Below, one piece after another: positions 1 through 64,000 of a stretch of 64,000 nt of DNA. The notes below the pieces were generated by a model. The model had not been told where the DNA came from. It did no database searches and worked only from the letters and a program-made list of their open reading frames with translations. The number at the start of each line of letters is the position of its first letter. The first letter of the stretch is position 1. The stretch is from a virus. Made by a program: the position numbers and the translations under genes. The DNA lies in UHGV virus genome UHGV-0279745; one strand, given 5' to 3'.

Positions 1-576
1 AATGATCTGTCTGACGAACAACGTAAGAACTACGCTTTTCGTACTTTGGAAACGTTTAACAAACGCGAATACTGGGCGTATTATTTAAAACGCATCGACA
101 TGCGCGCTGTAAAAACCACCGATTACGATATCAGGCGTGAGAACGGTGTTGAGACCGTCGAAGACTTTGTGTACACAGACACGGAATTAAACCCCGTACC
201 GAAGGTATTGCCGGACTACGATTACGACGACGATGGCACCGTTGCAATCCCAGATGGCCGTTATGTGGAGTCAGGTGCTGACCTGGTTATTCCGTGGACA
301 GACTTTGATGTTCAGGAATATATGAACGTAACGAGCATTATGCGTGGTAGCCCGCGTAGTTCAATTATCTCTGAACTGGCGCTCTGCTCAGGGTTAGACC
401 AGGTCGCGTCCGGGGATTCTGCAACTGGGTCTAAATTCAGTTATAACGAGGCTATCGGTGTTCAGGCGTTGTACTATATTTCGATGTTTACCAACCTGGC
501 ACAGACGAATGACAAATTGTCTTTGACCATTCGTATCGGACAGCCTGCACCGTTCTTCCTGGGGACAGCTAACTGA
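1..576 (+). CDS. hypothetical protein (5' partial; ORF open to window edge)
   Basis: Frame 1 is open from base 1 to the stop at 574-576; the stop overlaps the next start (TGATG). No motif recognised. Confidence 0.5.
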   Translation, partial: NDLSDEQRKNYAFRTLETFNKREYWAYYLKRIDMRAVKTTDYDIRRENGVETVEDFVYTDTELNPVPKVLPDYDYDDDGTVAIPDGRYVESGADLVIPWTDFDVQEYMNVTSIMRGSPRSSIISELALCSGLDQVASGDSATGSKFSYNEAIGVQALYYISMFTNLAQTNDKLSLTIRIGQPAPFFLGTAN

Positions 577-1220
577 TGTTGATACCCGAGCCGAGACTTC
601 CAGATAAGATGGTAAGAATCGCGGCAATAGACCCCGGTACGAGCCATCTTGGTATGGCAGTATTGGATTGGGAATACGGCAGCGATCAAGCCGAAGTGGT
701 TTGGGCTGATACCATGCATGTATTAGACCCAACGCATCCAAATGCGTTTGCAGAGTGTGTCGGTAAGCGTGACGATCGTTTAGTTAAGCTCGAAGCTTGT
801 TACCGTGAATTTCTTCGGATTGCCTGCCCAACTTTCGTTGCAACAGAGACACCGTTTATGCGGAGAGCAAAACTCTCCGCTTATGAATCTGGTGTCGAAC
901 TACAATTAATGTTGCGACGTACTTTGTGGGACGTTTACCCGGAGAAAATTTTACACGGCTTCAATCCTATCATTGTAAAATCATTCGTTGGGGTGGAAGC
1001 GAAGGGGACGGATAAAACCGATATGTTTCGGGCCGTGACCAAGCTCTATCGCGAACATGCTTTGTTTGATATTACAACGTTAGATGAGCACAGTATTGAT
1101 GCTGTGGCGGTGGGAAATATTTTCGTCAGGGTAAATCTGTTAAACTTAAACAGCCTGCTACCGCCTAAACAAAAGTCGACTAAGACCTCCAGGCGGAGAA
1201 GGCGTCGGAGAAAACGATAA
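576..1220 (+). CDS. RuvC-like Holliday junction resolvase (putative)
   Basis: N-terminal IAAIDPGTSHLGMAV resembles the RuvC-fold catalytic motif; Arg-rich C-terminal tail (RRRRRRRKR); start overlaps upstream stop. Confidence 0.55.
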   Translation: MLIPEPRLPDKMVRIAAIDPGTSHLGMAVLDWEYGSDQAEVVWADTMHVLDPTHPNAFAECVGKRDDRLVKLEACYREFLRIACPTFVATETPFMRRAKLSAYESGVELQLMLRRTLWDVYPEKILHGFNPIIVKSFVGVEAKGTDKTDMFRAVTKLYREHALFDITTLDEHSIDAVAVGNIFVRVNLLNLNSLLPPKQKSTKTSRRRRRRRKR

Positions 1221-1798
1221 TGGAACCGAGCACACAAGCACTACCCACTGAAATACTTGACTTATTGATCCAAGCTGGAAACAGAAAGTTAAGTAAAGAA
1301 CAGTCTGAACAGTTAACGAAACTCTTGAAAGCGGCGTATGGGGATGATGTCGATGTTGACGTCACCCGTTCGGGAACAAAGATTCTTTCCGACTTACGCC
1401 CGACGCTAATCGATAACTTAGGCAAACTGTCAGAACAATTCCATCAGCAGGCAACTGACGCTGTGGAATCTCTAGGGGATGAGATTAGCAAAGAAACCAT
1501 GCTAACCTTATGGCCGAAATTATCCGCTCCCCAGAAGTTCATTATTGCCCTCCTGACGTTAGCGACGGTTGTTGTAACCGGTTTCCTGGGTTACGACACG
1601 CATCAACATTTTCCAGAAGACAGTTTAGATGTTCTGATTGTGACGTTGGTACCGTTCTTTGCGTTGGTTGTTTTTGCGACTTGGCCGATTAAAACGTTGG
1701 CTTATAAGTCTCTTGAGATAGCCACAAAAGTTGTTGAGAAGAAGCTTGAGAAATCAGGCCAGCTTAAGTCGAAGACAGAAAGCCCAACAACGAAATAA
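1220..1798 (+). CDS. predicted membrane protein
   Basis: Two hydrophobic helix-length segments (FIIALLTLATVVVTGFLGY; LIVTLVPFFALVVFATW); TAATG overlap with upstream gene; terminator follows. Confidence 0.55.
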   Translation: MEPSTQALPTEILDLLIQAGNRKLSKEQSEQLTKLLKAAYGDDVDVDVTRSGTKILSDLRPTLIDNLGKLSEQFHQQATDAVESLGDEISKETMLTLWPKLSAPQKFIIALLTLATVVVTGFLGYDTHQHFPEDSLDVLIVTLVPFFALVVFATWPIKTLAYKSLEIATKVVEKKLEKSGQLKSKTESPTTK

Positions 1799-1802
1799 CA
1801 TT

Positions 1803-1842
1803 AACCTCTACCTTCGGGTAGAGGTTACTTCTTTTTATTTTT
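1803..1842 (+). terminator. rho-independent terminator
   Basis: Perfect 10-bp stem (AACCTCTACC/GGTAGAGGTT) with TTCG loop, then T-run. Confidence 0.75.
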
Positions 1843-1887
1843 ACAATTTTTAAACATACTGTGAGACTTAAAAGAAGGAGTGCTATT

Positions 1888-2541
1888 GTGGAACCATTAC
1901 GCTTAATGACCAGAACGTTACTGATACCTATTCAGGACCTGAAGGTTGGACCGTTGGTCACCTCTAATGGGGAAATTGTTGATTTCGTTAAAGAGGAAAA
2001 AATTCTTACGGCGGCTTTTCAAGAGACGCTCCATCGCTATTATCGTGCAGTACCTTTATCCGGCAGTCTAGATTGTCCGGGTGTAGAGGGGAGTACGTCT
2101 GCGTTAATAGCGGAGCATTTAGAAAAGAAAGGGTTTGGAGTCGGGAAAGGACAGGTTTTTGTAGACACTGTCACACTGAACAAATACCAAAACGACCTAA
2201 TGTTACAGATAAGGAGATTACTTGCCCGTTATGGTCTGTTCTCGATTAATTGTAAGTTTGACGACGTTCGGATGTTAGACCACGGTTTTACTACCAGCCT
2301 TAAAATCTGTCGTGGTAAAAGATTCATACAGTTTACCTGGTGGGTGCCGTCCCTACGTGGTGAGAGAAAAACAGTGGAGGGGTTGTACGGTTGGGCTTTA
2401 TGGGCCGAAGTTCCAGTAACGAAACTCGATGCGATTATTCCACAGCATCGAAACGTTCCACTTAGCAGTTTATTTACTTCTGGTGGGAACACCACGTGGG
2501 ATGAATTTGTTAAAAACGTTTTATCGATAGGGGAACAATAA
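1888..2541 (+). CDS. hypothetical protein
   Basis: ORF 1861-2541; start moved to GTG 1888, which sits 8 nt after AAGGAG (1874-1879). Confidence 0.5.
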   Translation: MEPLRLMTRTLLIPIQDLKVGPLVTSNGEIVDFVKEEKILTAAFQETLHRYYRAVPLSGSLDCPGVEGSTSALIAEHLEKKGFGVGKGQVFVDTVTLNKYQNDLMLQIRRLLARYGLFSINCKFDDVRMLDHGFTTSLKICRGKRFIQFTWWVPSLRGERKTVEGLYGWALWAEVPVTKLDAIIPQHRNVPLSSLFTSGGNTTWDEFVKNVLSIGEQ

Positions 2542-3017
2542 TGCAGCAGTTAGATATTACCGAAGACAAAATTTCCGCTAAATTTCCTGAATTACGTGAA
2601 TACGTCAAAGACTTAAATTCGATTCGGGAAACGCCAGTTAGAATCACGTTGGCTGTTGAAGACGATATTACACATGGGGTTGCAATCTGGGAGCCGGGGA
2701 ATCTTATCTACCTGGTAGTGGCCGAAGGTTCTCGACGTAGCGGTGTAGGTTCCTTTTTACTGAAATACGTTCAACTTAATTCAGATCGTCAAATGGTGAT
2801 GTGTCGTGTCCATCCCTCAAACATAGACGGGCTGTGTTTCTTTTCCAAAAAAGGCTTCCAAATAGACCGATGGTTTATTGCCAGTGACTCCCGTCGGTAT
2901 TTTCGTATGACGAACAGTAACGTTGATTCGTCATACGCCCCGCCGGAAGAAGGATATTTGGTGGATTTTATTGAAAACACCCCCATCTTTCTCTCTGTTG
3001 CGGATAAGATTTATTAG
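2541..3017 (+). CDS. GNAT-like acetyltransferase (putative)
   Basis: RRSGVGSFLLKYV resembles the GNAT acetyl-CoA binding motif (R-x-x-G-x-G/A). Confidence 0.4.
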   Translation: MQQLDITEDKISAKFPELREYVKDLNSIRETPVRITLAVEDDITHGVAIWEPGNLIYLVVAEGSRRSGVGSFLLKYVQLNSDRQMVMCRVHPSNIDGLCFFSKKGFQIDRWFIASDSRRYFRMTNSNVDSSYAPPEEGYLVDFIENTPIFLSVADKIY

Positions 3018-3036
3018 AAACAGTTGAGAGCCCAAA

Positions 3037-3516
3037 ATGATTCGTGTCGAATATGAGACGCGGTGCTTGGAAGGCAATAAAGCAAAAGTGTTACGTTGCG
3101 TTGAAGTTATCCCCGCACACGAGGTTGATTTACGTACAGGTCGTGTTCGGGGAGTTCCTGTAACGATACTACAACATAATCCTTGTTCGCAATTTAAAGA
3201 GAAGGCAACTCCAGCAGTACGTTCTCGTCGTCGAGAGGACTTTTCTGATCTCCGCAAATCTTTTACACGGCACTACCGACGCAGTAAATGGAAAGTGTTG
3301 GTATTAATTTTAGTGGACGATTTTATTAAAGACTTGGTTTGGGAGGAGGTGCTAAAAGAGCGCGGTTTTACACCCAAACCTTTCTCGTATCACTGGGAAC
3401 GTTTCAAAAAGAAATATCGTGAAGCGCTATGGTTTTCGCCGAACACACGGAATATGATTCCGCGCTTAGAGTCGATGCCATGGCTACGCGATCATCTTGA
3501 TGAGGTAGACCGATGA
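3037..3516 (+). CDS. hypothetical basic protein
   Basis: Long ORF in a co-directional array; no motif recognised. Confidence 0.5.
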   Translation: MIRVEYETRCLEGNKAKVLRCVEVIPAHEVDLRTGRVRGVPVTILQHNPCSQFKEKATPAVRSRRREDFSDLRKSFTRHYRRSKWKVLVLILVDDFIKDLVWEEVLKERGFTPKPFSYHWERFKKKYREALWFSPNTRNMIPRLESMPWLRDHLDEVDR

Positions 3517-3905
3517 AACGAACTGTCATTACCCTATTTCTAACGTTACTTTCATTTTCCGCGTTCGCGGAATTTAAACCGCACGATATTAGTCGTTTTG
3601 AACCTACAGTGCCGGGCGATAAACCCGTCGTTTTTAAATCTACCGACCAGCCAGTTGTTGCAGTTCAAAACGATGAGTTCGCCACGGTAAATTACGGTAA
3701 AACCGAATTGTGCCCGGCAGGCGGCTACTATTTGGTAAACATCAAACGGCGTACATATCAGTTTGTTGATCCGGGTAGTTGTTCTGCCAGTGTAAAGGTA
3801 ACGTTAGAAACTGTACCCTACGCAAATAAAAGTATTAATGTTCAACGTTTAACTTTCTATGTTGGTGATGAGATCACCGCACGGTACCCATTATACGGGT
3901 ATTAG
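3513..3905 (+). CDS. secreted/periplasmic protein (signal peptide)
   Basis: N-terminus MKRTVITLFLTLLSFSAFA has signal-peptide character (basic n-region, hydrophobic core, AFA site). Confidence 0.55.
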   Translation: MKRTVITLFLTLLSFSAFAEFKPHDISRFEPTVPGDKPVVFKSTDQPVVAVQNDEFATVNYGKTELCPAGGYYLVNIKRRTYQFVDPGSCSASVKVTLETVPYANKSINVQRLTFYVGDEITARYPLYGY

Positions 3906-3928
3906 TGATTAACCCCCGCGGAGTTTGT

Positions 3929-4567
3929 ATGTCTTTTGTAATTGATTTTGAAGTTGGTCATAGACAGAACTTACTCAACCTCGTTAGTTACTGTAATAGC
4001 GGCAGTGTACGTAAAAAGCTTTCGGCTGAGAAAGTGGATGTTTCTTTAATAGGCGCACCCACACCGGAAGGTCGGTATCGAGTAAAGTTAACTAACCGCA
4101 ATGATATTAACGACGCGGTGATGATATCTTACACGAAACTTCAATTGAACGACTTTCTTGATATTCCCGGTAAGTATCTGGATTGGTTCGATTTCGAAAA
4201 CGGCCAACCTAAAAATTACGATAAATGGGCAGAGTCCGCGAAAGTGTCGGTGGAGAAGATGTGTCAAGACCGTGGTATGGTTTTGTCGCGTGCATGGGAC
4301 ACGGGCTCGCAGTGTCACGTTGAGTATGATGAGGATCTCGAGCGCTATGTGGTAATTTACGAATGTGATTCGTTTATTTATAGCGCACGAAATAGATTTA
4401 TTCTACCGCTTCATATTGGGCAAATTATTACGAATAAAACCCTTGACGGACTTAATTACAACAACGAACTGAATAAACGTCCTTTAGGGGGCTTAGATGG
4501 TGAGTTGGACGTCTGGATGGGCAAAGCGTTACTCGAGACCGTCGTTTTAAGTGGTTTAGAAGCGTGA
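3929..4567 (+). CDS. hypothetical protein
   Basis: ORF 3905-4567; ATG 3929 follows GGAG; terminator hairpin follows at 4581-4624. Confidence 0.5.
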   Translation: MSFVIDFEVGHRQNLLNLVSYCNSGSVRKKLSAEKVDVSLIGAPTPEGRYRVKLTNRNDINDAVMISYTKLQLNDFLDIPGKYLDWFDFENGQPKNYDKWAESAKVSVEKMCQDRGMVLSRAWDTGSQCHVEYDEDLERYVVIYECDSFIYSARNRFILPLHIGQIITNKTLDGLNYNNELNKRPLGGLDGELDVWMGKALLETVVLSGLEA

Positions 4568-4580
4568 TAACATCACCGAT

Positions 4581-4624
4581 AGGAGAGAACCCTGAAAAGG
4601 TTCTCTCCTGCTTTCTTTTTTTTT
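4581..4624 (+). terminator. rho-independent terminator
   Basis: 11-bp stem AGGAGAGAACC/GGTTCTCTCCT followed by a T-run. Confidence 0.75.
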
Positions 4625-4654
4625 CACTTCACAACTTCAGTATGGAGGTGACAA

Positions 4655-5203
4655 ATGTATAAAATTGCTATTATTGGTTCTCGAGAAACGCCCGAAGACA
4701 CGATGCATGAAATGTTGGATGTGTTGCAACGTGGGTTCAAAATTCTTCGTAATAAACAGCACAGTATCGAAACGCGGTCAGGCGGTTGTTACAAAGGACC
4801 AGACCAATTACAGTTTATGTTAGCACGTACTGAACCAGGTCCACATATTTGTTATTTGCCTGACGAACGTAAGTTGTGGTTACGTAAGTTACATCCGAAA
4901 GTGGATTTTCGCGTTATTCCACAAGACGTCCGTTATCGTGGGATTGTGGCATCGCTTCACCCTAATCCTGATAAGCTATCGGAAATAGCTTGGGCGTTGC
5001 ATGGACGAAACTTAAATATTGTATCCGGTGATTCTTTGGACGATCATGTAGACGCCGTCTATTATTACGCCGAGCATGATAAAAAGGGAAATCCAAAAGG
5101 GGGTACGGCGATGGGTGTTCGCTACGCACAGTCACTGAACATCCCTTGTTATTATCATGTTACGGATGCATCTAAGTGGTTAGAAGACCTACGCTTATTA
5201 TGA
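4655..5203 (+). CDS. SLOG/DprA-like Rossmann-fold protein (putative)
   Basis: IAIIGSRE...RSGGCYKGPDQ resembles the DprA/Smf/LOG (SLOG) nucleotide-binding core; weak, motif level only. Confidence 0.4.
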   Translation: MYKIAIIGSRETPEDTMHEMLDVLQRGFKILRNKQHSIETRSGGCYKGPDQLQFMLARTEPGPHICYLPDERKLWLRKLHPKVDFRVIPQDVRYRGIVASLHPNPDKLSEIAWALHGRNLNIVSGDSLDDHVDAVYYYAEHDKKGNPKGGTAMGVRYAQSLNIPCYYHVTDASKWLEDLRLL

Positions 5204-5253
5204 AGTTAGTCAGGGCGGGCTTCTCCCCGCTTTAGCTTAAAATGGGGTAAAGG

Positions 5254-6387
5254 ATGTCAACATTAGATTCCGATTTAGAAGTCCTTTGCGATGACTACGA
5301 TCGATTGGTCGCGTTAGAATCGCTTAATGTTAAAGACAATTATCCGGCGGTTGTCGCTATCCGAAAACGGTGGGCTTTAGATGATGTCCACGTTGCGTTG
5401 GAGTCTGCAGCGATGATGGAACGCGCGCAATTTGTTGCGGACACCGAACCTTACGCAGGGGTAGGTAAAGCGGTCGCACGCGCGACCGGCAGAGCGGTTA
5501 AGGGAGTTGGACGCGTTGCTGGAAAAGCAGCAGTGGCAGGAGCCAAAGCGTCTGGAAAATTCGCAGGTAAACATTCTAAGCAATTGGCCTTACGTTTTAT
5601 CGACTTCGCGGAAGCCGCCGGTAAAGAAGTTATTAATGAACTGAAAGAAGCGACGTCCAAAGCATCGTCGTTAGAGCGCAAGCTACAGAAGTTAGAAGCA
5701 CGTTTAAGTTTACTCGGTATCAAGGACACTTTAGAACCGGTTGACTGTGACACGGGAAGTTGGACAACCAAAGTTTGTTTAGAAGACAAGCCTAACGTAA
5801 AAGCATGTATTGAGTTCAGTAAGAACCTGAGTGCAATGGATGCGATGGTCAACGAGTATACCGTTAAAACACGTACGTTAATCGGTAAGAGCAAGAAAGT
5901 TACCGAGAGCGGTTTGGAGAAAGTGGGCCGGTCAACGAACTGGGCGATTAAACGAAGCGCAGGGCTGTTCGGTATTATCGATCCGTTTAAAACGGTGAAG
6001 GCATATCCGTGGCCAGGTAACGTGGTGGTCGTTGAACACAACAACGGTAAGATTGAGTGGGCGATTGCCCGCGATGGTGATTTTGGTCACACAATCAAAT
6101 CTCTAAACTTGCACGAAATCGGTTCAGCTCTCGACGCCGTTAGAAACATTATCCGAGCGTTACGTCAGCGTGGTACGAAACGGCGTAGTGTTGGTTATAC
6201 CGGTATTTACGATGAAATTCAACGTATGCGTAAGGAACTTAAGTCGCTTGAAGGGCGGGAGTTACGCGACGCTACCGTACGTTATAAAAACGCACTGCGT
6301 TTAGAAGATGCGTTTACTACCTCGTTAGTGCGCGTTGCGGAAGGGTTACTGGAGTGGTGCAGGTTGTCACTGATTGAGGTTAAATAA
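5254..6387 (+). CDS. hypothetical protein (Ala/Gly/Lys-rich N-terminal half, coiled-coil segment)
   Basis: 377-aa ORF; no catalytic motif recognised. Confidence 0.55.
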   Translation: MSTLDSDLEVLCDDYDRLVALESLNVKDNYPAVVAIRKRWALDDVHVALESAAMMERAQFVADTEPYAGVGKAVARATGRAVKGVGRVAGKAAVAGAKASGKFAGKHSKQLALRFIDFAEAAGKEVINELKEATSKASSLERKLQKLEARLSLLGIKDTLEPVDCDTGSWTTKVCLEDKPNVKACIEFSKNLSAMDAMVNEYTVKTRTLIGKSKKVTESGLEKVGRSTNWAIKRSAGLFGIIDPFKTVKAYPWPGNVVVVEHNNGKIEWAIARDGDFGHTIKSLNLHEIGSALDAVRNIIRALRQRGTKRRSVGYTGIYDEIQRMRKELKSLEGRELRDATVRYKNALRLEDAFTTSLVRVAEGLLEWCRLSLIEVK

Positions 6388-6854
6388 TGCGTATCACTAT
6401 TATTCTCAAACCCGACAGTAAATACGGAAAGTTATACGGAGATCAGGTACTCAAACTGCACAACATGTTGTTCGCAGAAGAGAAAGTGCGTATTAGTCAG
6501 TTAACCGGACGTGACACGTTCAACCCAATTGAACACTTAGAAGAGATCTGGCCCCAAGATTATCTCTGTGCCTGTGCCGTGGATGACAACGAACAGATTC
6601 TGGGTTTCATGACGTTCTCAATAGGTTCTTGCTCGAAGGACACGTTTGTTTATATTGGGAACTACTACGTGATTCCCGAAGCGCGTTCTCAAGGGGTGGG
6701 TCGTGCGCTTATGGACAAAGTACGTGAATACGGAAAGTCCAAAGGTTGTGGTTGGATGAGTTTGGATGTGTTGGACAACAACGTTAAAGCTATCTCCTTG
6801 TATGAGAAAATGGGATTCCGTACTGAATGCAGGGAAATGATAAAGGAAATCTAA
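6387..6854 (+). CDS. GNAT family N-acetyltransferase
   Basis: RSQGVGRALMDKV...YEKMGF matches GNAT motifs A/B; ATAATG overlap with upstream stop. Confidence 0.7.
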   Translation: MRITIILKPDSKYGKLYGDQVLKLHNMLFAEEKVRISQLTGRDTFNPIEHLEEIWPQDYLCACAVDDNEQILGFMTFSIGSCSKDTFVYIGNYYVIPEARSQGVGRALMDKVREYGKSKGCGWMSLDVLDNNVKAISLYEKMGFRTECREMIKEI

Positions 6855-6855
6855 A

Positions 6856-7488
6856 ATGGCTGCAAGATTCGTACCGTTTCACGACGGGTCTAGATATACT
6901 TTTGGTGTAGAGCGTTACGCTGTGGGTTTTCGTCCTGGTTGGAGAGTGGTACGAATCGATAAGGCGTGCTGGTATTTACCGACGGGCATTTTTGATTACT
7001 TTACACCTGAAGCTTTAACGCGGTTTGTTTCTCTGGGTTCTCCCACGCAACGTGCTGCGTGGGAAAAGAATATCCGTTGTCGATATTTAGGCAAAACAAG
7101 AAACGCCACAGTACGGGCAGTTTATCATGTTGGGAGCCGTTGGTTACACGTCGAACCAACACGTCCACGATGTGCAGTGACGCCCTTTAATGGGGAGTAC
7201 AAAGGTCAGGTATACACAGGGTTGCATTTTGCTTTTCCAGACAACCCCGATCTTAATTACTTCTTAGCCACCCCGAAAGACGTTACGTTAGCTACGTTCT
7301 ATAAATACCTTTTGTTCTATCCTGCGTATGTCGTTGCAGAATTTGAACACAAAGCATTTCCTCTGCCATACGGTAGAGACAGGAGATTAGCAGGATGTTC
7401 TATCGAGAACTTCAGCAATACACCGACGCTCTCCGAAAAGCGACCATCGATGCGGACAACAACCTCAGAGATGTCGTTAGCACTATAG
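6856..7488 (+). CDS. hypothetical protein
   Basis: 210-aa ORF; its 3' 94 nt overlaps the next ORF, so the true end is uncertain. Confidence 0.45.
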   Translation: MAARFVPFHDGSRYTFGVERYAVGFRPGWRVVRIDKACWYLPTGIFDYFTPEALTRFVSLGSPTQRAAWEKNIRCRYLGKTRNATVRAVYHVGSRWLHVEPTRPRCAVTPFNGEYKGQVYTGLHFAFPDNPDLNYFLATPKDVTLATFYKYLLFYPAYVVAEFEHKAFPLPYGRDRRLAGCSIENFSNTPTLSEKRPSMRTTTSEMSLAL

Positions 7489-7766
7489 AACAGTGTTCGG
7501 ATGTATTGTATGCGGAAACGATTGAATCGCCGTCTCATGACGGTGTGAAATCGCTCCAGCTACACGTTTGTAGTAAACACGGGAGTCTGTCGTTAAACTT
7601 CCGTGTAGGTTTAGATTATTACATGGTTCGTAAGAGCTATTTAAGTTGTGACGGCGACCTCTATCCGGTTGTCTGGAACAACGATTATTCTAAGTTTGTT
7701 TATCCGCTTGAAGAACACCGACGCACGGTTTATGAATTTGTGAAAGCTGTTCTTGAGGGGTTCTAA
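7395..7766 (+). CDS. hypothetical protein
   Basis: ATG 7395 is preceded by AGGAGA at 8 nt spacing. Confidence 0.5.
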   Translation: MFYRELQQYTDALRKATIDADNNLRDVVSTIEQCSDVLYAETIESPSHDGVKSLQLHVCSKHGSLSLNFRVGLDYYMVRKSYLSCDGDLYPVVWNNDYSKFVYPLEEHRRTVYEFVKAVLEGF

Positions 7767-7780
7767 GAGAGGGCCTTGTA

Positions 7781-8386
7781 ATGTCAGAGATGATTCTCGA
7801 TTCATTACTATTGATTACAGTATCGTATATCAACAAAACGGGCAAGTTGCCTAAACGTGGCGTTACTATCGAACGTGACGGGTTTAAACACCGCTATCCC
7901 TTAACGAAAATTTTGGATTTAGCTGCACGTTTAGCCAAGATGCGTCGACCGAATAGCGAAGCGGCTCCGAAATACGTATTGCTGGTTTTACAACGCGCGA
8001 TTTCTGAGGTGCGACGTAAACGTCGCCGTGCCGCGTTTCGATTTTATCCCAATTCGACGCAACAAGTGGTGGGGGAATACAACGATATGGTTGTCGATCT
8101 TCGTGCAGGTCGGAGTAATGTAACTGGGCTGGCGTATAACCGCCTTAAACGCATTCTGGACGACAGTGATGCTTTAACCACACCGCAAGAGGGTCAAGCG
8201 GCTCTAACGCTTCTACGTGGCACTGAGCTCGTTATTGTGGACACCGCCGTGGAGGCAGCAAGAATGCAACACTATCTTGCTAAACAAGGGTTAGTCTTGC
8301 TGTGCGTAACGTCTGCACAGGCTGCTAACCTCACCGCACCACAAACGTCTGAAGTGTGGAGTGATCCGATTGTTGATCACCAATAA
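7781..8386 (+). CDS. hypothetical protein
   Basis: 201-aa ORF followed by terminator 8394-8428. Confidence 0.5.
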   Translation: MSEMILDSLLLITVSYINKTGKLPKRGVTIERDGFKHRYPLTKILDLAARLAKMRRPNSEAAPKYVLLVLQRAISEVRRKRRRAAFRFYPNSTQQVVGEYNDMVVDLRAGRSNVTGLAYNRLKRILDDSDALTTPQEGQAALTLLRGTELVIVDTAVEAARMQHYLAKQGLVLLCVTSAQAANLTAPQTSEVWSDPIVDHQ

Positions 8387-8393
8387 AACCTTA

Positions 8394-8428
8394 CCCCTAC
8401 TTAACGGTAGGGGCGGGTTTCTTTTTTT
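8394..8428 (+). terminator. rho-independent terminator
   Basis: CCCCTAC-ttaacg-GTAGGGG followed by a T-run. Confidence 0.7.
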
Positions 8429-8514
8429 ACCCTAAATTTTATTACAGATTGATATTATCAATGTGACAACCGTAGTGAGTCGGTAACTCACCAATTTAAA
8501 AAGAGAGATAAATT

Positions 8515-9129
8515 ATGGAAATTAAGCGCTTTGAACTCCCTAACAACTACACTTTAGTTGAAGTTGCTGAAAATGAAATTGGCGAAAATAGAAAGAATGC
8601 GGGCTTTGTCTCGAAAAATTCGCTTTTGATTTATGAAGGTGAGAAATTAAAGTATACCGTTGGTCATCTCTTCACTGAAAATGGAAAACTCTGGGAATCG
8701 CAGTACGAAAGACTGTTGTCGAAATTCCGTTCCCAATTATTGTTGAGATACCTTCGCGATGAGGAAGACTATAAACTCTTTGTAACAAAAGAACAACTAT
8801 TGGCTGATAAATATCCCGCTTATACGGCATGTTTAGCAGCTCTTAAATTGGTCGGCGGTTATGAGGAGTTCGTGGCGGGCAGTAGCAATTTTGCTATCTC
8901 ACGACACAGAGATCGCGTTATCATCAAAGATTTTGAGGTGACCCATATACGTACCGTCACGCTCAGCCTCAAGCATCCTGAAAAGGTGAGTATCGATGAC
9001 CGGTACGTCGTTGCAAACAAGGCCATTTCTTTTACAGCGAAATACCATACCGTCGGTTACCCTACGAGTAAGGAAGTGTACGAAGAACGTAACCTTGAGA
9101 GCTTAATTTCCACATATTTTGAATTGTAA
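8515..9129 (+). CDS. hypothetical protein
   Basis: 204-aa ORF with AGAGAGA upstream; terminator follows. Confidence 0.55.
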   Translation: MEIKRFELPNNYTLVEVAENEIGENRKNAGFVSKNSLLIYEGEKLKYTVGHLFTENGKLWESQYERLLSKFRSQLLLRYLRDEEDYKLFVTKEQLLADKYPAYTACLAALKLVGGYEEFVAGSSNFAISRHRDRVIIKDFEVTHIRTVTLSLKHPEKVSIDDRYVVANKAISFTAKYHTVGYPTSKEVYEERNLESLISTYFEL

Positions 9130-9137
9130 GTAAAACT

Positions 9138-9164
9138 AAGGGGTGTTTTTACACCCCTTTTATC
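9138..9164 (+). terminator. rho-independent terminator
   Basis: AGGGGTG-ttttta-CACCCCT followed by TTTTAT. Confidence 0.6.
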
Positions 9165-9190
9165 TAAAAGCGCGTAAAGGTAAAACAATA

Positions 9191-9814
9191 ATGCTTAAGA
9201 CCGTGTCTATTGATGGTCCTGATTTTTCTGGGAAATCAACGTTGTGTAAAATGGTAAAAGCGATGTTGGAATCCGCAGGGTTAAAAGTTTGTATTCGGAA
9301 CCATCCGACGTCTGAAACCGAGGCAGGCATTCGTGCACGTAGCTTGGTTGTACAGTCTGCTTCGAAAACAAAAATTGCTGAAGCAATGTGTGATGACTTC
9401 CTTCACACGTTAGACCATGTTGTTGACGAGTATGATGTCGTTATTTTCGATCGCTTCTGTCCTTCAACGATCGTTTATCAGGGGACAGATGGTAAGGACG
9501 TGGTTTTCCAACGTAAGCTAACTCGTCATTTCCATACACCAGACCTTTATATTTGGACAGATGTTGATTACCCAACAGCGTTAGCGCGATTTAAGAAACG
9601 TGTAGAAGAACAAGGTAAGAATTGGGACGATGAGGTACTTACGGTTAAGTACCTAAAGGACAATCAATCTTGGGATGGCTTACGCGACCATTATCGTTTC
9701 GCGCATCACATCTTAACAGAAGGTGGTTGTCTTCACGCATTATTACCAGTAACGCAGAATGACGATTACCGTTTGAAAGCCGCTGAGATTGTTACGCACA
9801 TTTTAGCAAACTAA
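9191..9814 (+). CDS. dNMP/thymidylate-kinase-like P-loop kinase
   Basis: Walker A GPDFSGKST and a DR-containing segment (FDRFCPSTIVYQG) as in thymidylate/dNMP kinases. The ORF-track start 9143 lies inside the upstream terminator hairpin, so ATG 9191 is used. Confidence 0.6.
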   Translation: MLKTVSIDGPDFSGKSTLCKMVKAMLESAGLKVCIRNHPTSETEAGIRARSLVVQSASKTKIAEAMCDDFLHTLDHVVDEYDVVIFDRFCPSTIVYQGTDGKDVVFQRKLTRHFHTPDLYIWTDVDYPTALARFKKRVEEQGKNWDDEVLTVKYLKDNQSWDGLRDHYRFAHHILTEGGCLHALLPVTQNDDYRLKAAEIVTHILAN

Positions 9815-9820
9815 CCGCTT

Positions 9821-9858
9821 AGGTACCACCCAACGGTGGTACCTATATTTTATTTTTT
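9821..9858 (+). terminator. rho-independent terminator
   Basis: AGGTACCACC-caac-GGTGGTACCT followed by a T-rich run. Confidence 0.75.
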
Positions 9859-9899
9859 CTCAGATATATTTTACTTAGGTGAGAGTTATGATTAACTCT
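9854..9899 (+). promoter_or_regulatory. conserved promoter-like motif (copy 1) with downstream stem-loop
   Basis: TTTTTTCTCAGATATATTTTACTTAGGTGAGAG; one of four near-identical copies, each after a terminator and before a gene start. Confidence 0.5.
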
Positions 9900-9934
9900 T
9901 TACACCGACTTGTTAACCTAAAGGAGTATTTACA

Positions 9935-10294
9935 ATGGCTTACAATCACAATTCCATCATTCTGGCAAAGCGTAAATTCGGTCTTCACTTGTCTTACGTA
10001 ATTCGTCATTTGACCACAAAAGACATTACTCAGCGTGAACTTGCCCAGCTTGCGAAAGTTTCACAACCTGTTATCTCGTCTATTAAGAACGATCACTCAG
10101 AACGTTTAAGCTTGCCGATTATGATGAAAGTTGCTGATGCGATTCGTCTGAAATACCAGATTAGTTTTAATTCCGTTAAGGGTCGTTGCTCAGTAACCGT
10201 TCACGTAGAGTCCGCGTTGGACTACGTTGCAAACACGTCCATTAAACGCACCACGAAGAATGTGCGTTTTATCACTAACACCGCAACGCACTAA
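9935..10294 (+). CDS. helix-turn-helix (XRE-like) DNA-binding protein
   Basis: ITQRELAQLAKVSQPVISSIKND fits the HTH_XRE pattern; preceded by promoter-like motif and AAGGAG. Confidence 0.6.
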   Translation: MAYNHNSIILAKRKFGLHLSYVIRHLTTKDITQRELAQLAKVSQPVISSIKNDHSERLSLPIMMKVADAIRLKYQISFNSVKGRCSVTVHVESALDYVANTSIKRTTKNVRFITNTATH

Positions 10295-10315
10295 TCAACC
10301 TGAAGGAGTATTATC

Positions 10316-10987
10316 ATGCCACCGAAAATTGGTAAAACTGTAATTGAAGAAACTGTAAAGAACGAGACTAAAGTTAACGAAGCTCAACCGCCTGTGAAAG
10401 TTGAGCTTTTACCCTGCGTTAATGAAATACTCGGGGTGAAATTCTTAACTTTTAGCCCGTATACTGACCTGGTTTTCGAACTTTATCAAGACCAGCCTTT
10501 CAACTTATTCACACTTGTCTGCACTTATAATGGTGATGTTTTGGCGGTTGCACCTGGTCTCAATAGAGACAAATTACTTACAGGCACGGTTATTACTGAA
10601 ATTCTTCTGCGGTTAATGCATAAGTTTGAAGGGCCTGAACTTGACAAAATCGCTGTTAAGTTAGCGGACTTGCTAATCAATGCCGCCACCTGGTTGTGTT
10701 TTAACCCTTCTATCTATTTCCATTTCAGTACAAATATTCTTCACGCCGTAACAGACGACGGTAAAAAGTATCGCATCTTAATTAAGGGTGGGGTGCAACA
10801 ACCTTTGTTCTCTAGACAAAACTGCCATATTAAGTTTTCGCCTGACTTGGTAGAAGTTTACGGCCAGCGAGTAGCGGCTGGCCACTACGATGCCCATCTC
10901 AGATTTTTCAACTACCTGTATGAAAAATTAGGGAAAGCTGGCTTGACACCCAATCTTGCTTTTACAAACTCTGCCCCTTCTGCATGA
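10316..10987 (+). CDS. hypothetical protein
   Basis: 223-aa ORF with GAAGGAG upstream; terminator follows. Confidence 0.55.
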   Translation: MPPKIGKTVIEETVKNETKVNEAQPPVKVELLPCVNEILGVKFLTFSPYTDLVFELYQDQPFNLFTLVCTYNGDVLAVAPGLNRDKLLTGTVITEILLRLMHKFEGPELDKIAVKLADLLINAATWLCFNPSIYFHFSTNILHAVTDDGKKYRILIKGGVQQPLFSRQNCHIKFSPDLVEVYGQRVAAGHYDAHLRFFNYLYEKLGKAGLTPNLAFTNSAPSA

Positions 10988-10999
10988 TGTTTAATAATT

Positions 11000-11035
11000 G
11001 GGGAACTTCGGTTCCCCTTTCTTTTTTGTTTTTAC
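11000..11035 (+). terminator. rho-independent terminator
   Basis: GGGGAAC-ttcg-GTTCCCC followed by a T-run. Confidence 0.75.
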
Positions 11036-11081
11036 AACTTTAGCGTATTGTTTTGAGACGACCTTTTAAGGAGTAATTAAC

Positions 11082-12080
11082 ATGGCTTTTATGAAGATTA
11101 TAAAACATACCGCCACGGATTTAACAGTAGGTCGGTTAGCACGTAGAGATATTCGCAACCCTCAACTTCAGGCATGTTTATCGGGCCCTAACGGTGCTGT
11201 GATTCGTGAGGCGTTGTGCAATAGTGAACTGAATACGTTCTCTTTACAAAAAGGAAAAACAATCCAAGGGTTTATCATCACAAAACACATTTACGGCGAC
11301 CCAACGTTACACTGCTTGTATATGCATGAAATTGTACCGGGTTGTTTGAACAAACTGAACCTGCTACTGGTACTCGACTATACCGGTTTTACGTATCTTA
11401 ATCGAATCGCCAGTGGTGTAGAAGAAATCGCTGAGCTTAACGACTTAGGATTTAGACACACTCACACTACGTATCGCTTAGGTACACGCTCGTTGTTGGA
11501 TATCGCTCTACCAACAAACGTGAAGAACATCTCCGGCGATTTTTATAAAGAGCTAACCGCTGCACAACGTGAACAGCTTATGTTGCTTTTGGGTACGAGT
11601 GTCGTTGAAAACATCAACGCTGACCCTGTGAGTCGCTCACGTCAAATCATGCCACAAGTCGAAACGTTGGTGGAGTTAGTACGTCATGTCAACCACCACA
11701 CCTACGTTTGGATGGATGGCAATGATATTGTGGGCGCGGTGCAAGTTAAATTGCGTAATCTTAACGAGTGTGAATTAAAAGCCATTGCGGTAAGTGAGAC
11801 ACATCGGGGTCGTGGTATCGGACGGACTTTATTGTATCGTGCTCTACAAATTGCATCGACAACAGCGGCACCATTAGAGATAGGGTGTTTCAATAACAAC
11901 CCTGCATTCAGGCACCTGGCCGTCGAATTATTTAAATTTCGCCCCTACGAATACGAACTTGTTTTAGTGCGTGACGAAAACGTCGTCAGTTGGGAGCGTC
12001 AGAAAAATCATGTCAGATTGGTGTTAGTCGACGAAGCGTCATCGTTACAAGGCGGATATAATGCGGAAACCGATAATTAA
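11082..12080 (+). CDS. hypothetical protein with C-terminal GNAT-like domain
   Basis: C-terminal HRGRGIGRTLLYRALQ resembles GNAT motif A; N-terminal 200 aa unknown. Confidence 0.5.
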   Translation: MAFMKIIKHTATDLTVGRLARRDIRNPQLQACLSGPNGAVIREALCNSELNTFSLQKGKTIQGFIITKHIYGDPTLHCLYMHEIVPGCLNKLNLLLVLDYTGFTYLNRIASGVEEIAELNDLGFRHTHTTYRLGTRSLLDIALPTNVKNISGDFYKELTAAQREQLMLLLGTSVVENINADPVSRSRQIMPQVETLVELVRHVNHHTYVWMDGNDIVGAVQVKLRNLNECELKAIAVSETHRGRGIGRTLLYRALQIASTTAAPLEIGCFNNNPAFRHLAVELFKFRPYEYELVLVRDENVVSWERQKNHVRLVLVDEASSLQGGYNAETDN

Positions 12081-12876
12081 ATGGATGGGTGGGAAAACAC
12101 GCGTTTTGGGTGAATTACAAAAGGTCTTACCTAAACGTACAACCTTTGTAGAACCGTTTGTGGGCGCAGGGTCTGTTTTCCTAAATACGAATTACAGCCG
12201 GTATATTCTATCGGATTCTAACCCCGATTTGATACGCTTACTTTGTGTTGCGCGTGAACAGCCTGAAGAACTGATCGCTGCATCGCAACCGTTGTTCTTA
12301 GACGGTAATACCACTGTAAAGTATATGGAACGTCGTGAACTGTTTAATAGCGGTAAATCGATGTCCGAAGTTGAACGTGCTGCAATGTTTTTATACTTAA
12401 TGCGTCACGGCTATAACGGGATGTGTCGTTATAACAGTAGTGGTGGGTTCAATGTTCCGTTTGGACGTTACCCGAATGGCGTTTATTATCCATTAGAAGA
12501 AATTCGGGATTGGGCTAAACGTTGCGCAGAAGTTGAGTATCTGGAAATTGTTTGTGAAGACTTTCGTTCTGTATTAGCACGGACACCTGAAGATGCCGTG
12601 ATTTATGCTGATCCTCCTTATATTCCGTTATCGGATACCGCGAAACACGCGCAATACCACCGTAAGGAATTCTCACAAACGGATCATCGTGAATTAGCCA
12701 AGTTACTACAGCAGCAGGTGGAACGTGGCAACAGCGTCGTGCTGTCAAATGCAGACACCCTACTCACCCGAGAAATTTATTACGGTTTTGAGTGGCGCAG
12801 TATTGAGGTTGGTCGCTATATGGGTGCGTCTGGTGCCGCTCGGAAAACAGTGACTGAATTACTGGGAGTGCTCTAA
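12061..12876 (+). CDS. dam: DNA adenine methyltransferase (Dam, GATC-type)
   Basis: Near-colinear match to E. coli Dam as recalled: KWMGGK, VEPFVGAGSVFLNT, GYNGMCRYN..GGFNVPFGRY, and catalytic DPPY (ADPPYIPLS). Confidence 0.92.
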   Translation: MRKPIIKWMGGKTRVLGELQKVLPKRTTFVEPFVGAGSVFLNTNYSRYILSDSNPDLIRLLCVAREQPEELIAASQPLFLDGNTTVKYMERRELFNSGKSMSEVERAAMFLYLMRHGYNGMCRYNSSGGFNVPFGRYPNGVYYPLEEIRDWAKRCAEVEYLEIVCEDFRSVLARTPEDAVIYADPPYIPLSDTAKHAQYHRKEFSQTDHRELAKLLQQQVERGNSVVLSNADTLLTREIYYGFEWRSIEVGRYMGASGAARKTVTELLGVL

Positions 12877-13649
12877 TGCGCATAGTGGATATCCACGATT
12901 ATCGTAATGACCATTTAGCAATCGGTGTGGATGGCAAAATGGTTTCGCTAACCCGTGTACGGAAAGGGTTACTGGAAAAGGACGTCATTCGCGAATCTGA
13001 AGATCCGACCTTTATCATTCTTTCGAACACGAATCAGCTGCAAGGAATTTTCTCCGGTCGCACTGACGGTAAGATTTTCTACATGTCAGCAATCGTTGTG
13101 TTTGCGAAGAAGAACATCAATTTCGCACAACTCAAACGGTTGTTAAATGTGGAGGTGTTTGATATAACCTACCCTGCCAACGACCTAAAACGTCGCGATC
13201 AGTTAATGGCGTTTTTGGGTATGCAGCCGACGTCTATCGACTATGAGCTGACGTTTACTGAAAAACCTGAGGTTCGTACCGATTTACCTGATGTCGATGA
13301 TATTGAATCTCTAACGTTAGAAGAAACGTTTACGATTCCTAAGGTGGCTAATGTCAGTTTGGATACGTACTGCCTGGGTTTGTTAGCGATTGGGGCTGCC
13401 GAAGGGCTGTGCTGTCGTAAAGACGGTAAAGTTGAAGGTATCTTAGTCTATTCGAAAATCAACGAAAAGACGTTTGCCACCGAAGGTTTCTTCTATAATG
13501 ACTGTACTTACGGGAATGCACTCTTAACCACATACTGTCGTATTGCGTATTTAAAGGGTGCAGCCGTGCGTCTTACTTTTCCATACTCAGCACCACCGGC
13601 GATGCCTGGTGTTGAAGTAGAAGCTTTAACTGGCCATTTTATCTTTTAA
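12876..13649 (+). CDS. hypothetical protein
   Basis: 257-aa ORF; start overlaps the Dam stop (TAATG). Confidence 0.55.
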   Translation: MRIVDIHDYRNDHLAIGVDGKMVSLTRVRKGLLEKDVIRESEDPTFIILSNTNQLQGIFSGRTDGKIFYMSAIVVFAKKNINFAQLKRLLNVEVFDITYPANDLKRRDQLMAFLGMQPTSIDYELTFTEKPEVRTDLPDVDDIESLTLEETFTIPKVANVSLDTYCLGLLAIGAAEGLCCRKDGKVEGILVYSKINEKTFATEGFFYNDCTYGNALLTTYCRIAYLKGAAVRLTFPYSAPPAMPGVEVEALTGHFIF

Positions 13650-13658
13650 GGACATTGA

Positions 13659-13886
13659 ATGGAAATCAAACGTATTGTAACCAAAGACAAAAAGATTACT
13701 TACGTCGCAGGTGATAACGAATTCTCGGCGGTTATTAATACTGAGAACGTGCTGATTATCGGTTATCCAGGTAAAGTCATTACTCGTAGCCATCAGCGCG
13801 TGATTGACAAGCTCATCGCCAAAGCAAAAGCGCGTGATGGTGTTGGTTCAGTAGAAACCCATACCGGGTTAACGTTGGCACTCTAA
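13659..13886 (+). CDS. hypothetical small protein
   Basis: 75-aa ORF in co-directional array. Confidence 0.45.
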   Translation: MEIKRIVTKDKKITYVAGDNEFSAVINTENVLIIGYPGKVITRSHQRVIDKLIAKAKARDGVGSVETHTGLTLAL

Positions 13887-13924
13887 CCAGCAGGTAATAT
13901 GACCTCTTAACTGGAGACTTAGAG

Positions 13925-14431
13925 ATGAAAGAGACTCTGGATTTTAATCAGCTTGAGCAGCACGATTTTGATCTCGGTGTTCGCGACTTAGAAGCTGACT
14001 ACGAAACGCGTTGTAAAGAATTCTTTAATCGCTACGGGCAATTGATTACCGGGGCATCTGAAGACACCGAATTCTCGTTAGACGATTTCGAAAAGATTCT
14101 ATCTTGCTTTATCACCGACAGCTTAGCGAAACAGGCGTTGCTGGTAGAACAGAACCTGCAAATGGTGGAGCCTACGGATGCTCACGCCGTGCTAAAAGAA
14201 TCCATTATTCCGAACGACGAAATTATGGATGCGGTAGCAGGTATTCGTGGTACGTTCGACAGCGCTGTGGAAGACTATACCGAGCAGCTTCGTGAGTCTG
14301 GGCTAACGTTATGTGCACCTGCGGGCGAACAGTTACCTTCTGAAGAAGAAACGGAAGAAGCACGCAGTCGCTTAGCACGTTATGTGATTACTTCTATTTT
14401 AGTAGACGATCGCGAAGAAAACGTACTGTAA
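13925..14431 (+). CDS. hypothetical acidic protein
   Basis: 168-aa Asp/Glu-rich ORF; terminator follows. Confidence 0.5.
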   Translation: MKETLDFNQLEQHDFDLGVRDLEADYETRCKEFFNRYGQLITGASEDTEFSLDDFEKILSCFITDSLAKQALLVEQNLQMVEPTDAHAVLKESIIPNDEIMDAVAGIRGTFDSAVEDYTEQLRESGLTLCAPAGEQLPSEEETEEARSRLARYVITSILVDDREENVL

Positions 14432-14435
14432 ACTT

Positions 14436-14474
14436 CCCCTCTCTCCGTTTGGAGGGAGGGAGTATTTATTTTTA
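14436..14474 (+). terminator. rho-independent terminator
   Basis: CCCCTCTCTCC-gttt-GGAGGGAGGG followed by a T-run; near-duplicate of the terminator at 15501. Confidence 0.7.
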
Positions 14475-14528
14475 CGCTTTCGTGTCTAATTATGCACACG
14501 TAAACAAAATTAATTGAGGAACAGCTAA

Positions 14529-14864
14529 ATGTGGTTAAGTGCGATTCACCGTGATTTACCAAAACAAGAAATGGTATTTACTGTTGGCGAGCCAGCAACT
14601 GTAGTAGGTGTTGCTAAGTTCGAAAGGGTAGAAGAAGGTCAATTCGTCGTAGTGGACGACAACGAAAACGAATTCATGCTGTTCCACCCTGAGGTCGATA
14701 CCTCTGAAATCTGTGAGGGTTCTCTTTTGTTGTCCTGGCAAGATCCTGAAACCGGTGCATGGAAGTGGCGTGTCGCTAAACCGACGCTTGAAACAGAATC
14801 TGCATACGTGACTGAACACGTATACGTGTTTGGGGAAACTTATGTCGAACCAAAACCACACTAA
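14529..14864 (+). CDS. hypothetical protein
   Basis: 111-aa ORF. Confidence 0.45.
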   Translation: MWLSAIHRDLPKQEMVFTVGEPATVVGVAKFERVEEGQFVVVDDNENEFMLFHPEVDTSEICEGSLLLSWQDPETGAWKWRVAKPTLETESAYVTEHVYVFGETYVEPKPH

Positions 14865-15150
14865 TACCGACGAAACGAATTTACAGCGCTTGCAACGGGC
14901 ACTAACTGCACCGCTAGGTGGCGAGATTCACGAACGCTGGGTAATTGCGAGGGTGGTAGAAATTGACTATTCTCAGGATCAGTTACTGTTAAATAACTGC
15001 TCGACGAACGTGTCCTTCACGCTACCTCGCACTGTATTCCGTCTTACGCCCAACGTTGATGAAATACTGACTATTGACAGGAAACTTCTGTCGATAGAAC
15101 TACAGCATTTCCCGCTACCTGGTAAGTCGGTTAACATCGCGTTATGCTGA
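14842..15150 (+). CDS. hypothetical protein
   Basis: ORF 14830-15150; ATG 14842 preferred over the TTG at 14830. Confidence 0.45.
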   Translation: MSNQNHTNTDETNLQRLQRALTAPLGGEIHERWVIARVVEIDYSQDQLLLNNCSTNVSFTLPRTVFRLTPNVDEILTIDRKLLSIELQHFPLPGKSVNIALC

Positions 15151-15160
15151 TAATTGTCTA

Positions 15161-15206
15161 AAAAATTTAAGATATATTTCATCTATGTGAGAATTCTCAC
15201 TTAACT
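15161..15206 (+). promoter_or_regulatory. conserved promoter-like motif (copy 2, diverged) with palindromic stem-loop
   Basis: AAGATATATTTCATCTATGTGAGAATTCTCACTTAAC; the GTGAGA...TCTCACTTAAC part matches copy 4. Confidence 0.4.
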
Positions 15207-15223
15207 AAATGGAGTAATCTAAA

Positions 15224-15493
15224 ATGGGTAAGATTTATATTGTTGAAAAACGTGCAGGTAATGTTCTTTCCTATTACGAAGAAGGTAAACCTGAAAAGGT
15301 TAAAACACTCAAACTCGACGGATTTGATGTGAAGAGTTTACGCAAGGGTGTGAAGATTACCTTTAAAGGTCTGACTCGCGTAAATAACTTACACATTGTT
15401 AAGGCCGATGGTACGATGGCTGCGTTAGCGCCTGTCAGTGCTGCGAAAACTACAGCCGGTCGTGGTTGCTACGGTAGCAGTCGTAAGATTTAA
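15224..15493 (+). CDS. hypothetical small protein
   Basis: 89-aa ORF downstream of promoter-like motif copy; terminator follows. Confidence 0.5.
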   Translation: MGKIYIVEKRAGNVLSYYEEGKPEKVKTLKLDGFDVKSLRKGVKITFKGLTRVNNLHIVKADGTMAALAPVSAAKTTAGRGCYGSSRKI

Positions 15494-15500
15494 GCAGTGC

Positions 15501-15540
15501 CCCTCTCTCCGTTAGGAGAGAGGGTACTTTTATTTTTCTT
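15501..15540 (+). terminator. rho-independent terminator
   Basis: CCCTCTCTCC-gtta-GGAGAGAGGG followed by a T-run. Confidence 0.75.
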
Positions 15541-15548
15541 CGAGGTGT

Positions 15549-16040
15549 GTGATGACAACAGTTTTAGTAACAAACGATTACATTTTAGCTGATCGGTTGG
15601 TTGATTATGGCGGTACAGTTAAAGCGACACCTAAATTACACAAGTACAAAAACAAATTCGTTGTTTATACTGGGGAACGCGTATTGGACTCGGATTTCTG
15701 GAAAAAGACGATGATGGCCGCAGTAGAAAAATATTTGATTGAAGAAAAGCGAGCCAAGGTTGAAGGATTATTTAAAGATCTTATCGAAAAAGAGCAGTTT
15801 TACGATCAGTTGATCATTTACACAGCTGAGGAAACACACTGGCTCGGTCTGCTAGAGGGTAAATTTGAATCTCGTGTACTGAATAAAAACACGGTTTGGG
15901 CAACGGGCTCTGGTGGAGGATTTGCGCGGGCTGCTTGGGCAACTGGAATATCAGAAAAGAATATTATTCCATTAGTAGGTTCGATTGATACAGCTACATC
16001 ACAAACGTACGACTTATTTTACAGGAAGCACTTACGATGA
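15549..16040 (+). CDS. hypothetical protein
   Basis: 163-aa ORF. Confidence 0.5.
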   Translation: MMTTVLVTNDYILADRLVDYGGTVKATPKLHKYKNKFVVYTGERVLDSDFWKKTMMAAVEKYLIEEKRAKVEGLFKDLIEKEQFYDQLIIYTAEETHWLGLLEGKFESRVLNKNTVWATGSGGGFARAAWATGISEKNIIPLVGSIDTATSQTYDLFYRKHLR

Positions 16041-16558
16041 AGATAAACGCTGTCTTAATTGGCGATGAAATATTCGTTAATACAAAAACGCAATATCTGT
16101 ATTACGAAGGCATTACTGTAATAGAGGATTATTACGGTAAGTACGGTTGGTGGATTCCGTCCCCTAACTCCTTACGATTAGAAGAAGCATTAACTGCTGA
16201 AGAGAACAAACTAGAAGGAGAGTGGACTTATATTAGTTCTATAATTGATGTTAGTGGACGTATTAAGGATGTCTATTGGGCTAAAGAGTCAGGGTGGCGT
16301 GTTACGCTACACCAACTAACACCAGTAAGATTGTTGTACGACCACTCGGACAGTTCAGAGTTAGCGTTTACCATTGAGACGCTCTCGGTACGTAAGGATC
16401 TAGACAACGTAGGGAAAGGGAAGTGGTCTATTGAGCGCATTGAGGAGATTCTCAGCCGCTTTAAAGCTAACAACCAATTTAAACGTTGGTGTACATTGCC
16501 TGAGTTAGTAGAGGAGTTGAAAAAGCGGGATTGCAAGCCGCTACCTTTTAACCCGTAG
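16037..16558 (+). CDS. hypothetical protein
   Basis: 173-aa ORF; ATGA overlap with upstream gene. Confidence 0.5.
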   Translation: MKINAVLIGDEIFVNTKTQYLYYEGITVIEDYYGKYGWWIPSPNSLRLEEALTAEENKLEGEWTYISSIIDVSGRIKDVYWAKESGWRVTLHQLTPVRLLYDHSDSSELAFTIETLSVRKDLDNVGKGKWSIERIEEILSRFKANNQFKRWCTLPELVEELKKRDCKPLPFNP

Positions 16559-16604
16559 TCTTTTTTACAACTGCGGCTATTTTAATGATTAGGAGAATAT
16601 AGAG

Positions 16605-17000
16605 ATGACCGCAATAATAGGTATAATGTCAAGAAAAGCTGATGTCATTAAGACATTTATCGACCAATATAACAACTCACCGTATACGCGTCTTAGATTG
16701 CGTAAACCCCAGAATAGCACAGAATGGGTTCGCTGGTTTAATATTTGGGATAAAACAATAAGTAAAATCAATCCGTTATTCAGAATTAAGGTTGAGCCTG
16801 CTTATTGGATTGTAATGGAAATATCGCTATTACGTATTCTCGAAAAACGTCCTATAGACGTAAAGACGATGTTTGGAATAGATACGTATAAAATGTTGAA
16901 CAATGGTTTTGTGGGTAATGGGGAACACACATTGTATCAAGCGATGCTGGAAATGTGTTTGTTCGATTTAGTTACTTACGAATTGGGGATTTCAAAATGA
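16605..17000 (+). CDS. hypothetical protein
   Basis: 131-aa ORF. Confidence 0.5.
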   Translation: MTAIIGIMSRKADVIKTFIDQYNNSPYTRLRLRKPQNSTEWVRWFNIWDKTISKINPLFRIKVEPAYWIVMEISLLRILEKRPIDVKTMFGIDTYKMLNNGFVGNGEHTLYQAMLEMCLFDLVTYELGISK

Positions 17001-17461
17001 ATTACTTCGAATCTAAAGAAATTGTTGAGTTGTTTAAACAGCGTGAGAAAACTGCATTCCGTGACTTGTACGATTCTGATTATCGCCCACTGTTTGCGGT
17101 ATTAATGCGTCTGGATAAAGAACCCGAAGTCGCGTTAGCAGAGGTACAGCACCACCACGTCAGTTTCGTATTAACCGAAAACATGAGTCGGTGGGTAGAT
17201 GGTATGCTGATCCGTATTGGGCTCTTGGAAACGCCGCATCGTTGGGAAGTGGTTATTCAGAAATCACTGTTCCCACGGGAAGATATTTTCAACAAATATC
17301 GTCCGAAGCAGTATTACAATCACGACGGGTCACCAAAACGTCCTTTCCTGGCACCCCAACATTTTGTAACCTACGTAACGCTACGTTATAAAGACACTGT
17401 GGTGCCGTTTGACACCTACCTGGAAATGCGTGAGATAATTTTAGGGAAGAATCCAACATGA
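16997..17461 (+). CDS. hypothetical protein
   Basis: ORF 16955-17461; ATG 16997 preferred (ATGA coupling with upstream stop). Confidence 0.5.
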   Translation: MNYFESKEIVELFKQREKTAFRDLYDSDYRPLFAVLMRLDKEPEVALAEVQHHHVSFVLTENMSRWVDGMLIRIGLLETPHRWEVVIQKSLFPREDIFNKYRPKQYYNHDGSPKRPFLAPQHFVTYVTLRYKDTVVPFDTYLEMREIILGKNPT

Positions 17462-17940
17462 ATCAATTTTCTGTTGATGCAGAAAGACTAGCGTCATTTA
17501 AAGAACGTGCTCAGTCTGCAGCCAAAAACGGCTATATCGAAAAAGGGGTTCGTGACACCTGCAAGCTAATCAACGACCATCCACACTTGGCGACAATGTG
17601 GAGTTGTGAAGGTCACGGTATGTATTCTAAGTCACCTGGAAATCTGCATATCGTTTTTGCAACAGACGCTATTGGAAGTCAGATTCCAATGCAGGTTATG
17701 ACTGAACTTGCAAAATCGGATTTACCGAATTTCTGGAATCTTAGTTTGTGTCGTCTTTATATACCAGATGCATACACGGATTTGGTATATCTTGAACCTG
17801 ACTATGGATTAAATACCGATGACACTTCTTACTGGTCTTGGAAAATCGGATACATGTGCTTGATTAATCGTCCCGCGTTAATTGAGGCACGTCAAGCTCT
17901 TTATAAAGCATTTCACACAGTATTAGTTGAGAATAAATAA
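17458..17940 (+). CDS. hypothetical protein
   Basis: 160-aa ORF; ATGA overlap. Confidence 0.5.
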   Translation: MNQFSVDAERLASFKERAQSAAKNGYIEKGVRDTCKLINDHPHLATMWSCEGHGMYSKSPGNLHIVFATDAIGSQIPMQVMTELAKSDLPNFWNLSLCRLYIPDAYTDLVYLEPDYGLNTDDTSYWSWKIGYMCLINRPALIEARQALYKAFHTVLVENK

Positions 17941-18632
17941 TGGCTACCAAACAAAAGAAACCGCGTAACAAAAAGTATAACCCGAAAGCCGCTGCTAACC
18001 GTACTGCGCACACCATTGCTGAAAATGCGCTAAACCGCATTACTTTCGTCGGTAGCTCTATTCGTCCTATCGGTCCGTACGCAGGTCGTGGTTTCCAGTT
18101 TACAACGTCACCGCGTATGCGCATGGCGGCTACCGACATGTTAATCGGTGGTTTGTTTGACGAGCCACGTAACTGGAAACTGTGGGTTGCGCATCTGTAC
18201 GAAACAGATAATGGTGTGCAAGCAGAAACCATCGTGGCAACGCTTGACGACTACACGTTAAGTGATTTCTGTCAACACGGTGACAAGATCATCAAGTCGC
18301 TACGTGAGACGGAAGAAAACTACTTCGGTTATGCTTTCGTTGCTGCACCTAACGAACGTTATGATTTTGACCAGGGAGAAGAACGCTTACTGGAAAACTT
18401 CATGCATTCGGGTCTGTTAGACAAATCCTTACACTTACCTGAAGAAGAACTGATGGTTACACGTAAGGACATGGTAACGTTGTTGTTAGCCGATCGTGGT
18501 CGTTTTGATATTACCGAATCACATGTACGTAAAGTACAGAAACTTGTGGATAAGGTAGACGAAACTGACCTGGACACTAACGAAGTCGCATCCCGTATCC
18601 AATCGGTAGTGAATCAGGAAGAGGATTACTAA
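17940..18632 (+). CDS. hypothetical protein (basic N-terminus)
   Basis: 230-aa ORF; TAATG overlap. Confidence 0.55.
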   Translation: MATKQKKPRNKKYNPKAAANRTAHTIAENALNRITFVGSSIRPIGPYAGRGFQFTTSPRMRMAATDMLIGGLFDEPRNWKLWVAHLYETDNGVQAETIVATLDDYTLSDFCQHGDKIIKSLRETEENYFGYAFVAAPNERYDFDQGEERLLENFMHSGLLDKSLHLPEEELMVTRKDMVTLLLADRGRFDITESHVRKVQKLVDKVDETDLDTNEVASRIQSVVNQEEDY

Positions 18633-18634
18633 GC

Positions 18635-19156
18635 GTGATAGCGCGACTTGCGAGTTGGTTTAAGCAACGTCGGGCAAAGGCGGTCGAATGGCCGCCTATT
18701 ACGCACGATGAAAAGGTGGTTGCTTTTCTGAACTATAACAAAGACTTGAAAAGATTAGGCGAGTTAATGCGCTTAACGGAACGTCAGGTTTTTGCTAAGA
18801 TTTCAAGCAGCGCGTTACGTAAAGAAGTGTTCCCACACTTATCCTTTATGGAACAAATCCATGCTGAAAGTGTGGAGAAATTTCTTTCGTTAGTAAATAA
18901 TGAGACTCCACGAATACGGTACTCGGTTACGGATTCATCTGATGCTGTCGGTACGGTCGATTTCGGACGATTGTATCAGAGCATTAAAGACGTGGGCCAT
19001 ATACATGTTAAACGAGTATCAGAAACATCTGTAGTGATTTATCACCATACTGAGCATGATTTGTTAGGGTGCGTTATAACACTAACAAATTTACATAGTT
19101 TTTACGTTGATTTACTTACAGGGTTTTATCCAGAACCATGGTGTTTTATACGATGA
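18635..19156 (+). CDS. hypothetical protein
   Basis: 173-aa ORF with GTG start. Confidence 0.5.
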   Translation: MIARLASWFKQRRAKAVEWPPITHDEKVVAFLNYNKDLKRLGELMRLTERQVFAKISSSALRKEVFPHLSFMEQIHAESVEKFLSLVNNETPRIRYSVTDSSDAVGTVDFGRLYQSIKDVGHIHVKRVSETSVVIYHHTEHDLLGCVITLTNLHSFYVDLLTGFYPEPWCFIR

Positions 19157-19362
19157 AAAGAGCTAATGGATACATCATCTCAGCGATTGTTTCAACCGTG
19201 CTGGTTGTGACGATGCTGATGTTTTATGTCCGTGTGTCAGATGACTCGCGCAAAGAAAGCCTTTATCGTGAGTGTATGTCAGGAAAGACCGTAGACGATC
19301 CACGTTACGCCGAATTAGTAATGGCGTGTACGGAATACGCTAAACGAATGGGAGATGGATGA
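19138..19362 (+). CDS. small membrane-anchored protein (paralog 1 of a pair)
   Basis: One hydrophobic helix (YIISAIVSTVLVVTMLMFYV) then LYREC...C domain, paralogous to the next ORF. Confidence 0.45.
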   Translation: MVFYTMKRANGYIISAIVSTVLVVTMLMFYVRVSDDSRKESLYRECMSGKTVDDPRYAELVMACTEYAKRMGDG

Positions 19363-19559
19363 TGAAAATTTGGTTGCCGATTCTAGTTTTTATCCTTATC
19401 GCAGGTGCACTAGCAAGTGCTGAGTACGATAATCGTGTTCTAGAAACAAAACGTGAATTGTATCAGGATTGTATAAAGGATTACACACCCGGTACAGAGC
19501 TTCATGCACAGGCTGTGAAAAGTTGTGCGTTGATGGCTGAATCGCAGACTCGTTCCTAA
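19359..19559 (+). CDS. small signal-peptide/membrane protein (paralog 2 of a pair)
   Basis: N-terminal MMKIWLPILVFILIAGALASA then LYQDC...C, paralogous to the previous ORF. Confidence 0.45.
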   Translation: MMKIWLPILVFILIAGALASAEYDNRVLETKRELYQDCIKDYTPGTELHAQAVKSCALMAESQTRS

Positions 19560-19933
19560 TGCGTATCTGGACGTTACAGCTCGCTAAGTGGCGGTTAGCT
19601 AAGCAGAAAGGGTTTCACGCAGTGGATATCACTGTGAAGTCAGGGCGAAAGGAACTCGCCCCCGACTGGGATTTCTTAATGGCGTATAAAAACTCTGCAA
19701 AGGATGCAGCTGCTGAACGCGAGTACACGATAAAGTATTTGTACAAACTCGAACGACTGTTAGATACCGACGCCGAAACTTTAGTGTCGTTACTTAGGCA
19801 CGATGACTTGGTTTTGATGTGTTATTGTCCCGCAGGTAAGTTTTGCCATCGTCATCTACTGGCGAGCAAGCTTCAAGAGGTGGGATTGATATTCGGTATC
19901 GACATTGTGTTGTGTGGAGAATTAACGGACTGA
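19559..19933 (+). CDS. hypothetical protein with CxC...CHRH motif (DUF4326/DUF488-like?)
   Basis: LVLMCYCPAGKFCHRHLL resembles the conserved Cys/CHR motif of DUF4326/DUF488-type families; recall-level only. Confidence 0.4.
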   Translation: MRIWTLQLAKWRLAKQKGFHAVDITVKSGRKELAPDWDFLMAYKNSAKDAAAEREYTIKYLYKLERLLDTDAETLVSLLRHDDLVLMCYCPAGKFCHRHLLASKLQEVGLIFGIDIVLCGELTD

Positions 19934-19960
19934 TTTGATTTTTTAGCTGTAAAATGACTT

Positions 19961-20005
19961 CCTACCGCCCGATTCTATGGGCGGTAGGTGTTTTTATTTT
20001 TTTTG
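19961..20005 (+). terminator. rho-independent terminator
   Basis: CCTACCGCCC-gattctat-GGGCGGTAGG followed by a T-run. Confidence 0.75.
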
Positions 20006-20020
20006 ATCTGGGAGGTTTTA

Positions 20021-20581
20021 GTGACTACTTACGTACCTGATTTAAGTCTGGCCTCAGCCGAATTAGTGGTCGCTTTAATCAACCACGATAACGGTTCACG
20101 GTTGTCTCTAAACGAAATCCGTATTAGCAACACTATGGCAAACCCGTCCCCGACCACTTCGCGTCGTAACACACTGACAGAGATTACAAAAATCAGGAAA
20201 CCTGATGGTGCTTCTGTGGTTGTTTATTACGACCGTCTGGATGCGGACGAAGTGTTAGCGTCTGAACCTATTTTGATTTCGTTAGACGGTACTGAAGACA
20301 ACCTTCGTGACATTTTAGGTGTTGTAAATGAATTCTGCGGAACGAACTTACAACCCGAAGATTTACGTGCTGCAGATATCACCTTAGGTAACGAACCCAT
20401 TGCTGTTAACGTTGCTGACGATTCTCCTGCGTGGATGAATGCGTTCATGGTAACGTTATTCGATACAACAGAACGAGCATTAGCAAACGAAGATGATGCG
20501 ATCTTCTGTATTGGTGATGATGCCGTTCTTACCTTTGAGGTTCCAGATGACGATTCAGCTGAAGAAAACCCGGCTACATGA
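20021..20581 (+). CDS. family-X paralog (fibre-associated hypothetical protein)
   Basis: Start placed at GTG 20021, 5 nt after GGAGG; the ORF-track start 19988 lies in the terminator. N-terminus VPDLSLASAELVVALINHD and ...VVVYYDRL match five other paralogs. Confidence 0.55.
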   Translation: MTTYVPDLSLASAELVVALINHDNGSRLSLNEIRISNTMANPSPTTSRRNTLTEITKIRKPDGASVVVYYDRLDADEVLASEPILISLDGTEDNLRDILGVVNEFCGTNLQPEDLRAADITLGNEPIAVNVADDSPAWMNAFMVTLFDTTERALANEDDAIFCIGDDAVLTFEVPDDDSAEENPAT

Positions 20582-20783
20582 ACTTGACCGTTTTACCGGT
20601 AATGGAGGCCAAAGCAAACTTTTATCAAAACTTAACAATCCCAAATCATGAAGCGCGGAGTTGGGCATCACTTTCACGTTAGAAGATGATGGATTAAAAC
20701 CAGTATAATAATCCGCTTATAAAAATGTTGAGGGGTAAAACACTTCCTCAGATCTTTTAGCTCCCGATAGAGAATTAAATATC

Positions 20784-23700
20784 ATGGCTAAAGCGGTAAA
20801 GAAAATTCGTTTACACGATTTACGTCCATACACCGGGGATATCGGTGAAGGCGTTTTACTTTTTTCGAAAGACGAAAGGGATTATCAGTTACCTGTCCGC
20901 GAGATTGTTGCGGATATTGACACCGTCAGAAACGCGGTTGCTGACGCACAAACGGCGGCGGCCAAATCGCAACAGTCTGCAACAGAAGCCACACAAGCAA
21001 AAGACTTAGCAGAAACAGCGAAGCAACAAACTGACACGTTAGCTTCCACAGTTAGCGAGCAAGCGGGAACCGTTGCCACTAAAACTGCCGAGGTTAGCAA
21101 AAAACACGCTGAAGTTTTAGCCGCGAAAACTGCCGTAGATACTGTATTACAGTCGGTAAATGAGAAAGCTCAAGCTGTCGCTACAAGCGAACAATCGGTG
21201 ACGGCTGCAGCGGCTGACGTAACTAAGAAAGCAGAAACGGTTACGCAACAGGCCGGACAAGTCCAACAGACGGCTACCGGTGTCGAGAATACTGCGGCTT
21301 CAGTTGAGGCCAGTAAGGGCGCAGTGGAGAAGATTGCTGCACAGGTCGCGAAAGATAAAGAAAGTTCAGAAGGCGCAGCAACACGTTCGGAGTCAGCTGC
21401 CTTACGTGCGGAGAAAATCGCTGCGCAGGGCTTAATCGACGCTAGTACAACCGGTAAAGGTATCGTTAAACTTAACGATACACTGACTAGCGAATCCGTG
21501 ACTGAGGCCGCCACACCGTCCACGGTTAAACAGCTGAATGACGAATTACAGTTAAAAGCCAATAAACATTCGCCGAATTTTACGGGTAAACCGTCATCCC
21601 CAACACCCCCGAAAGATTCAAACGACACGAGTATTTCCACAACGGCCTGGGTGCGTGACGCGATTGCGGAACTGGTTGGTTCTTCACCCGAGACGTTAAA
21701 TACCTTAGCGGAATTAGCTGAGGCGTTAGGTAATGACCCTAACTTCGCAACAACGATTACTGGGGAACTTGCGCAGAAACAACCTCTCAGTCCGTTGCTC
21801 ACCGCCATTGCCGCAGTCACCACAGCGGCAAATAAACTCATGTATTTCACTGGCAGTAATAAAGTCGGATTAACGGATTTTACAGAAACTGCCAGATCCT
21901 TGTTAGCGAAAGGGTCAACTGCGGATATCATCAATTTCTTGGGATTAAAGGCTACTGTAGATAAAGCGAATGGCGCGTTACAGAAAAACTCTAACGGCGC
22001 TGATATCCCAGATAAAGAAACGTTTGCTCGCAATATCGGTCTGTCTCCTGACACCTATCTGCGTTTCCGTGGCGAAATGCCAGTAGATGCTGATATTAAC
22101 ACATTTGCTCCAGATGCCAATTACACAGGAACGTGGGCTAAGTCGACGTCAACCAATGCGTCGATGGCAAAACATTTCCCAGAAGACGGTGCAGTCGGTT
22201 ATCTGGAAGTGTATAAAGCCGGTAATTACAGTGGCGCACAGCGTTTTACCTGCCGTAATGGTAACGTGTACAACCGTATGCTGAGTGGCGCGTGGAATGG
22301 TGCCAATGGACCCTGGTCACCGTGGAGAATGGTAACTACTGGTGTACGTCCATTATCTACCTCTATAGACTTGAACAGTTTGGGTGGCGCTGAGCATATG
22401 GGTAACTGGCGAAACTCAAGCAGTTCGCTGGCTGTTTTTAGCAGACATTACCCTGAAGAAGGTGGCGGTGCGCAAGGCGTACTAGAAGTAATGGAAGGTG
22501 GTCTTTTCGGACGGTTGCAGCGATACACCACACGTCGTGGTACGATGTATGTTCGTGGTTTGACCGCAACGTGGGATTCATCAAACCCGCAATGGGAAGA
22601 TTGGATTCAGGTTGGTTATCAGACTGACGGTGCTTTCTTTAAAGCCAATTTTAACGATCTCGTTAAACCGGGACGTTTCAGTGTCACTGGTGAAGCAACT
22701 AACGGTCCACTTACCGGTTCTTCTGGTGAAACCATATTAGGCGTTTGTGAAGTTACCTTACGCTTAGACGGTACAGGGGTCGAACAGAATTATACTACAT
22801 ACGGTACGGGTACAGAAACTAAAGGTCGTAAATTCCAACGTATCCGTACGGGTAACGCTTGGAGTGACTGGCGTGAGGTTTTCACATCGTATTCGCTTCC
22901 GTTGGTATTAGGTATCGGCGGTGAACGTGCGAATGTTGATCCTTTAGACTGGCAAACCTATGACTTTAAACCAGGTGAGTTAATCTGTACGCCGCTTAAC
23001 ACCATGAAAAATATTCCTACGGGAATGGATTGGGGTGTTATTGACGGTAACTTAGTTAGCATTCTGGTTGGTCCATCAGATGGCGCTACATCAGGCCGGA
23101 GTATGTTGGTTTGGCGTAGTACGGTGTCTACTGCCAACTATCGATTCTTTGCAGTACGTATCGCTGGTGATAAAGGTAGTCGTACGATTACACCACGCCA
23201 GATGCCTGTATTGAATGCAGCACACACCTGGGCAGAAAAACAGACCTTTGCAAAAGGGTTAGCAGGTGAGTTAACAGGCAATGCTTCAACCGCAACGAAA
23301 TTAAAGACCGCACGTAGAATTGGTGGGGTCGCCTTCGACGGTAGTGGTGATATTAACCTCCCAGGTGTTAACCAACAGGGTAATCAAAACACCACGGGTA
23401 ATGCCGGGACAGCCACTAAACTTCAAACTGCCAGAAATATTAACGGTGTGAGATTCGATGGTTCTGCTGACATCAATATCAACACCCTGGTAGGTCGTGG
23501 TCGGGTTACTGCACTAACCGGTTCAAACAAAGGTACGCCTGGTATTCAGATGTACGAAGTTTACAATAACGGTTATCCGACCGCTTATGGTAACTTACTG
23601 CATTTGGGTGGTTCTGCCGCATTAGGTGAAGGTGAACTGTTAATCGGTTGGTCGGGCACGAGTGGTGCGCACGCGCCCGTTTATATTCGTAGTCGACGTG

Positions 23701-25385
23701 ATACAGCGGATGCGCCGTGGTCAGATTGGGCACAAGTTTATACTGCCCGTGATAGTATTCCTGGTGTAAATACCACAGGTAATCAAGATACTACTGGTAA
23801 CGCTGCTACCGCGACGAAACTGAAAACTGCTCGCAGAATCGGGGGCGTTACCTTTGACGGTACTGGGGATATCAATTTACCGGGGGTTAACCAGCAAGGT
23901 AACCAGAATACGACAGGTAATGCAGCAACCGCTACTAAGTTACAAACAGCACGTAAGATCGGCGGTGTTAACTTTGACGGTTCGCAAGACATTAGTCTGC
24001 CCGGTGTGAACCAAACCGGTAACCAATCGACTACGGGGAATGCTGCGACAGCGACTAAGCTCCAGACTGCGCGAAATATAGGTGGCGTAGCTTTTGATGG
24101 TACTAAAGACATCAACTTACCTGGCGTAAACCAAACGGGCAATCAGTCGACCACCGGAAACGCGGCCACTGCAACAAAATTGCAGACAGCGCGTACCATT
24201 AACGGTATCGCATTTGACGGCACCAAAAACATCGAAATAACGGCTGAAAGTTTAAATCTTGGCCAAACTGTAGAATTGGCCGGTGGGTCATTGCAGAAGA
24301 AACAGAATGGTGCCGATATTCCAGATAAGAGAAAATTCTTACGAAATGTTGGTGCCGCGAACACAACAACTGTGTCTTTTAATGGTGGTGCCGGATGGTT
24401 CAAACTGGCAACTGTAACGATGCCGCAAGCCAGTTCCGTGGTTTACATAAGCCTGATTGGTGGTGCAGGGTTTAACGTTGGTTCCCCACATCAAGCAGGT
24501 ATCTCTGAGCTGGTTCTGCGCGCAGGAAATGGGAATCCAAAAGGTATTACTGGTGCGTTATGGCGACTGACCTCAGTCGGCTTCACTAATTTTGCATGGG
24601 TGAATACATCTGGTGACACTTACGATATTTATGTTGAAATAGGTAATTACGCCACCGGTGTTAATATTCAGTGGGATTACACTAGTAATGCCAACGTAAC
24701 GATTCATACATCGCCAAGTTATACGGCTAATAAACCCGCAGGACTAACAGACGGTACCGTCTATCTGATTTACAGCACACACAACAAGCCTAACGCTGGT
24801 GACATCGGTGCGTTACCGTCAGGGGGCGGTACTATAGGTGGCGATTTAACCGTTAACGGTAAATTGGTCACTAAGTACCCTGATTTTCGAATCGCTTACG
24901 GCAACTACGGCTTTATGTTACGTAACGATGGTGCCAATACCTATTTCTTAGTAACCGACGCCGGTCAAGCTGCAACGGGTTCCTGGAACGGTCTACGTCC
25001 GTTGTATTTTAATAATGCTAACGGTCAAGTAACCTTTGGTCATAACGTTACTGGCAGCGGTAACGGTTCGTTTAACGACGTACAGATTCGTTCTGACCGT
25101 CGTAACAAACGTAATCTGGTGAAACTAGATAAAGCTTTGGATCGGTTAGAGTTACTAACCGGTTATTTGTACGAAATTCAGCATCCTGACGACGGCTGGC
25201 AGACCTCTGTAGGTCTAATTGCTCAAGACGCATTAGAAGCGTTACCTGAACTTGTGTCTGAGGATGATGATGTCATTTCAGGCGAAAAACGTTTACGTCT
25301 AAACTACAATGGTGTTATTGCGCTGTTAGTAGAGGGTATGAAAGCGTTGCGTCAAGAGATTAACGAAATCAAAGGGAGATCCTAG
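20784..25385 (+). CDS. long tail fibre protein with C-terminal intramolecular chaperone (S74-like) domain
   Basis: 1533 aa: Ala/Thr/Gln-rich N-terminal region, six 40-aa repeats (GNQxTTGNAATATKLQTAR..GV.FDG..DINLPGVNQ), and C-terminal SDRRNKRN...GLIAQDALEALPELV resembling the autoproteolytic chaperone domain of endosialidase-type fibres. Confidence 0.88.
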   Translation: MAKAVKKIRLHDLRPYTGDIGEGVLLFSKDERDYQLPVREIVADIDTVRNAVADAQTAAAKSQQSATEATQAKDLAETAKQQTDTLASTVSEQAGTVATKTAEVSKKHAEVLAAKTAVDTVLQSVNEKAQAVATSEQSVTAAAADVTKKAETVTQQAGQVQQTATGVENTAASVEASKGAVEKIAAQVAKDKESSEGAATRSESAALRAEKIAAQGLIDASTTGKGIVKLNDTLTSESVTEAATPSTVKQLNDELQLKANKHSPNFTGKPSSPTPPKDSNDTSISTTAWVRDAIAELVGSSPETLNTLAELAEALGNDPNFATTITGELAQKQPLSPLLTAIAAVTTAANKLMYFTGSNKVGLTDFTETARSLLAKGSTADIINFLGLKATVDKANGALQKNSNGADIPDKETFARNIGLSPDTYLRFRGEMPVDADINTFAPDANYTGTWAKSTSTNASMAKHFPEDGAVGYLEVYKAGNYSGAQRFTCRNGNVYNRMLSGAWNGANGPWSPWRMVTTGVRPLSTSIDLNSLGGAEHMGNWRNSSSSLAVFSRHYPEEGGGAQGVLEVMEGGLFGRLQRYTTRRGTMYVRGLTATWDSSNPQWEDWIQVGYQTDGAFFKANFNDLVKPGRFSVTGEATNGPLTGSSGETILGVCEVTLRLDGTGVEQNYTTYGTGTETKGRKFQRIRTGNAWSDWREVFTSYSLPLVLGIGGERANVDPLDWQTYDFKPGELICTPLNTMKNIPTGMDWGVIDGNLVSILVGPSDGATSGRSMLVWRSTVSTANYRFFAVRIAGDKGSRTITPRQMPVLNAAHTWAEKQTFAKGLAGELTGNASTATKLKTARRIGGVAFDGSGDINLPGVNQQGNQNTTGNAGTATKLQTARNINGVRFDGSADININTLVGRGRVTALTGSNKGTPGIQMYEVYNNGYPTAYGNLLHLGGSAALGEGELLIGWSGTSGAHAPVYIRSRRDTADAPWSDWAQVYTARDSIPGVNTTGNQDTTGNAATATKLKTARRIGGVTFDGTGDINLPGVNQQGNQNTTGNAATATKLQTARKIGGVNFDGSQDISLPGVNQTGNQSTTGNAATATKLQTARNIGGVAFDGTKDINLPGVNQTGNQSTTGNAATATKLQTARTINGIAFDGTKNIEITAESLNLGQTVELAGGSLQKKQNGADIPDKRKFLRNVGAANTTTVSFNGGAGWFKLATVTMPQASSVVYISLIGGAGFNVGSPHQAGISELVLRAGNGNPKGITGALWRLTSVGFTNFAWVNTSGDTYDIYVEIGNYATGVNIQWDYTSNANVTIHTSPSYTANKPAGLTDGTVYLIYSTHNKPNAGDIGALPSGGGTIGGDLTVNGKLVTKYPDFRIAYGNYGFMLRNDGANTYFLVTDAGQAATGSWNGLRPLYFNNANGQVTFGHNVTGSGNGSFNDVQIRSDRRNKRNLVKLDKALDRLELLTGYLYEIQHPDDGWQTSVGLIAQDALEALPELVSEDDDVISGEKRLRLNYNGVIALLVEGMKALRQEINEIKGRS
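23265..23483 (+). repeat. tandem 120-bp (40-aa) repeat block 1 within the tail fibre gene
   Basis: Two units encoding G(E/N).(T/N)TGNA.TATKL.TAR.I.GV.FDGS.DIN.... Confidence 0.8.
23778..24240 (+). repeat. tandem 120-bp (40-aa) repeat block 2 within the tail fibre gene
   Basis: About four consecutive units GNQ(D/N/S)TTGNAATATKLQTAR.IGGV.FDG..DI.LPGVNQ. with high DNA-level identity. Confidence 0.85.
25091..25382 (+). other. C-terminal intramolecular chaperone / autoproteolysis domain of the tail fibre
   Basis: SDRRNKRN...LTGYLYEI...GLIAQDALEALPELV matches the conserved pattern of endosialidase-type C-terminal chaperone domains as recalled. Confidence 0.7.
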
Positions 25386-26167
25386 TGGCAGTTGTCGGCG
25401 TAGGTGGTTGGATTGGTTCTTCAGCAAAAGCTGAAACTGGTAACGATTGGATGTCTGGCGCGATGCGCACACTTGGTGTGCCGGTTCCAGGCTGGATGTC
25501 GCAATTGGCGGGAAAATCAAAAGAGGTCCATTATTCTATTGGTGCTAACCATAGCTATAATAAGGATACTCTTATTAACTATTTACGTTCTTTAGGCTCT
25601 ACTGCTGTCGTTGTGACTATTACGGGGGATTTAGTGTCTTATAGTAGCGGAGTTCCTTGTTTAGAGTTCCCTGGCGACCTACCGAACTCCTCCATTACAC
25701 TCGTTATCAATCCTGGGGTTACAGTATACGGCAGAGGAGGCAACGGTGGTTCTAACTCGCCAGGCGGTGCAGGTGGAACCGCAGTACAGAACGGAATAGG
25801 AAACAGGTTACGTATAACTAACCGTGGCGCTATTGCCGGAGGCGGTGGCGGCGGTGGCGGCGGTAACAGGGGTAGACTAATATTTGGTGGTGGCGGTGGT
25901 CGCCCATTCGGTGCTGGTGGGTCTTCCTCTCATATGAGTTCCGGTGCAACTGCTGGTACTATTTCCGCTCCTGGTAAAGGATCTGTTGGTGAGGGGTCTC
26001 TTAGTGCATATACAGGCGGTTCGGGTGGTAATGTCGGTGCTGCTGGAGGAAGATGTAATACTCAAGGTAACGGTACAGAATATAACGGCGGAGCAGCTGG
26101 TAAAGCTGTTACTGGTAATGCGCCAAGATGGGACGCAGTAGGTGCAATATACGGTTCACGTGTTTAA
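25385..26167 (+). CDS. glycine-rich protein (poly-Gly tract), fibre-associated
   Basis: GTG start overlaps the fibre stop by 1 nt (TAGTG); contains GGGGGGGGGN and many GG/GGS tracts. Confidence 0.6.
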   Translation: MAVVGVGGWIGSSAKAETGNDWMSGAMRTLGVPVPGWMSQLAGKSKEVHYSIGANHSYNKDTLINYLRSLGSTAVVVTITGDLVSYSSGVPCLEFPGDLPNSSITLVINPGVTVYGRGGNGGSNSPGGAGGTAVQNGIGNRLRITNRGAIAGGGGGGGGGNRGRLIFGGGGGRPFGAGGSSSHMSSGATAGTISAPGKGSVGEGSLSAYTGGSGGNVGAAGGRCNTQGNGTEYNGGAAGKAVTGNAPRWDAVGAIYGSRV

Positions 26168-26242
26168 TTAAAAAGGAGGGTAGATGGGGTAGCGTCAGGA
26201 TGGGTCGGATCTTCAGCTAGGAATGAAACGGGCGAACAATGG

Positions 26243-26686
26243 ATGAGCGCTGCTGGTAGTAAATTAGGATTGGGTAGACCTTTTATGATGAGTCAAATGG
26301 TGGGAAGATCTATGGGCTGTAAAATTGCAACTGCTGCATATAGCGATTCTTTAGGTAAGAAATGGGGCGCGGTAGGGCCAAGCTGGCCGTTAAACCAGAA
26401 AAATCAGGGAACCATTCAAAACGCGGGTAACTGCGGGGTGGGAACTTTAGTAGGTATCGAGTTACAGTTAACGACGATAGTTGCTAACGCAAAACCCACT
26501 TTAGCGGTTTACTTACAAGGTGGGAGAGCCTCTAACATTACCGTAAATTTAGGTGGCAACACTTGTACGCTGACCTATCAGCAGGTTATTAACGGACAGC
26601 ATTATTACTGGACTAATAACATCAGCGCTGCGTTCCAAAACGTAATGAAATCAACAGGCGCGCTACGTGATTTGCGAATTAGTTAA
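26243..26686 (+). CDS. paralog of the glycine-rich protein N-terminus (5' end uncertain)
   Basis: Homology to the N-terminus of the 25385 ORF (GW[IV]GSSA+xETGxxWMS[AG]A) begins in frame upstream of ATG 26243, directly after the TAA of the preceding gene. Confidence 0.5.
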   Translation: MSAAGSKLGLGRPFMMSQMVGRSMGCKIATAAYSDSLGKKWGAVGPSWPLNQKNQGTIQNAGNCGVGTLVGIELQLTTIVANAKPTLAVYLQGGRASNITVNLGGNTCTLTYQQVINGQHYYWTNNISAAFQNVMKSTGALRDLRIS

Positions 26687-26773
26687 TTATTTTCAACTGA
26701 AATCGTAATTGAGGGGAGGGGGGTGAAATGATTCTAGTAACATTTTATCCCCCTACTGTAGGGGGTAAACTTT

Positions 26774-27289
26774 ATGGGACAATTCGTGCCGGATTTGTCA
26801 CTGACCTCACCTAACATGGTTATTTCGTTGATCAATCACGACCTTCAGCTTGATCTGCAAGAAACCGATGTTGAGTTTAGCGAACTAAAATCTAGCGACG
26901 CGATGGATCGTGATACCACTGCTGTTGTAAAGATCAAACGTCCGGGCAGCAGAACGTTACAGATCTATTACAATCGTTTAACCGCAGAGCGGTGGTTAAA
27001 CCAGCAACCTATTCTGGTAAAGGTCACCGGTAATGGCTTTACTACGCACGATCTGATCGACGGAATTAATGCGGTCTGTGGTAGTAATTTACAAGCCGAC
27101 GATCTTACCGACGAATCATTTACCGTAGGGAGGGACGCTGTAACATTACAAGTTTCACCCAACTCGCTAGGTTATAAAGGCCAATTCTCCGTTCTGGTTT
27201 TCGGTAACGATGAAGAAGCCGCAGTAACAAAAGACAACGATTTGATCGTTACTGCAGATAATCGTGTCTTAACATTCGGAGGTCACTAA
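26774..27289 (+). CDS. family-X paralog (fibre-associated hypothetical protein)
   Basis: MGQFVPDLSLTSPNMVISLINHD and ...LQIYYNRL are paralogous to 20021-20581; precedes the second fibre-like gene. Confidence 0.55.
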   Translation: MGQFVPDLSLTSPNMVISLINHDLQLDLQETDVEFSELKSSDAMDRDTTAVVKIKRPGSRTLQIYYNRLTAERWLNQQPILVKVTGNGFTTHDLIDGINAVCGSNLQADDLTDESFTVGRDAVTLQVSPNSLGYKGQFSVLVFGNDEEAAVTKDNDLIVTADNRVLTFGGH

Positions 27290-27909
27290 TGGCTGAACTG
27301 GTAGGAAAGGTACGCGTTCACGAACTACCGACACTTTCAGAAGACGTCACAGGTGTAGTCGTCTTAGCGTCTAAAGAACAAACTGAATACCAACTCCCGA
27401 TTGAAAAATTAGGGGGTGGTGAGGTTACAGTGAGTCCGTCGGCGAATAACATCCTTAAGTCTAACAGTGATGGGTTGTTTGTTAATGGTGCGCATCCGAT
27501 TGTACCAAAAATAGATGCAAAAACCGTATCGGGAAATATGGTAGTAGAAAAAACGTTGACGGGTGGTGCGGTAATCTGCAAAACAACGGTTGACGTTAAT
27601 AACAGGCTGGGTGTTACGCAATTATCAGGGGTATCAATTTATAGCCAGTGTCTGTTGGAAAATAAACTGGTTTACCTGGCAGCAGATGGTGGTATTATTG
27701 ATGCGTACTTCTACGTTAGTGGTACAAAAACCACAGCGAGTACAATAACCCACACCATTCGGGTTGTCTTAGCGAAAGTACCTTCTAAAGTTGTCGATAT
27801 CACCGATTTGTCTGAAACCGAAGTACAATACGAGAATAGTAATTTACCTGTTAAGATCGTTATTAAACATCTTGCAGGGACAACACTTTCTCAGAACGGA
27901 ATGAAATAA
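27289..27909 (+). CDS. short tail-fibre-like protein (fibre N-terminal domain paralog)
   Basis: N-terminus MAELVGKVRVHELPTLSEDVTGVVVLASKEQTEYQLPIEKL is paralogous to the N-terminus of the 1533-aa fibre; ATGA coupling with upstream gene. Confidence 0.6.
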   Translation: MAELVGKVRVHELPTLSEDVTGVVVLASKEQTEYQLPIEKLGGGEVTVSPSANNILKSNSDGLFVNGAHPIVPKIDAKTVSGNMVVEKTLTGGAVICKTTVDVNNRLGVTQLSGVSIYSQCLLENKLVYLAADGGIIDAYFYVSGTKTTASTITHTIRVVLAKVPSKVVDITDLSETEVQYENSNLPVKIVIKHLAGTTLSQNGMK

Positions 27910-27916
27910 TTTTTAG

Positions 27917-27956
27917 GTAGTAGGGGCTTAGCCCCTACTACCTTTTTTATTTTTTC
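27917..27956 (+). terminator. rho-independent terminator
   Basis: GGTAGTAGGGGC-tta-GCCCCTACTACC followed by a T-run. Confidence 0.8.
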
Positions 27957-28002
27957 TCAGATATATATTACCTAGAGGAGAGTGAAATTTACGTTCACTC
28001 CA
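27951..28002 (+). promoter_or_regulatory. conserved promoter-like motif (copy 3) with downstream stem-loop
   Basis: TTTTTTCTCAGATATATATTACCTAGAGGAGAG, then stem-loop GGAGAGTGAA...TTCACTCC. Confidence 0.5.
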
Positions 28003-28029
28003 TTAGTTATAGCCGAAAAGGAGGATTAG

Positions 28030-28881
28030 ATGCATCACCCGTATTATCTCCCGCACATTCTAGCAAATAGGGACCCCGCTTATTATTACGGACAAACAGA
28101 AGGATCTTTTAATCGACTATACATTCGTGAATTTGATACCGATGAAATGACGGATGACCAGTACCTAGAGTATCTAAAAGACCTTTACAGTTTTTCAAAA
28201 TCGAATAAAGATGGCTTTGGACGCCTCTCAGTCATTAGCGATGGTGAATATCGTCATTTAGCTAAGCCTGTTACGTACCCTATTATTACGCGAGCTTATA
28301 CATCGGATAGGCAATATCTTGCTGAACTAAAAATTCCTCTACGGATAGACGGGCCCCAAATTAGCTGTATGGAAGTAGAAATTCAACCAATTGCTGAAGA
28401 CTATATTGAGGACTACTTCAAGAAAGCTAAAGACGTACTCGACGAGGGTTTAAGTTTCTCTGAAGAAGGCACGATTTGTCTTCTCTCGCTACTCTCGAAG
28501 ACTTATGTCACAGCAAATTTCCGTGTCTCTGATTCCAGTAACTACAATACACTTACTCCCTCTAAGACAAAACCGGTTTATTGGGACGATCGGTTAGTCG
28601 ACAGACACCGTTGGCTTACTATCTTAGATAAAGTAAAATTCGAACCCCCTAAACACACCGAAGACAATTTTACTTTATTACACAACTTCGAACCGATCTA
28701 TATCCCGACGCATTTTGAACAAGCCTTACGTCATCGGTTGAAATATGTGTTGGAATTACGGTACGGAAAGATAAATGGGCTAACCTGTTCTGGTGAATTG
28801 AATGAAGATGAACGCGAGAAAATAAAAATCGTGTTTGATAAGTTGGTTGAAGATTACATTAAGAAGGAAGGGCAATTATGA
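28030..28881 (+). CDS. hypothetical protein
   Basis: 283-aa ORF; AAGGAGG upstream; first gene after promoter-like motif copy at 27957. Confidence 0.55.
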   Translation: MHHPYYLPHILANRDPAYYYGQTEGSFNRLYIREFDTDEMTDDQYLEYLKDLYSFSKSNKDGFGRLSVISDGEYRHLAKPVTYPIITRAYTSDRQYLAELKIPLRIDGPQISCMEVEIQPIAEDYIEDYFKKAKDVLDEGLSFSEEGTICLLSLLSKTYVTANFRVSDSSNYNTLTPSKTKPVYWDDRLVDRHRWLTILDKVKFEPPKHTEDNFTLLHNFEPIYIPTHFEQALRHRLKYVLELRYGKINGLTCSGELNEDEREKIKIVFDKLVEDYIKKEGQL

Positions 28882-29321
28882 AACCAAATACTACTAACGG
28901 CATTATGTTACTTTGTGATTCTGAAACGTTAGCAAACCGTATTCGTGGTTTGATGCAAGTACGTTGGCAGCAAAAAGTTCTCGTCGACTATGCTGCCCCA
29001 TTTGTTCACATTACCTGGTTGCCAGAAGCCAGCGATTTCAAAGAACGTATAACCACAAGAAGAATTAAAGAATGGTTATCAGCAATCATTAATAAGCAGA
29101 TTACCGTTATCAATTTCCAACTTTTCGGTACCGCTGAAGAACATGAAATCTTGAAACAGTGTTTAAGAGCGTTGGCTGTTTCCTTTTCTGTTCGTGGTAG
29201 CTGCTACACGGCTTATTTTATCGGTTCGCTTGAACTGTTTAAGAATACGCTAATGCTTCAGCTAAAAGATGACTACAAACTTTTAGATAAAATCGATTTC
29301 GAATTCCCAGGCATGATTTAA
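28878..29321 (+). CDS. hypothetical protein
   Basis: 147-aa ORF; ATGA overlap. Confidence 0.5.
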   Translation: MKPNTTNGIMLLCDSETLANRIRGLMQVRWQQKVLVDYAAPFVHITWLPEASDFKERITTRRIKEWLSAIINKQITVINFQLFGTAEEHEILKQCLRALAVSFSVRGSCYTAYFIGSLELFKNTLMLQLKDDYKLLDKIDFEFPGMI

Positions 29322-29332
29322 GGAACTATAAC

Positions 29333-30178
29333 ATGTTACAGTTCGAACTCACCAAAGAAGAAAAAGTCATTAACAGATTTAAGATCTCCCCTATCCCTAC
29401 TGAAGAACAAATTAAGGAAATCGCTGAGCTACAAAAAACGTACACTTTTTACTATAAAGTTAAATCGGAAACATTTAACATTTTCTGGGTAGAAGGTGAT
29501 GTCGATTTTCCTAACAAACTCATTAGTGCGATTACGGATATTTTAGTACGGTCTGTTGAGGTGTCTAAAGATCCAGAATTACCAGAACAATCGACTTGTG
29601 GGCTAATGGACAAGCCAACTATGAAAGACACCGCTCGTTACACAAGCGAGTTTCCACTTACCCCTAAACAAGCAGATAAAATTGAACCAATACTACACCA
29701 TTTTTTCAGCGATAAATTCACGTATGTGATTGAAGACAACGTGCTTAAAGCGAGCTATAAATATACTGGTTATCGTGCTCTTATAGATCAACTATTGAAA
29801 GATATAGAGGACGAGAATATTCTGCTATTTACCGTTGAAAATATCACAGAAGCCGATGCTGATGAGCTTATTATCCGCGCCGTGGATGTTGAAAAAGAAC
29901 TCGGTGGATTTATAATTTGTCAAAGCAAGTATCTTAAAGATAACTTACATCTCCTGATCAGAAACAAACCACGGTTTCTTAAAGCTTTGAAAACTCATGT
30001 GCGGGAAATTAAGAGATGTAATGAATCTTTTAAACACGTTCTCGAGAAATACGAAAAGGAAGTCAGCGAACGTCTTTCACGCCACTTTTTTGGGGAGTTC
30101 GAAAAACACGTTGACAAATACGCCCAGTTGTTTGATAAGTTTTGTAACGAGATGAGAGAAATTCGAAATCTTAAATAA
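29333..30178 (+). CDS. hypothetical protein
   Basis: 281-aa ORF. Confidence 0.5.
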   Translation: MLQFELTKEEKVINRFKISPIPTEEQIKEIAELQKTYTFYYKVKSETFNIFWVEGDVDFPNKLISAITDILVRSVEVSKDPELPEQSTCGLMDKPTMKDTARYTSEFPLTPKQADKIEPILHHFFSDKFTYVIEDNVLKASYKYTGYRALIDQLLKDIEDENILLFTVENITEADADELIIRAVDVEKELGGFIICQSKYLKDNLHLLIRNKPRFLKALKTHVREIKRCNESFKHVLEKYEKEVSERLSRHFFGEFEKHVDKYAQLFDKFCNEMREIRNLK

Positions 30179-30220
30179 CGAAGGCTTAAACACCACACTA
30201 TCTACCTAAAGGAGCATTAA

Positions 30221-30736
30221 ATGTCAGTAAATATTAACATGAATCTTTATACTAAACGTGAACGTCAGATTCTGGCGAATCAACCTGGCGTTACGACCAT
30301 CGACGGTAAACCTATTGACCGTTTAAAAGTTATCGTTGCGCGAAATTGTCATGAACGCGATTGGGATATCACCTACTTCCGTTGCTGTTCGGTCGCAAAC
30401 GCGCTTACTCAACTCTCTAACTATCACCCAGGACCGCTATTAAAAGACTGGGTTTGGTTAGTCCCTAAAACTCCCTCAGCAATTGAGTATCCCGCTGGGT
30501 TAGTCTATATTCGACCTGTCGCTTACCCAGAACGTCTGAAAGAGTATCTTGAAGTTATCTGGAACCGCCCTCGTAAAGAGCTGGCGTCGATTATTAATTT
30601 ACTGCAGCAGATCGATATCCCCGGTGTTTCGAATTTGAAACTCACGTCTCGCGATATTAACCAAGCTTACTGGGAACTGGAGTGGACTGAACCGAAATTC
30701 GAAAACACTAACCGTATTTTCTTGCACCGGGGGTAA
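30221..30736 (+). CDS. hypothetical protein
   Basis: 171-aa ORF preceded by ACCTAAAGGAGCATT. Confidence 0.5.
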   Translation: MSVNINMNLYTKRERQILANQPGVTTIDGKPIDRLKVIVARNCHERDWDITYFRCCSVANALTQLSNYHPGPLLKDWVWLVPKTPSAIEYPAGLVYIRPVAYPERLKEYLEVIWNRPRKELASIINLLQQIDIPGVSNLKLTSRDINQAYWELEWTEPKFENTNRIFLHRG

Positions 30737-30738
30737 AA

Positions 30739-31020
30739 ATGTTAGATTGGTTGTTGGGATTAATTAACTCACGTCAACAGGAGCTTTATAAAGAAAACGC
30801 ACGGTTACGGCAGGAACTTAGTAACAATCGTCAAACCAAACGACAATTAATTCGGATGGTAAAACAACAGGCGCGTTGTATACGGGATATCGATTATCAG
30901 TATCACCGTCTGAATACCTTAGACCCAACAACAAAAGCTTTAGGCAGTACGATTGGACATGCACGTAAAGTCAGTCACGATGCGTTAGTTCGATTAGATA
31001 CAATAGAAGAGAAACTGTGA
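30739..31020 (+). CDS. hypothetical small protein
   Basis: 93-aa ORF; basic/coiled-coil character. Confidence 0.45.
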   Translation: MLDWLLGLINSRQQELYKENARLRQELSNNRQTKRQLIRMVKQQARCIRDIDYQYHRLNTLDPTTKALGSTIGHARKVSHDALVRLDTIEEKL

Positions 31021-31054
31021 TTAGCTCTCCCTCGGGAACGCCGAGGGAGATAAG

Positions 31055-31453
31055 GTGATTTACATGATGCGTTTAGTTTACTTAAAAAGGCGTTTGTTAT
31101 TAAAAGCCCAACTGTTTGTTAACGGGAAAGTTAAAAACTGGCTGTGTGGTAAAAGAGTACAATATGTCGTTAAAGAAGGCGACTGGTATACGGAGGTTGT
31201 GACTTCCCCTAACGGTGAACTTATAAACGTTACTATTCGTGACGTTATGGTTAAGGTTGGCAGGGGAGGCGGTCGGTTGTTTGAATCGGAAACTATAAGA
31301 GTCGCTGCTAAACAATTGAAAGAAGGTCGAGTTATATTCAACTCTACTGCCCAGAAATACTACGACAATTTATTCGAGTGTCAACGAGCAATGGAGAGAA
31401 TGACCCGTGAGATGCGAAAAATGCACATCACGGAGATCACTATAGGAGTTTAA
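31055..31453 (+). CDS. hypothetical protein
   Basis: 132-aa ORF; start ambiguous between GTG 31055 and ATG 31064. Confidence 0.45.
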   Translation: MIYMMRLVYLKRRLLLKAQLFVNGKVKNWLCGKRVQYVVKEGDWYTEVVTSPNGELINVTIRDVMVKVGRGGGRLFESETIRVAAKQLKEGRVIFNSTAQKYYDNLFECQRAMERMTREMRKMHITEITIGV

Positions 31454-31455
31454 CG

Positions 31456-31764
31456 ATGGAAAGTAAAATCACAAACACATCGGTACCTGAGAACATTGTC
31501 AACTATATTCTCCGCGGTGGGTTGTTAGAAGACAATAAAGAAACGTGCGATAAACTCGTTTCTCAACTACTGCCTATTCGTTCAGAATACTGCGAAATCG
31601 TTATCTTAGGTTCCGAGTATTGCGTACGCTCTTACTGCCGTCGTTTCGAAGCCTTACGCGTTCCACGTACGTTAGGTGGCGTGATCTTACTGATTTCGTC
31701 TTTTCAAGACGCTCATGTGCGTGTGGCGACCTGGATTGCCAAAGGAGGCGATAGTGGTTTTTAA
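31456..31764 (+). CDS. hypothetical protein
   Basis: 102-aa ORF. Confidence 0.45.
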   Translation: MESKITNTSVPENIVNYILRGGLLEDNKETCDKLVSQLLPIRSEYCEIVILGSEYCVRSYCRRFEALRVPRTLGGVILLISSFQDAHVRVATWIAKGGDSGF

Positions 31765-32062
31765 ATTGCTAGGTTTCGGAAAATGCAAAGCGTGCGCAGA
31801 GCACGAAGAATTTATCAAGCTATTAGAAGAAACAGTTGAAACACAACAAGAACTTATCTCTGAATACCGTGCGAAAACAGGTTCAGTAGAATATTTGACT
31901 GTTCTCGTTTGTGCTATTGCTGAATTGGGTTGTGAGGGTAAATTGCCTAAAGAGGAGATATTAAAACTATTAAAAGAAAAAACGTCGTTTTACCGTAAAG
32001 ATATTGAAGACTGTAAACGTGAGATTATAAGAGCGAATTGGGAGATTATCAATGAAGCGTGA
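31754..32062 (+). CDS. hypothetical protein
   Basis: ORF 31715-32062; start placed at GTG 31754 after AAAGGAGG (31741-31748). Confidence 0.45.
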   Translation: MVFKLLGFGKCKACAEHEEFIKLLEETVETQQELISEYRAKTGSVEYLTVLVCAIAELGCEGKLPKEEILKLLKEKTSFYRKDIEDCKREIIRANWEIINEA

Positions 32063-32333
32063 AACAATTGTATTTTGTCAAAACGGTGATGTAAAACAGT
32101 ACCGGGGTAAGAAGTTAATTCGTACGTTAGATTATCGCGAAGCAAAACGTTTCGTTGAAGAGTGTGCGTGGTTAATGCATTACGAAGGGAACTATCGTGC
32201 CATCTTAGAAGCGCCGCGTTTAGAACGTGCAGTTGCGCAGATGGCAATAGGTAATCCTAAGAACTGTTACCTAGCACGCAAACCAAAATACCTACAGCGT
32301 GTCTCGCTAGGCAGTTTTATTGCGGGATTTTAA
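32052..32333 (+). CDS. hypothetical protein
   Basis: 93-aa ORF. Confidence 0.45.
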   Translation: MKRETIVFCQNGDVKQYRGKKLIRTLDYREAKRFVEECAWLMHYEGNYRAILEAPRLERAVAQMAIGNPKNCYLARKPKYLQRVSLGSFIAGF

Positions 32334-32337
32334 TAAA

Positions 32338-32390
32338 AATAATTTCAGATATATATTACTTAGGTGAGAGTACAAAAGCTCTCACTTAAC
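32338..32390 (+). promoter_or_regulatory. conserved promoter-like motif (copy 4) with downstream stem-loop
   Basis: ATTTCAGATATATATTACTTAGGTGAGAG, then stem-loop GTGAGAG-tacaaaag-CTCTCAC. Confidence 0.5.
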
Positions 32391-32415
32391 GAAAACCATT
32401 TTAGGAGAATATACC

Positions 32416-32910
32416 ATGAACTTCACTAGACTTGATTACACTAACGAATTAGTCGACAAAGAAAAATACAAATTCACAGTTGACTTGGGTTATGGGCTGT
32501 GGGACGTAGAAAAAGACGTCCTATACAAAGAATTCCGTGAGCAGTTCGGTGCTTTGTTCTGCGCAGGTTTCCGTAGAAACTCTATCGATGTCGGTTATAG
32601 CGCAACACCGTATACCGACGAAGAAATGTTTAAGCTGATAACAGAGATTGTCGGAACACGTGTGGCTAAACGTTTTAATTATTCTAACGAACTTGTTTCG
32701 AAAGACCATTACAAATTCACCGTTAGATTACACGTACCCCTCACCGAAGAAGATAAGAATACACTCTATAAAGCCCTACAAACCGAATTCGGTAAAACAC
32801 TCAAAGTCGGGTTCCGTAGTCGTAGTATCGACATCGGTATTAGCGTAGACTTGTGCAGTGACGATGACCTTTACGAATTAGTTTCGGAAGTTATCAGAAA
32901 ACATCTCTAA
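32416..32910 (+). CDS. hypothetical protein with internal tandem duplication (2 x ~80 aa)
   Basis: Two repeats: YTNELVDKEKYKFTVDL...GFRRNSIDVGYS and YSNELVSKDHYKFTVRL...GFRSRSIDIGIS. Confidence 0.55.
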   Translation: MNFTRLDYTNELVDKEKYKFTVDLGYGLWDVEKDVLYKEFREQFGALFCAGFRRNSIDVGYSATPYTDEEMFKLITEIVGTRVAKRFNYSNELVSKDHYKFTVRLHVPLTEEDKNTLYKALQTEFGKTLKVGFRSRSIDIGISVDLCSDDDLYELVSEVIRKHL

Positions 32911-32965
32911 GCATAAATCAACTCATTATCACTTCGACATGTAAAAACTAAAAAGGAAGATAAAA

Positions 32966-33742
32966 ATGAAAACTGTTGAGTTTAAAAATAGCAGTCTTTG
33001 GGCATACTCGCACATCATTACGAGTTTCCTGAAAAACGTTACTTCGCACCTCGCTTATCAGTTTTGTGGAAATGAGCTCACTATCGGTGGTTTTAACGAG
33101 GAAGAATTAAAACGTGCAAAAGAGTTCATTGACGATGTTCTTCATGGTGATGCGACGTGTTTAGTTGCGAGTTACGTTGCTAAAGACAAAGGAAGATTAA
33201 ACATCATGGCAATTTTCAGGGCGCTCTCCGAAAAAGTATACGAAGTTGAGAAGGTTAGTCATGGCGTTTATATTGTTTACTTTAAACGTTCGGCGGAGAA
33301 AAACGCTGATAAACTTCTGGAGTATTTCGACTGTAACCCAGGGGAAGGTATGGATGTTTATACGCTCGGTTATGATGGGGTACCTCACCGGAATAACCTT
33401 ATTCGTATTGACGAACCTTTTTCAGTCAATGATAGCTCCACGCCTATAGAGTTGGTTCTGGTACACAAAGATCGATTCGCGCATTACGATTCTGATACTA
33501 TTCAACGTGTCCTGAACAACGTTAATATACAGTTTTCACAAACCGAACACCTGGTACGTGCTTGTGTTAGGTCTAACGGCACAACATCATTTTTCCTCGA
33601 ACGTCAAATCGTTTGGCAGACTTATCTGGCTTTGATGGAAGAACTCGATAGGATCGAACCAGTTCAGGTTGGTACAAATTGCTTATATTGGATAAAAACA
33701 AAGGGGTTCATGAATGAAAACACTCAATTCAGATTTGCGTGA
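32966..33742 (+). CDS. hypothetical protein
   Basis: 258-aa ORF. Confidence 0.5.
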   Translation: MKTVEFKNSSLWAYSHIITSFLKNVTSHLAYQFCGNELTIGGFNEEELKRAKEFIDDVLHGDATCLVASYVAKDKGRLNIMAIFRALSEKVYEVEKVSHGVYIVYFKRSAEKNADKLLEYFDCNPGEGMDVYTLGYDGVPHRNNLIRIDEPFSVNDSSTPIELVLVHKDRFAHYDSDTIQRVLNNVNIQFSQTEHLVRACVRSNGTTSFFLERQIVWQTYLALMEELDRIEPVQVGTNCLYWIKTKGFMNENTQFRFA

Positions 33743-34142
33743 TTATATCCGTAAGTATCCAGCCAGTATTCCTGTACTGGCTTCACTTACGCTTTCAGGT
33801 ACTGACGTTAACGTCTTAACTGTGGAACAATTTCACGAGATAATAAAAACCGCATATAACTCCATTACCGCAACGTCAGTACGTAAACGTTGCGATTACC
33901 CAGACGGTGATTTCGGTACAGAGATGTTTACCGATTACGCGGTTGCGTTTCTGTTAGGCCGACACTGTCTCGATAAACTTAACACTGCTGTAGAAGGGGA
34001 AACAGTGACGGAAATAGTCAATGCTTGGCAGCAACGTATTCTGAATGACCCTTACTGTCGCCAAGCGTTAAAACGTATGTCCACAACGGCGATTACAAAC
34101 GACCAGCGTGCTTTAGAGTTCTTTAAGCACAACTACAGCTAA
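33714..34142 (+). CDS. hypothetical protein (paralog of 35008-35439)
   Basis: Shares L+DxIRNYIR..P and W..R..NDP...MS.T with the 35008 ORF. Confidence 0.5.
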   Translation: MKTLNSDLRDYIRKYPASIPVLASLTLSGTDVNVLTVEQFHEIIKTAYNSITATSVRKRCDYPDGDFGTEMFTDYAVAFLLGRHCLDKLNTAVEGETVTEIVNAWQQRILNDPYCRQALKRMSTTAITNDQRALEFFKHNYS

Positions 34143-34163
34143 TTTACCAAAAGGAAAAATGAC

Positions 34164-34931
34164 ATGTTTAATATCGAAATTACCCCGCTCGTTAAAACTG
34201 AAATCCGTCCGGTTCCCGAAGCACAATTACTCGATCAACTTTATCGCATATTCCTGGATAAAGGTGTACATTTCCGTGTAGAACAAGTCAATGATGAAAG
34301 CATCGTGTTCTACTGGACTCACAGCAACGATTATCTTTGTGACACTATTGCGAAAGAAATCGGTGAGTTACTCAACCCAGCAGAAGGTACCACGAACGCC
34401 TGGGTAGAAACGACCGAGACTGAACAACCGAAAGCCGAGGCCGAAAAACAGCAGAAAGACGAACCGCACGTCCTCTGGTACGAAGGTAAGAAGATTAAGG
34501 AAATTAAAGAAGCGTTAGAGACCCTCTATCACGACGATTTAGGCATTTACTGGGATAACAGCAAGCTCGTCGTTCGATTGAAGAAAGACGATCGTAACCT
34601 CATGGAAGATATTCGTTCTATCGTTAAGCTGATCGATAACGACGCTGTTCGACTTATTTCGATTCATGGTATCGGAAAAGATACCGCTGATGAACTCATG
34701 CGTGTGGCTGTTCACGAACATAAGGAGAAAATTCATCAATCCGTTTACAAAGGTGAAACGCTCACCGTTTTGATCGACAACGATGTTGAGGTTTTCAAAT
34801 CATTAACGAACTTTATGCGAATAGTTTCAACGGATTCTTATATCGAAAAAGCACGTGCCATGGTTCTCGAAAAGATTTTTGATATTTACAACAAAGATTG
34901 CGATTGTCCTAATTGTCAAAAACGTCGATAA
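34164..34931 (+). CDS. hypothetical protein (C-terminal CDCPNC motif)
   Basis: 255-aa ORF ending in DCDCPNCQKRR. Confidence 0.5.
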   Translation: MFNIEITPLVKTEIRPVPEAQLLDQLYRIFLDKGVHFRVEQVNDESIVFYWTHSNDYLCDTIAKEIGELLNPAEGTTNAWVETTETEQPKAEAEKQQKDEPHVLWYEGKKIKEIKEALETLYHDDLGIYWDNSKLVVRLKKDDRNLMEDIRSIVKLIDNDAVRLISIHGIGKDTADELMRVAVHEHKEKIHQSVYKGETLTVLIDNDVEVFKSLTNFMRIVSTDSYIEKARAMVLEKIFDIYNKDCDCPNCQKRR

Positions 34932-35007
34932 TTAACGACGTTCTAAATTCATCTAAGGGGTGGTAATCCGCCCCTCTATTATTGTATTTACCTAAAGGAG
35001 TATTAAA

Positions 35008-35439
35008 ATGTTTTTCGTACTAAAAGATGAAATCCGTAACTACATTCGTAACAACCCGATTGCTCTGGGCGTTTTAGCAGGTTTCTGTCGTCCAAATACT
35101 GATTTCGATTTAGTTAAGTTAGAAGAATATCAGGAAATTGTGAATACTAACTACTTGCACATCTGTAGCTGGGGTAAACGCCCTCGCGAAGAGTACCCTG
35201 TAGGTGAGTTAGGTGACACTATGCACCGTGACCAGAATCTGATGCACGAATTCGTTGAATACACACTGGAAAATCTTAACTATCCGCTTCTGGTCGACAC
35301 TGTACCAGAAATGGTTGACGAGTGGTTAAGTCGTGTTTACAATGATCCTACTGCCAGCACCCTGCTGAGCCAGATGTCGCAAACTTCTCGCGATATCGAC
35401 ACCCGCACGCTGATGTACTTAGCACACAACGTTCGTTAA
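35008..35439 (+). CDS. hypothetical protein (paralog of 33714-34142)
   Basis: Paralogous N- and C-terminal motifs; terminator follows. Confidence 0.5.
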   Translation: MFFVLKDEIRNYIRNNPIALGVLAGFCRPNTDFDLVKLEEYQEIVNTNYLHICSWGKRPREEYPVGELGDTMHRDQNLMHEFVEYTLENLNYPLLVDTVPEMVDEWLSRVYNDPTASTLLSQMSQTSRDIDTRTLMYLAHNVR

Positions 35440-35446
35440 TCTCACT

Positions 35447-35500
35447 CCGCTATAGGCTTCGGTCTATAGCGGAATTAATTTTCTTTCCCTTTTCTTTTTT
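35447..35500 (+). terminator. rho-independent terminator
   Basis: CCGCTATAG-gcttcggt-CTATAGCGG followed by a T-rich tract. Confidence 0.65.
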
Positions 35501-35605
35501 GTTATTTTGACACTACTTTACTTACCCTCTACTCGACTATTCCTATGCTGGCTGAGGGATGTAAAACGACCTCTTAAACCTTTTTACTTATTGTGAGTTA
35601 ACGCG

Positions 35606-36454
35606 ATGTCTCTTACGTCAAAACAGAAACTGCTAAAACTCATCAACACTGAAAACAATATTGTTCCGCCATTGACCTTCAGTGATGTTGATATCGGCGA
35701 ACCTACTGGTACTAGGGTTGATACCCAGGTGGTTCTGACTTCTAAACTCAAAGGCGATGAGTCTACTACTTTAACAGTGACTTACCATCGTCGTAATTTG
35801 CCCGAATACCTAACAGGTGAATTGGTATTCGGTAACGACGGTGTTGTAACCGCTACAGATTTGCTTAATGCAATCAACGCAAAATACGATTTAAATATCC
35901 TGCCGTCGGATATCGTTGATGCGAAAGTTGAAGGTGAAACCCATCAGCTTACCGCTAACGAGAAATCCTACGAATGGTGTGGCGAGGTGACACTTACGCT
36001 ACGCGATCCTATTGATCTGGCTAAACTGTTACCTGTTACTCAATTAGAAAACCTGGTAGAGTATCCGTCCACTAAGAAAGGTAACGCAGCGGTTTATTCT
36101 TATCCAATTGACTTCACCGCAGAAAAAGATTACCTCGATCCGATTACCATTAACGACACTGTCGACCTGGCTGAGTTAGCCACTAAACTGGTCAACGTCG
36201 TTGATGAGAAATGGGTAAGCGTACCTAAAAACGCTGCTAATAACCTCTACGGTGCTAAGGTTATCTACGATGGCCCTACCGCAGGTTACGAAGGTGCAAA
36301 TACGAAGTACACGCGTGTGCTGGTACTCGCACTCAGTGGACTGTGTGCTAACCTGACCGGTAATCTGTTAATCCACTTTAACGGTACCGATCGTCCGAAG
36401 TCGAAGATTGAATTAGCTAAAACTAATTCGGTCTTACCGGGATTCTTAGATTAA
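35606..36454 (+). CDS. family-X paralog (putative virion-associated protein)
   Basis: N-terminal KLINTENN...LTFSDVDIGEP...TLTVTYHRRNL matches the family-X signature. Confidence 0.55.
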   Translation: MSLTSKQKLLKLINTENNIVPPLTFSDVDIGEPTGTRVDTQVVLTSKLKGDESTTLTVTYHRRNLPEYLTGELVFGNDGVVTATDLLNAINAKYDLNILPSDIVDAKVEGETHQLTANEKSYEWCGEVTLTLRDPIDLAKLLPVTQLENLVEYPSTKKGNAAVYSYPIDFTAEKDYLDPITINDTVDLAELATKLVNVVDEKWVSVPKNAANNLYGAKVIYDGPTAGYEGANTKYTRVLVLALSGLCANLTGNLLIHFNGTDRPKSKIELAKTNSVLPGFLD

Positions 36455-36467
36455 GAGGATTACAGTA

Positions 36468-36944
36468 ATGACCAGTCAAGAAACTATCTTCGACCTTATT
36501 AAAAAGGCTAACCCAGACGCTGAGCTTGACACCGCCAAAGTTACATTGGGTGAGCCCGTCGTAAGTACCGGTGCGTACAACACCGAAGTTACGGTTGCGT
36601 CAATTAAGAATCTCGGTTATGCTAATAAGCAAACGTTCCAGTATAACCGCATCGATGCAGGTTTGTATTTCCTCAACGTATTGCCGAAACTGTTAGTTGA
36701 ATCAGCCACCACGACTGCGGACCTGTTGCCTGTAATTAACGAACAATATGGCTTAACCCTTACTGAAGACGACGTATGGGTAGAGCAGGTTGGTGAGTTA
36801 CCGCTGGACGGCAGCGCAATCGAGCACGGCATTTTCTTCCGTCCTGAGTGCCTAACCTGGGTCGGTGGTTTTACAGTGCGCGTTGCGCGTAAACCGACTG
36901 TTGAAACACCGCCAGCTAATCCATCGCGCGCTAAGAAGAAATAA
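36468..36944 (+). CDS. family-X paralog (putative virion-associated protein)
   Basis: DLIKKANPDAELDTAKVTLGEP...TFQYNRID matches the family-X signature; terminator follows. Confidence 0.55.
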   Translation: MTSQETIFDLIKKANPDAELDTAKVTLGEPVVSTGAYNTEVTVASIKNLGYANKQTFQYNRIDAGLYFLNVLPKLLVESATTTADLLPVINEQYGLTLTEDDVWVEQVGELPLDGSAIEHGIFFRPECLTWVGGFTVRVARKPTVETPPANPSRAKKK

Positions 36945-36947
36945 CGA

Positions 36948-36984
36948 CAGGGTGGGGTAATCCCACCCTCTTTTCTTTTTTTGT
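36948..36984 (+). terminator. rho-independent terminator
   Basis: AGGGTGGG-gtaat-CCCACCCT followed by a T-run. Confidence 0.75.
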
Positions 36985-37005
36985 GTAAAAGAGGAGTTAA
37001 ACAAA

Positions 37006-37596
37006 ATGGCCGAACGTTGGACTAAAGAAGGTATTATTGCTTCGAAAACAGATTTAGAAGGAGGGTACGTAAACGACCCTGACGATAAAGGTGGGGAAAC
37101 CTGTCACGGTGTAACACTAACAACTGCACGCGAATACGGGTATAAAGGGAGAATGAAGGATCTGACCCGTGCGCAGGCGTTTGATATTTACGATCGCGGT
37201 TGGTGGAAGAAACTTAAACTCGATGAGATTTTAGCTATCTCACCCTTACTCGCAGACCGGATGTTTGATTTTGCTATTAACTCTGGCCGCGTTAACTGTG
37301 TGAAATCGTTACAACGTATTCTGAACGTTTTAAATAACGAAGGGAAACTTTACGCAGATATTGACACTGATGGCGGTATGGGACCTAAAACGCTAGGTGC
37401 CCTGAATGCTTATCTGAATTACCGTAAAGACGAGGGGTTAGGCATCTTAATCTTTGCCTTAATCTCACACCAGGTAACTTACTACACAGAAATCTCCGAA
37501 AAGCGTAAGAAGAATGAAAAATTCGCTTACGGTTGGTATGCGCGTGTGTTCAGGGAAATGCCGGATTATGTGGCGAAGGCGGGGTTAGTAAAATGA
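37006..37596 (+). CDS. GH108-family lysozyme-like peptidoglycan hydrolase (putative endolysin)
   Basis: N-terminal KTDLEGGYVNDPDDKGGETCHGVT matches the GH108 signature (EGG..D..D.GG.T..G[IV]T) as recalled. Confidence 0.7.
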   Translation: MAERWTKEGIIASKTDLEGGYVNDPDDKGGETCHGVTLTTAREYGYKGRMKDLTRAQAFDIYDRGWWKKLKLDEILAISPLLADRMFDFAINSGRVNCVKSLQRILNVLNNEGKLYADIDTDGGMGPKTLGALNAYLNYRKDEGLGILIFALISHQVTYYTEISEKRKKNEKFAYGWYARVFREMPDYVAKAGLVK

Positions 37597-37697
37597 ACTG
37601 GTTTGCTAAACTCTTAGCACTATTGTGGAAAGCGTTAACGTCTGGACGGAAACGTAAAGACGAAAAGCGTGGGTACGAATTTTTCTGGTTTCTATAA
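37593..37697 (+). CDS. 34-aa amphipathic/basic peptide, translationally coupled to the lysozyme gene
   Basis: ATG 37593 overlaps the lysozyme TGA (ATGA); translates to MNWFAKLLALLWKALTSGRKRKDEKRGYEFFWFL; below the ORF-track size cutoff. Confidence 0.3.
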   Translation: MNWFAKLLALLWKALTSGRKRKDEKRGYEFFWFL

Positions 37698-37712
37698 GGG
37701 AAGGTGTGGGTA

Positions 37713-38378
37713 ATGGAGAAGCTTCAATATAAACGTTTAGACAATAAGTGGTTTGTATTAACGGAGGATTACCATTATCCGTTTACGTTACGTGAAATTT
37801 ATCACGACCACGTACACTTAGACCGTGCGGTTTATTTAACGGGTGTATTGCCTGACACACAACTGTGGTTAACGGCACCGAAAGGGTTCGTTACCGATTT
37901 AGCGTCGATTCCTGAACACCTCCAGGGAATTTTCCATCCTGACGGGCCGTGGGCACCTGCGGCCTGCATTCACGACCTACTCTATCAAAAATGCAGTACG
38001 GAACGTAGCTATCCCATGACACCGGGTGGTAACGTTTCGCGTATTATCGACAAAGAGTTTTCTGACTTAACGTTCCTGCGTATTATGCAGTCGTTAGAAA
38101 TCTCGCCTTATATCTGCCAAACATTTTATAAGGCCGTCGTTGAATTCGGCTGGGATTCCTACGTAGATCCTAATGCAAAGCCATCCTACAACACTAACGC
38201 GTTTCGTACGTTAGATTATAATCGAAACTATTTATTCGTTCGCGAGTTTAAGGAACCTGCAATCCCTGACCACGAACGTATTGATATCACCACAGATCAG
38301 CCCGTTAATGTCAAATACCTGAACATCAAACGTGCTTTTCTGTCTGGGAGGGAAGATGTTTCATCCAAATCCGAGTAA
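37713..38378 (+). CDS. DUF1353-like protein
   Basis: GFVTDLASIPEHL...ACIHDLLY resembles the DUF1353 signature (F.TDGASIP...HD.LY); ATG 37713 preferred over GTG 37704. Confidence 0.45.
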   Translation: MEKLQYKRLDNKWFVLTEDYHYPFTLREIYHDHVHLDRAVYLTGVLPDTQLWLTAPKGFVTDLASIPEHLQGIFHPDGPWAPAACIHDLLYQKCSTERSYPMTPGGNVSRIIDKEFSDLTFLRIMQSLEISPYICQTFYKAVVEFGWDSYVDPNAKPSYNTNAFRTLDYNRNYLFVREFKEPAIPDHERIDITTDQPVNVKYLNIKRAFLSGREDVSSKSE

Positions 38379-38871
38379 CTTTAAACTCAAAGAGTTAGTA
38401 CCACAGTCTTATATTGCCAAATACGGCGATTCTGCAATTCGGTTTATGAATCCGTTGTTAATGATTTCGCTACAACAGATTCGTAACCGTTTCGGTAGAA
38501 TGGTGATTAACTCGCCTGCTGCGCAACAGCGTGGCCTAAGAACCTTAGACTTTTTCATCAACCAAGAAAAGCCTAAAGGCGGTAACTATAAACAACGTGC
38601 TTTACAACTCTACTCTGATTCGGGGAGTCAGCACAAGTTCGGTAATGCGATTGATGCAACGTTGTTGGACAGTACCGTAAAGCAGGTTCACGACTACATC
38701 GCCGCTAACCCTGATGAGTTTCCGTTCATTCACTTTATTGAATGCGACATCAGTTGGTTACACATCGACGTTCGTAACCAACCTAACATTACTTTCTGGT
38801 CACCAAATCGAGGTACTGTGAAAGTGGTTAAGCAAAAACCAATCGACTGGAGCTCCTTAGTCGAGATTTAA
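38356..38871 (+). CDS. peptidase M15-like (zinc D,D-/L,D-peptidase fold) cell-wall hydrolase (putative)
   Basis: SGSQHKFGNAIDAT and SWLHIDVRN resemble the M15 zinc-ligand motifs (SxHxxGxAxD ... H.D); ATG 38356 follows GGGAGGGAAG. Confidence 0.5.
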   Translation: MFHPNPSNFKLKELVPQSYIAKYGDSAIRFMNPLLMISLQQIRNRFGRMVINSPAAQQRGLRTLDFFINQEKPKGGNYKQRALQLYSDSGSQHKFGNAIDATLLDSTVKQVHDYIAANPDEFPFIHFIECDISWLHIDVRNQPNITFWSPNRGTVKVVKQKPIDWSSLVEI

Positions 38872-38954
38872 CTATTTCTAAGGTGTTTATACCTTATTTT
38901 GTATAAAGACGCTTAGAATGCGTTCTACGCACGATTTGACGGTTAAAATGAATA

Positions 38955-38990
38955 TACCCTACTCCTTATCGGGAGTAGGGTAGTTTTTAT
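38955..38990. terminator. terminator between convergent genes
   Basis: ACCCTACTCC-ttatcg-GGAGTAGGGT followed by TTTTTAT on the plus strand. Confidence 0.65.
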
Positions 38991-39469
38991 TATTCCGCAG
39001 GATGGAGCATTGTTCCGGTGTCAGGAGCTACACCTTCTTTACAGTGGAAGAAAGTAATGCCTTTACCATCACCCGTTTTATATTCTAAAGTAGAATACGC
39101 AAACGTTGGTGTTTTTGAAAGTAACCCATTTACACGGTAGTAACGTTGCCCCGTGATAGGATCGATATTTCCATTAACTTTACCTAATAAATCTTTATAA
39201 AGTTGGGGTGACTCAATCTTACCATTTGGCCAAGTGGCTACCCAGTTAGCGCCAGTATCGATCACAGTTACTGAACCTAACATTAGGTTAGTCGAACTAA
39301 CGACAGGTTTGTAATTTACAAAATCCTGCTCTACACCCATACAGGTGTAAATAACCATGTCGTGTGGCTCTACGGGTACAGTTGAGAATTGGCCGTTAGC
39401 GGTGGGTTGTAAAGCACATCCTGCTAATGAAAAAACACCAACCATAGCGATAAGAAAACGTTTTAGCAT
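38990..39469 (-). CDS. lipoprotein (signal peptide with lipobox LAGC)
   Basis: MLKRFLIAMVGVFSLAGCALQP has a type II signal peptide/lipobox; start trimmed from the ORF-track 39529 to ATG 39469. Confidence 0.6.
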   Translation of the reverse strand: MLKRFLIAMVGVFSLAGCALQPTANGQFSTVPVEPHDMVIYTCMGVEQDFVNYKPVVSSTNLMLGSVTVIDTGANWVATWPNGKIESPQLYKDLLGKVNGNIDPITGQRYYRVNGLLSKTPTFAYSTLEYKTGDGKGITFFHCKEGVAPDTGTMLHPAE

Positions 39470-39531
39470 GTTTTCACCTTTTATAAAAAAGTTAAAAATA
39501 ATAATTTTACAGACGACCCTTACTGCCATCT

Positions 39532-39560
39532 GTCATAACTATTAAAACCACTTCTATAAT
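39532..39560 (+). promoter_or_regulatory. putative sigma70-like -10 element upstream of high-expression family-X gene
   Basis: TATAAT at 39555-39560, 48 nt upstream of ATG 39608, in a divergent intergenic region; -35 match is weak (GTCATA). Confidence 0.3.
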
Positions 39561-39607
39561 CCGAACAATACTATGCAATCCACCCTGCCACACACGAGGT
39601 AAAAACG

Positions 39608-40144
39608 ATGGCTAAAGCTTTCAATCTGCAGCTCATTGAAGCTGTTAAAGCTAAAAACCCAGACACTGCGTCTAAACTGACCGTAGAAGACGTTGATTTT
39701 GGCGCTGTTGCTGCGTTCAGCGGCAAATCTGGACGTAATACTAAAATTACGCTGACTGCAAAAGAAAAAAGTGCTAACTTTACCGGCAGCAAAGAATTCC
39801 ATTATATCCGTCTGGCATCCCAAGACCTGATCGGTGCTAAAGCTTACCAGCAGGAAGGTAGCCTCGAACTGGAAAACGCTGCCATTGTAGCCAAACTGAA
39901 CGAAGAGATGGTTACTAAAGGTTATGTAGATGACGCGTTTGCAGAAGGCGAACTCACCATCGAAAAATCTGATGGCGAAAGCGGTGCTAAAGTTTACACC
40001 GTTAAAGTAAACGATGCGCACATCAAATTCTTAGCCGGTACCATTGCCACCTTCACCTATACCAACCCGGTTCCTCCGAAGGTAGCTCTGAGCGGCCTGG
40101 AAGGTGAACTGGATAGCTTCACCGCTCCGGGTATCGGGGGCTAA
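39608..40144 (+). CDS. family-X paralog with high-expression codon usage (putative abundant virion protein)
   Basis: Family signature (TKITLTA...FHYIRL); strongly biased codon choice (CTG, CCG, GGT/GGC, CGT, AAA, GAA) unlike neighbours. Confidence 0.65.
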   Translation: MAKAFNLQLIEAVKAKNPDTASKLTVEDVDFGAVAAFSGKSGRNTKITLTAKEKSANFTGSKEFHYIRLASQDLIGAKAYQQEGSLELENAAIVAKLNEEMVTKGYVDDAFAEGELTIEKSDGESGAKVYTVKVNDAHIKFLAGTIATFTYTNPVPPKVALSGLEGELDSFTAPGIGG

Positions 40145-40214
40145 GTAAGTTAAATCGGGGAGGGGGTAACCTCCCCGATATTTCTTTAACTCGTACTATT
40201 AAGGATTTAAGATA

Positions 40215-40745
40215 ATGGCAGCTACTAACCAGATGATGTTGGTCGCGCTTTATAATGCTGCTAACACTGAGCTACCACATCAGATTACTGATAAAGAAGT
40301 GTCCTTTGGTCTCCCTACTGCGCTGGAAGGCGAAGGTAAGAATACCAAAGTTACCATGACTGCACTGCCGGGTTCTGAGAATTTCAAAGGCGCAATCGAA
40401 CTGAAATACGATCGTCTGGAGCCGGGTGTTGTAGGTCGTATTGAGCTAACTGACGATCTGTCTCGCTGGGTTCAAGAAAATGAACTGCGCGCTTGGTTAC
40501 AATATTACATCAACAAAGTAAAACCTGACGACGCTATCGCACCAGCTGACGTTGTGTACAACACCGAAGACCAGAAAGACGAACATGAAAACGTCACTCT
40601 GCGTACCGTGACGTGCACCGTTACTGAAAGAAACCTCCGTTATAAACCAGGTGTAATGGCAACTTTCGTAATTACGCCGAAAGTTGTTGATAATCGTATT
40701 GACCTGGCCACCACCAACGGCGAGCTGGACGGTTTTACGTCCTAA
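40215..40745 (+). CDS. family-X paralog with high-expression codon usage (putative abundant virion protein)
   Basis: Family signature (TKVTMTAL...LKYDRL); similar codon bias; bidirectional terminator follows. Confidence 0.65.
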   Translation: MAATNQMMLVALYNAANTELPHQITDKEVSFGLPTALEGEGKNTKVTMTALPGSENFKGAIELKYDRLEPGVVGRIELTDDLSRWVQENELRAWLQYYINKVKPDDAIAPADVVYNTEDQKDEHENVTLRTVTCTVTERNLRYKPGVMATFVITPKVVDNRIDLATTNGELDGFTS

Positions 40746-40801
40746 GAAAAAATAAAAATACCTACCTCCTATTACGGGAGGTAGGTATACTATTTTTTTT
40801 C
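40746..40801. terminator. bidirectional rho-independent terminator
   Basis: TACCTACCTCC-tattacg-GGAGGTAGGTA flanked by an A-run (left) and T-run (right), between convergent genes. Confidence 0.8.
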
Positions 40802-40809
40802 GCTGTCGA

Positions 40810-41481
40810 TTACAGCCCTTGCTCTAACGCAAACGCTTTTATCGAATCGTAATCACGTGCTTCAGCCCAAGCCCTGACTTCTCTTTTCTGCTCAGACATT
40901 GCGTGGTGTAGTTTTTGATCGCGCTCAACGATTGCTGCCAGCAACGTCTTGCACTGTTCTAACGTAAACGGTTCGATACGGGTGTTGTTAGCCGTTAACC
41001 AATACGCTGGCGCAGTTTCTGACTGGATATAACGACTCAGTGCTACCTGTGACTTCTCATCTGCCTGGAAAGTGAAATCACCTACCTGAATCTCAGCATA
41101 GCGTGCATCCTGATAACGGAATTCCAAAGCGCTTAGAATTTTCTGAACATCGGTAAAGATGTACCGCACCGTGGAACGTAAACCTGTACGAATTTCTTCC
41201 AGGTCAATCCCCAACGTGTCGTTAACAAAGTCTTTCGCTTTCTGTAGCGTAAACCGTGCTTCGATTTCAGACATGTCGTAGTTACGCATTTGTTCCAATG
41301 CTTCGCGATCAGACATCCCATCAATCAACTTATAGTGCAGTAACGCACAAAACCCTGTACGGCCGTGATCTTCGCTACCGATTTTCTCCATGTAGTTACC
41401 ATGACGATCAATCGGTAAATCGTGCGCAAAATAACGGCGACGGATTTCTTCTTTCGTTAAGCCTTCACCAGTAGCAGACAT
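40810..41481 (-). CDS. hypothetical protein (last gene of rSAM-containing operon)
   Basis: 223-aa ORF overlapping the upstream gene end by 25 nt. Confidence 0.55.
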   Translation of the reverse strand: MSATGEGLTKEEIRRRYFAHDLPIDRHGNYMEKIGSEDHGRTGFCALLHYKLIDGMSDREALEQMRNYDMSEIEARFTLQKAKDFVNDTLGIDLEEIRTGLRSTVRYIFTDVQKILSALEFRYQDARYAEIQVGDFTFQADEKSQVALSRYIQSETAPAYWLTANNTRIEPFTLEQCKTLLAAIVERDQKLHHAMSEQKREVRAWAEARDYDSIKAFALEQGL

Positions 41482-42029
41482 TCATCGTCTCCTTTAATCA
41501 ACCCTAATTCGATTAACAGTTCAAAATCGATATGACGGAATCTTGTGTCGAAGTCCGATTCCCAATCGATACGGATACCCTGGCATTCTTCTGGCGTTAG
41601 CTCAGGAAAAATCACGCTATTAAATTTCTCCCGCTCATCGTAAAACCCATCAATCGGTGAGTTCGGGTTACGTGTTGCGAAGATAGTAATGCCGGGGAAG
41701 GACAATGCCAACACAGTGATAGATTCTGCGCTGGGTTCGCTTAAAGAGCGGCGTAGAAACGCAATTTTGTGACGTGGGAAATCCAATACCCGTTCTTCAA
41801 ACCCTGGGTTACGTTTTTCAATTTCCGCGACCGACAGGTCAGTAAGTTCGGTGCAGTACATTGGGATGATTACAGTCACACCGTGACGAATCAGCAAGCG
41901 TTTTACGTCATCGGTGAAATCTTCACCGTTAATCACCACATAACAACCAAATAGCTTACTGTTTTCCAGAAACTTATCCAGAAGTCGAATTCTACGCTTC
42001 GTAATATTGTTGATCAGAATTGGTTTCAT
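41457..42029 (-). CDS. hypothetical protein (rSAM-operon accessory)
   Basis: 190-aa ORF; start overlaps the 3' end of the radical SAM gene. Confidence 0.5.
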   Translation of the reverse strand: MKPILINNITKRRIRLLDKFLENSKLFGCYVVINGEDFTDDVKRLLIRHGVTVIIPMYCTELTDLSVAEIEKRNPGFEERVLDFPRHKIAFLRRSLSEPSAESITVLALSFPGITIFATRNPNSPIDGFYDEREKFNSVIFPELTPEECQGIRIDWESDFDTRFRHIDFELLIELGLIKGDDECLLLVKA

Positions 42030-43314
42030 CTTTGGCTTCTCTTAATAATTTTTCCTTTTGGGCACGTTCACGAACACAGCGTGGGCAATAACACATGCTC
42101 GTGTCGTGGAACGCTTTTGCTGACGTCGTACCCATCTTCTGTTTCCAGTATTCCGCCACCATCAGTTTCGCTGTCGTCCAGCCACACTGACGTCGTTCAG
42201 CGTGATACGCTTTACGGTCTTCTAACGTTCCTTCCCCGTTCTCGTAAGAAGCCGCCGCGCAGCTACCACAAGCGTGTTTCATCGGACAACCTAAACAGGT
42301 CTCTGGGTAGTTGGTATATTGCGTTTGAATCTCTTCTAACAATTTACCGTTGTCCAGACTGACGAATTCCCGACCTACCAACTCAAACACCGCAGAACGC
42401 GACGTTACCGTTGACATAAAGCGGTTACAGCCAAAGATCTTACGGTCAAATCCTAAGCACGTCATGTGCGTTAACGTCCCACAGAACGGACGTAAGCGTT
42501 CTGGGTTCAGCCGTACGGTGTCATTATACAGTAACTGGTCACGCCAGTTCGGTTCCCAAATCGTATCGAAATCCAACCCTTCTGGAATGATGTGCGATAA
42601 GATATTACGTGGGTTGGTGTGTAATCCTTTCTCAACCCAGTAATCTATCACATCCATCATCTGTAAAGCGATTGACGTCGCCATGCTACGTGGCATAACG
42701 TCTTCGAAAGTTACGTTTCCAGAAATTGTCCCACCGCCAGTAATGTCAATTAATGACTTCATCCCCGCAGCATAGAACGGCAGCGTTTCTAACGTAAAGG
42801 TTGCTTTTACGCCGAGCTCTGCAATGCCAACCTCTTTTAAGTAGTTATAGCCACGTACTGCGGCTTCGTAAGAACCCTGGCGTGTTGTTGTGAATATACG
42901 ATAACGGTCATGGGATTCAGGTAAGCCGTCAATCGAAACCCCAACCGAAAGTTTGTCTTTCCAACGTTCTACAATCTCACGGTTCAACGGACGATCTAAC
43001 AGCGTTCCGTTCGTGGAGATACTAAACATAAACGGTCGGTTGTGTTCTTTACACAACTGCTCAGCGGTTTCAAACGCAGCCAGCAGCAGTTTAGGTTGCA
43101 TGAACGGTTCACCACCGATAATGTCAATAATAACTTCAACATTCGGTTCGTTTTTATCACGTTCAAAACAGGCGTGTAAGAAATCAACAATATCTGCCGC
43201 TTTGTTGTTACGCGGGTACTTACGTTCGTAACAATACTCGCAGTCCAGGTTACACGAAAGGTTGGTTACGATCTGATACGTTAACTGCTTAGGGAATTCA
43301 TTTACTTGACTCAT
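41992..43314 (-). CDS. radical SAM enzyme with C-terminal SPASM-like Cys cluster
   Basis: CNLDCEYC (CxxxCxxC) near the N-terminus, GGEPFM glycine-rich SAM motif, and C-terminal clusters CGTLTHMTC...C and CLGCPMKHACGSC; GAGGGG SD before ATG. Confidence 0.85.
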   Translation of the reverse strand: MSQVNEFPKQLTYQIVTNLSCNLDCEYCYERKYPRNNKAADIVDFLHACFERDKNEPNVEVIIDIIGGEPFMQPKLLLAAFETAEQLCKEHNRPFMFSISTNGTLLDRPLNREIVERWKDKLSVGVSIDGLPESHDRYRIFTTTRQGSYEAAVRGYNYLKEVGIAELGVKATFTLETLPFYAAGMKSLIDITGGGTISGNVTFEDVMPRSMATSIALQMMDVIDYWVEKGLHTNPRNILSHIIPEGLDFDTIWEPNWRDQLLYNDTVRLNPERLRPFCGTLTHMTCLGFDRKIFGCNRFMSTVTSRSAVFELVGREFVSLDNGKLLEEIQTQYTNYPETCLGCPMKHACGSCAAASYENGEGTLEDRKAYHAERRQCGWTTAKLMVAEYWKQKMGTTSAKAFHDTSMCYCPRCVRERAQKEKLLREAKDETNSDQQYYEA

Positions 43315-44221
43315 TTGCCGCCCCTCTATTACGCCCTGCCATCACCACACGACGAATATATTCGTACGCCTCTACACCGATAGAGAAGGCCAGTTGGTTA
43401 CATCCCGATTCCAGAACGTTAGGTGCATTCTGGAGTTGGTGCTCACCACCGTCTGCATTAATCCAAAGACTTTCGCTGCAAACGTTACACCCTTCTTCAA
43501 ACACTTTACTTACTGTAAAGCCGCATTCACGACTATTTACTACATTCAGTCGTTCAATGTTATCCTGAACCTGATAGTAGCCGTAAATAAAGTTCATGAC
43601 GTGGTCGGGCGATAAAGGTTTTGGCATTTTCGCATCTAAGAGTAACGTCATTGCACGGAAACCGTAATGGTAAATCGCGCTGTGCAGCTGAATAATATCT
43701 TCGTGCCAGCGTTTGTCCCCTAAACGGTCCCGTGTCAGGACACCCCAAGTCTGGACATTATCCAGCTCGTAGATCGTTTCCAGTGCTTCGTAACAGCCTT
43801 CGTCAATAAAGCGCATAAACGGGCGCTCAGACGACTTAAACCCATCGATGCTAACGTAGACATTGTCAAACTGTTTTAGCAACGGGAGATGCGATTTACG
43901 CATCTTTAAGCCATTGGTATACAACTGGTGTTTGAGTTCTGGACGAATCACTTTTAATTCGTCAACAAACGCCTCAATTTTACGGGTTGCCAGTAATGGC
44001 TCACCACCCGTCCACTGAATTTCGGTAATGGTTGGATTAGCTTCCAACGCTTCCAAAATTCGTTCACGTTGAAACTCTCGCGGAGAATCTTCACGATTCA
44101 TGTAATAGGCTCCACCGCAGAAGCTACAATCCAGGTTGCACTTGGACGTAGCGACTACGGACAATACGGTGGGTTTATCGTATAAACGATTCGATAACCT
44201 TGGTTCTGCATTGGTTGTCAT
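43298..44221 (-). CDS. radical SAM enzyme (second, shorter; twitch-like C-terminal Cys)
   Basis: CNLDCSFC (CxxxCxxC), GGEPLL motif, C-terminal C-x14-C-x2-C...C; 3' end overlaps the next rSAM start by 17 nt. Confidence 0.85.
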   Translation of the reverse strand: MTTNAEPRLSNRLYDKPTVLSVVATSKCNLDCSFCGGAYYMNREDSPREFQRERILEALEANPTITEIQWTGGEPLLATRKIEAFVDELKVIRPELKHQLYTNGLKMRKSHLPLLKQFDNVYVSIDGFKSSERPFMRFIDEGCYEALETIYELDNVQTWGVLTRDRLGDKRWHEDIIQLHSAIYHYGFRAMTLLLDAKMPKPLSPDHVMNFIYGYYQVQDNIERLNVVNSRECGFTVSKVFEEGCNVCSESLWINADGGEHQLQNAPNVLESGCNQLAFSIGVEAYEYIRRVVMAGRNRGAANESSK

Positions 44222-44242
44222 TGCAGGTGACTCCGGTCGTTT

Positions 44243-45130
44243 TTAAATATAATCAATGGCGAACAAAGGATCGTCGTCTACGTTAGCACCAGGGGTTAAC
44301 AAGAATGGAGAGTTATACGCTTCCAAAATACGGTTAAGGTCTTTATAACGGACATTTAAACGTTCTAAATCCGCTAACGTTACGTTACGGTCCAACACCG
44401 CCGACACTGCTGCTTTCTCTTCGTCAGTTAACGTGACTTTCGTCATTAAGAAACTAACGAGTTTTGCCAGATCCGCTTCTGTTGACGGATGCTCGCCAAT
44501 ACGCGTTTGAATCAAATGCTGCATCCAAGGCTTACGGATGCGTTTTGTGATTTCGTGTTCATCCGTCAGGGCAACCCACACGGAACGTTCACGATCCCAC
44601 ACGAACTTATAGCTATACGCCATTAAATCCGCTAAGCAATTAATCCCTAACGCTTCGTACCCTTCAATTTCGATATACGATTCCGTATCGAAATAGTTCT
44701 TCGTTTCTGGTGTTACCAGGGTAAAGAAATACGGGAACGAACCTAAGTAATCCGGCGACCACCAACGACGGGCAACCGGTTTTGCGCCCATTTCTTCAAA
44801 TGGGGTAAAGAACAATTCCATATCTACGGAGTTATTCAAAATCCCGTCACTAAAGAAATATTTACCCGCAACCAGTTTACCACGCAACTCGGAGTCACCG
44901 GTAAAGACCACTACACTTTCTGCCGTCAGATCACGAATCTTAAACGTATTTTCTACACGATAGTTTTTACGATCGGTGAAGAAACGTCCGCGCACTTTAG
45001 GCCATTCGCCCGGCAACTGAGTCAACAGACGAACTTCATCTGCTAAGTGTGCACGTACGGAATCAGGGGAAGAAATGTGAAGTGGATGATTGAAAATTGT
45101 TTTGTACGCTAAATGTAAATCATTCTTCAT
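44243..45130 (-). CDS. hypothetical protein (rSAM-operon accessory)
   Basis: ORF 44243-45142; ATG 45130 preferred (TGGAG 7 nt upstream). No motif recognised. Confidence 0.5.
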   Translation of the reverse strand: MKNDLHLAYKTIFNHPLHISSPDSVRAHLADEVRLLTQLPGEWPKVRGRFFTDRKNYRVENTFKIRDLTAESVVVFTGDSELRGKLVAGKYFFSDGILNNSVDMELFFTPFEEMGAKPVARRWWSPDYLGSFPYFFTLVTPETKNYFDTESYIEIEGYEALGINCLADLMAYSYKFVWDRERSVWVALTDEHEITKRIRKPWMQHLIQTRIGEHPSTEADLAKLVSFLMTKVTLTDEEKAAVSAVLDRNVTLADLERLNVRYKDLNRILEAYNSPFLLTPGANVDDDPLFAIDYI

Positions 45131-45279
45131 TGATTGCTCCAATTATTTCACGGTCAAACGGACATTCAGGGTATAGAAACCACCGCACCGTTGCCTACCG
45201 ATAACTTGAAACTCAGTAGTAAACCCGTACAATTAACTCAGTTATTGCGTAATAGACATACTACCACTGGAGGGCTTAG

Positions 45280-45486
45280 TTACCTTCCCCCCGCACCTTT
45301 ACTACAGCTACCACTGCACGACCAGCTACATCCGCCGTTACAGTTATAATGGCTTAAAGGTAAACCGGCAAGGTTATTGGTTGAAGACACAGTGCCCTGG
45401 TTTGCAATATAGTTGTTTGCGTTAGCGGTCGTAATATACCCTTCCGCTGTTACTAACCGATCACGAAGGTTCTTAAGGCTAATCAC
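45280..45486 (-). CDS. Cys-rich repeat protein C (short paralog)
   Basis: GTG start 2 nt after the stop of paralog B with GGGAGG SD; N-terminal ISLKNLRDRL then NCNGGCSWSCSGSC. Confidence 0.55.
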   Translation of the reverse strand: MISLKNLRDRLVTAEGYITTANANNYIANQGTVSSTNNLAGLPLSHYNCNGGCSWSCSGSCSKGAGGR

Positions 45487-45488
45487 AA

Positions 45489-45887
45489 TTACCTCCCAGA
45501 ACACCCACCAGAACAACTACCTGAGCAGCCTGCAGAACAGTTTCCTACACACGAGTTAGAACAACTCCCCGTACAGCTTCCTGAACAGCCACCAGAACAG
45601 GTATTCGAACATCCACTACAGCCTGCACTACAACCTGATACACAGTTTGCAGAACAGGAAGAACCACAGCCGCCTGATGCGTTCCCTGTACAACCACCAG
45701 AACAGCTCGAACAGGTCCAGCTACAGCTCCCACCACAGTCATAGTGGTTGCGAGCTTGCCCACCGAATAAGTCTGCGTTGTTCGTCGCTTTCCCACGAAT
45801 ATAGTTTTGTACTGCACCCGTATTCTTCAATGCAGTGTTGTCAATGTTATTTAGCCGCGCTTGTAGCGCAGGTAATCCAATTGCCAT
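45489..45887 (-). CDS. Cys/Gly/Ser-rich CxxxC-repeat protein B
   Basis: Strong SD (AAGAGGTGA); ~45-aa N-terminal region then DCGGSCSWTCS and ~20 CxxxC-spaced Cys. Confidence 0.65.
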   Translation of the reverse strand: MAIGLPALQARLNNIDNTALKNTGAVQNYIRGKATNNADLFGGQARNHYDCGGSCSWTCSSCSGGCTGNASGGCGSSCSANCVSGCSAGCSGCSNTCSGGCSGSCTGSCSNSCVGNCSAGCSGSCSGGCSGR

Positions 45888-45897
45888 TTTTCACCTC

Positions 45898-46293
45898 TTA
45901 GGTTGGGCCAGAACAGCCACCAGAGCAAGCACCAGAACAACCCGTAGAACAACGGCCCGAGCAAGCACCCCCACAGGTCCCACTGCAACCTGAGCAGCCA
46001 CCGGAACACGTTGAACTACATCCAGTACACTGGTTACCGCACGCAGAGGAGCAGCTACCTACACACACTGACGTACAGGTGCCCGAACAACTCGTACAGC
46101 CATGCGTACAACCGTTTGAGCACGTCCAGCTGCAACTCCCCCCGCAGTCTAACCGACTTGGCGTCCAACCCGAAAAAGTGTCGGCGGCATTATGTGCTTT
46201 CGACGCAACTTGCGGATCAACACGTGGGCCAGTTGCCATTTGGTTCTCTACGTTGGTGATTCGGTCACGTACATTTTTAACACTGATCGCCAT
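45898..46293 (-). CDS. Cys/Gly/Ser-rich CxxxC-repeat protein A
   Basis: N-terminal MAISVKNVRDRITNVENQ... then DCGGSCSWTCS and a CxxxC-repeat core; first gene after the minus-strand terminator. Confidence 0.65.
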   Translation of the reverse strand: MAISVKNVRDRITNVENQMATGPRVDPQVASKAHNAADTFSGWTPSRLDCGGSCSWTCSNGCTHGCTSCSGTCTSVCVGSCSSACGNQCTGCSSTCSGGCSGCSGTCGGACSGRCSTGCSGACSGGCSGPT

Positions 46294-46304
46294 CACGTAT
46301 CCTT

Positions 46305-46350
46305 AAAATAAAAAAGAATGGAGGACTACGCCCATAAGCATAGTTCCTCC
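46305..46350 (-). terminator. rho-independent terminator (minus strand) between fibritin-like gene and Cys-rich gene A
   Basis: Minus-strand RNA forms GGAGGAACUAUGC-uuaugg-GCGUAGUCCUCC followed by a U-run (A-run 46307-46315 on plus). Confidence 0.65.
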
Positions 46351-46360
46351 TGTAATAAAG

Positions 46361-47560
46361 TTATTTCGTACCCGCTTCTGCCTGAACGTCATCACGGGAC
46401 GTCAAGTTAGCGTTAACGTGTACTGAAGCCTGAACCACACCACCGTATTTCTTGTGGAGATAGCCTGTGTGTGGGTTATCTGCCGCAATATGGTTTTGCA
46501 GGTTCTGATTCGCCTGACTGATCGCGTTCGTGTTATTCGCGACCTGTTGTTTAAGCGCATCCAAGTTTTGTTGCAGATTATCAATTTTCTGATCGGACTC
46601 ATTACCCCGCTGTTCTAACGCAGCAATGCGCTGAATCGCTTGATTGAGTTTGGTGCTCAGATCGTTGATATTTTTCTGTAACTGTAACACTAGCGAATTT
46701 AGGTTCGCCAATGCCAATGCCATTTTCTGGTAGTTTTGTGCAACGATGTTAAGTTGGTCGTTCCACGCTTCCAAAGATTTGACAACAGCATCAATACGTT
46801 TTCCTAACGCTTCATCCGCTTTCTTCAACGCATTAATATCAGTAATGGTTGCATCGATGGCAGACTGTACGTCACGGATAAGTGCACGGATCTCCGTTTC
46901 TGTTAACCCGTTAACCTGGTGAATATCCAGATGGTGGACGTTACCCGTGGCGTTAATGTGCGCGTTCAGCGCGTCCAGGAAATCGTTTTTCAGGCTTTCG
47001 AGAATCGCTTTGATGTTCTCAAGCTGTACAGCATCGCCCGCCGTTATCGCATCTTTAATGCCAGCGAGCACTGTAATGATATATTCGAAGCCGTAAATAT
47101 CGCCGACGTCTTTATACGTCGGTGCCGACGGAAATGTATCAGGAACATTTCGCAAGTCTTTAAAGCCAACAGTTCGATTATCGAGATTCAACTCAGCAAT
47201 CGCCTGTTCTATCGCAGTCACGTTTGCCGACTGCGGACCCCCGACTACTTGCGCCGATACCGTGATATCGGTCGGAATCGCGGTGTTCGTTACAACAACC
47301 GCCATTACCACTTCCCGGTTCTTCGTCAATTTCTCGTAAGCCGGGTGTGCAAAAATCAACTCATAGTCCGTTCCGCGCTCATACGTCGCATCGGGGCGGT
47401 TAGCAACCCGCAAGCGGAACGTATCAGCATAAAACGGACCGTCAGGAAAAGCAAACGCACGGTTAACTTTACCTGTGCCTAACGTAACCTGACGCTCCAC
47501 GGCGTTAGAGGTTAGGGTTCCCGTTAAATCTAAAGGGTATTGGTATACAATGGAGGCCAT
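46361..47560 (-). CDS. fibritin-like coiled-coil fibre protein
   Basis: N-terminal domain shared with the three giant fibre proteins (PDGPFY...GTDYELIF); long Asn/Gln/Leu/Ala-rich heptad region; start trimmed to ATG 47560 after AAGGAGAG. Confidence 0.7.
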   Translation of the reverse strand: MASIVYQYPLDLTGTLTSNAVERQVTLGTGKVNRAFAFPDGPFYADTFRLRVANRPDATYERGTDYELIFAHPAYEKLTKNREVVMAVVVTNTAIPTDITVSAQVVGGPQSANVTAIEQAIAELNLDNRTVGFKDLRNVPDTFPSAPTYKDVGDIYGFEYIITVLAGIKDAITAGDAVQLENIKAILESLKNDFLDALNAHINATGNVHHLDIHQVNGLTETEIRALIRDVQSAIDATITDINALKKADEALGKRIDAVVKSLEAWNDQLNIVAQNYQKMALALANLNSLVLQLQKNINDLSTKLNQAIQRIAALEQRGNESDQKIDNLQQNLDALKQQVANNTNAISQANQNLQNHIAADNPHTGYLHKKYGGVVQASVHVNANLTSRDDVQAEAGTK

Positions 47561-47600
47561 GGCCACTCTCCTTAATCCGAGACGTCCTTGTCTCGTGGCG

Positions 47601-50600
47601 TTAAGATGTAAACATAAGATTGAACTGGAGCTTATCGATATCGCGGGTTTGTGCTGGGTTAACCGCATCGTACGTGGTTGCCACGTAGACCGTTAATGTC
47701 CCGTCAGCAAACGAAGTTTTCACCGGTGGCGTAGTCCCTGTCTGTCCATCAGTTACAATGACGACAGGTTGAGCCGGGAGTTGATGGAACTGACCCTTAA
47801 CCGCTTTATACACCAAACCAGATTGCGCTGATAACTCCGTGTCGGTATAGACGATAAACGGCGTGTCGATATCTGTCTGTTTAATGACAGTGTTCGTCTC
47901 AACGTCAATCAGCTGAACAGCACCGAACTTCGTACGGTAGCTATCGTATTCATTTTTTGGAATGACAAACGTAGCATGTACACGGACTTCTTCGGCGGGC
48001 TTAAATCCGGCGTGTTCTTTTTCCAGATAGCTGTTAGCAGTTAACGTTACTGTCTGTTCAGTCATCGTACCACCAGACTGGTTTAACCCGTAACGAACTT
48101 GGGTTATACCTGTCGGAGCCGCAAGCCTGATTTTTAGTCTACGGTTAGCGGTGCCGGGATTACCAGGCACTCTAACACGCAGGCTCAAAGCCAGATATGC
48201 ATTCGTACCGGTAGTCGGTTTCGTATACGCACCCAACCACTTCATATTCGCGGTTGCCGCTTGACTGTTCTCAGAAGCAGTAGCCGCTACAACGTTTGCA
48301 GCGACCGCTTTCTGCCAGAACTGGTCAGCGCAGTTCTCATACGCTACTCTACCGATACTTTTATAACCTGCATAGGTTTCCTGTATCGGCAGATTGGGGC
48401 GTGTTGTGATCCCGCTCAACGCATTCCATCTCTGACCATCGACATACCCCGCACCATTGCTCGCGGATGCCGTGGGGGCTTTCAGCGGTTGGTTAACCAA
48501 GGTTTGGAGTGGACCCGTTTTTCGATCGTACGCCGCTGCAACGTCGTGCTGATCTCTAACAGCAGCGTGTTCTTCTAATTCACGAACCCTGCCTAACCGT
48601 TTCACTTTATCGATGTTAATAGCAACTATGCGCTTTTTATCGGTTGTAACTGTACCAACAAATAATCGCGAAGTCGTATCCGGCAGCTTTTCCAGCCCGA
48701 TCCGATATTGAGCTTTCGAACCTACAAGAGCAGCATGAACATAGAACGTCTGGTTAGCATGGTTTTCTGGGAATTCGTTGCTTAAATCCACCGACCACGT
48801 CGGTAATGTATAGCTATTACTACCGAAATCTAACCTGACCTCTTCCGTCAAGTATAGAATCCAACCTTCCGCAGTCTCCACGCCTGCAATAATAACCGCC
48901 TGCCCCGCTGTTGAGAATGTGGTATCATTAACGAACTCTTCGACTGTATATGCGTTACCTGAACAGAAAACGCGGTCAGCTTTAGAGAAAATTCGTGCCA
49001 TCTTGTCCCAATTACCCGCACCCATGTAACAACCAGATTCTGGGTTGTGGGCAGGAGCCATCTGACGCAACTGTGACTTACCGGGAACGCGAGTCCAACC
49101 CGACCCAGGGTTAAAGGTATACTTCGCAGCGTAACCCAAAGCATTTAGGTCCCCGATATTCCGTATTGTCAGCGTATAAGGCAACCATAGACCGAAGTTT
49201 ACACCGTCGGCAGAAGCAAAAATTGGCTGGCCTACACGTCGCGTTTTATTGCCCGCTTCTTCCCTCAGAGACTGATAACTTAAGCCGTAATCAAGGTCTA
49301 AGAACCAATCAACGAGTTTGAAAGTAGCCGAGTTAAAACGTAGATAACCGTTTTCTTTGGTCGGACTTACCATGAAGTAATAGATGTCGAGAACTCGACG
49401 TCCGTTACTCAGGGTTTTCATACATGAGACTTGTAATAAGTCGAACTCACAAACAGTGTTAATGCCTAGCAACCAGAGCGCAAACAACGCGTTGCCGCTT
49501 TGGTGTGCTGCACTGATGCGTTCGTTCGCGTAACCGTTTGCTTGACCAGATGGTGCACCGTCGACAATCATCCTAATCATCTTCTGGCGATCCGCTTCCT
49601 CTAACGTCAGCCGTTCTGATGACAGGGCAAAGTTACCGTAGATGTTTCGATATGGGAAGGTTTCCGCTTTCGTCAAATACCAACCGTTTAATTGCCCGTG
49701 ACGCTCCTCAGGAGTCATGCAAGCAGCCATACAGCTTAACTGTTCGTAAAGGGTTGCATCAACTTCTCGACGGTTGTTGTTCGGACCATAACCACTATAT
49801 CCGGGAACGTCATAAGGTTTACTTGGGTCAACTTCTACTTCGATCGTATAGCGGTTGCGCGGATTGGATAGCCAAACCTTATTCGAACCACCAATACCGA
49901 CAGGATGAGAAAGACCGATTGTATAGATAGAACCGCGACCTTTATCCCATGTAAATGTTGCTTCGCCTGAGGTATTGTTTGGGTTATCATAACGCAGATA
50001 ATCAAAAAACTCTTTGCCTTGCGTACTTTTAATAGTAACGTTCGGCATCTGGTCCGCATCGTTAATCTGCCAGCAGGAAAGCATCATTCCCGAGACATTA
50101 GGTTTAGCATACGTCGCAAAACAACGATTGTTTGCTTGGCCGCCACCCCACTTACGACTGGTTTCTACAGTTGAGCCATCCGCGAACGTCAGTGTGGTAG
50201 TATCAACCTTAATGGGGAAACGTTCGGCACCCTCTAACGTAACTCTGCCCGTTAACGTATCGATTGTGAAACTTGTTGACCATTGACGGAAATTAATCGT
50301 CGAACCGTCGGCAGCCGCAAACCACACGGTGGGTACATGGTTCACACGAATCACGCTGTCGCGCACCGCACAAGCATGGCTACATTCTGGACCGTGAACA
50401 AAACTGTGACCGATTGTCCATTTAGCCCGTGCCTCTGGCGGGTAATACGTAAAGAACTGACCAGTCTGCGACTCTTCGGTCTTCTGACCAATTCGTAAAC
50501 AGAGGTTATCTCCGAATTGCCCCATTTCTCCGGTTAGGGTTACACGTTCAAATTCTAACTCAGTATTGTTAGTCAAATCGGCTTTACGTAAACGCCATGC

Positions 50601-52784
50601 CGCCACGGCATAAGCAGAGTTATTTACCGTGGAACGAAGAAGATAAACGTGGTCGTCAACTAACACAACATCGTCGGCTTCTGGCCAAGGATTCCAGGTT
50701 TGTTCCACAGTACCGCTGGGGTTGCCATTACGGTACTTAGGCATTGTAACACGACACACCACCGTGTGTTTACTGTGGTCCATCGAACCATTGAACAACA
50801 CCAAATAACGGTTATTGTCAGAACCCAGACAAATAATCGCTTCCTGACCACCGATCAATATCGCTTTTAAGGTCACCCCAGGGTATTTACTCATCCCAAC
50901 AGGATGGTATTTCACCGAAGTTTGCTGAGGGTTCACAAACACATTCGACGTATTGATATCAGCATAGCCGTAGTAAATAGCCTCTGTACCAGGTACACCA
51001 TTAGAAGCATTACGTAACGAATAAACTTTACCTTGTTGGAATCCTACAACGCCTTTCTGATAGGACTGGTTCTTTGTAAAACCTGAATAATTACCGAGCG
51101 CCGGAATGGGTAAGAAGTTTTTGTTACCGAACTTCGCCCCACCGACAGTCCACGCAGGTAAGATGGTATTCAGTTTATCAGAAACTTTCTTGATCTCTTT
51201 TGCGAACAACCACCCTTGACGCGAAGTGGCAGCTTTATCGTTCGTGGTATCAATCGCATCCCACAACTGTAAGATACCATCCACAGTCGCACTGCCAATC
51301 GGGACATTATCCAAATCGGCGGTAGTGTGCGTGTGCTCCTTCACACTTTTATTTTTCAGCACATTCGCTAACGCTTTTGTTACCGGTTTAGCGATCGGCA
51401 TGGTGTTATCCATCTTATCGATACCGAAATCGGTTTTCGTTAAGGTTAACACCATTTTATCGCCCGTCTTAACAAACCCTTTACCGTTAACCGTATAGTC
51501 ATCGTCAACGTACAGGTCCAAGCGGTCTTTTAATTCGGTCACCGCCTTTTGGGAAATAGCAGTGCCTAGTGCTACGGATGTTGCGATATTCGTAATCGAA
51601 AACACCCCATAAACCGACTCGGTTGCTGTGGGAATATTCGCGTTCAACGTTAGCGGATTAGACTGCTTCGCCGTACCGTACGGTTTTACGCTGTCTGATG
51701 GTTTGAAATAGGCATTCGCTTCAAGTAACGTTACAGACGTCAGGTACATGTTCACCATTTCTGGTGTAACCAAATACACAGAGTTGTAAACCGGCGCTAA
51801 TACATCCTGCTCTGACCCAGAGTGTACCCAAAGCGTATTCAGTCCCGCACTAAATTCAACCGCTAAACCCGATTCGTTGTTGTCCTGGTCCGCTTTAATC
51901 ACTAACGGTTGCGGTGAGGTAATTAACCACTTATCACCACGGATACTGATAATGTGCCCGCCTGCGGTTTTAAACGTCAGTTCGTTACCGTTCGTGCTCC
52001 CCCATCGACCGTAAACAGTGCCGAGGGCTTCACCCATTAACTGATCAACGTCTGACTGCTCAATACCCGCCGAACCCATCAGCGTAGCCAACTCGTCAAT
52101 CGTCAGTCCAAACGCTTTTGTCGCGTCAACAGCACGTCCCAAAACCGGAAGGGCACCAACGTCAGTGGTCGTATACTGGTGTGCGTTAGGATTAAGGTGG
52201 TGTTGGTATAACTCCTCGTCGAAAACCTTTTTACCGTTCTCGTAAATCAGGTTAGTGACTTCGGTAAACGCTGCATCTAACTCTGTTGAACGTTGAACGA
52301 TTTTCTTACGGATGTCGTTTAACGCTTTAACAACCTCATCCCTCAGAATAGCTTCTTCTAAGTTAGCAGGAGGATCGATGGGTTGAATAACTGGCGCATA
52401 CGCCATTAACTCTGACCAGTCCACGTTACGTGGGTCTTTCAGGTCAGTACGAACTAAGAACTTTCCGATTTCAGATTGCGGTACACGATACTGGCGTGCT
52501 ACCCCTAAAATCTCATATTCGATTTCTGTTGCGGTCAGCAACATGAACCCGCCGTAGATCTGATCTTGCTCAGCTTCTGCGAGTTCTTTAAAGTAATAGC
52601 CTAAATAGTAGTCCAACCCCTCAATCAGAGTACGACGTCCGTTAGGCGCGGTATCGTCGGCTACTGTGAGTTTTAATCCGATACGATAAAAAGGTCCTTC
52701 AGGCGGAATGACCACATTAAATCGGTTAGGGTACGTCGCTGTGCTTAACGTACCGTTAAACTGCGCCGCGTCTTCTCTCGGCAT
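47601..52784 (-). CDS. giant virion fibre/spike-like protein (1727 aa)
   Basis: N-terminal domain (PPEGPFYRIGLKLTV...GLDYYLGYYF) shared with neighbouring fibre proteins; AGGAG SD. Confidence 0.75.
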   Translation of the reverse strand: MPREDAAQFNGTLSTATYPNRFNVVIPPEGPFYRIGLKLTVADDTAPNGRRTLIEGLDYYLGYYFKELAEAEQDQIYGGFMLLTATEIEYEILGVARQYRVPQSEIGKFLVRTDLKDPRNVDWSELMAYAPVIQPIDPPANLEEAILRDEVVKALNDIRKKIVQRSTELDAAFTEVTNLIYENGKKVFDEELYQHHLNPNAHQYTTTDVGALPVLGRAVDATKAFGLTIDELATLMGSAGIEQSDVDQLMGEALGTVYGRWGSTNGNELTFKTAGGHIISIRGDKWLITSPQPLVIKADQDNNESGLAVEFSAGLNTLWVHSGSEQDVLAPVYNSVYLVTPEMVNMYLTSVTLLEANAYFKPSDSVKPYGTAKQSNPLTLNANIPTATESVYGVFSITNIATSVALGTAISQKAVTELKDRLDLYVDDDYTVNGKGFVKTGDKMVLTLTKTDFGIDKMDNTMPIAKPVTKALANVLKNKSVKEHTHTTADLDNVPIGSATVDGILQLWDAIDTTNDKAATSRQGWLFAKEIKKVSDKLNTILPAWTVGGAKFGNKNFLPIPALGNYSGFTKNQSYQKGVVGFQQGKVYSLRNASNGVPGTEAIYYGYADINTSNVFVNPQQTSVKYHPVGMSKYPGVTLKAILIGGQEAIICLGSDNNRYLVLFNGSMDHSKHTVVCRVTMPKYRNGNPSGTVEQTWNPWPEADDVVLVDDHVYLLRSTVNNSAYAVAAWRLRKADLTNNTELEFERVTLTGEMGQFGDNLCLRIGQKTEESQTGQFFTYYPPEARAKWTIGHSFVHGPECSHACAVRDSVIRVNHVPTVWFAAADGSTINFRQWSTSFTIDTLTGRVTLEGAERFPIKVDTTTLTFADGSTVETSRKWGGGQANNRCFATYAKPNVSGMMLSCWQINDADQMPNVTIKSTQGKEFFDYLRYDNPNNTSGEATFTWDKGRGSIYTIGLSHPVGIGGSNKVWLSNPRNRYTIEVEVDPSKPYDVPGYSGYGPNNNRREVDATLYEQLSCMAACMTPEERHGQLNGWYLTKAETFPYRNIYGNFALSSERLTLEEADRQKMIRMIVDGAPSGQANGYANERISAAHQSGNALFALWLLGINTVCEFDLLQVSCMKTLSNGRRVLDIYYFMVSPTKENGYLRFNSATFKLVDWFLDLDYGLSYQSLREEAGNKTRRVGQPIFASADGVNFGLWLPYTLTIRNIGDLNALGYAAKYTFNPGSGWTRVPGKSQLRQMAPAHNPESGCYMGAGNWDKMARIFSKADRVFCSGNAYTVEEFVNDTTFSTAGQAVIIAGVETAEGWILYLTEEVRLDFGSNSYTLPTWSVDLSNEFPENHANQTFYVHAALVGSKAQYRIGLEKLPDTTSRLFVGTVTTDKKRIVAINIDKVKRLGRVRELEEHAAVRDQHDVAAAYDRKTGPLQTLVNQPLKAPTASASNGAGYVDGQRWNALSGITTRPNLPIQETYAGYKSIGRVAYENCADQFWQKAVAANVVAATASENSQAATANMKWLGAYTKPTTGTNAYLALSLRVRVPGNPGTANRRLKIRLAAPTGITQVRYGLNQSGGTMTEQTVTLTANSYLEKEHAGFKPAEEVRVHATFVIPKNEYDSYRTKFGAVQLIDVETNTVIKQTDIDTPFIVYTDTELSAQSGLVYKAVKGQFHQLPAQPVVIVTDGQTGTTPPVKTSFADGTLTVYVATTYDAVNPAQTRDIDKLQFNLMFTS

Positions 52785-52878
52785 CGTAAAGACTCCTACT
52801 TTTAAATAAAATGGATACCCCTCCCCGTTACAGGGAGGGGTTACCTACGGACACACAACTGCCCGCAGGCAGCCTGTC

Positions 52879-55800
52879 CTAAGTACGATCCCCTAACTGC
52901 TTCCCGTTAAGTTCTCGTTTCAGTACAGCCAAAATCCACTTCCACGCTTTACTCGTGATGTGGTACGGATTGCGTTTCTCCATTAAGAACTGACTTTCGC
53001 CGCTACGGAGTTCGAAGCTCTGCGCATTGAGTTGGTCTTGGCGAACACCTTTCTCGTCAGTGACATCTAACGAACAGGTAAAGTTAAGCTCGTAGCCTTC
53101 AGGATTATTACCCGGTGGTTCTAAGACAATATAAATGTCCTGCCCTACACGTAGGTCCTTTGGCGTAAGGGTAACTGCTTTACCTGTGTCCGCGCTGGTC
53201 GAAAGCGCAAACGGCACGCTATCGATAGCTGATACATACGCGTCCTTCCCAGCATCACCGATAATCACCTTACCCGGCCAGTTACACTTCACCGTTCCTG
53301 TCACTTTTGCAACACGGTACTGCTGTTTATCAGCACCTTGTGCAAAGCGTAAAATGAGTTTATGCCGATACCGGTTTGCGGCAGCTTTGGATGTACTCCA
53401 CTCATTGTTCCAGGATGCATGAAGTTCACCTTTCTTGGCCATCAAAGCACCACGAGACAGCTTACGTGGGAAGAATTGTGCCGGAAGTTGCCCTTCGTGG
53501 GAAATCGCTACACTCCCTTGTCCGGTTGGAAGTGCTATTGTTTCCGTAGGGCAATAATTTAACTCGTACACGTGTGTTGTAGGATCGATCAATTTCTGAT
53601 AGTAATCGCCGTCCTTACTGTCCGCTAACCAACCAACGGAAGAGTCCGTATACGATTCAAACAGTGAACGTAAATAGTGATACTTATCGATATCGATGTT
53701 ACCCGTTTTTGGATCGATCAGGGCATGGTTAATAGTGAGGAAACACTTCTCACTCAAACCATTAAACGCCAGCCCCACTCCGTCGCCGGTAAAATAGTCT
53801 ACCAGGTCAAATGGAAGCGTCATTTCTATTTGTCGCAAGTTGATAGTCGTTGAACCAAACTGCGAAAAAGATAGCGCTAAACGAAGTACACGAGTATTAA
53901 CATTATAACGATAACGAATCATCCCACGCGGCGCATGGTTCGCGGAGATCTTATCACCGTTTGGACCCCACCCAATTAAATCGAGTATTTCGGCGTTTGC
54001 TACTTCACCATTAAACAAAACGTCTTTAGTCGTGATTTCAACTGACGTTTCCCTTCCGGCATCCATCAACATCGAACCGTTATTCAACTCGAAGCTCTTG
54101 TGCCAAACTTCAGAAGTCGAACCAGCACCTACACCCACCTTACAAGTTTTACTAGTAAGGTTAATACGCACATAACGGCGTCCCACTGTACCACCCTGCG
54201 AGCTTGCGCACAAAATAAGATCAGGTGCCGCAGACAGTGCCTTGGTCCCTCCAATGTCATCAACATCGAAAACGAATGAGCCTTCGAACGTTGGTGCGTT
54301 ATTTTCCTTCGGGTTAAATGGCGTGAACCAACAATAAGGCGTCGCGCCCTCGGTTGAGAAAATCAACTCTAAGTCAGATTTAACATTTAATCCGTGGGAA
54401 TAAGAAAAGAGACCGCGACTTAAGGTACAAAGCGTTCCACCGCTTCCGCTACCTAAGGTTTTTCGATATATTAAAGCGCGGGGTTCAGCAATAGCACGGT
54501 TTAATAACGGCAACCGTGGGTTATCCGTTAACGTCCAGTCGACAGAACTGAGTCCGTGTGCTTTACGAGCGTCGATGTGCTCACTAACCTCGGTACTTTT
54601 CCCGAAATCAAACGTAGTTTCAAAACTCACGGTTTTATTCGAGTAAGATTCACCGGCAACAATATCAACGTAGCCGATATAACCGCGCTCAGGGTCAACT
54701 GCAATACTCTGAATTGGCTCAGTACGCGAATACAGAGAGCCTGTGAGCATGTTAACGTACAGATAATGACGAATGCCTACGTGTGTTGTAACGAACTCTT
54801 GGAGAAGCTCTACGTGCGTTTCAGGGCCACTGAAATAAACGGGGTAGTCACCGTCGTAAATTTCGAATTGCACCGCTGCGGATTTAGCCGTGTCGCTACA
54901 CTCAGCTTTAACCGCCACGGTGTAGTTTTCAACGTCTGCTGATGTTTCATACACTGCAACGAGCGGAGACTGGCCTGTGGCTGCCTGGATACCGTTAATG
55001 TAAACTGTAACCGGGCCACCCCCTGCGGCATAAACCCAAAGCTTCGGCTGGCGTGCTCTTACCCGCGTTTTGGCCAACACAGTAACAACTGACTGGTCAC
55101 CCATCTGTGAGGCAGTTTTACCTACCGGAACAGATTGGAAACCCATTAGTGGTGGTTCTTCAATACCTGTCCAGTTAATGCCCTTACCAGCACTCACTTT
55201 CCCCGTAGGCCAAGTCGTCTCAATTTGGTTGTTCGGTGAGAACCAGTTAAACATCGGCGTAGTTTGCAGGTCAATCGAACCTGTAACGGCGCTATCAGCT
55301 TTCGCACCGTTCAGCAAATAGAAATACTTCAAATCTTGAACGGAGATTGCCGTACCCTGACTATTAAAACGCCAGTCTGCACCTTTTACCGCAGCAAAAT
55401 CCGTTACCGACCCTTCTTTCGCGTTTGCAATCGCCGCAGCAACCACATCTAAACGCGCCGAAAGTTCTTTTAAGATGTTCGGTACCACTGCACGGTTTTC
55501 AACCAAACCGTTCTGGTTAGTTGCGTAACGACCGATACCGTAAACGGATTGCGAGGCTTTATAAATGCCTAGTTCCGACCAATCGTGATGGTGACCCGCA
55601 TCCGCTAAGCCGCTAAGCGCCGCATTTAACTCGGTAGACAACGGCTTGTCAACGTCTGCGGTGTTATCCGCTTGCCCTAACCCCAGATCAGCTTTCGTGA
55701 TTGTCCTGGAGCCGTCGTTCATCGGCTTACCGTTAATCATGGTCGTTTTAGCCACATACCCCGATAGGTCAGTCGAGTATGGTGCTAACGACGCCGGTGT

Positions 55801-57081
55801 TGCAGCAACCCCAGTCGTTTCTGTACCTTTACCTGTTTTAAGTTTAGCGACGCCTTTTTCGGCGGTTGTCGCTTTTGTTGGGTCGATAGTCCCGACAATG
55901 GGATCGGCGCGAGAACCTTTACCGGTAAAGCTAATCCCATTACGACCTTCAATGTACACCTTCGAATCGTCAGGGTCGCCACCGCCACCAGAACCCGCAT
56001 CTGGATCTTGTTGGTATTCCATCAACGCCGTGGTAGTCAGTAACGGGTTACCGTTCAGGGTGAGTTTGTTCATCCCTAAAGCATCGCCTGTTGACTCGAT
56101 GCGTAATGTGTTTTTACCGGCACGCCAATTAATGTAACGTCCTGCACCTGTGCCTTCCAGATGTCCTACCGCTAATACCACAGAACCGTTGGATTTTAAC
56201 GTAAAACCATCGTTAGCAAAAATGATTTCGGACTCACCGTTTTTCGAACGGAACTGTGCGCGGTTTCCTGACAGCGTACAGTTAAACACGCCCCGTACTT
56301 CCGAAGAAATCCAGTGAGAGATATACGTGTCGATAACTGACTGGGGTAAACGAAACGCTTTCAGCTCATCCGTCAGTGCTTTCAACTTTAACCCGTAGGC
56401 CATAAAGGTGTCGGGCGTTTTCAAGTTAACAGGATGCGCGTTAATCTGCGCGGATGTGGTTTCGTGCGGGTTCTTCGCTGCGATATGTGCTGGGTAGTTA
56501 AATGCTTCGATTTCTTTACCCAACGCAGTCACTAACGCTTTAACTTCAGCTAATTTGTCTTTAATTAGCTGGTTAGCGTCGTCGGTTTTCAATTCAATAT
56601 CGTGAACTGCCGACGCTAAATATTTTTTGTTCAGCAAATCCGCCCAGGACGTTGCTGCTGGCGTCGCTGGATATAACGATGGTCTACCGTCTAATAACAA
56701 CCAGTCAGCACTGACTGGGTTATTCAAATATTTCACCAGTTCATCGAGAATATCAACAAACGGGTCGTAGAACGTACCGCCGAGCATTTGTCCTTCAAAG
56801 GTTACGATACCCTTGATGGATGGGTTGATAAGGTGTACCCCACAATACACGTTGGCTGCTACCGAGTCATCCAGTTCCGTCAGCTGATATTGCAGTTCGT
56901 AGTCCACCCCACGACTCAGTGGGGTGGTTGAACCTGGTTGTCTGACGACCAAATCTTCAAAGAACGGGCGGTGGTCTAAAATCACCACCCGATCGTTGTT
57001 ATTTTCTGACCCGATGATACGCTCCTCTAAGAAGTGATTCTCGGCTTTCGTCCCCCGAGGATCGTAAGGATACGCTTTCAT
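52879..57081 (-). CDS. tail fibre protein (~1400 aa)
   Basis: Shared N-terminal domain; typical tail-fibre motifs (AEKGVAKLKT; TKADLGLGQADNTADVDKPLS); ATG 57081 preferred over TTG 57084. Confidence 0.8.
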   Translation of the reverse strand: MKAYPYDPRGTKAENHFLEERIIGSENNNDRVVILDHRPFFEDLVVRQPGSTTPLSRGVDYELQYQLTELDDSVAANVYCGVHLINPSIKGIVTFEGQMLGGTFYDPFVDILDELVKYLNNPVSADWLLLDGRPSLYPATPAATSWADLLNKKYLASAVHDIELKTDDANQLIKDKLAEVKALVTALGKEIEAFNYPAHIAAKNPHETTSAQINAHPVNLKTPDTFMAYGLKLKALTDELKAFRLPQSVIDTYISHWISSEVRGVFNCTLSGNRAQFRSKNGESEIIFANDGFTLKSNGSVVLAVGHLEGTGAGRYINWRAGKNTLRIESTGDALGMNKLTLNGNPLLTTTALMEYQQDPDAGSGGGGDPDDSKVYIEGRNGISFTGKGSRADPIVGTIDPTKATTAEKGVAKLKTGKGTETTGVAATPASLAPYSTDLSGYVAKTTMINGKPMNDGSRTITKADLGLGQADNTADVDKPLSTELNAALSGLADAGHHHDWSELGIYKASQSVYGIGRYATNQNGLVENRAVVPNILKELSARLDVVAAAIANAKEGSVTDFAAVKGADWRFNSQGTAISVQDLKYFYLLNGAKADSAVTGSIDLQTTPMFNWFSPNNQIETTWPTGKVSAGKGINWTGIEEPPLMGFQSVPVGKTASQMGDQSVVTVLAKTRVRARQPKLWVYAAGGGPVTVYINGIQAATGQSPLVAVYETSADVENYTVAVKAECSDTAKSAAVQFEIYDGDYPVYFSGPETHVELLQEFVTTHVGIRHYLYVNMLTGSLYSRTEPIQSIAVDPERGYIGYVDIVAGESYSNKTVSFETTFDFGKSTEVSEHIDARKAHGLSSVDWTLTDNPRLPLLNRAIAEPRALIYRKTLGSGSGGTLCTLSRGLFSYSHGLNVKSDLELIFSTEGATPYCWFTPFNPKENNAPTFEGSFVFDVDDIGGTKALSAAPDLILCASSQGGTVGRRYVRINLTSKTCKVGVGAGSTSEVWHKSFELNNGSMLMDAGRETSVEITTKDVLFNGEVANAEILDLIGWGPNGDKISANHAPRGMIRYRYNVNTRVLRLALSFSQFGSTTINLRQIEMTLPFDLVDYFTGDGVGLAFNGLSEKCFLTINHALIDPKTGNIDIDKYHYLRSLFESYTDSSVGWLADSKDGDYYQKLIDPTTHVYELNYCPTETIALPTGQGSVAISHEGQLPAQFFPRKLSRGALMAKKGELHASWNNEWSTSKAAANRYRHKLILRFAQGADKQQYRVAKVTGTVKCNWPGKVIIGDAGKDAYVSAIDSVPFALSTSADTGKAVTLTPKDLRVGQDIYIVLEPPGNNPEGYELNFTCSLDVTDEKGVRQDQLNAQSFELRSGESQFLMEKRNPYHITSKAWKWILAVLKRELNGKQLGDRT

Positions 57082-57094
57082 CAAAAAATTCTCC

Positions 57095-60000
57095 TTAATC
57101 GCGAATGATTACCGCCTGCACTTTATTGTTGGTGTCGATAAACGACATTACGCGCTCCTTGTTAAGATAAGGAGGTATCGGTAACGCAGCGTAATCCGCC
57201 AGGTTGTTATTAAATTCAGTTGCCACTAACGCATTAAGCGTTTCGGGGTCTGAACTGACACCGGTCAATTCCATAACGCGCACACGATTTAATGAGGAAT
57301 AGTTGCTAATATAGTCTAACAACGTACCATAGACTTTATTCGCGGTTGCGCTGTCTGCCGTAGAACGGATGTTGGCACGAACCTCATCCTCATAAAGTCC
57401 CCCTAAACCGTAGTAAATAGGGGTATACGGATCGTTAACGATAGGTGCGATATTGAACCCTGTTAGACGGTCAGTTAGAGGGATTTTCTGCGTAGCTCCC
57501 CCTGCTGCCGTGCAACTTACGTATTTATCAGTCGCAGATAAAAACACCACGATGGTATACGTAGTGCCCGCTAAGGTCAATGTTGCGTTAAACGTTATTG
57601 CGTTATTTGCAGCACGGGTGTGGGTAAACGTTACGTCAGGTTGTAACGTATTCCACGGTGCAGGCGTAACACGCTTCGTTGGTGTGAAACCTAACACTAC
57701 CGATTTCCCGCTACCGAAGTTCAAACCGAACCCTGCGTAACAATATTCACCGTTGCTGTCAGTTAAACGATAACCACGAGTGATAAGTAACGACAACCGC
57801 ATAAACTCGCCGTCGGTGTTTTTCCAACAACCTAAAACAGTTTCTAGCACCGTGCCGGTTTTTGCGTTGCTTTCTGTTTCCCAACTGACTCGCATTCCTG
57901 CGTTCTTAAAAGCTGGGAACATGTTGTGGATAAACCCGTGTAGGTTATCGCTTACCCCTTTCGCGTCAAAAATCCACTTGGATGCGAGCTGGTCGTATTT
58001 CACCCCGTCTAAAGCTTTATACTGCCCACCGGCAACATAACGCCAATCTGCTTCACCGCGTACTACTGCCTGGAGTCCAGAAGCCCAGCAAGGCGCGCCT
58101 ACCGTTAAGTTAGCTAACCCAAGCGCTGCACGTGACGCGGAGCGCTGAATGTGTGCGTTGTCATCGGCTTTATGATCTTTCAGTTCACGGAAATCACCCA
58201 ACCGTGTGACATTACGCATTTCCGTAACGAACACCTCAGAAATGTCGTTAACACCAATCAACCCTACACGCGTCATGGTATCCGTTTCAGCCTGACTGTA
58301 GCTGTCGTGGACAATATACTTCGCTTTGTTGTCAACGATGTCAACAAAAATCCCTGCGTAGATTTCTGTATTCAATTTCGGAAAACGTTCACTGACGTTA
58401 ATCGTCATCAACGGAACGTCGTACGTTTCACCACCGATAAAATACGTTGAAGCTGGAAGCGTGACCAGAATTTTGTCTTTGACCGTAAGGTCTATTAAGT
58501 CGTTACCAGACTCACCAAAACGTATAATGTCAAGACGTGCCTCCGAGTCAACGCCGCCGACAGCGCGCTCCAATTTTTCAATCTGGGAAGTCTGCGCCAT
58601 TACCACACTCCCATCGAGTGCTAAAGTCGCATCATCCACATCCAGACCAAATTTAATCAGACCACGTTGCGCTGTGGTTGCGTTCCCAGTACCAAAAGCG
58701 GTAAACGGGTGTTGGTGAACTTTAGGCGAGTATTTATCTAACTCCGCACGTTGTGCTGTAGAAATCGGTAAATCAACATCAGGCGTATTCGCAACATTAC
58801 CTAAACCAAAGGTAATCTTATCGATAGTGACCGAGCTGGTAAGTTGCATGTCGTTAATGTACGATTTAACTGCAACTAACTTACCGGTGAACTCAGCATC
58901 GAGTTTTTTAATCAGTGCTGGCGTTGCTGCAAGGTTTTCAGCGGTACCGAACTCATCGGTCAACTGCCAAGCTGCCAGAGCTGTTGTATCAGTCGCGGTA
59001 GGGAGAATAAAGGTCGCTACGAACGGCGAGGCTTTTATCCCGCTACCGGTGATCGTAACCGTTGTTGTCGAGTTTGCGTAGAATAAACCTGTACCACCTG
59101 CGGTATTGCCTGGTAGATACGGGGCCACGGTGGTGGGGTCTAAAAGTTTTTTACCACGCCACAACAATCCTCGGTCATCAGGGTATAGCACAAGCTGGTT
59201 AGTACCTGCTTGGAACGTTACGGGGTTGTTACCCACGTTAACATCAGTTGAACCTTGGCCAATAAACTTGATGGATTTCGGATCAACGACAAACTGAGCG
59301 CCTAAACGTGTCTCGTCAACAACATCCGGTGCTTTCTTAATGGTAACCGTGTTACCTTTGTTTTGCGAACTAATGGTAACGGCGTCGGCAACATTATTGA
59401 TCAGCGATTTAAAGTGGTGCTGATTCTCTAATGCTTCTAACGCGGCGTCCATGTTATTGAAGTTAATCCGACCGCTATACGTTTTACTGTTTACGGTAAT
59501 AACGACGTCAAACACATTCCCTGTACGCTTCAGTTGAAAACGTAGCGCAAAATCCCCATCCGGTATTGCCGGATTAGGAGCTTGCGAAATATACCGAACT
59601 GCCGGTACCGGACTACCGTAACCGTGCAACGCCAGTTCGATAGTAAGAGTACCGGACCAGACTTCACCGCTAATCTCTACGTACTTACCGGAGTTACTAC
59701 CAGGATTTTCGTAGAAACGTAAACCAACCCTACCGACCGCTTCATTACCAGACGCTGTTTTACGTCCAGTAACAATAAAGTCAATATCTTGCAGGTTGGC
59801 AGGCACCGCATTAAAGTTAGCACTGAAACCGCTTTTCGCTCCTGTATAACGAAGCGCACCGTGATATCTGTGACCACTACTAACATAGCTTTCGCTAAAA
59901 TAAGGACTCACGTATTTCGACATCGAGACCGGATCAACTTCCGTCGTGAACGAAGTAAAACCCGGAAGTGTGGTAATCGTGCCGTTAACGTTCTTGCTCG

Positions 60001-61417
60001 CCGATTCACGAAGCAGTTTTTTCTGTGCGGTTAACGTTGCTTGTGTTGGGTACTTAGCATTAACGTAATCCGTTAACTGCTGTTTCGTTTTCCCGTAAGC
60101 TAACGCGGCATCCGACGCAATACCATTCAGTTCTAACGCACGGATCGGACCCCACGTATCGGTGTGCGGGTTGTCCTTACGTGTAACGTGTTCGTGTGCA
60201 GGCGCGTTACGATACAGCTGCTCAACTAACTGATGGTATTTAACTATTAACTGGTAAACATCGTTATCGACGTCAGGTTCTGGTGCGCCGGGTAAAGAAC
60301 GAATTTGAATATAATCGTTTTCGGCCGCATACCAGTTTAGATTAATGTTCGTTTTAAACTTCAACCATTTAGCAACATCCGTTTTCGAATACCCTGCCGA
60401 GAACTCATCAGGCGGCGTATCGACATTGAATGTGTAATCCATGGTCTGTTTATTTGTTTTTACTACGATGACGTAAACACCGTTTCCGGGTTGACGGGTT
60501 ACACTAAAATCGATATCGTTTTTTAACTCATCGTCAGTTAAACCGTTGATTAACGTATAATCGTAGTTTGTTGAACCGCTACCAATAGCGACCGTTAAGA
60601 CCAGTGAGATTTTGCGCTGTTTTAGCTGCAACCGTAGAATGCTTGCCCCGCCGTTAGCATAACAGAGCATCCAATCGATCTGTTCGTTTGGATTCAATTT
60701 CGTCATGTCTGGCAGAATAGCAGGAATTCTGTGTTTCACTGACAGGGCGTAGTCGTTAAAGGTTGCAGTTTTATAACTCAAGCTATAACGATGACGGGTA
60801 GTGTTGTAGGTGAAGCCACCTTTATTGTCGTATACGGCATACTGCTCGGAAGTGATAACCTTGCTATTAGCACGGTATTCTAAATCCAGGGTATTACGCG
60901 CGATGGGGTTAAGCCGACTCACGACTTCCCCTAACGAATCGCCTAATCCAGCAATAGCCTGCATTAATTCCAGTTCACCTTTCCAATTCTCCCAATCGAA
61001 CTGGATATCGACCGGCGGAAAGTAAACGTCCCCGATGACGGTGTCCCACTGACACGCAGACGGGTATTTATCTTTATTGAGTTCGCGTTCTGCGGTAATC
61101 TGTTGTTGGGTAGCCTGACCACAACCAACGGCGTGGTAATCTACCGTGAAATTCGATTTGTATTTGTCGTTAACAATCCAAATCATCCCGTGAATGAGAT
61201 AGGCTGTGCGCAACATACCGGTCTCGTACGGGTGTGTAATAACGTAATCGTCGCCTAAGGTCAGTGTTTTGCCGCCGCTCTTGACCACCAGGGATGTGGT
61301 GAAAAAAGGGGCGTGGGCAGGTACCAACATTCGGTATTTCGTACCAATGACGGCGACCGCTTCACCGGTTATTTTATTCCCCGGTTTTTTGAAGTGTGGG
61401 TCTAGGACGACAGCCAT
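57095..61417 (-). CDS. tail fibre protein (1440 aa)
   Basis: Shared N-terminal domain; tail-fibre motif ITFGLGNVANTPDVDLPIS; AGGAG SD; first gene of the minus-strand operon. Confidence 0.8.
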   Translation of the reverse strand: MAVVLDPHFKKPGNKITGEAVAVIGTKYRMLVPAHAPFFTTSLVVKSGGKTLTLGDDYVITHPYETGMLRTAYLIHGMIWIVNDKYKSNFTVDYHAVGCGQATQQQITAERELNKDKYPSACQWDTVIGDVYFPPVDIQFDWENWKGELELMQAIAGLGDSLGEVVSRLNPIARNTLDLEYRANSKVITSEQYAVYDNKGGFTYNTTRHRYSLSYKTATFNDYALSVKHRIPAILPDMTKLNPNEQIDWMLCYANGGASILRLQLKQRKISLVLTVAIGSGSTNYDYTLINGLTDDELKNDIDFSVTRQPGNGVYVIVVKTNKQTMDYTFNVDTPPDEFSAGYSKTDVAKWLKFKTNINLNWYAAENDYIQIRSLPGAPEPDVDNDVYQLIVKYHQLVEQLYRNAPAHEHVTRKDNPHTDTWGPIRALELNGIASDAALAYGKTKQQLTDYVNAKYPTQATLTAQKKLLRESASKNVNGTITTLPGFTSFTTEVDPVSMSKYVSPYFSESYVSSGHRYHGALRYTGAKSGFSANFNAVPANLQDIDFIVTGRKTASGNEAVGRVGLRFYENPGSNSGKYVEISGEVWSGTLTIELALHGYGSPVPAVRYISQAPNPAIPDGDFALRFQLKRTGNVFDVVITVNSKTYSGRINFNNMDAALEALENQHHFKSLINNVADAVTISSQNKGNTVTIKKAPDVVDETRLGAQFVVDPKSIKFIGQGSTDVNVGNNPVTFQAGTNQLVLYPDDRGLLWRGKKLLDPTTVAPYLPGNTAGGTGLFYANSTTTVTITGSGIKASPFVATFILPTATDTTALAAWQLTDEFGTAENLAATPALIKKLDAEFTGKLVAVKSYINDMQLTSSVTIDKITFGLGNVANTPDVDLPISTAQRAELDKYSPKVHQHPFTAFGTGNATTAQRGLIKFGLDVDDATLALDGSVVMAQTSQIEKLERAVGGVDSEARLDIIRFGESGNDLIDLTVKDKILVTLPASTYFIGGETYDVPLMTINVSERFPKLNTEIYAGIFVDIVDNKAKYIVHDSYSQAETDTMTRVGLIGVNDISEVFVTEMRNVTRLGDFRELKDHKADDNAHIQRSASRAALGLANLTVGAPCWASGLQAVVRGEADWRYVAGGQYKALDGVKYDQLASKWIFDAKGVSDNLHGFIHNMFPAFKNAGMRVSWETESNAKTGTVLETVLGCWKNTDGEFMRLSLLITRGYRLTDSNGEYCYAGFGLNFGSGKSVVLGFTPTKRVTPAPWNTLQPDVTFTHTRAANNAITFNATLTLAGTTYTIVVFLSATDKYVSCTAAGGATQKIPLTDRLTGFNIAPIVNDPYTPIYYGLGGLYEDEVRANIRSTADSATANKVYGTLLDYISNYSSLNRVRVMELTGVSSDPETLNALVATEFNNNLADYAALPIPPYLNKERVMSFIDTNNKVQAVIIRD

Positions 61418-61485
61418 TCTCTACTCCTATAGTCCGTGGGCGTCGAAGTTCATACTATGACTTGAATCTATAGAGGAAAAGAGCT

Positions 61486-62748
61486 GTGACTACTGCTTAT
61501 CAAGTGCGGCCCGACAGCGCTTTTGGCTTCTCTCGAGAGTCCCGTACCTGGGGAGCCATCGATGTCACGCAACCCTTAAATACGTTGTGTTCAGACTACC
61601 ACACCTTTGAGATCGGTTTAAGTGCACTTGGTAAAGACTATACGTTAGTCAGCCAATACCATCTTGCCGAACTACAAAACCGAACAGACACTTTACAAGA
61701 TTGGTTAAATGAAAAAGCCGGAAACGTCATCCCTACTCTAAAAGCCGGATTGCCGAAACTCGAATTCGGTTGGGCACATTACCAATCGATTAATGCCGAC
61801 GTACCCGTTGAAACATATCTGTGTCCGTCTGGGTACCACCACAGTCAAGATTTCAGCTTAGATGATGCTGATGACGTTGTCATCGTTTGTGAGGACAAGT
61901 GGAAGGACAAATACCGTAATAGTGTACTGTACAACATTAACGGTCAATGGGTACCGCACCAGACAGATACCGTAGGTGTCCGATTACCCGGGGCCGGTAA
62001 AATCGTACGGAGAGCCTGTACGCCAGATATCGGCTGTATGGTTTTTGGTCAGTTAGGGAATGTTAAAACTTACCCCATTGCCAACCTTACCCTAAACAAG
62101 CTCGACACTACACGTGACTATTACTCCACGTTAATGATTTCGCTACCTGAGTCTATTACGGGAAAAACGGTGGGTTTCGTCATCGGTGGACTGTTACGTT
62201 GGTTACCTCCTGGCGGTTATTTCTCCGACCGTGCGATCATGATTTCTTTACCGAATTTTGATCTTGCGCGGACCGTTCTGGAAACCCGTCGCTATTACGA
62301 CTGGGACGCCATCGGTGTAGGGGATTTATCAACGCCTACTAATGTCCAACGCATTCGCAACCCCGAAACATTAAAGGCGCTTTTACTCCACGAGTCTTCG
62401 TTTATCTTTACGGTAGATAATCCGTATTTAGAAGAAGAGGTTGTGGGTGTATCGCATAACGCAGTTTGGGGACGTTGTTATCTCAAGGACCCTAGCGATC
62501 CTGATTCTGAAAAACCATTAGGGTACTTAAATAATCGCTTCGGAAAGACGGTGGGCTATTGGCCTACATGGGAGGAGGGTGAGTGGGTATTTAACACCAC
62601 CGAATTCGACAGTCAAAACTACGTCTTTCGTGAAGCCCGGTGGTATAATCAGAAGAAGATTAACGACGCGCAAGCAATCGTCGGTCCATTCGGTCCCTGG
62701 GAAAAAGTGTATTTAGAAATGCATCGCTTTAGAGCACGAAAAAAATAA
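61486..62748 (+). CDS. hypothetical protein (possibly virion-associated)
   Basis: 420-aa ORF with GTG start after GAGGAAAAGAG; divergent from the fibre operon; bidirectional terminator follows. Confidence 0.55.
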   Translation: MTTAYQVRPDSAFGFSRESRTWGAIDVTQPLNTLCSDYHTFEIGLSALGKDYTLVSQYHLAELQNRTDTLQDWLNEKAGNVIPTLKAGLPKLEFGWAHYQSINADVPVETYLCPSGYHHSQDFSLDDADDVVIVCEDKWKDKYRNSVLYNINGQWVPHQTDTVGVRLPGAGKIVRRACTPDIGCMVFGQLGNVKTYPIANLTLNKLDTTRDYYSTLMISLPESITGKTVGFVIGGLLRWLPPGGYFSDRAIMISLPNFDLARTVLETRRYYDWDAIGVGDLSTPTNVQRIRNPETLKALLLHESSFIFTVDNPYLEEEVVGVSHNAVWGRCYLKDPSDPDSEKPLGYLNNRFGKTVGYWPTWEEGEWVFNTTEFDSQNYVFREARWYNQKKINDAQAIVGPFGPWEKVYLEMHRFRARKK

Positions 62749-62797
62749 AGTAACCTCCTACCCTCTAAGAGGGTAGGAGTAGCACGTTTTTTTTTCG
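62739..62797. terminator. bidirectional rho-independent terminator
   Basis: CTCCTACCCTC-taag-AGGGTAGGAG flanked by an A-run and T-run, between convergent genes. Confidence 0.8.
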
Positions 62798-62798
62798 C

Positions 62799-63026
62799 TT
62801 AGTCTTTTTTGTAGACAATTGCGTTACCGTGCAGTTTGTTGTTGCCGGAAATACCGATAACTTTGAATGCGTCGCCGCCAATTTTTTCAGCTTCAGCAGC
62901 CAGCTTACCCGTTACATGATCAACGGTGTCGCCGAAAGCGCTAACGTTACCGATTTTCTTAAACTCTTCTGGAATATGCTCAGCAGAAGAGAACTCTTTA
63001 ATAGACATAACAGCTCTCCATTTCAA
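62799..63026 (-). CDS. DUF1471-like (YdgH/BhsA/McbA-type) small protein, no signal peptide
   Basis: KKIGNVSAFGDTVDHVTGKLAAEAEKIGGDAFKVIGISG...NAIVYKK matches the DUF1471 pattern as recalled. Confidence 0.5.
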   Translation of the reverse strand: MKWRAVMSIKEFSSAEHIPEEFKKIGNVSAFGDTVDHVTGKLAAEAEKIGGDAFKVIGISGNNKLHGNAIVYKKD

Positions 63027-63214
63027 AAGGAAGGTGGTCTAAGACCGACGTGTGTTACAACCGAAGCATAAGATAGCTCCTCCCCGTAGGGAGGAGTAGA
63101 GTGCGCGAAAAAAGTGGCCTGCTTAACTAAACGATGGGTTTAAGAAAAGTGTTGATAAAAAGCTTTACCAACGTCAGGTCACAATATATAAACACAACGT
63201 AAGAAAAAGGGGAA

Positions 63215-64000
63215 TTATTGCGGAGGTGATGTCGGACCATGTTTACCTTGGTGAATGTGAACGCTAAAGGTAATACCGGAAATAATGGCATCTTTAACCG
63301 TAAAGACACCCACACCTTCACCCGTACCACCGTATTTGAAGTTCTTAGCGATTTCCAAATTACCGGTGAACATCGCTTCCTTCCCTTCTTGTTTAAAGTT
63401 CGGCGTTTTGAACGTTGTCGAACTGCCCGCTTCTGTTAACCAGGTTTGTGTTTTAAACGTAACGGAATTCGCTGCTTCCGTATTGCGGACTTCGCATTTT
63501 TCATTAATCGTTTTCGTTTCCAGGTTAATAGAACGCTTTGAATAAATGAACGCATCTTCTTTGTTGATGTTCACTTTTGAAAGCATCGCATTCTCAAACC
63601 CGAGATCATCTTCAACCGAGTTAATGTAATACTTATTCCCTTTGTGGTCAACACACTGCCACGTGCCATTTGCATTATCAAACTGAAATAACCACGCCGC
63701 TTTCTCACCGTTCACCATACTTGTTCTTAGCGTGATATGTTTGTCAATCGTCGAGATATTCAACACATACGCATTGGACAGGTCATCCGCCATCTGGTTT
63801 TCAGAATCAGCAGACCACGCGTAAACCGCATCCTCTAATCGCTTAACGTTAGCAAAGTTCAGATCAATCCAAAAATAAATATCGGTTTTCCCCAAACGTA
63901 ACAAGATAACGTAATCTTCTCGTTTAACGTCAGGGGAATTAATTCGGTTGGAGTTAAACTTCCACCACTTTGCTGTTATCGTGTTACCCGTCTTAATGGT
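63215..64000 (-). CDS. hypothetical protein (5' partial; frame open to window edge)
   Basis: The minus-strand frame of the 63215-63904 ORF stays open upstream to base 64000; the TTG at 63904 is probably internal. Confidence 0.45.
   Translation of the reverse strand, partial: TIKTGNTITAKWWKFNSNRINSPDVKREDYVILLRLGKTDIYFWIDLNFANVKRLEDAVYAWSADSENQMADDLSNAYVLNISTIDKHITLRTSMVNGEKAAWLFQFDNANGTWQCVDHKGNKYYINSVEDDLGFENAMLSKVNINKEDAFIYSKRSINLETKTINEKCEVRNTEAANSVTFKTQTWLTEAGSSTTFKTPNFKQEGKEAMFTGNLEIAKNFKYGGTGEGVGVFTVKDAIISGITFSVHIHQGKHGPTSPPQ

What the first reader, a model, noticed from the sequence alone, without database searches (positions are those of the whole stretch)
23265..24240. High-identity tandem 40-aa repeats inside the long tail fibre gene
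Six units of GNQxTTGNAATATKLQTAR.IGGV.FDG..DINLPGVNQ. occur in two blocks separated by a ~110-aa insert, with extensive DNA-level identity between units. Such repeats are likely sites of recombination-driven length variation and assembly errors. The minus-strand ORFs 23783-24142 and 24143-24403 are antisense artefacts of these repeats.
Basis: seen in the sequence. Interest (0 to 1): 0.45.

Follow-up and report, generated by a model that had tools for sequence, protein, structure and literature searches.

The report
Diverged 40-residue tail-fibre shaft repeats
The six 40-amino-acid repeats are real copies of a common building block of phage tail-fibre shafts; related phages carry different numbers of them, but their DNA is too diverged to cause homologous recombination or assembly errors, so the feature is ordinary.

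Summary
The 1533-aa tail-fibre gene (20784-25385, +) has six in-register 40-aa units: two, then a 93-aa insert, then four (23259-24257). Units are 47-85% identical as protein but only 46-70% as DNA. The longest exact DNA repeat is 10 nt, and Tandem Repeats Finder reports nothing.

The unit (consensus GNAATATKLxTARxIGGVxFDG) is widespread in phage fibres: 4,887 cluster representatives, 1-14 copies each, period mostly 40 aa. It matches no Pfam or NCBIfam model. Its only matches among solved structures are the trimerising C-terminal spike of phage L Dec and a stretch of ΦM1 tail fibre gp47. The insert is a fibre knob / β-prism domain.

Copy number does vary. Among 120 close relatives, including two finished circular ~222-kb replicons, block 1 always has 2 units and block 2 has 4, 3 or 2. 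Steps are exactly 40 aa and leave chimeric units with 2-4-nt junction microhomology. Goslar phage has 7+4.

So length variation is supported. DNA-identity-driven recombination and assembly error are not. The two antisense ORFs are artefacts. Verdict: an ordinary new member of a known kind; low interest.

The parts
20784..25385 (+). Long tail-fibre gene (1533 aa). It is a mosaic: Phage_fiber_2 repeat at aa 221-261, knob-like domains at about aa 430-800, the six units plus knob, an exchangeable distal module, Gp34_trimer at aa 1342-1408, and a Peptidase_S74 intramolecular chaperone at aa 1437-1491.
23259..23498 (+). Repeat block 1: units U1 (23259-23378) and U2 (23379-23498). This block has 2 units in all 120 close relatives.
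23499..23777 (+). Insert between the blocks (aa 906-998): an all-beta knob / beta-prism fibre domain, conserved together with its flanking units in Goslar and many other fibres.
23778..24257 (+). Repeat block 2: units U3 (23778-23897), U4 (23898-24017), U5 (24018-24137), U6 (24138-24257). This is the copy-number-variable block (4, 3 or 2 units in relatives). U4 and U5 are the units lost or fused.
24291..24353 (+). Linker motif LQKKQNGADIPDKRKFLRNVG (aa 1170-1190), the second copy of a motif also present at aa 399-419. It marks the start of the horizontally exchanged distal module.
   Evidence: 87-90% nt identity of window 24289-24700 to tail-fibre segments in 217 E. coli genomes and 96 plasmid records.
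25385..26167 (+). gp38-type receptor-recognising adhesin encoded directly downstream of the fibre gene (context only).
   Evidence: Pfam GP38 6e-69 and Gp38_N 1.5e-15; phrog_2056
23783..24142 (-). Antisense ORF (119 aa, TTG start). It is a by-product of stop-poor antisense phase 2 across U3-U5, not a gene.
24143..24403 (-). Antisense ORF (86 aa, TTG start), in the same antisense phase and separated from the previous ORF by one stop. Not a gene.

Best explanation
The six units are copies of a widespread ~40-residue module of trimeric phage tail-fibre shafts (core GNAATATKLxTARxIGGVxFDGxxxIxLPGVN). They sit in the long tail fibre of a Goslar-like jumbo phage of Enterobacteriaceae. The local layout is rod (2 units), knob (beta-prism domain), rod (4 units), then an exchangeable receptor-binding end that works with a gp38-type adhesin.

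Inferred: by homology to the C-terminal spike of phage L Dec, each unit folds only in the trimer, into a short intertwined beta segment. A tandem array is therefore a stiff spacer, and its copy number sets the distance between the knob and the receptor-binding tip.

Shown: protein sequence is held by strong purifying selection while synonymous sites between units are randomised. The units are therefore old duplicates and are not substrates for homology-dependent recombination or for assembly collapse.

Shown: copy number nevertheless changes in nature in whole-unit steps. Inferred: this happens by rare in-register deletions at 2-4-nt microhomologies, and only in-register products survive because they still fold.

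Shown: the last unit and the adjacent LQK..NGADIPDK linker form the seam at which different distal modules are joined.
For: - Units and their statistics.
- Tail-fibre identity and mosaic make-up.
- Family breadth: 4,887 representatives at E<=1e-3; 1-14 units per protein; period 40 aa in 328 of about 410 spacings.
- Profile matches to the Dec spike, residues 95-133 (6e3c, E 2.9e-5), and to PhiM1 gp47, residues 314-353 (8vbx, E 1.6e-4).
- Dec spike biology: residues 99-134 are unfolded in the monomer and carry nearly all trimer contacts. AF2 and CD indicate antiparallel beta, three strands per protomer (PMC11398494; PMC6449081).
- Knob fold.
- Goslar gp90 has 7 units + the same knob + 4 units.
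- Copy-number series 4/3/2 with block 1 constant.
- Finished circular replicons with 2+3 and 2+4.
- Chimeric units and breakpoints, with at least three junction types.
- No concerted evolution: the same unit in different genomes is 91-97% identical in DNA, while different units within one genome are 46-70% identical.
- Seam: aa 801-1040 are 96-99% conserved among relatives, and at least 5 unrelated distal modules start at unit position ~33 of the last unit. DNA homology to P1-like and other phage-plasmid fibre segments starts at 24289.
Against: - No structure of the unit was obtained here. The AF2 monomer model of U2-knob-U3-U6 had pLDDT 39, with the units unstructured, so the beta-spike fold rests on homology to Dec, whose own spike is modelled rather than solved.
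- The Dec and gp47 matches are to a variant of the unit with a 7-residue insertion, and the E-values are modest.
- The direction of change (deletion rather than gain) and the microhomology mechanism are inferred from present-day sequences. The true parental sequences are unknown.
- No functional data link unit number to fibre length or host range.
Confidence: 0.75

Rival explanations
1. One reading: near-identical DNA repeats make this stretch a hot spot for homologous (unequal) recombination and for short-read assembly collapse or expansion, so the copy number in the window is unreliable.
For: Copy number does differ among relatives in whole-unit steps. In Goslar one pair of units shares a 23-nt exact run.
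Against: In the window the units are 46-70% identical in DNA, with a longest exact repeat of 10 nt. Tandem Repeats Finder finds nothing. Breakpoints in chimeric units share only 2-4 nt. The 2+4 layout is reproduced in many independent assemblies and in one finished circular record.
Confidence: 0.07
2. Copy-number differences arise mainly by exchange with other phages' fibre genes. Recombination at the conserved unit motif between different genomes would import arrays of another length, rather than deletion occurring within one lineage.
For: The fibre is a mosaic shared with P1 S, P2 H, Mu S and T-even gp34/gp37. Several alleles of unit 2 of block 2 (RRIGGVV, SIGGVA, KIGGVN) circulate among relatives in both 3- and 4-unit arrays. 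Distal modules are swapped at the last unit.
Against: Flanks of the 120-nt gap in L002 are about 97% identical to the window on both sides, and the chimeric unit is explained at 111/120 nt by the window's own U4 and U5. Block 1, the knob and U3 are 96-99% conserved.
Confidence: 0.2
3. The units are not mere spacers. They would be weak carbohydrate-binding sites along the shaft, so that copy number tunes avidity for surface polysaccharide.
For: The authors of the Dec structure raise carbohydrate binding by the Dec beta-spike as a hypothesis (PMC6449081). Unit surfaces are rich in N, Q, T and G.
Against: There is no binding evidence for any member. The strongest conservation falls on core-type residues (L15, F26 and G28 invariant; I21 and G23 nearly so), as expected for a structural module. 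Receptor recognition is already accounted for by the gp38 adhesin and the distal module.
Confidence: 0.08
4. The minus-strand ORFs 23783-24142 and 24143-24403 are real overlapping genes.
For: They are open for 119 and 86 codons.
Against: They have TTG starts and no Pfam or PHROG match. They lie in the antisense phase that is stop-poor across the whole gene. Their length would change by 40 codons with each unit lost in relatives. Their repetitive sequence simply mirrors the sense repeats.
Confidence: 0.02

Closest known systems
Escherichia phage vB_EcoM_Goslar gp90 'tail fiber repeat protein' (QBO63883.1, MK327938.1)
   Same: It has the same unit (about 70-85% identity), the same knob between two blocks, and 4 units in the second block. 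The gene neighbourhood matches too: a small DUF7941-type virion protein upstream and a fibre accessory gene downstream.
   Different: Goslar has 7 units in block 1 against 2 here. It has a different N-terminus and a glycine-rich C-terminal end followed by a Caudo_TAP assembly protein, instead of the S74 chaperone plus gp38 adhesin. There is no clear one-to-one orthology of internal units.
C-terminal spike of the phage L decoration protein Dec (PDB 6e3c, residues ~95-134)
   Same: It carries a single copy of the motif (NAETADKLSTARTI...SFDGSANVTI), matched by the unit profile at E 2.9e-5. It is experimentally a trimerisation element that is unfolded in the monomer and forms an intertwined beta spike.
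   Different: It has one copy, not an array, and a 7-residue insertion between RTI and FDG. It sits on a capsid decoration protein, not a fibre. Its atomic structure is modelled, not solved.
Pectobacterium phage PhiM1 tail fibre gp47 (PDB 8vbx)
   Same: It has one motif copy at residues 314-353 in a trimeric tail fibre (PMC11440229).
   Different: It is a podophage fibre described as mostly helical bundles, and it carries the insertion variant of the unit. I could not check whether this stretch is resolved in the map.
Pfam PF03406 Phage_fiber_2 / the T4 gp34-gp12 alpha-beta fibrous repeat
   Same: It is another ~40-residue fibre repeat, and one copy is present in this same protein at aa 221-261. 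Its structure is known in T4 gp34 (PMC5537660).
   Different: It is a different motif. None of the six units matches PF03406, even at E<=10.
T4 gp34 P3/P4 beta-prism domains and R-type pyocin fibre knobs
   Different: There is no detectable sequence similarity. The flanking shaft in gp34 has no clear sequence repeat.
Duplications in the T4 gp37 adhesin flanked by short repeated motifs, and motif-mediated shuffling of tail-fibre genes (Tetart et al. 1996; Sandmeier 1994; Haggard-Ljungquist et al. 1992). Cited from my own knowledge; not read here.
   Same: These are precedents for fibre length or segment number changing by recombination at short conserved motifs, and for conserved motifs acting as seams between exchanged modules.
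   Different: They involve different motifs and proteins. In the present case the changes are whole 40-aa shaft units.

Membership tests
40-residue tail-fibre shaft repeat (Dec-spike-like; GNAATATKLxTARxIGGVxFDG) | Match to the motif consensus | tested here: met
   The six units each score E 1e-23 to 1e-27 against the unit profile. The family consensus from 668 distinct units of 149 diverse proteins is GNQnTTGNAATATkLaTARTIGGVSFDGsANInLPGVN. Invariant residues are L15, F26 and G28.
40-residue tail-fibre shaft repeat (Dec-spike-like; GNAATATKLxTARxIGGVxFDG) | Head-to-tail arrays with a 40-aa period | tested here: met
   Spacing in the window is exactly 40 aa within blocks. Across the family, the period is 40 aa in 328 spacings and 37 aa in 51.
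40-residue tail-fibre shaft repeat (Dec-spike-like; GNAATATKLxTARxIGGVxFDG) | Host protein is a phage tail fibre | tested here: met
   Pfam Gp34_trimer, Peptidase_S74 and Phage_fiber_2; many tail-fibre PHROGs; PDB matches to Mu S, T4 gp34 and S16 gp37; tblastn to P1 S, P2 H and T6 gp34-37.
40-residue tail-fibre shaft repeat (Dec-spike-like; GNAATATKLxTARxIGGVxFDG) | Folds as an intertwined trimeric beta segment | not testable with these tools
   Only monomer prediction is available. That model had pLDDT 39, with the units unstructured, which fits but does not prove folding only in the trimer (Dec).
Pfam PF03406 Phage_fiber_2 | Profile match above the gathering score | tested here: not met
   The six units give no PF03406 match at E<=10. 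The single PF03406 match in the protein is at aa 221-261.
High-identity DNA tandem repeat (recombination- or assembly-prone) | Long stretches of near-identical DNA between copies | tested here: not met
   DNA identity is 46-70% and the longest exact repeat is 10 nt. Tandem Repeats Finder finds nothing.
Fibre knob / beta-prism domain (T4 gp34 P3-P4, R-pyocin knob) | All-beta fold superposable on known knobs | tested here: met
Fibre knob / beta-prism domain (T4 gp34 P3-P4, R-pyocin knob) | Sequence-level family membership | tested here: not met
   No Pfam, NCBIfam or PDB sequence match for the insert or its profile.
T2/S16-type gp37 tip with gp38 adhesin | gp38 adhesin gene next to a fibre that has a C-terminal intramolecular chaperone | tested here: met
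   GP38 6e-69 and Gp38_N for 25385-26167; Peptidase_S74 at aa 1437-1491 of the fibre. Match to the S16 gp37 tip 6f45 over aa 1378-1531, E 3e-13.

The most novel reading that the evidence does not exclude
The 4/3/2-unit polymorphism of block 2 could be an adaptive length-tuning device. In-register loss (and perhaps regain) of a 40-aa trimeric shaft module would shift the receptor-binding tip by a few nanometres to match the depth of the host's O-antigen or capsule layer. On this reading, synonymous divergence between units is kept high to hold the rate of such changes low. The evidence does not exclude this: the polymorphism is recurrent (at least 3-4 junction types), occurs within each distal-module class, and block 1 never varies. 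However, nothing here shows selection. The one hint of active codon diversification (same-codon fraction 0.305 against 0.351 on permutation, P=0.007) was not reproduced in Goslar.
Probability: 0.15. Interest if true: 0.45.

Novelty: new member of a known kind. Interest (0 to 1): 0.22.

Why it matters
It matters little for biology in general. Repeats in tail-fibre shafts and mosaic exchange of fibre modules are long established.

It has practical value in three ways:
- The copy number in this window can be trusted, and the two antisense ORFs should not be annotated.
- This very common 40-aa module (thousands of protein clusters) has no Pfam or NCBIfam model and no solved structure. A curated model would improve fibre annotation, and a trimer structure would also settle the disputed fold of the Dec spike.
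- The natural 2/3/4-unit series, on an otherwise 93-99% identical fibre, is a ready-made set for testing how shaft length affects adsorption.

Tried and rejected
- Tandem Repeats Finder found no array at min_score 30.
- Pfam and NCBIfam scans of the repeat block and of 66 diverse units gave nothing meaningful.
- A PDB sequence search with the four-unit block hit only the designed 'Cake' propellers, a periodicity artefact of 40-residue repeats. The hits were rejected.
- Megablast against phage records found no close relative of the gene or of window 1-20000.
- A literature search for the motif as a text string found nothing relevant. The searches found no paper describing this unit, and one search failed on a term that was too short.
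- AF2 on U2-knob-U3-U6 with a shallow alignment gave pLDDT 39, and I did not use it as evidence.
- I tested whether units avoid sharing codons, which would indicate selection against DNA identity. The window gave 0.305 against 0.391 expected from gene codon usage, and against 0.351 by within-repeat permutation (P=0.007). Goslar gave 0.344 against 0.349, and three relatives were not significant. I therefore read the sites as saturated and dropped the idea of active diversification.
- I looked for one-to-one orthology between window units and Goslar units. There was none apart from features shared by block-terminal units.
- The knob profile against PDB sequences gave only a non-significant resemblance to the WSXWS strand of the leptin receptor (E about 2). 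This is not used.
- The L004 'U5|U6 chimera' fits poorly (90/120). It is better read as a diverged U6 joined to another distal module, so I did not count it as a clean junction.
Full report
**What is at the coordinates.** The finding lies inside one long plus-strand ORF, 20784-25385, of 1533 aa.
- Pfam places a Phage_fiber_2 repeat at aa 221-261, a Gp34_trimer domain at aa 1342-1408 and a Peptidase_S74 intramolecular chaperone at aa 1437-1491. The next gene, 25385-26167, is a gp38-type adhesin (GP38, E 6e-69).
- PHROGs, PDB sequence matches (Mu S, T4 gp34, S16 gp37 tip) and tblastn (P1 S, P2 H, lambda-type stf, T6/PST gp34-gp37) all identify a mosaic long tail fibre.
- Anchoring on the TKL tripeptide gives six in-register 40-aa units: U1 aa 826-865, U2 866-905, U3 999-1038, U4 1039-1078, U5 1079-1118 and U6 1119-1158. 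In nucleotides this is 23259-24257, with a 93-aa insert at 23499-23777.
- A profile built from the units finds exactly these six, and nothing else, in a six-frame scan of the 64-kb window, each at E 1e-23 to 1e-27.

**What is not there.** The claim of extensive DNA-level identity is wrong.
- Units are 47-85% identical as protein but 46-70% as DNA.
- The longest in-register exact run is 10 nt, and the longest exact repeated k-mer anywhere in the region is also 10 nt. Residues that are identical between units use the same codon only 21-44% of the time.
- Tandem Repeats Finder reports no array even at its lowest threshold. The seed-and-extend repeat finder returns only one weak 32-nt family.
- I asked whether codon sharing is even lower than chance, which would point to selection against DNA identity. 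The window gave 0.305, against 0.351 ± 0.021 on permutation within the repeats (P=0.007).
- The independent 10-unit array of Goslar gave 0.344 against 0.349, and three relatives were not significant.
- I therefore conclude only that synonymous sites between units are randomised. The units are old duplicates held by purifying selection on the protein.

**What the unit is.**
- A whole-library HMMER search with aa 820-1175 found 4,887 cluster representatives at E<=1e-3 and 439 at E<=1e-30.
- In the best 149, the unit occurs 1-14 times per protein. The period is 40 aa in 328 spacings and 37 aa in 51.
- The family consensus is GNQnTTGNAATATkLaTARTIGGVSFDGsANInLPGVN. L15, F26 and G28 are invariant.
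- No Pfam or NCBIfam model matches it. In particular it is not the PF03406 repeat that occurs once at aa 221-261.
- A profile of 66 diverse units matched two solved entries. One is residues 95-133 of the phage L decoration protein Dec (6e3c, E 2.9e-5). The other is residues 314-353 of Pectobacterium phage ΦM1 tail fibre gp47 (8vbx, E 1.6e-4). Both carry a variant of the unit with a 7-residue insertion.
- The Dec literature gives the only experimental handle. Residues 99-134 are unfolded in the monomer, carry nearly all the contacts that hold the trimer together, and form an intertwined spike. AlphaFold2 and circular dichroism indicate this spike is antiparallel beta, with three strands per protomer. 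An earlier model drew it as a triple β-helix on the basis of remote similarity to tail fibres (PMC11398494; PMC6449081).
- My monomer AF2 model of the units was of low confidence (pLDDT 39). That is what one would expect for a trimer-only fold, but it is not evidence.

**What the insert is.**
- The 93-aa insert has no sequence-level match.
- With an alignment of 19 diverse homologues it folds at pLDDT 89 and pTM 0.79 into a six-stranded all-beta domain.
- In T4 gp34 such domains interrupt a thin trimeric β shaft (PMC5537660).
- The local architecture is thus rod (2 units), knob, rod (4 units).
- The same unit-knob-unit module is found in Goslar gp90, annotated 'tail fiber repeat protein', which has 7 units + knob + 4 units.
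- In other fibres, unrelated globular domains sit between units. One close relative (P0067) has an extra domain of about 215 aa inserted within block 2.

**Copy number among relatives.**
- The protein search returned 120 relatives at 80-100% identity from contigs of up to about 226 kb.
- Block 1 always has 2 units. Block 2 has 4 units in most, 3 in about 34 and 2 in 4. Lengths fall in exact 40-aa steps (1533, 1493, 1453).
- Two finished circular records confirm this outside short-read assemblies. E. coli 98232 'plasmid' NZ_CP173450.1 (221,873 bp) carries 2+3. Enterobacter ludwigii NZ_CP134650.1 (222,441 bp) carries 2+4.
- The shortened arrays contain chimeric units. In L002 the second unit of block 2 is U4 up to unit nt 27-29 and U5 after that (111/120 nt explained). 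In L003 it is U4 up to nt 54-58 and then U6 (102/120).
- Junctions share only GC and CGTA respectively, and the flanks are about 97% identical to the window.
- Classifying all relatives gives at least three junction types plus several allelic patches. Both 3- and 4-unit arrays occur within single distal-module classes. The changes are therefore recurrent.
- U4 and U5 are only 68% identical in DNA while the flanks are 97% identical between genomes. A recent duplication therefore cannot have produced the 4-unit state. Loss from 4 to 3 or 2, or import of a shorter array, is the parsimonious direction (inference).
- There is no concerted evolution. The same unit in different genomes is 91-97% identical in DNA, against 46-70% between different units of one genome.

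**The repeat block is also a seam.**
- Among relatives, aa 801-1040 are the best conserved part of the protein (96-99%). Identity collapses after U6, to a minimum of 12-15%.
- At least five unrelated distal modules begin at about position 33 of the last unit.
- In the window the distal module opens with LQKKQNGADIPDKRKFLRNVG (24291-24353). This is the second copy of a motif also present at aa 399-419.
- From 24289 onward the DNA is 87-90% identical to tail-fibre segments in 217 E. coli genomes and 96 plasmid records. These include P1-like plasmids and the 48-kb ATCC 25922 phage-plasmid, where the segment lies next to an invertase gene.

**Antisense ORFs.** The ORFs 23783-24142 and 24143-24403 lie in one antisense phase and are separated by a single stop. 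That phase is the stop-poorest across the whole gene (47 stops in 1533 codons, against 79 and 97 in the other two). Both ORFs start with TTG, and neither matches anything in Pfam or PHROGs.

**Mechanism, with shown and inferred steps marked.**
- Shown: six conserved units; family-wide tandem arrays; a knob between the blocks; whole-unit copy-number polymorphism with chimeric junctions; a module seam at the last unit; DNA divergence between units.
- Inferred from Dec: each unit forms a short trimer-dependent beta segment, so arrays are rigid spacers of a few nm per unit.
- Inferred: copy number changes by rare microhomology-scale deletions, and selection passes only in-register products.
- Not shown: any effect on fibre length or host range.

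**Verdict.** This is an ordinary structural repeat of phage tail fibres, a new member of a known kind.
- The prediction of length variation is borne out, but not for the reason given.
- The DNA-identity and assembly-error claims are refuted for this sequence.

Noticed in passing
whole window; related records NZ_CP173450.1 (221,873 bp) and NZ_CP134650.1 (222,441 bp): The phage of this window has only faint nucleotide matches to the jumbo phages Asesino, STsAS and SPAsTU. It recurs as contigs of up to about 226 kb and as complete circular 'plasmid' records in E. coli and Enterobacter, and its proteins are also named from Shigella and Salmonella assemblies. This suggests a jumbo phage carried as an episome.
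   Followed up: partly
window 21978-22040 and 24291-24353: The motif LQK..NGADIPDK..F.RN.G occurs twice in the fibre. The second copy is exactly where high DNA identity to P1-like and other phage-plasmid fibre segments begins; in ATCC 25922 that segment sits next to an invertase gene. It looks like a general splice point for distal fibre modules.
   Followed up: partly
window 26774-27289 and 27289-27909: A second fibre-like cassette follows the first. It has a DUF7941-like paralogue of 19988-20581, followed by a 206-aa protein whose N-terminus parallels the fibre's N-terminus (MAELVGKVRVHELP... against MAKAVKKIRLHDLRP...). This region differs in gene content among relatives.
   Followed up: no
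window 25385-26167 and 26243-26686: There are two gp38-related genes in a row: a full GP38 adhesin with a glycine-rich region, and a shorter protein matching only Gp38_N and phrog_1121. Relatives carry one or both.
   Followed up: no
window 23700-23777 (aa ~973-998 of the fibre): The knob ends in RSRRDTADAPWSDWAQVYT, which resembles the WSXWS strand of cytokine-receptor FnIII domains (leptin receptor). The E-value is about 2, so this is not significant.
   Followed up: no
locus L005 (relative P0067), gene 6001-11127: A close relative of 1708 aa has an extra globular domain of about 215 aa inserted between units of block 2, giving a 2+2+2 layout. This shows that units can flank inserted domains.
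   Followed up: no
window 21170-22054 (-): A 294-aa antisense ORF lies inside the Ala/Thr/Gln-rich N-terminal part of the fibre gene. It is probably another antisense artefact.
   Followed up: no
window 46361-61417 (-): Four adjacent, mutually related virion structural protein genes (434, 1726, 1400 and 1439 aa; phrog_2163, 7449, 8078 and 7557) form a paralogous set of the kind seen in jumbo phages.
   Followed up: no
window 41992-43314 (-): A radical SAM domain protein (phrog_1802, E 2e-114) is encoded in the phage window.
   Followed up: no
window 23259-24257: In-register codon sharing between units is slightly below the permutation expectation (0.305 against 0.351, P=0.007). The effect is absent in Goslar's array, so it remains unexplained and may be chance.
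   Followed up: yes

Follow-up and report, generated by a model that had tools for sequence, protein, structure and literature searches.

Among the closest described relatives of the protein examined here is gp38 of the Salmonella phage S16, the structural prototype (6F45_D), which is built from a helical docking domain tipped by tryptophans, a β-helix and a polyglycine-II sandwich. In its attachment domain, the apices of the helices bear three conserved tryptophans that serve as docking anchors, and its receptor-binding site has been described as “yet unknown” (PMC6851490). Gp38 of the T2/T6/S16 type is retained on the virion as the receptor-binding protein (PMC12032242, PMC6851490), and the sequence and order of its glycine-rich motifs are strictly conserved across phages (PMC3157838). 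The gp38 of T4 has the same gene number, is encoded at the same position after gene 37 and is likewise needed for a working long tail fibre, but it is unrelated in sequence and role: it assists folding and is not found in the virion tip (PMC6851490, PMC12032242). Among the T2/T6/S16-type adhesins, OmpA dependence has been reported for Bas45 (PMC8594841), FL18 and FL20 (PMC12032242) and RB49 (PMC9569957). Stx phages and SSU5-like phage-plasmids encode a short “Gp38” (phrog_1121) directly after the fibre gene which, in comparison with gp38, is devoid of the glycine-rich motifs and carries a different C-terminal domain.

Here we analyze a glycine-rich open reading frame in a stretch of 64,000 nucleotides from the virus genome UHGV-0279745, referred to as the window. 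All coordinates are positions in the window, and all features lie on the plus strand.

Results and discussion

The open reading frame at 25385..26167, which encodes 260 amino acids, was found both in a program-made list and by direct reading of the sequence. Glycine accounts for 66 of the 260 residues (25%), with 35% in residues 111-260 versus 13% in residues 1-110, and there are 12 runs of two or more glycines. The nine-glycine tract GGGGGGGGG at residues 152-160, which is followed by asparagine, is encoded at 25838..25864 by the codons GGA GGC GGT GGC GGC GGT GGC GGC GGT, where Tandem Repeats Finder reported 2.7 copies of the 9-nt unit GGCGGTGGC. An earlier sequence-only reading had correctly described a protein dominated by glycine with a nine-residue tract, but its judgement that this is unusual for phage proteins does not hold, as the same tract is conserved in RB49, JSE, Bas45, FL18, FL20, T6, M1 and others.

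The protein matches Pfam GP38 (PF05268) with E = 6.3e-69 and 232.6 bits (cut-off 25) over profile positions 1-218 of 218, and Gp38_N (PF21721) with E = 1.5e-15 and 57.4 bits (cut-off 25). Its PHROG matches are adhesin and host-specificity families, among them phrog_2056 (“tail fiber protein; host specificity”, E = 1e-93), and sequence searches of the PDB returned S16 gp38 (6F45_D, E = 1.4e-52, residues 7-258) and PP01 gp38 (9V85, E = 6e-38). Thus, the homologue search proposed by the sequence-only reading led to the gp38 adhesin family, matched over its full length. NCBIfam contained no model matching this protein or the second adhesin described below, and an exact-sequence look-up of gp38 and of a 147-aa downstream open reading frame gave no match. 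We are highly confident that the gene encodes a T2/T6/S16-type gp38 adhesin, a monomeric receptor-binding protein capping the distal tip of the trimeric long tail fibre. The family is common (725 phage records), and the protein is an ordinary member of it that is unusual only in its phiKZ/SPN3US-like jumbo-phage setting. Judged by its sequence relatives, it is not a chance open reading frame, because it matches the full GP38 profile and seven related jumbo-phage contigs of ~ 220 kb carry the gene, whose absence from related genomes would have spoken against the earlier reading.

It had also been suggested that the protein could be a fibre chaperone. Like T4 gp38 or Tfa, such an assembly factor would be absent from the virion; the gene does lie directly 3' of the fibre gene, and homologues are still labelled “distal long tail fiber assembly catalyst” in many database records. 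However, this label is a legacy of the T4 nomenclature, and T4 gp38, which is the chaperone type, is unrelated in sequence (PMC6851490). No assembly-chaperone family was matched, as Pfam at E ≤ 0.01 gives GP38 and Gp38_N alone, the predicted fold matches the S16 adhesin, which is bound to the virion, and the fibre already carries an intramolecular chaperone of its own (Peptidase_S74). We therefore regard a chaperone role as extremely improbable.

The AlphaFold2 model of gp38 has a mean pLDDT of 91.1 and a pTM of 0.81, with no residue below 50. With this model, Foldseek retrieved 6F45_D (TM-scores 0.83/0.87, rmsd 2.7 Å; 46% identity to S16 gp38 in the structural alignment) and 9V85_C (TMt 0.88), and beyond these two no match below E = 2. 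The predicted fold comprises a β-helix and a three-layer polyglycine-II sandwich, so that the same three domains as in S16 gp38 can be assigned. The N-terminal attachment domain (residues 1-46, 25385..25522), recognized by Gp38_N, contains helices modelled at residues 10-18, 23-29 and 38-41, and all three of its tryptophans, Trp9, Trp22 and Trp37, are aligned with those of S16. Residues 47-115 (25523..25729) form the N-terminal part of the central β-helix domain, modelled as strands with pLDDT 81-96 that superpose on 6F45_D. The glycine-rich motifs and hypervariable segments occupy residues 116-240 (25730..26104), assigned from the model and an alignment of reference adhesins using published definitions (PMC6851490, PMC12032242); this part would constitute the polyglycine-II sandwich and the receptor-binding end. 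Within it, the nine-glycine tract corresponds to polyglycine-II helix 3 of S16 (151-GGGGGGGG-158, PMC6851490), whereas the hypervariable loops differ from those of S16. In the alignment with 12 reference adhesins, all glycine motifs are in register, including the nine-glycine tract and GGGGGRPFG, invariant glycine columns are found, and the C-terminal end is conserved.

A glycine content of 35% in the C-terminal 150 residues could also be read as a flexible, disordered linker or a collagen-like fibre component. Against this reading, pLDDT never falls below 50 and reaches 91-98 in the glycine-rich blocks, the crystal structure on which the model superposes is ordered, and motif sequence and order are strictly conserved across phages, as noted above. 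Such a disordered component hardly comes into consideration. According to the model, the glycine runs are the conserved motifs of the family and build a rigid polyglycine-II core, not a flexible linker. Of the earlier proposal of a flexible fibre-associated component, the association with the fibre is upheld by the tight linkage to the fibre gene, but the flexibility is not.

The gene lies in a cassette bounded by two strong terminator-like hairpins with T-rich tails, upstream at 19961..19988 (11-pair stem, 8 GC pairs) and downstream at 27915..27943 (13-pair stem, 8 GC pairs). The first cassette gene (19988..20581) encodes a DUF7941 virion structural protein (PF25613, E = 1e-18; phrog_2935) with a paralogue at 26774..27289, identified in a Pfam scan as a second DUF7941 protein. 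The last one (27289..27909) encodes a short fibre of 206 aa with an N-terminus resembling that of the long fibre and a match to phrog_33169 in its C-terminal part. The genome is that of a phiKZ/SPN3US-like jumbo phage and not of a member of the Straboviridae as in the case of S16. Megablast of 50 kb of flanking sequence found no close isolate in the searched collection; it matched nothing but short pieces of fibre sequence and, at 72% identity, a radical-SAM gene pair in SPN3US-like phages. Related adhesins also occur in SSU5-like phage-plasmids, Stx phages and siphovirus-like contigs.

The partner of gp38 is a mosaic long tail fibre of 1533 aa (20784..25385) with Phage_fiber_2, Gp34_trimer and Peptidase_S74 domains. 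Its N-terminus is lineage-specific, residues 388-700 are P2-like with ~ 58% identity to a Peduovirus fibre, and distal repeats follow. The fibre tip (residues ~ 1373-1436, 24900..25091) is a homologue of the gp37 tip that serves as the docking site for gp38 in S16 (6F45_A, E = 4e-14, match spanning residues 1373-1531). In the C-terminal Peptidase_S74 domain (25092..25382), the match to PF13884 covers residues 1437-1491 and starts at profile position 1. The S16 system likewise combines a homologous tip with a self-cleaving C-terminal domain; for the window fibre, family knowledge predicts self-cleavage before Ser1437, between IR and SDRRNK, which would free 97 residues (PMC9569957). The gp38 gene adjoins and overlaps the gene of this fibre. 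The fibre stop codon TAG (25383-25385) shares its G with the GTG start of gp38, forming a TAGTG (25383..25387) with a one-base overlap, as the sequence-only reading had seen; a Shine-Dalgarno-like GGGAG is located ahead of it at 25373-25377. The overlap is kept in five genomes, as TAGTG in the window and L019 and as TAATG in L004, L005 and L013, a single A/G change that retains both stop and start. In L022 and L023, which have a different fibre-tip type, gp38 is placed ~ 47 nt past the fibre gene, and therefore the overlap is not universal. S16 differs from the window in this respect as well, Bas45 has a ~ 30-nt spacer between genes 37 and 38, and in Krischvirus these two genes are ~ 55 kb apart. 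As far as the alignments tell, GTG at 25385 is the true start of gp38, because the match to the Gp38_N profile begins with residue 1 and an ATG stands at the same position in three relatives.

By analogy with the family we propose that the fibre trimerizes, that its last 97 residues would be removed by self-cleavage, and that one gp38 monomer would dock on the exposed tip via Trp9, Trp22 and Trp37. Contact with a host outer-membrane protein would be made by the loops lying between the glycine helices. Re-initiation at the weak GTG within the fibre stop may yield less gp38 than fibre, and such a lower output would fit a 1:3 stoichiometry.

High similarity was found to the gp38 proteins of the OmpA-dependent T-even phages RB49, JSE and Phi1 (Krischvirus), PaulHMueller/Bas45 (Tequatrovirus) and FL18 (Mosigvirus), with 75-80% identity overall and 89-92% in the receptor-binding region, but just 48-65% in the docking domain. 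Across the glycine-rich motifs and hypervariable segments, RB49, Bas45 and FL18 share 89-92% identity with the window protein, versus 70% for T6, which uses Tsx. The motif of nine glycines followed by N-R-G is identical in these OmpA-dependent proteins. Residues 161-240 (25865..26104), the later hypervariable segments, form a specificity cassette with 92-100% nucleotide identity to Bas45 versus 58-77% upstream (60-nt bins); the corresponding megablast blocks begin at ~ 25825, and only 2 of the 80 residues differ. We infer that this cassette was exchanged with T-even phages by recombination with breakpoints in the glycine-rich motifs, the 5' breakpoint lying exactly at the end of the nine-glycine run. 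A T-even specificity cassette thus sits, nearly unchanged in its DNA, on the mosaic fibre of a phiKZ/SPN3US-like jumbo phage.

Although receptor prediction from sequence is fallible, the receptor of gp38 is most likely OmpA of E. coli, because residues 161-240 are near-identical to adhesins whose specificity has been determined experimentally. The alternative that a true gp38 adhesin recognizes something else, namely an O antigen, another porin or the OmpA of a host other than E. coli, appears less likely to us. In its favour, some O antigens can serve RB49-like gp38 proteins as alternative primary receptors (PMC9569957), and one substitution in the third hypervariable segment (HVS3) changes specificity from OmpF to OmpW, so that porin specificity is switchable by single substitutions. 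Differences from Bas45 are also present in the first hypervariable segment (residues ~ 123-150) and in the last 20 residues of the window protein. On the other hand, the cassette itself is nearly that of Bas45, it is common to three independent OmpA-dependent phages, and in an engineered phage swapping the distal half of the adhesin alone conferred OmpA specificity.

Weak constraint is usual for receptor-binding proteins. In comparison to relatives, gp38 shows 21/13 and 14/13 synonymous/nonsynonymous differences, a weaker constraint than on the second adhesin, which does not by itself prove function. Natural gp38 variants often carry in-frame deletions with glycine-rich motifs at both boundaries, and a deletion of 48 residues that includes the nine-glycine tract (Δ48) recurs in three related sources (L005, L019 and P0011). 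In T6, adsorption was not supported by variants from which single motifs had been deleted (PMC3157838). An assembly artefact is an unlikely cause of Δ48, because the repeat at its junction, located between glycine motifs, measures only 11 nt and assemblies from Logan and from IMG/VR, which are independent of each other, both contain the allele. The notion that the poly-glycine codon run is indel-prone thus applies to such in-frame deletions, but not to the tract itself, the length of which is stable across many phages. The circulating Δ48 allele, the fairly high nonsynonymous fraction and the presence of another adhesin and another fibre in the cassette might suggest that gp38 is a decaying, horizontally acquired remnant in a phage relying on its other fibres. 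This is very unlikely, since the window copy retains its full length, all motifs and the conserved start, its specificity cassette hardly differs from those of working adhesins, and the broken adhesin in this genome is the other one.

This second adhesin gene (26184..26686) encodes a Gp38_N domain (E = 3e-19) and an unrelated C-terminal domain. It belongs to phrog_1121 and shares its docking domain and 60-64% identity with the short “Gp38” adhesins of Stx phages and SSU5-like phage-plasmids, but it follows gp38 and is frameshifted. No solved structural relative was found, even at E ≤ 1. Relative to L004 it shows 33 synonymous and 4 nonsynonymous differences. In the window, the ATG at 26184 runs into a G4 tract (26186-26189) and a TAG (26190-26192), and the conserved frame resumes from 26189. 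Among near-identical sequences the tract is G4 in the window, out of frame, G5 in three contigs and G8 in one. A phage contingency locus is defined as a homopolymer within a coding region that is 6 or more bases long and changes its length reversibly and at elevated frequency (PMC12633550); of these assembled tracts, only G8 reaches this length. A programmed -1 frameshift at ATG-GGG-TAG, with P-site slippage on G GGG and the stop codon in the A site, was set aside because every homologue is in frame and the three near-identical contigs differ by one extra G only. The second adhesin shares the frame of gp38 and might also be reached by read-through of the TAA that ends gp38; a separate gene is simpler, because the second adhesin has a good Shine-Dalgarno sequence and an ATG, and in relatives 44 nt of unrelated sequence are inserted between the two genes. 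A disrupted copy in L024 was discounted as a second independent inactivation because this noisy contig carries several more small indels within 100 nt.

We can only tentatively suggest, and think it rather improbable, that the glycine-rich gp38 and the short Stx-phage-type adhesin compete through the same Gp38_N domain for one fibre tip and that the lineage switches between them by recurrent mutation. Deletion through the 11-nt microhomology would then disable gp38, as in the three Δ48 sources, and the length of the G tract would set the second adhesin off (G4, window) or on (G5/G8, relatives). If true, two adhesins on one fibre would make up a mutational host-range switch.

Conclusion

The main outcome of our analysis is a corrected annotation: the seemingly odd glycine-rich protein is, as its sequence relatives indicate, the host-range determinant of the phage, and near-identity to characterized adhesins points to OmpA as its likely receptor. 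The module of docking domain plus adhesin seems to move freely between unrelated phage groups, with the glycine-rich motifs as crossover points. It may therefore offer a handle for predicting and re-engineering the host range of jumbo phages, the receptors of which are mostly unknown.

Identity and fold of the glycine-rich protein

The open reading frame at 25385..26167 (+; 260 codons), confirmed at this position, encodes a full-length gp38-family adhesin. Its product, here gp38, covers the whole Pfam GP38 profile (E=6.3e-69), matches Gp38_N with residues 1-42 and is recognized by PHROG 2056 ("tail fiber protein; host specificity") with E=1e-93. The best match among solved structures is 6F45 chain D (E=1.4e-52, residues 7-258), the gp38 of the Salmonella phage S16 bound to its fibre tip; gp38 of phage PP01 (9V85) is also among the best. 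An AlphaFold2 model based on 45 homologues had a mean pLDDT of 91.1 and a pTM of 0.81, with 0 residues below 50, and its only significant Foldseek matches were 6F45_D (TM 0.83/0.87, rmsd 2.7 Å) and 9V85. The homologue search that the sequence-only reading had called for, made by tblastn, gave homologues in 725 phage records, the majority from T-even coliphages.

Glycine accounts for 66 residues (25%) of gp38, reaching 35% in residues 111-260 versus 13% in residues 1-110, and forms twelve runs of at least two residues, among them a nine-glycine tract at residues 152-160 that is followed by Asn. Proteins of this family begin with a three-helix bundle whose three tryptophans sit in pockets of the trimeric gp37 tip, and continue with a short linker and a beta-helix; two long excursions of the beta-helix, the glycine-rich motifs (GRMs), build a three-layer lattice of polyglycine-II helices, and the short hypervariable segments (HVSs) between GRMs are the receptor-binding loops (PMC6851490, PMC12032242, PMC3157838). 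W9, W22 and W37 of the window protein align with the three S16 tryptophans, and the nine-glycine tract aligns with the longest motif of S16 gp38 (151-GGGGGGGG-158). Given this architecture and the alignment of the tract, the glycine runs are a family hallmark that forms the rigid core. The first suggestion of a fibre-associated product coupled to the fibre gene stands, yet gp38 is neither a flexible component nor a fibre chaperone; it is a rigid adhesin that binds the receptor. The chaperone role belongs to T4 gp38, an unrelated protein of the same name, due to which many homologues bear a misleading "assembly catalyst" label.

The partner fibre and the gene junction

The upstream fibre gene (20784..25385, +; 1533 aa) ends with TAG at 25383-25385, and the overlap seen earlier is confirmed: the final G doubles as the first base of the gp38 GTG start (TAGTG). 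Five genomes of the lineage keep this one-base overlap, as TAATG in L004, L005 and L013, contigs of related jumbo phages, and as TAGTG in the window and in the related contig L019; a single A/G difference swaps stop (TAA/TAG) and start (ATG/GTG) jointly and preserves both. The sequence GGGAG lies 7 nt 5' of the gp38 start. Coupled re-initiation at this weak start would yield less gp38 than fibre, which would fit a 1:3 stoichiometry.

The C-terminal ~160 residues of the fibre match the S16 gp37 tip (6F45_A, E=4e-14), and a Peptidase_S74 match at residues 1437-1491 starts from profile position 1. At the motif IR|SDRRNK, self-cleavage would be expected before Ser1437, releasing 97 residues. The same layout has been reported in RB49 and in most T-even phages, whose fibre loses its C-terminal chaperone domain before a single gp38 monomer binds (PMC9569957). 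We propose that the chaperone domain of the window fibre would likewise be cleaved off and that a gp38 monomer would dock on the tip.

The one-base overlap goes with this type of fibre tip. The related contigs L022 (1-1386) and L023 (1655-7053) carry another fibre tip and intramolecular chaperone module, have ~47 nt between the two genes and encode a gp38 that differs in its first ten residues; these differences point to exchange exactly at the fibre-adhesin interface. The window fibre is a three-way mosaic of a lineage-specific N-terminus, a P2-like middle (residues 388-700, ~58% identity to Peduovirus fibres) and, distally, a T-even/S16-like part carrying the S74 chaperone.

Mosaicism, predicted receptor and stability of the glycine tract

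Aligned by region, the gp38 gene is itself a mosaic. Its docking domain (residues 1-46) shares 96% identity with L004 and 48-65% with T-even adhesins, while the GRM/HVS region (residues 116-240) shares 97% with L004, 89-92% with RB49, JSE, Bas45 and FL18, and 70% with T6 (Tsx). At the DNA level, Bas45 shares 58-77% identity as far as 25864, 92-100% over 25865-26104 and 75% beyond. The 5' breakpoint thus coincides with the end of the poly-glycine run and the 3' one falls within the last glycine-rich motif, as predicted by the idea of GRMs as recombination hot spots (PMC12032242). Residues 161-240 differ from Bas45 at 2 of 80 positions, and OmpA dependence is reported for Bas45 (PMC8594841), FL18 and FL20 (PMC12032242) and RB49 (PMC9569957). 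On this basis, we consider E. coli OmpA the probable receptor, with reasonable though not high confidence. HVS1 differs from that of Bas45, single substitutions can switch the porin, and RB49-like adhesins use some O antigens besides OmpA (PMC9569957).

The nine-glycine tract is encoded at 25838-25864 by GGA GGC GGT followed by two GGC GGC GGT units; a 9-nt unit in 2.7 copies makes up this stretch, which is not a homopolymer. The run had been called indel-prone. Its length is stable, being exactly nine in aligned RB49, JSE, Bas45, FL18, FL20, T6, M1, Ac3 and CMS-2020a, but larger in-frame deletions with both ends within glycine-rich motifs are frequent in natural variants. One such allele, of 212 aa (L005 8001-8639, L019 3001-3639; protein cluster P0011), lacks the 48 residues 128-175 including the tract, the deletion lying between two GGTGC(A/T)GGTGG motifs that code for GAGG, an 11-nt microhomology. 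This deletion recurs across independent assemblies, every time accompanied by an intact second adhesin. Since all single GRM or HVS deletions tested in T6 gp38 were non-viable (PMC3157838), the allele is probably inactive.

A tandem second adhesin

Directly 3' of gp38, the gene at 26184..26686 combines Gp38_N (E=3e-19) with an unrelated C-terminal domain (phrog_1121) and shares 60-64% identity with the "Gp38" adhesins that Stx phages and another CMS-2020a variant carry. In the window it is frameshifted at codon 2 (ATG GGG TAG, G tract 26186-26189), the conserved frame resuming one base back. With identical flanks, the tract is G5 (ATG GGG GTA) in L022, L023 and the related contig L024, and G8 (ATG GGG GGG GTA) in L019; in L004, L013 and L005 it is interrupted. 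The window's G4 alone breaks the frame. The body is otherwise intact and under strong purifying selection (33 synonymous and 4 nonsynonymous codon changes versus L004, 22 and 2 versus L005); the missing G thus reflects either a sequencing error or a very recent change. It may have been lost by slippage at a tract of the contingency type, but G8 alone among these tracts is long enough by the published criterion (PMC12633550). The allele pairs are suggestive but anecdotal (n=5 genomes): gp38 is intact and the second adhesin off in the window, gp38 is deleted and the second adhesin on in L005 and L019, and both are intact in L004 and L013. At 3844-4356 in L013, the second adhesin retains its docking domain with a different C-terminal domain, so its receptor-binding part has been swapped too. 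A further G9-G10 tract follows this gene in L004 (9382-9391), L005 (9195-9203) and L019 (4197-4205), where it can pair with a C-run just 5' of the next gene's ribosome-binding site; in the window's intergenic region (26687-26773) this tract is interrupted (GAGGGGAGGGGGG).

Genome context and spread

The source of the window is not a T-even phage. The large paralogous virion proteins encoded here fall into PHROGs characteristic of phiKZ/SPN3US-like jumbo phages, and a conserved 1400-aa virion protein is only 41-50% identical to those of Erwinia and Salmonella jumbo phages. Megablast with the flanks (50 kb) found no close isolate; a radical-SAM gene pair (~41990-45140) is the sole long stretch of similarity (72% DNA) to SPN3US-like Salmonella jumbo phages. 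The sequence-only reading had named absence of the ORF from related genomes as part of what would count against it; the cassette occurs in seven contigs of the same lineage, 221-230 kb long, that derive from metagenomes and public read sets. Two strong terminator-like hairpins (19961-19988 and 27915-27943) flank its six genes. One DUF7941 gene lies at 19988-20581, and a second, together with a 206-aa short fibre, at 26774-27909; in L022, a DUF7941 gene is fused to an N-terminal extension of ~470 residues. The N-terminus of the short fibre resembles that of the long fibre, and it may be a second fibre on the same anchor. Related adhesins are also present in siphovirus-like contigs and, with 81% identity, in the SSU5-like phage-plasmid CMS-2020a. 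Two CMS-2020a records, L002 (CP054387) 5998-6510 and L003 (CP053388) 5938-6777, differ in that one has a short Stx-type adhesin and the other a glycine-rich gp38, each after the fibre gene.

In conclusion, the gp38 family is itself well known, and the window protein adds one more member. Among the papers searched, none described gp38 adhesins in jumbo phages. Modest novelty lies in the jumbo-phage genome that hosts the gene, in its overlap by one base with the gene of a mosaic fibre, in the sharp limits of the T-even specificity cassette and in a second adhesin encoded in tandem.

Follow-up and report, generated by a model that had tools for sequence, protein, structure and literature searches.

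The window, as the whole 64,000-nucleotide stretch of viral DNA under analysis is called here (genome UHGV-0279745), represents an uncultured lineage related to the SPN3US/Asesino jumbo phages. The proteins it encodes share 60-79% identity with those of SPN3US/Asesino-type phages, five IMG/VR contigs are 89-96% identical to it, and no near-identical DNA was found in isolate phages. Four tightly packed genes on the plus strand, flanked on either side by a strong terminator hairpin, are embedded among genes for virion structural paralogues (DUF7941), and all four open reading frames (ORFs) lie where a preliminary description of this DNA had placed them:

36949..36982, plus strand: terminator-like hairpin with T-run (9-bp stem, dG -15.5 kcal/mol, z -2.4)
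37006..37596, plus strand: GH108 muramidase, 196 aa (from Pfam and PDB 6V40)
37593..37697, plus strand: cationic peptide, 34 aa (from the ORF call and conservation)
37713..38378, plus strand: DUF1353 protein, 221 aa (from Pfam PF07087, with a homologue-supported start)
38356..38871, plus strand: divergent LAS/M15-type zinc peptidase, 171 aa (from PHROG and a family alignment)
38955..38992, both strands: bidirectional terminator hairpin (12-bp stem; plus strand dG -23.2, z -5.8; minus strand dG -20.8, z -6.6)
38990..39469, minus strand: predicted outer-membrane lipoprotein, 159 aa (lipobox MLKRFLIAMVGVFSLAG/C)

The first hairpin marks the end of the upstream DUF7941 structural gene and the 5' boundary of the cluster, and a strong GAGGAG ribosome-binding site lies between it and the muramidase ATG at 37006. 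The second hairpin, which is common to the cluster and the convergent lipoprotein gene, constitutes the 3' boundary, and a single weak terminator-like match with a 6-bp stem was encountered between the two. The first two genes overlap at ATGA, 15 nt separate the second from the third, and the M15-like reading frame overlaps the 3' end of the DUF1353 gene by 23 nt. A signal sequence is absent from all four products, no lipobox or transmembrane domain (TMD) was found in the four ORFs, and, as had been pointed out before, two different wall hydrolases (a GH108 muramidase and a LAS/M15-type peptidase) are clustered with no transmembrane holin between them. The GH108-DUF1353 pair and the accompanying micro-ORFs are kept across Seoulvirus, Erskinevirus, Machinavirus and uncultured lineages.

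Enzymes encoded in the cluster

The product of the first gene matches the Pfam families Glyco_hydro_108 (E=1e-23) and PG_binding_3 (E=1.6e-16), each above the gathering score, and aligns over residues 6-179 with the TtsA structure PDB 6V40 (E=1e-44). The EGGY motif, of which the Glu is catalytic in GH108 enzymes, is kept, with LEGGYVNDPDDKGGET aligned to REGGYVDHPDDRGGPT of TtsA. On the evidence of these alignments the protein is a close homologue of the typhoid-toxin secretion muramidase TtsA (TtsA/Sen1395), a homology that had not been recognised in the preliminary description. No signal or SAR sequence was detected in it, the annotation endolysin is carried by its homologues in many phages, and it is regarded as a putative endolysin.

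The last gene had been described as encoding an M15-like peptidase, and this call turned out to be right, despite the lack of any Pfam match for the window protein itself, even at E<=10, and of anything useful from NCBIfam or PADLOC. The protein matches PHROG 894 ('endolysin', E=4.5e-28), while within its family Peptidase_M15_3 was matched by 13 of 25 members (best 6.8e-8) and M15_4 by 10 of 25. Among 25 homologues, R62, H93, D100, E129, H136 and D138 are invariant, including the metal ligands H93-x6-D100...H136, and the protein is assignable to the LAS fold. Its distant relatives are the annotated endolysin of Vibrio phages of about 40 kb, and the gene is absent from Asesino and Machinavirus. 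The M15-like protein would be a second peptidoglycan hydrolase, with peptide stems as its putative target.

The third product matches Pfam PF07087 over profile positions 17-91 of 91 (E=1e-14, 54.4 bits against a cut-off of 22.5), and its homologues support the ATG at 37713 as the true start, in place of a GTG at 37704 or a start at 37716. Numbered from this ATG, the catalytic His87-Asp88 and Asp118 are conserved; in an alignment of 37 homologues, where these residues are numbered H86/D87/D117, the His and the first Asp never vary and the Asp downstream is kept in at least 90%. Their match to H70/D71/D85 of TtaP is deduced from the shared Pfam domain and not from a direct pairwise alignment. 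TtaP is an assayed phospholipase A2 (PLA2) whose activity is abolished by D85A, and sn-2 phospholipase activity in the DUF1353 family has been shown for TtaP only. Neither single-sequence nor profile searches against PDB sequences gave a significant match for the DUF1353 or the LAS protein, and only fold comparison succeeded: the helical core of the DUF1353 protein resembles group XIV secreted PLA2 and is flanked by phage-specific N- and C-terminal extensions. No signal peptide was found in the protein. It is placed in the TtaP-class phospholipase A2 family, with catalytic residues and PLA2 fold kept and activity predicted. The earlier label 'DUF1353-like protein' was correct as a family assignment, although it treated the protein as filler and missed the phospholipase A2 activity demonstrated in the family.

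The surroundings of DUF1353 genes are informative as well. In unrelated phages the gene lies at most three genes from a peptidoglycan hydrolase, and the hydrolases are of different annotated types: GH108 and/or a LAS peptidase in jumbo phages, M15 together with TMD proteins in Fusobacterium JD-Fnp3, M15 together with a lipoprotein in Caulobacter DMCA, an overlapping endolysin in Pseudomonas Cygsa01 and an amidase in Fusobacterium Fnu1. In six sampled contexts, no hydrolase was present in the neighbourhood. Since the gene stands beside several endolysin types in unrelated phages, a role in lysis is favoured over the label 'tail assembly chaperone', which PHROG 1158 (E=5e-59) and many GenBank records apply to this family. 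That label, repeated in propagated product names, would make the protein a tail assembly factor, but no experimental source for it was found, while the family founder is an assayed PLA2, the catalytic residues are invariant in a fold that matches PLA2, and the gene adjoins endolysins and not tail genes in several lineages. A chaperone function is hardly credible, and it is suggested that DUF1353 proteins carry the label 'tail assembly chaperone' wrongly in thousands of cases.

The 34-residue peptide

The peptide MNWFAKLLALLWKALTSGRKRKDEKRGYEFFWFL, quoted identically in the preliminary description, has a net charge of +5; it begins with a hydrophobic helix that contains Trp, is basic in its centre and ends in an aromatic C-terminal part. 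Its ATG (37593-37595) indeed overlaps the muramidase TGA (37594-37596), and through this ATGA overlap, as far as the gene arrangement can tell, it is translationally coupled to the muramidase. The former characterisation of an amphipathic, Trp-rich N-terminus with a basic C-terminus stands with respect to the Trp content, the cationic charge and the hydrophobic N-terminal helix, whereas 'strongly amphipathic' is inaccurate, because the N-terminal hydrophobic moment of 0.45 is equalled by 33% of shuffles.

An ORF so short might be devoid of any peptide function, serving only to space and couple the genes for the muramidase and the DUF1353 protein, or arising by chance. It has no family in PHROG, and Pfam, NCBIfam and PADLOC returned nothing useful; phmmer against 1.8 billion representatives recovered only the peptide itself, and tblastn of the window peptide against isolate phages gave no match. 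The pattern of variation speaks against this reading. In five related viral contigs the peptide is identical or near-identical, with 14 variable nucleotide columns distributed 3/2/9 by codon position and only three amino-acid changes, and all 15 listed variants of its 39-member protein cluster are exactly 34 aa long. Moreover, when the SPN3US version was used as the tblastn query, homologues with the pattern NWF..L....W[KR]AL....[RK][RK][RK] were reached in isolate phages of Seoulvirus and Erskinevirus at the same ATGA-overlapped position, and motif and overlap are kept where the flanking proteins are only about 60% identical. A spacer or chance ORF is very unlikely on these grounds, and the comparative data mark the peptide as a real conserved gene under purifying selection. 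The preliminary description had made its proposal depend on conservation in related phages, which was found; its statement that the ORF is non-annotated did not hold, since homologues have been deposited as Asesino gp172 and phiEaH2 gp076 (in some relatives under the name hypothetical protein) and the exact sequence as DAG31051.1.

Two ways of fusing the peptide to its neighbours were considered and dismissed. Peptide and DUF1353 frames coincide in the window, where they are 120 nt apart, but in SPN3US, at a distance of 292 nt, and in Asesino, at 167 nt, the two frames differ, and stop-codon read-through joining them was rejected because this frame relation is not kept across phages. A -1 frameshift joining the peptide to the muramidase was likewise discarded, as no slippery site is conserved across lineages.

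The window peptide has two Lys in its helix, and neither its KD17 of 0.85 nor its summed Hessa dG of 6.6 predicts a stable TM helix; its homologues in SPN3US and Asesino are borderline on the same simple scales (summed dG 3.5-4). In several respects it recalls the disruptin gp28 of phage phiKT, a cationic peptide that replaces spanins. Both are small and cationic with no signal or predicted TMD (56 aa and +7 in gp28, 34 aa and +5 in the window), both have comparable rough insertion energies and low TM propensity, and both are encoded directly after an endolysin gene with a start that overlaps its 3' end. The overlap is 8 nt in phiKT, in contrast to the ATGA stop overlap in the window, and no sequence similarity is detectable, BLASTP yielding only a 16-residue match at E=13. 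The window peptide is also shorter and more hydrophobic, with an aromatic C-terminus, and phiKT differs in having an adjacent 4-TMD holin and no phospholipase. Function has been demonstrated for gp28 alone of the two, the window peptide being known from sequence.

Alternatively, the peptide could act as a miniature holin or inner-membrane permeabiliser that releases the signal-less enzymes, in the manner of the pore-forming toxins of about 30 aa in type I toxin-antitoxin systems, with the outer membrane left to the PLA2 and/or the lipoprotein. Its layout fits the generic description of a holin, in that a hydrophobic helix at the N-terminus precedes a basic, highly charged C-terminal segment, and no other membrane-active candidate exists in this cluster, where no enzyme has an export signal. 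The same slot is occupied in Machinavirus and contig L015 by ORFs of 37-49 aa with a hydrophobic C-terminal helix, an additional 30-aa TMD ORF exists in Seoulvirus, and the rough insertion energy of the SPN3US and Asesino versions is close to that of TisB. The helix values of the window peptide itself, however, do not predict a TM segment, every known holin is larger and possesses at least one bona fide TMD, and the phiKT disruptin, similarly non-TM, acts without holin function. A holin-like action is considered rather unlikely.

A candidate lysis module

The operon-like anatomy of the locus, the muramidase, DUF1353 and LAS assignments, the conservation of the peptide and the recurrent neighbourhood of DUF1353 genes and hydrolases support the view that these four genes, bounded by terminators and coupled in translation, probably form a lysis module in an SPN3US-like jumbo phage. 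According to this model, the four products would build up in the cytoplasm late in infection, and the breach of the inner membrane would be the work of the peptide, of a holin whose gene lies elsewhere or, among relatives, of the TMD-bearing micro-ORFs that occupy this position. Glycan strands would then be cleaved by the muramidase and peptide stems by the LAS peptidase. Secreted PLA2s generally need Ca2+, and from this general need it is conceived that the phospholipase may be latched in an inactive state in the Ca2+-poor cytoplasm. Once freed, it would convert membrane phospholipids to lysophospholipids and fatty acids, while the cationic peptide might, like the phiKT disruptin, attach to anionic lipid or LPS, and together they would destabilise the outer membrane, the step performed by spanins in canonical cassettes. 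Counted against the module are the canonical cassette of phiKZ, a second candidate lysis locus in SPN3US, the six hydrolase-free DUF1353 contexts, the DUF7941 surroundings and the mass-spectrometric detection of two homologues, SPN3US gp158 and Arash gp82, in virion preparations. To these are added that deletion of TtaP in Salmonella Typhi produced no envelope or secretion phenotype, and that no holin came to light while the window peptide itself lacks a predicted stable TM helix.

The true lysis genes might instead be encoded elsewhere, with the cluster reduced to an accessory role such as wall and membrane remodelling of the enlarged infected cell, or lysis from without. The preliminary description had itself named a canonical holin-endolysin-spanin cassette elsewhere in the genome as a refutation. 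In SPN3US, an SLT transglycosylase with a signal peptide is encoded at 175058-175780 (SLT domain E=1.4e-6) and an 86-aa 2-TMD protein two genes downstream at 176428-176688, and further lipobox ORFs are present; this second candidate lysis locus has its equivalent region outside the window, and a search for related loci returned only SPN3US itself. The endolysin of phiKZ is also an SLT enzyme within a canonical cassette, and the M15-like gene, lacking in Asesino and Machinavirus, is evolutionarily dispensable. On the other hand, no holin or spanin is named in the RefSeq annotation of SPN3US, the conservation of the GH108-DUF1353 pair and its micro-ORFs extends over all the lineages listed above, and DUF1353 accompanies the endolysins of small phages possessing just one lysis cassette, so that a merely accessory cluster appears improbable. 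In the window, the 159-aa lipoprotein is the only lipobox ORF, and synteny of its gene with the cluster holds in all the relatives examined; it has neither a partner i-spanin nor the C-terminal TMD of a spanin, and Pfam, NCBIfam and PADLOC gave nothing useful for it. A search for holins or spanins in the remainder of the window yielded small TMD ORFs at 19138-19559 that lack family matches. No description of lysis in the SPN3US group of jumbo phages was found in the searchable literature, and holins and spanins are never mentioned in a 2026 review of jumbo-phage biology.

The surroundings of the cluster raise a different alternative, in which at least one of the LAS peptidase, the PLA2 and the muramidase is packaged in the tail or virion for local digestion of wall and membrane during genome delivery. 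The flanking genes encode DUF7941 virion-protein paralogues, PHROG and GenBank use the wording 'tail assembly', and viral PLA2s that serve entry exist in parvoviruses. From SPN3US gp158, which is homologous to the M15-like protein, 2-3 spectra were obtained with whole virions but none with tailless particles, and the DUF1353 protein gp82 of Arash was detected in a 'structural proteome'. Yet gp158 was later judged probably non-specific by the same group, and the Arash preparation is not virion-specific, because ribonucleotide reductase and kinases are also contained in it. SPN3US gp156 and gp157 are unmentioned in the main text of either proteome paper, as are gp156 to gp158 and the lipoprotein gp159 in the 2016 proteome supplements examined. 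The proteins are, furthermore, small single-domain enzymes without structural or attachment domains, and in small phages the annotated endolysins include relatives of the LAS peptidase. The earlier suggestion that one of the two hydrolases is virion-associated retains the spectra of gp158 as weak support, which the later judgement of that protein diminishes, and an entry function of the cluster is deemed distinctly unlikely. The lysis module is preferred over both of these alternatives.

Relation to known lysis and secretion systems

A close parallel to the proposed module is furnished by the five-gene typhoid-toxin islet of S. Typhi, in which the GH108 muramidase TtsA corresponds to the window muramidase and TtaP shares with the window DUF1353 protein both the Pfam family and the His-Asp/Asp catalytic residues. 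TtsA-dependent toxin release needs an outer-membrane perturbant, for example cationic peptides or bile salts, of which TtaP has been proposed as a supplier; for either system the muramidase is believed not to suffice by itself, so that a perturbant of the outer membrane is needed. In contrast with phage lysis, the toxin is released without cell lysis and under PhoPQ regulation. TtaP comprises only the 125-aa core, whereas the 221-aa phage protein has extra N-terminal beta and C-terminal segments, and neither a cationic micro-ORF nor a LAS peptidase is described in the paper on the islet.

The cassette of phiKZ, a nucleus-forming jumbo phage of the same broad group although a more distant relative, is likewise composed of clustered lysis genes, namely the spanins gp141/141.1, the class III holin gp142, the regulator gp143 and the SLT endolysin gp144. 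The window cluster has a GH108 enzyme in place of the SLT endolysin and lacks a holin, an i-/o-spanin pair and any counterpart of the gp143 regulator, while the phiKZ cassette contains no DUF1353 PLA2 and no cationic micro-ORF. In mycobacteriophage lysis, LysB is the last-step lipolytic enzyme on the outer lipid layer. The LysA/LysB pair resembles the proposed module in combining a peptidoglycan hydrolase with a lipid-ester hydrolase, but LysB is a cutinase-like esterase on mycolyl-arabinogalactan, unrelated in fold and substrate to a PLA2 on Gram-negative phospholipids. A lysis cassette with a phospholipase A2 and a small holin-like protein has also been put forward for Wolbachia phage WO, relatives of which have a GH108 lysozyme in the same slot; this cassette is a proposal only, the fold of its patatin is unrelated to DUF1353, and the phospholipase there replaces GH108 instead of accompanying it.

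A broader reading, offered tentatively and rated as less likely than not, combines these parallels. Lysis by SPN3US-like jumbo phages would end by lipid hydrolysis and cationic micropeptides instead of spanins, possibly without a classical holin, through a DUF1353 PLA2 and fast-evolving membrane-active peptides of 27-50 aa co-translated with a TtsA-type muramidase, and TtsA/TtaP would be the domesticated remnant of such a phage module. If this is true, TtaP would gain its missing function, the perturbation of the outer membrane for toxin release. The proposed lysis module as such would connect phage lysis with what TtaP does in the biology of typhoid toxin, a role so far unexplained, and would provide a candidate lipolytic way of disrupting the outer membrane of Gram-negative hosts. 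The muramidase, the micropeptides and the PLA2, with or without the LAS peptidase, provide concrete lysis candidates for the SPN3US group, which are genetically testable because an amber-mutant system is available for SPN3US. Cationic lysis peptides and a small disulfide-free PLA2 would, in addition, be of interest as enzybiotic adjuncts.

Cluster anatomy and phage lineage

The cluster is composed of four plus-strand ORFs in the same orientation, which are packed end to end at 37006-38871, in agreement with the preliminary description:

37006-37596, plus strand: ORF1, GH108 muramidase, 196 aa
37593-37697, plus strand: 34-aa ORF, its ATG laid over the upstream TGA as ATGA
37713-38378, plus strand: ORF3, DUF1353 protein, 221 aa, starting 15 nt past the peptide stop
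38356-38871, plus strand: ORF4, LAS/M15-type peptidase, 171 aa, overlapping ORF3 by 23 nt

A ribosome-binding site (GAGGAG) is found ahead of ORF1, and a terminator-like hairpin with a T-run (36949-36982) marks the 5' edge of the block. A second terminator-like hairpin, bidirectional and with T-runs, lies at 38955-38992 (dG -23.2 kcal/mol, z -5.8), and a single weak match with a 6-bp stem (37909-37928) was detected between the two. This anatomy is that of one predicted transcription unit with translational coupling. The peptide and DUF1353 ORFs (37593-38378) share a frame, with just one TAA and five codons lying between them, an arrangement which is absent in SPN3US and Asesino and is therefore probably coincidental.

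Among 50,697 phage records, no megablast match was obtained for the 2.1-kb cluster region (36900-39000). At the protein level, the window shares 60-79% identity with Salmonella phage SPN3US (Seoulvirus) and Erwinia phage Asesino (Erskinevirus), and the gene order is that of SPN3US at roughly 98-161 kb. Moreover, the same cluster is harbored by five IMG/VR contigs of 107-225 kb with 89-96% protein identity, and the exact 34-aa peptide by 148 metagenomic contigs. Because of these identities, the gene order and the contig matches, the phage is assigned from sequence as an uncultured SPN3US-like jumbo phage.

A predicted phospholipase A2 beside two wall hydrolases

ORF1 carries the Pfam domains Glyco_hydro_108 (E=1e-23) and PG_binding_3 (E=1.6e-16) together with an EGGY motif, and matches PHROG 315 'endolysin'. 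Its closest solved structures are 6V40 (E=1e-44) and 6V3Z (E=6e-43), deposited as a PG_binding_3 domain protein and Sen1395, which we take to be TtsA, the muramidase of typhoid-toxin secretion, and a paralogue of it, reportedly described in Geiger et al. 2020. No N-terminal hydrophobic segment was found in ORF1, and the enzyme would therefore be made in the cytoplasm. ORF4 itself has no Pfam match, and Peptidase_M15_3 is matched by 13 of the 25 members of its family; it matches PHROG 894 'endolysin' (E=4.5e-28), and its structure model reaches a pLDDT of 94.6. The residues R62, H93, D100, E129, H136 and D138, corresponding to the LAS-enzyme metal site H-x6-D...H, are invariant in the family. 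In Vibrio phages of ~40 kb, relatives with 27-30% identity are annotated as the endolysin. Seoulvirus, Phobos and one contig (L016) carry the ORF4 gene, which Asesino, phiEaH2 and Machinavirus lack.

The third enzyme, ORF3, scores above threshold for Pfam DUF1353. PHROG 1158 and many GenBank records label this family 'tail assembly chaperone', for which no experimental basis was found in the literature searched. In the typhoid-toxin islet, the DUF1353 member is TtaP, which has been shown to be a phospholipase A2 (PLA2): TtaP lysates cleaved a fluorogenic sn-2 substrate and depleted PE/PG, the fluorogenic activity was abolished by D85A, and H70, D71 and D85 are counterparts of the residues that group XIV PLA2s use for catalysis (Gartly et al. 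2024, PMC11525133). Across 37 homologues of ORF3, the His-Asp pair shows no variation, and conservation of the Asp downstream is at least 90% (alignment and model were numbered from 37716 instead of 37713, which lowers ORF3 residue numbers by one). Compared with the TtaP-sized core, ORF3 possesses an extra N-terminal beta segment and a C-terminal extension; a signal peptide is absent in ORF3 and present in several bacterial homologues. ORF3 is thus a predicted phospholipase A2, and this is a more informative discovery than the peptide; the preliminary description had listed the DUF1353-like protein without a lipolytic function. The DUF1353 protein and the muramidase reproduce the TtsA/TtaP pair, with the cluster encoding homologues of both enzymes plus its own cationic peptide.

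The 34-aa peptide and the micro-ORF slot

The peptide is real and conserved, and plausibly a lysis accessory, so that this part of the preliminary reading stands. Between the window and five related contigs, its ORF shows 14 variable nucleotide columns (codon positions 3/2/9) and only three amino-acid changes, with a third-position bias that is also seen in the flanking genes; 34 aa is the exact length of every one of the 15 variants listed for its 39-member cluster. ORFs of 33-39 aa starting at, or a few nt before, the muramidase stop recur in SPN3US, STsAS, pEa_SNUABM_29, Asesino and phiEaH2, and align without gaps on NWF..L....W[KR]AL....[RK][RK][RK]. The SPN3US form occurs in 42 phage records (tblastn). 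The ORF had been called non-annotated, but its homologues are deposited as hypothetical proteins in Asesino (gp172) and phiEaH2 (gp076). The peptide, with a net charge of +5 (relatives +5 to +7), comprises a hydrophobic helix of ~17 residues with two basic residues on one face, then a basic centre, and an aromatic tail (YEFFWFL) confined to the window lineage. The amphipathicity ascribed to it is modest, the moment being unremarkable, and a stable TM helix is not predicted (KD17 0.85; rough Hessa sum 6.6, against 6.9 for the phiKT disruptin). This disruptin, gp28, is the closest functional precedent: it has 56 aa and a charge of +7, its gene overlaps the endolysin gene end, and it complements a lambda spanin defect, although it shares no sequence similarity with the window peptide.

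Across the compared loci, the muramidase-DUF1353 interval is a hotspot of tiny membrane-type ORFs.

Contents of the muramidase-DUF1353 slot by lineage
Window lineage: NWF peptide alone
Seoulvirus: NWF cationic ORF, ...DSGFFKLLRAIFxRRV cationic ORF and a third ORF of ~30 aa, each overlapping the previous one (locus L001, SPN3US, 5040-5324; L023, STsAS, 2495-2761; L024, 2501-2758)
Erskinevirus: the first two of these micro-ORFs
Machinavirus: a single ORF of 44-49 aa in which DDDPPP precedes a TMD
Contig L015: a 37-aa ORF with a hydrophobic helix at its C-terminus

The third Seoulvirus micro-ORF combines an acidic N-terminus (DNDDWP) with a TMD, and the micro-ORFs are mostly unannotated in SPN3US and STsAS. 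In Phobos and L016, the DUF1353 gene has neither an adjoining GH108 gene nor a micro-ORF, indicating that the peptides travel with the muramidase.

Proposed envelope lysis, possible virion entry and other candidates

In unrelated phages, the DUF1353 gene is likewise located within three genes of a peptidoglycan hydrolase, with differing hydrolase annotations:

Jumbo phages: DUF1353 with GH108 and/or LAS peptidase
Fusobacterium JD-Fnp3: M15 peptidase, protein with hydrophobic N-terminal segments, DUF1353, small TMD protein
Caulobacter DMCA: M15, 88-aa lipoprotein, DUF1353
Pseudomonas Cygsa01 (L028 301-3222): GDSL-like lipase, unknown gene, DUF1353 and overlapping endolysin in a row
Fusobacterium Fnu1: amidase near DUF1353

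With its lipase, the putative lysis neighbourhood of Cygsa01 would hold two lipolytic enzymes. No hydrolase was found near DUF1353 in six contexts (Vibrio pVa-21 type, RSL2, Arash, Eowyn, Helicobacter prophage and contig L012), so that the association, though frequent, does not hold everywhere.

The physiological logic for a lysis function comes from work on typhoid toxin. Toxin release requires TtsA, but TtsA does not suffice, and the outer membrane must additionally be perturbed, for example by cationic antimicrobial peptides or bile salts; TtaP is its authors' preferred guess as supplier of that perturbation, although its deletion gave no detectable envelope phenotype. In the proposed mechanism, all four proteins, which lack signal sequences, would build up late in infection, and once the inner membrane is permeabilised, the sacculus would be taken apart by the muramidase and the LAS peptidase, whereupon the PLA2 and the cationic peptide would destabilise the outer membrane. 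The opener of the inner membrane could be the peptide, whose TM propensity is weak here, or a holin elsewhere in the genome. Ca2+ dependence is typical of secreted PLA2s and could serve as a natural latch that holds the enzyme inactive until it leaves the cytoplasm. Each cluster part is a member of a known family; the gene combination, and lipolytic/peptide envelope disruption in SPN3US-like jumbo phages, were not found described in the literature searched.

The preliminary description had also raised a virion association for one of the two hydrolases. DUF7941 paralogues surround the cluster in a run (35606-36944, 39608-40745 and 19988-20581; PHROG 1037/2935 'virion structural protein') and correspond to the large paralogue family reported as SPN3US head proteins. 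For gp158, the SPN3US counterpart of ORF4, intact virions yielded 2-3 spectra and tailless particles yielded none; this detection was, however, later judged likely non-specific. The DUF1353 protein of Arash turned up in a 'structural proteome' alongside ribonucleotide reductase and kinases. Given this setting and these doubtful detections, a virion-borne role in entry stays a minority possibility, mainly for the LAS peptidase.

No gene of SPN3US is named a holin or spanin in RefSeq, but a candidate locus was found at 175058-176688 (L034 25058-26688). There, a signal-peptide SLT transglycosylase (NC_027402.1 175058-175780, 240 aa, Pfam SLT 1.4e-6), whose counterpart region is outside the window, is followed two genes downstream by an 86-aa two-TMD protein, a candidate unannotated SAR-endolysin/pinholin-like pair; phiKZ carries a canonical spanin/holin/regulator/SLT cassette. 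A further candidate adjoins the cluster:

38990-39469, minus strand: predicted outer-membrane lipoprotein, 159 aa, lipobox LAG|C

This gene, the only lipobox ORF in the 64-kb window, is convergent on the cluster with a terminator common to both, and synteny is retained in SPN3US, Asesino, Machinavirus and contig L015. The product matches PHROG 9559 (unknown function), with no PDB or PADLOC match, partner i-spanin or C-terminal TMD, and could be a non-canonical lysis or exclusion factor. SPN3US has two further lipobox ORFs (165783-166184 and 180497-180976).

Two overlapping small plus-strand ORFs at 19138-19362 (74 aa) and 19359-19559 (66 aa), which belong to no PHROG or Pfam family, each encode an N-terminal TMD/signal-like segment followed by a Cys-containing soluble part, and are candidate membrane proteins that might be holin/antiholin-like. 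In addition, a tail-fibre-like protein of 1533 aa is encoded at 20784-25385 (plus strand); it combines Phage_fibre_2 repeats and a trimerisation domain of the T4 gp34 type with a Peptidase_S74 intramolecular chaperone domain at the C-terminus.
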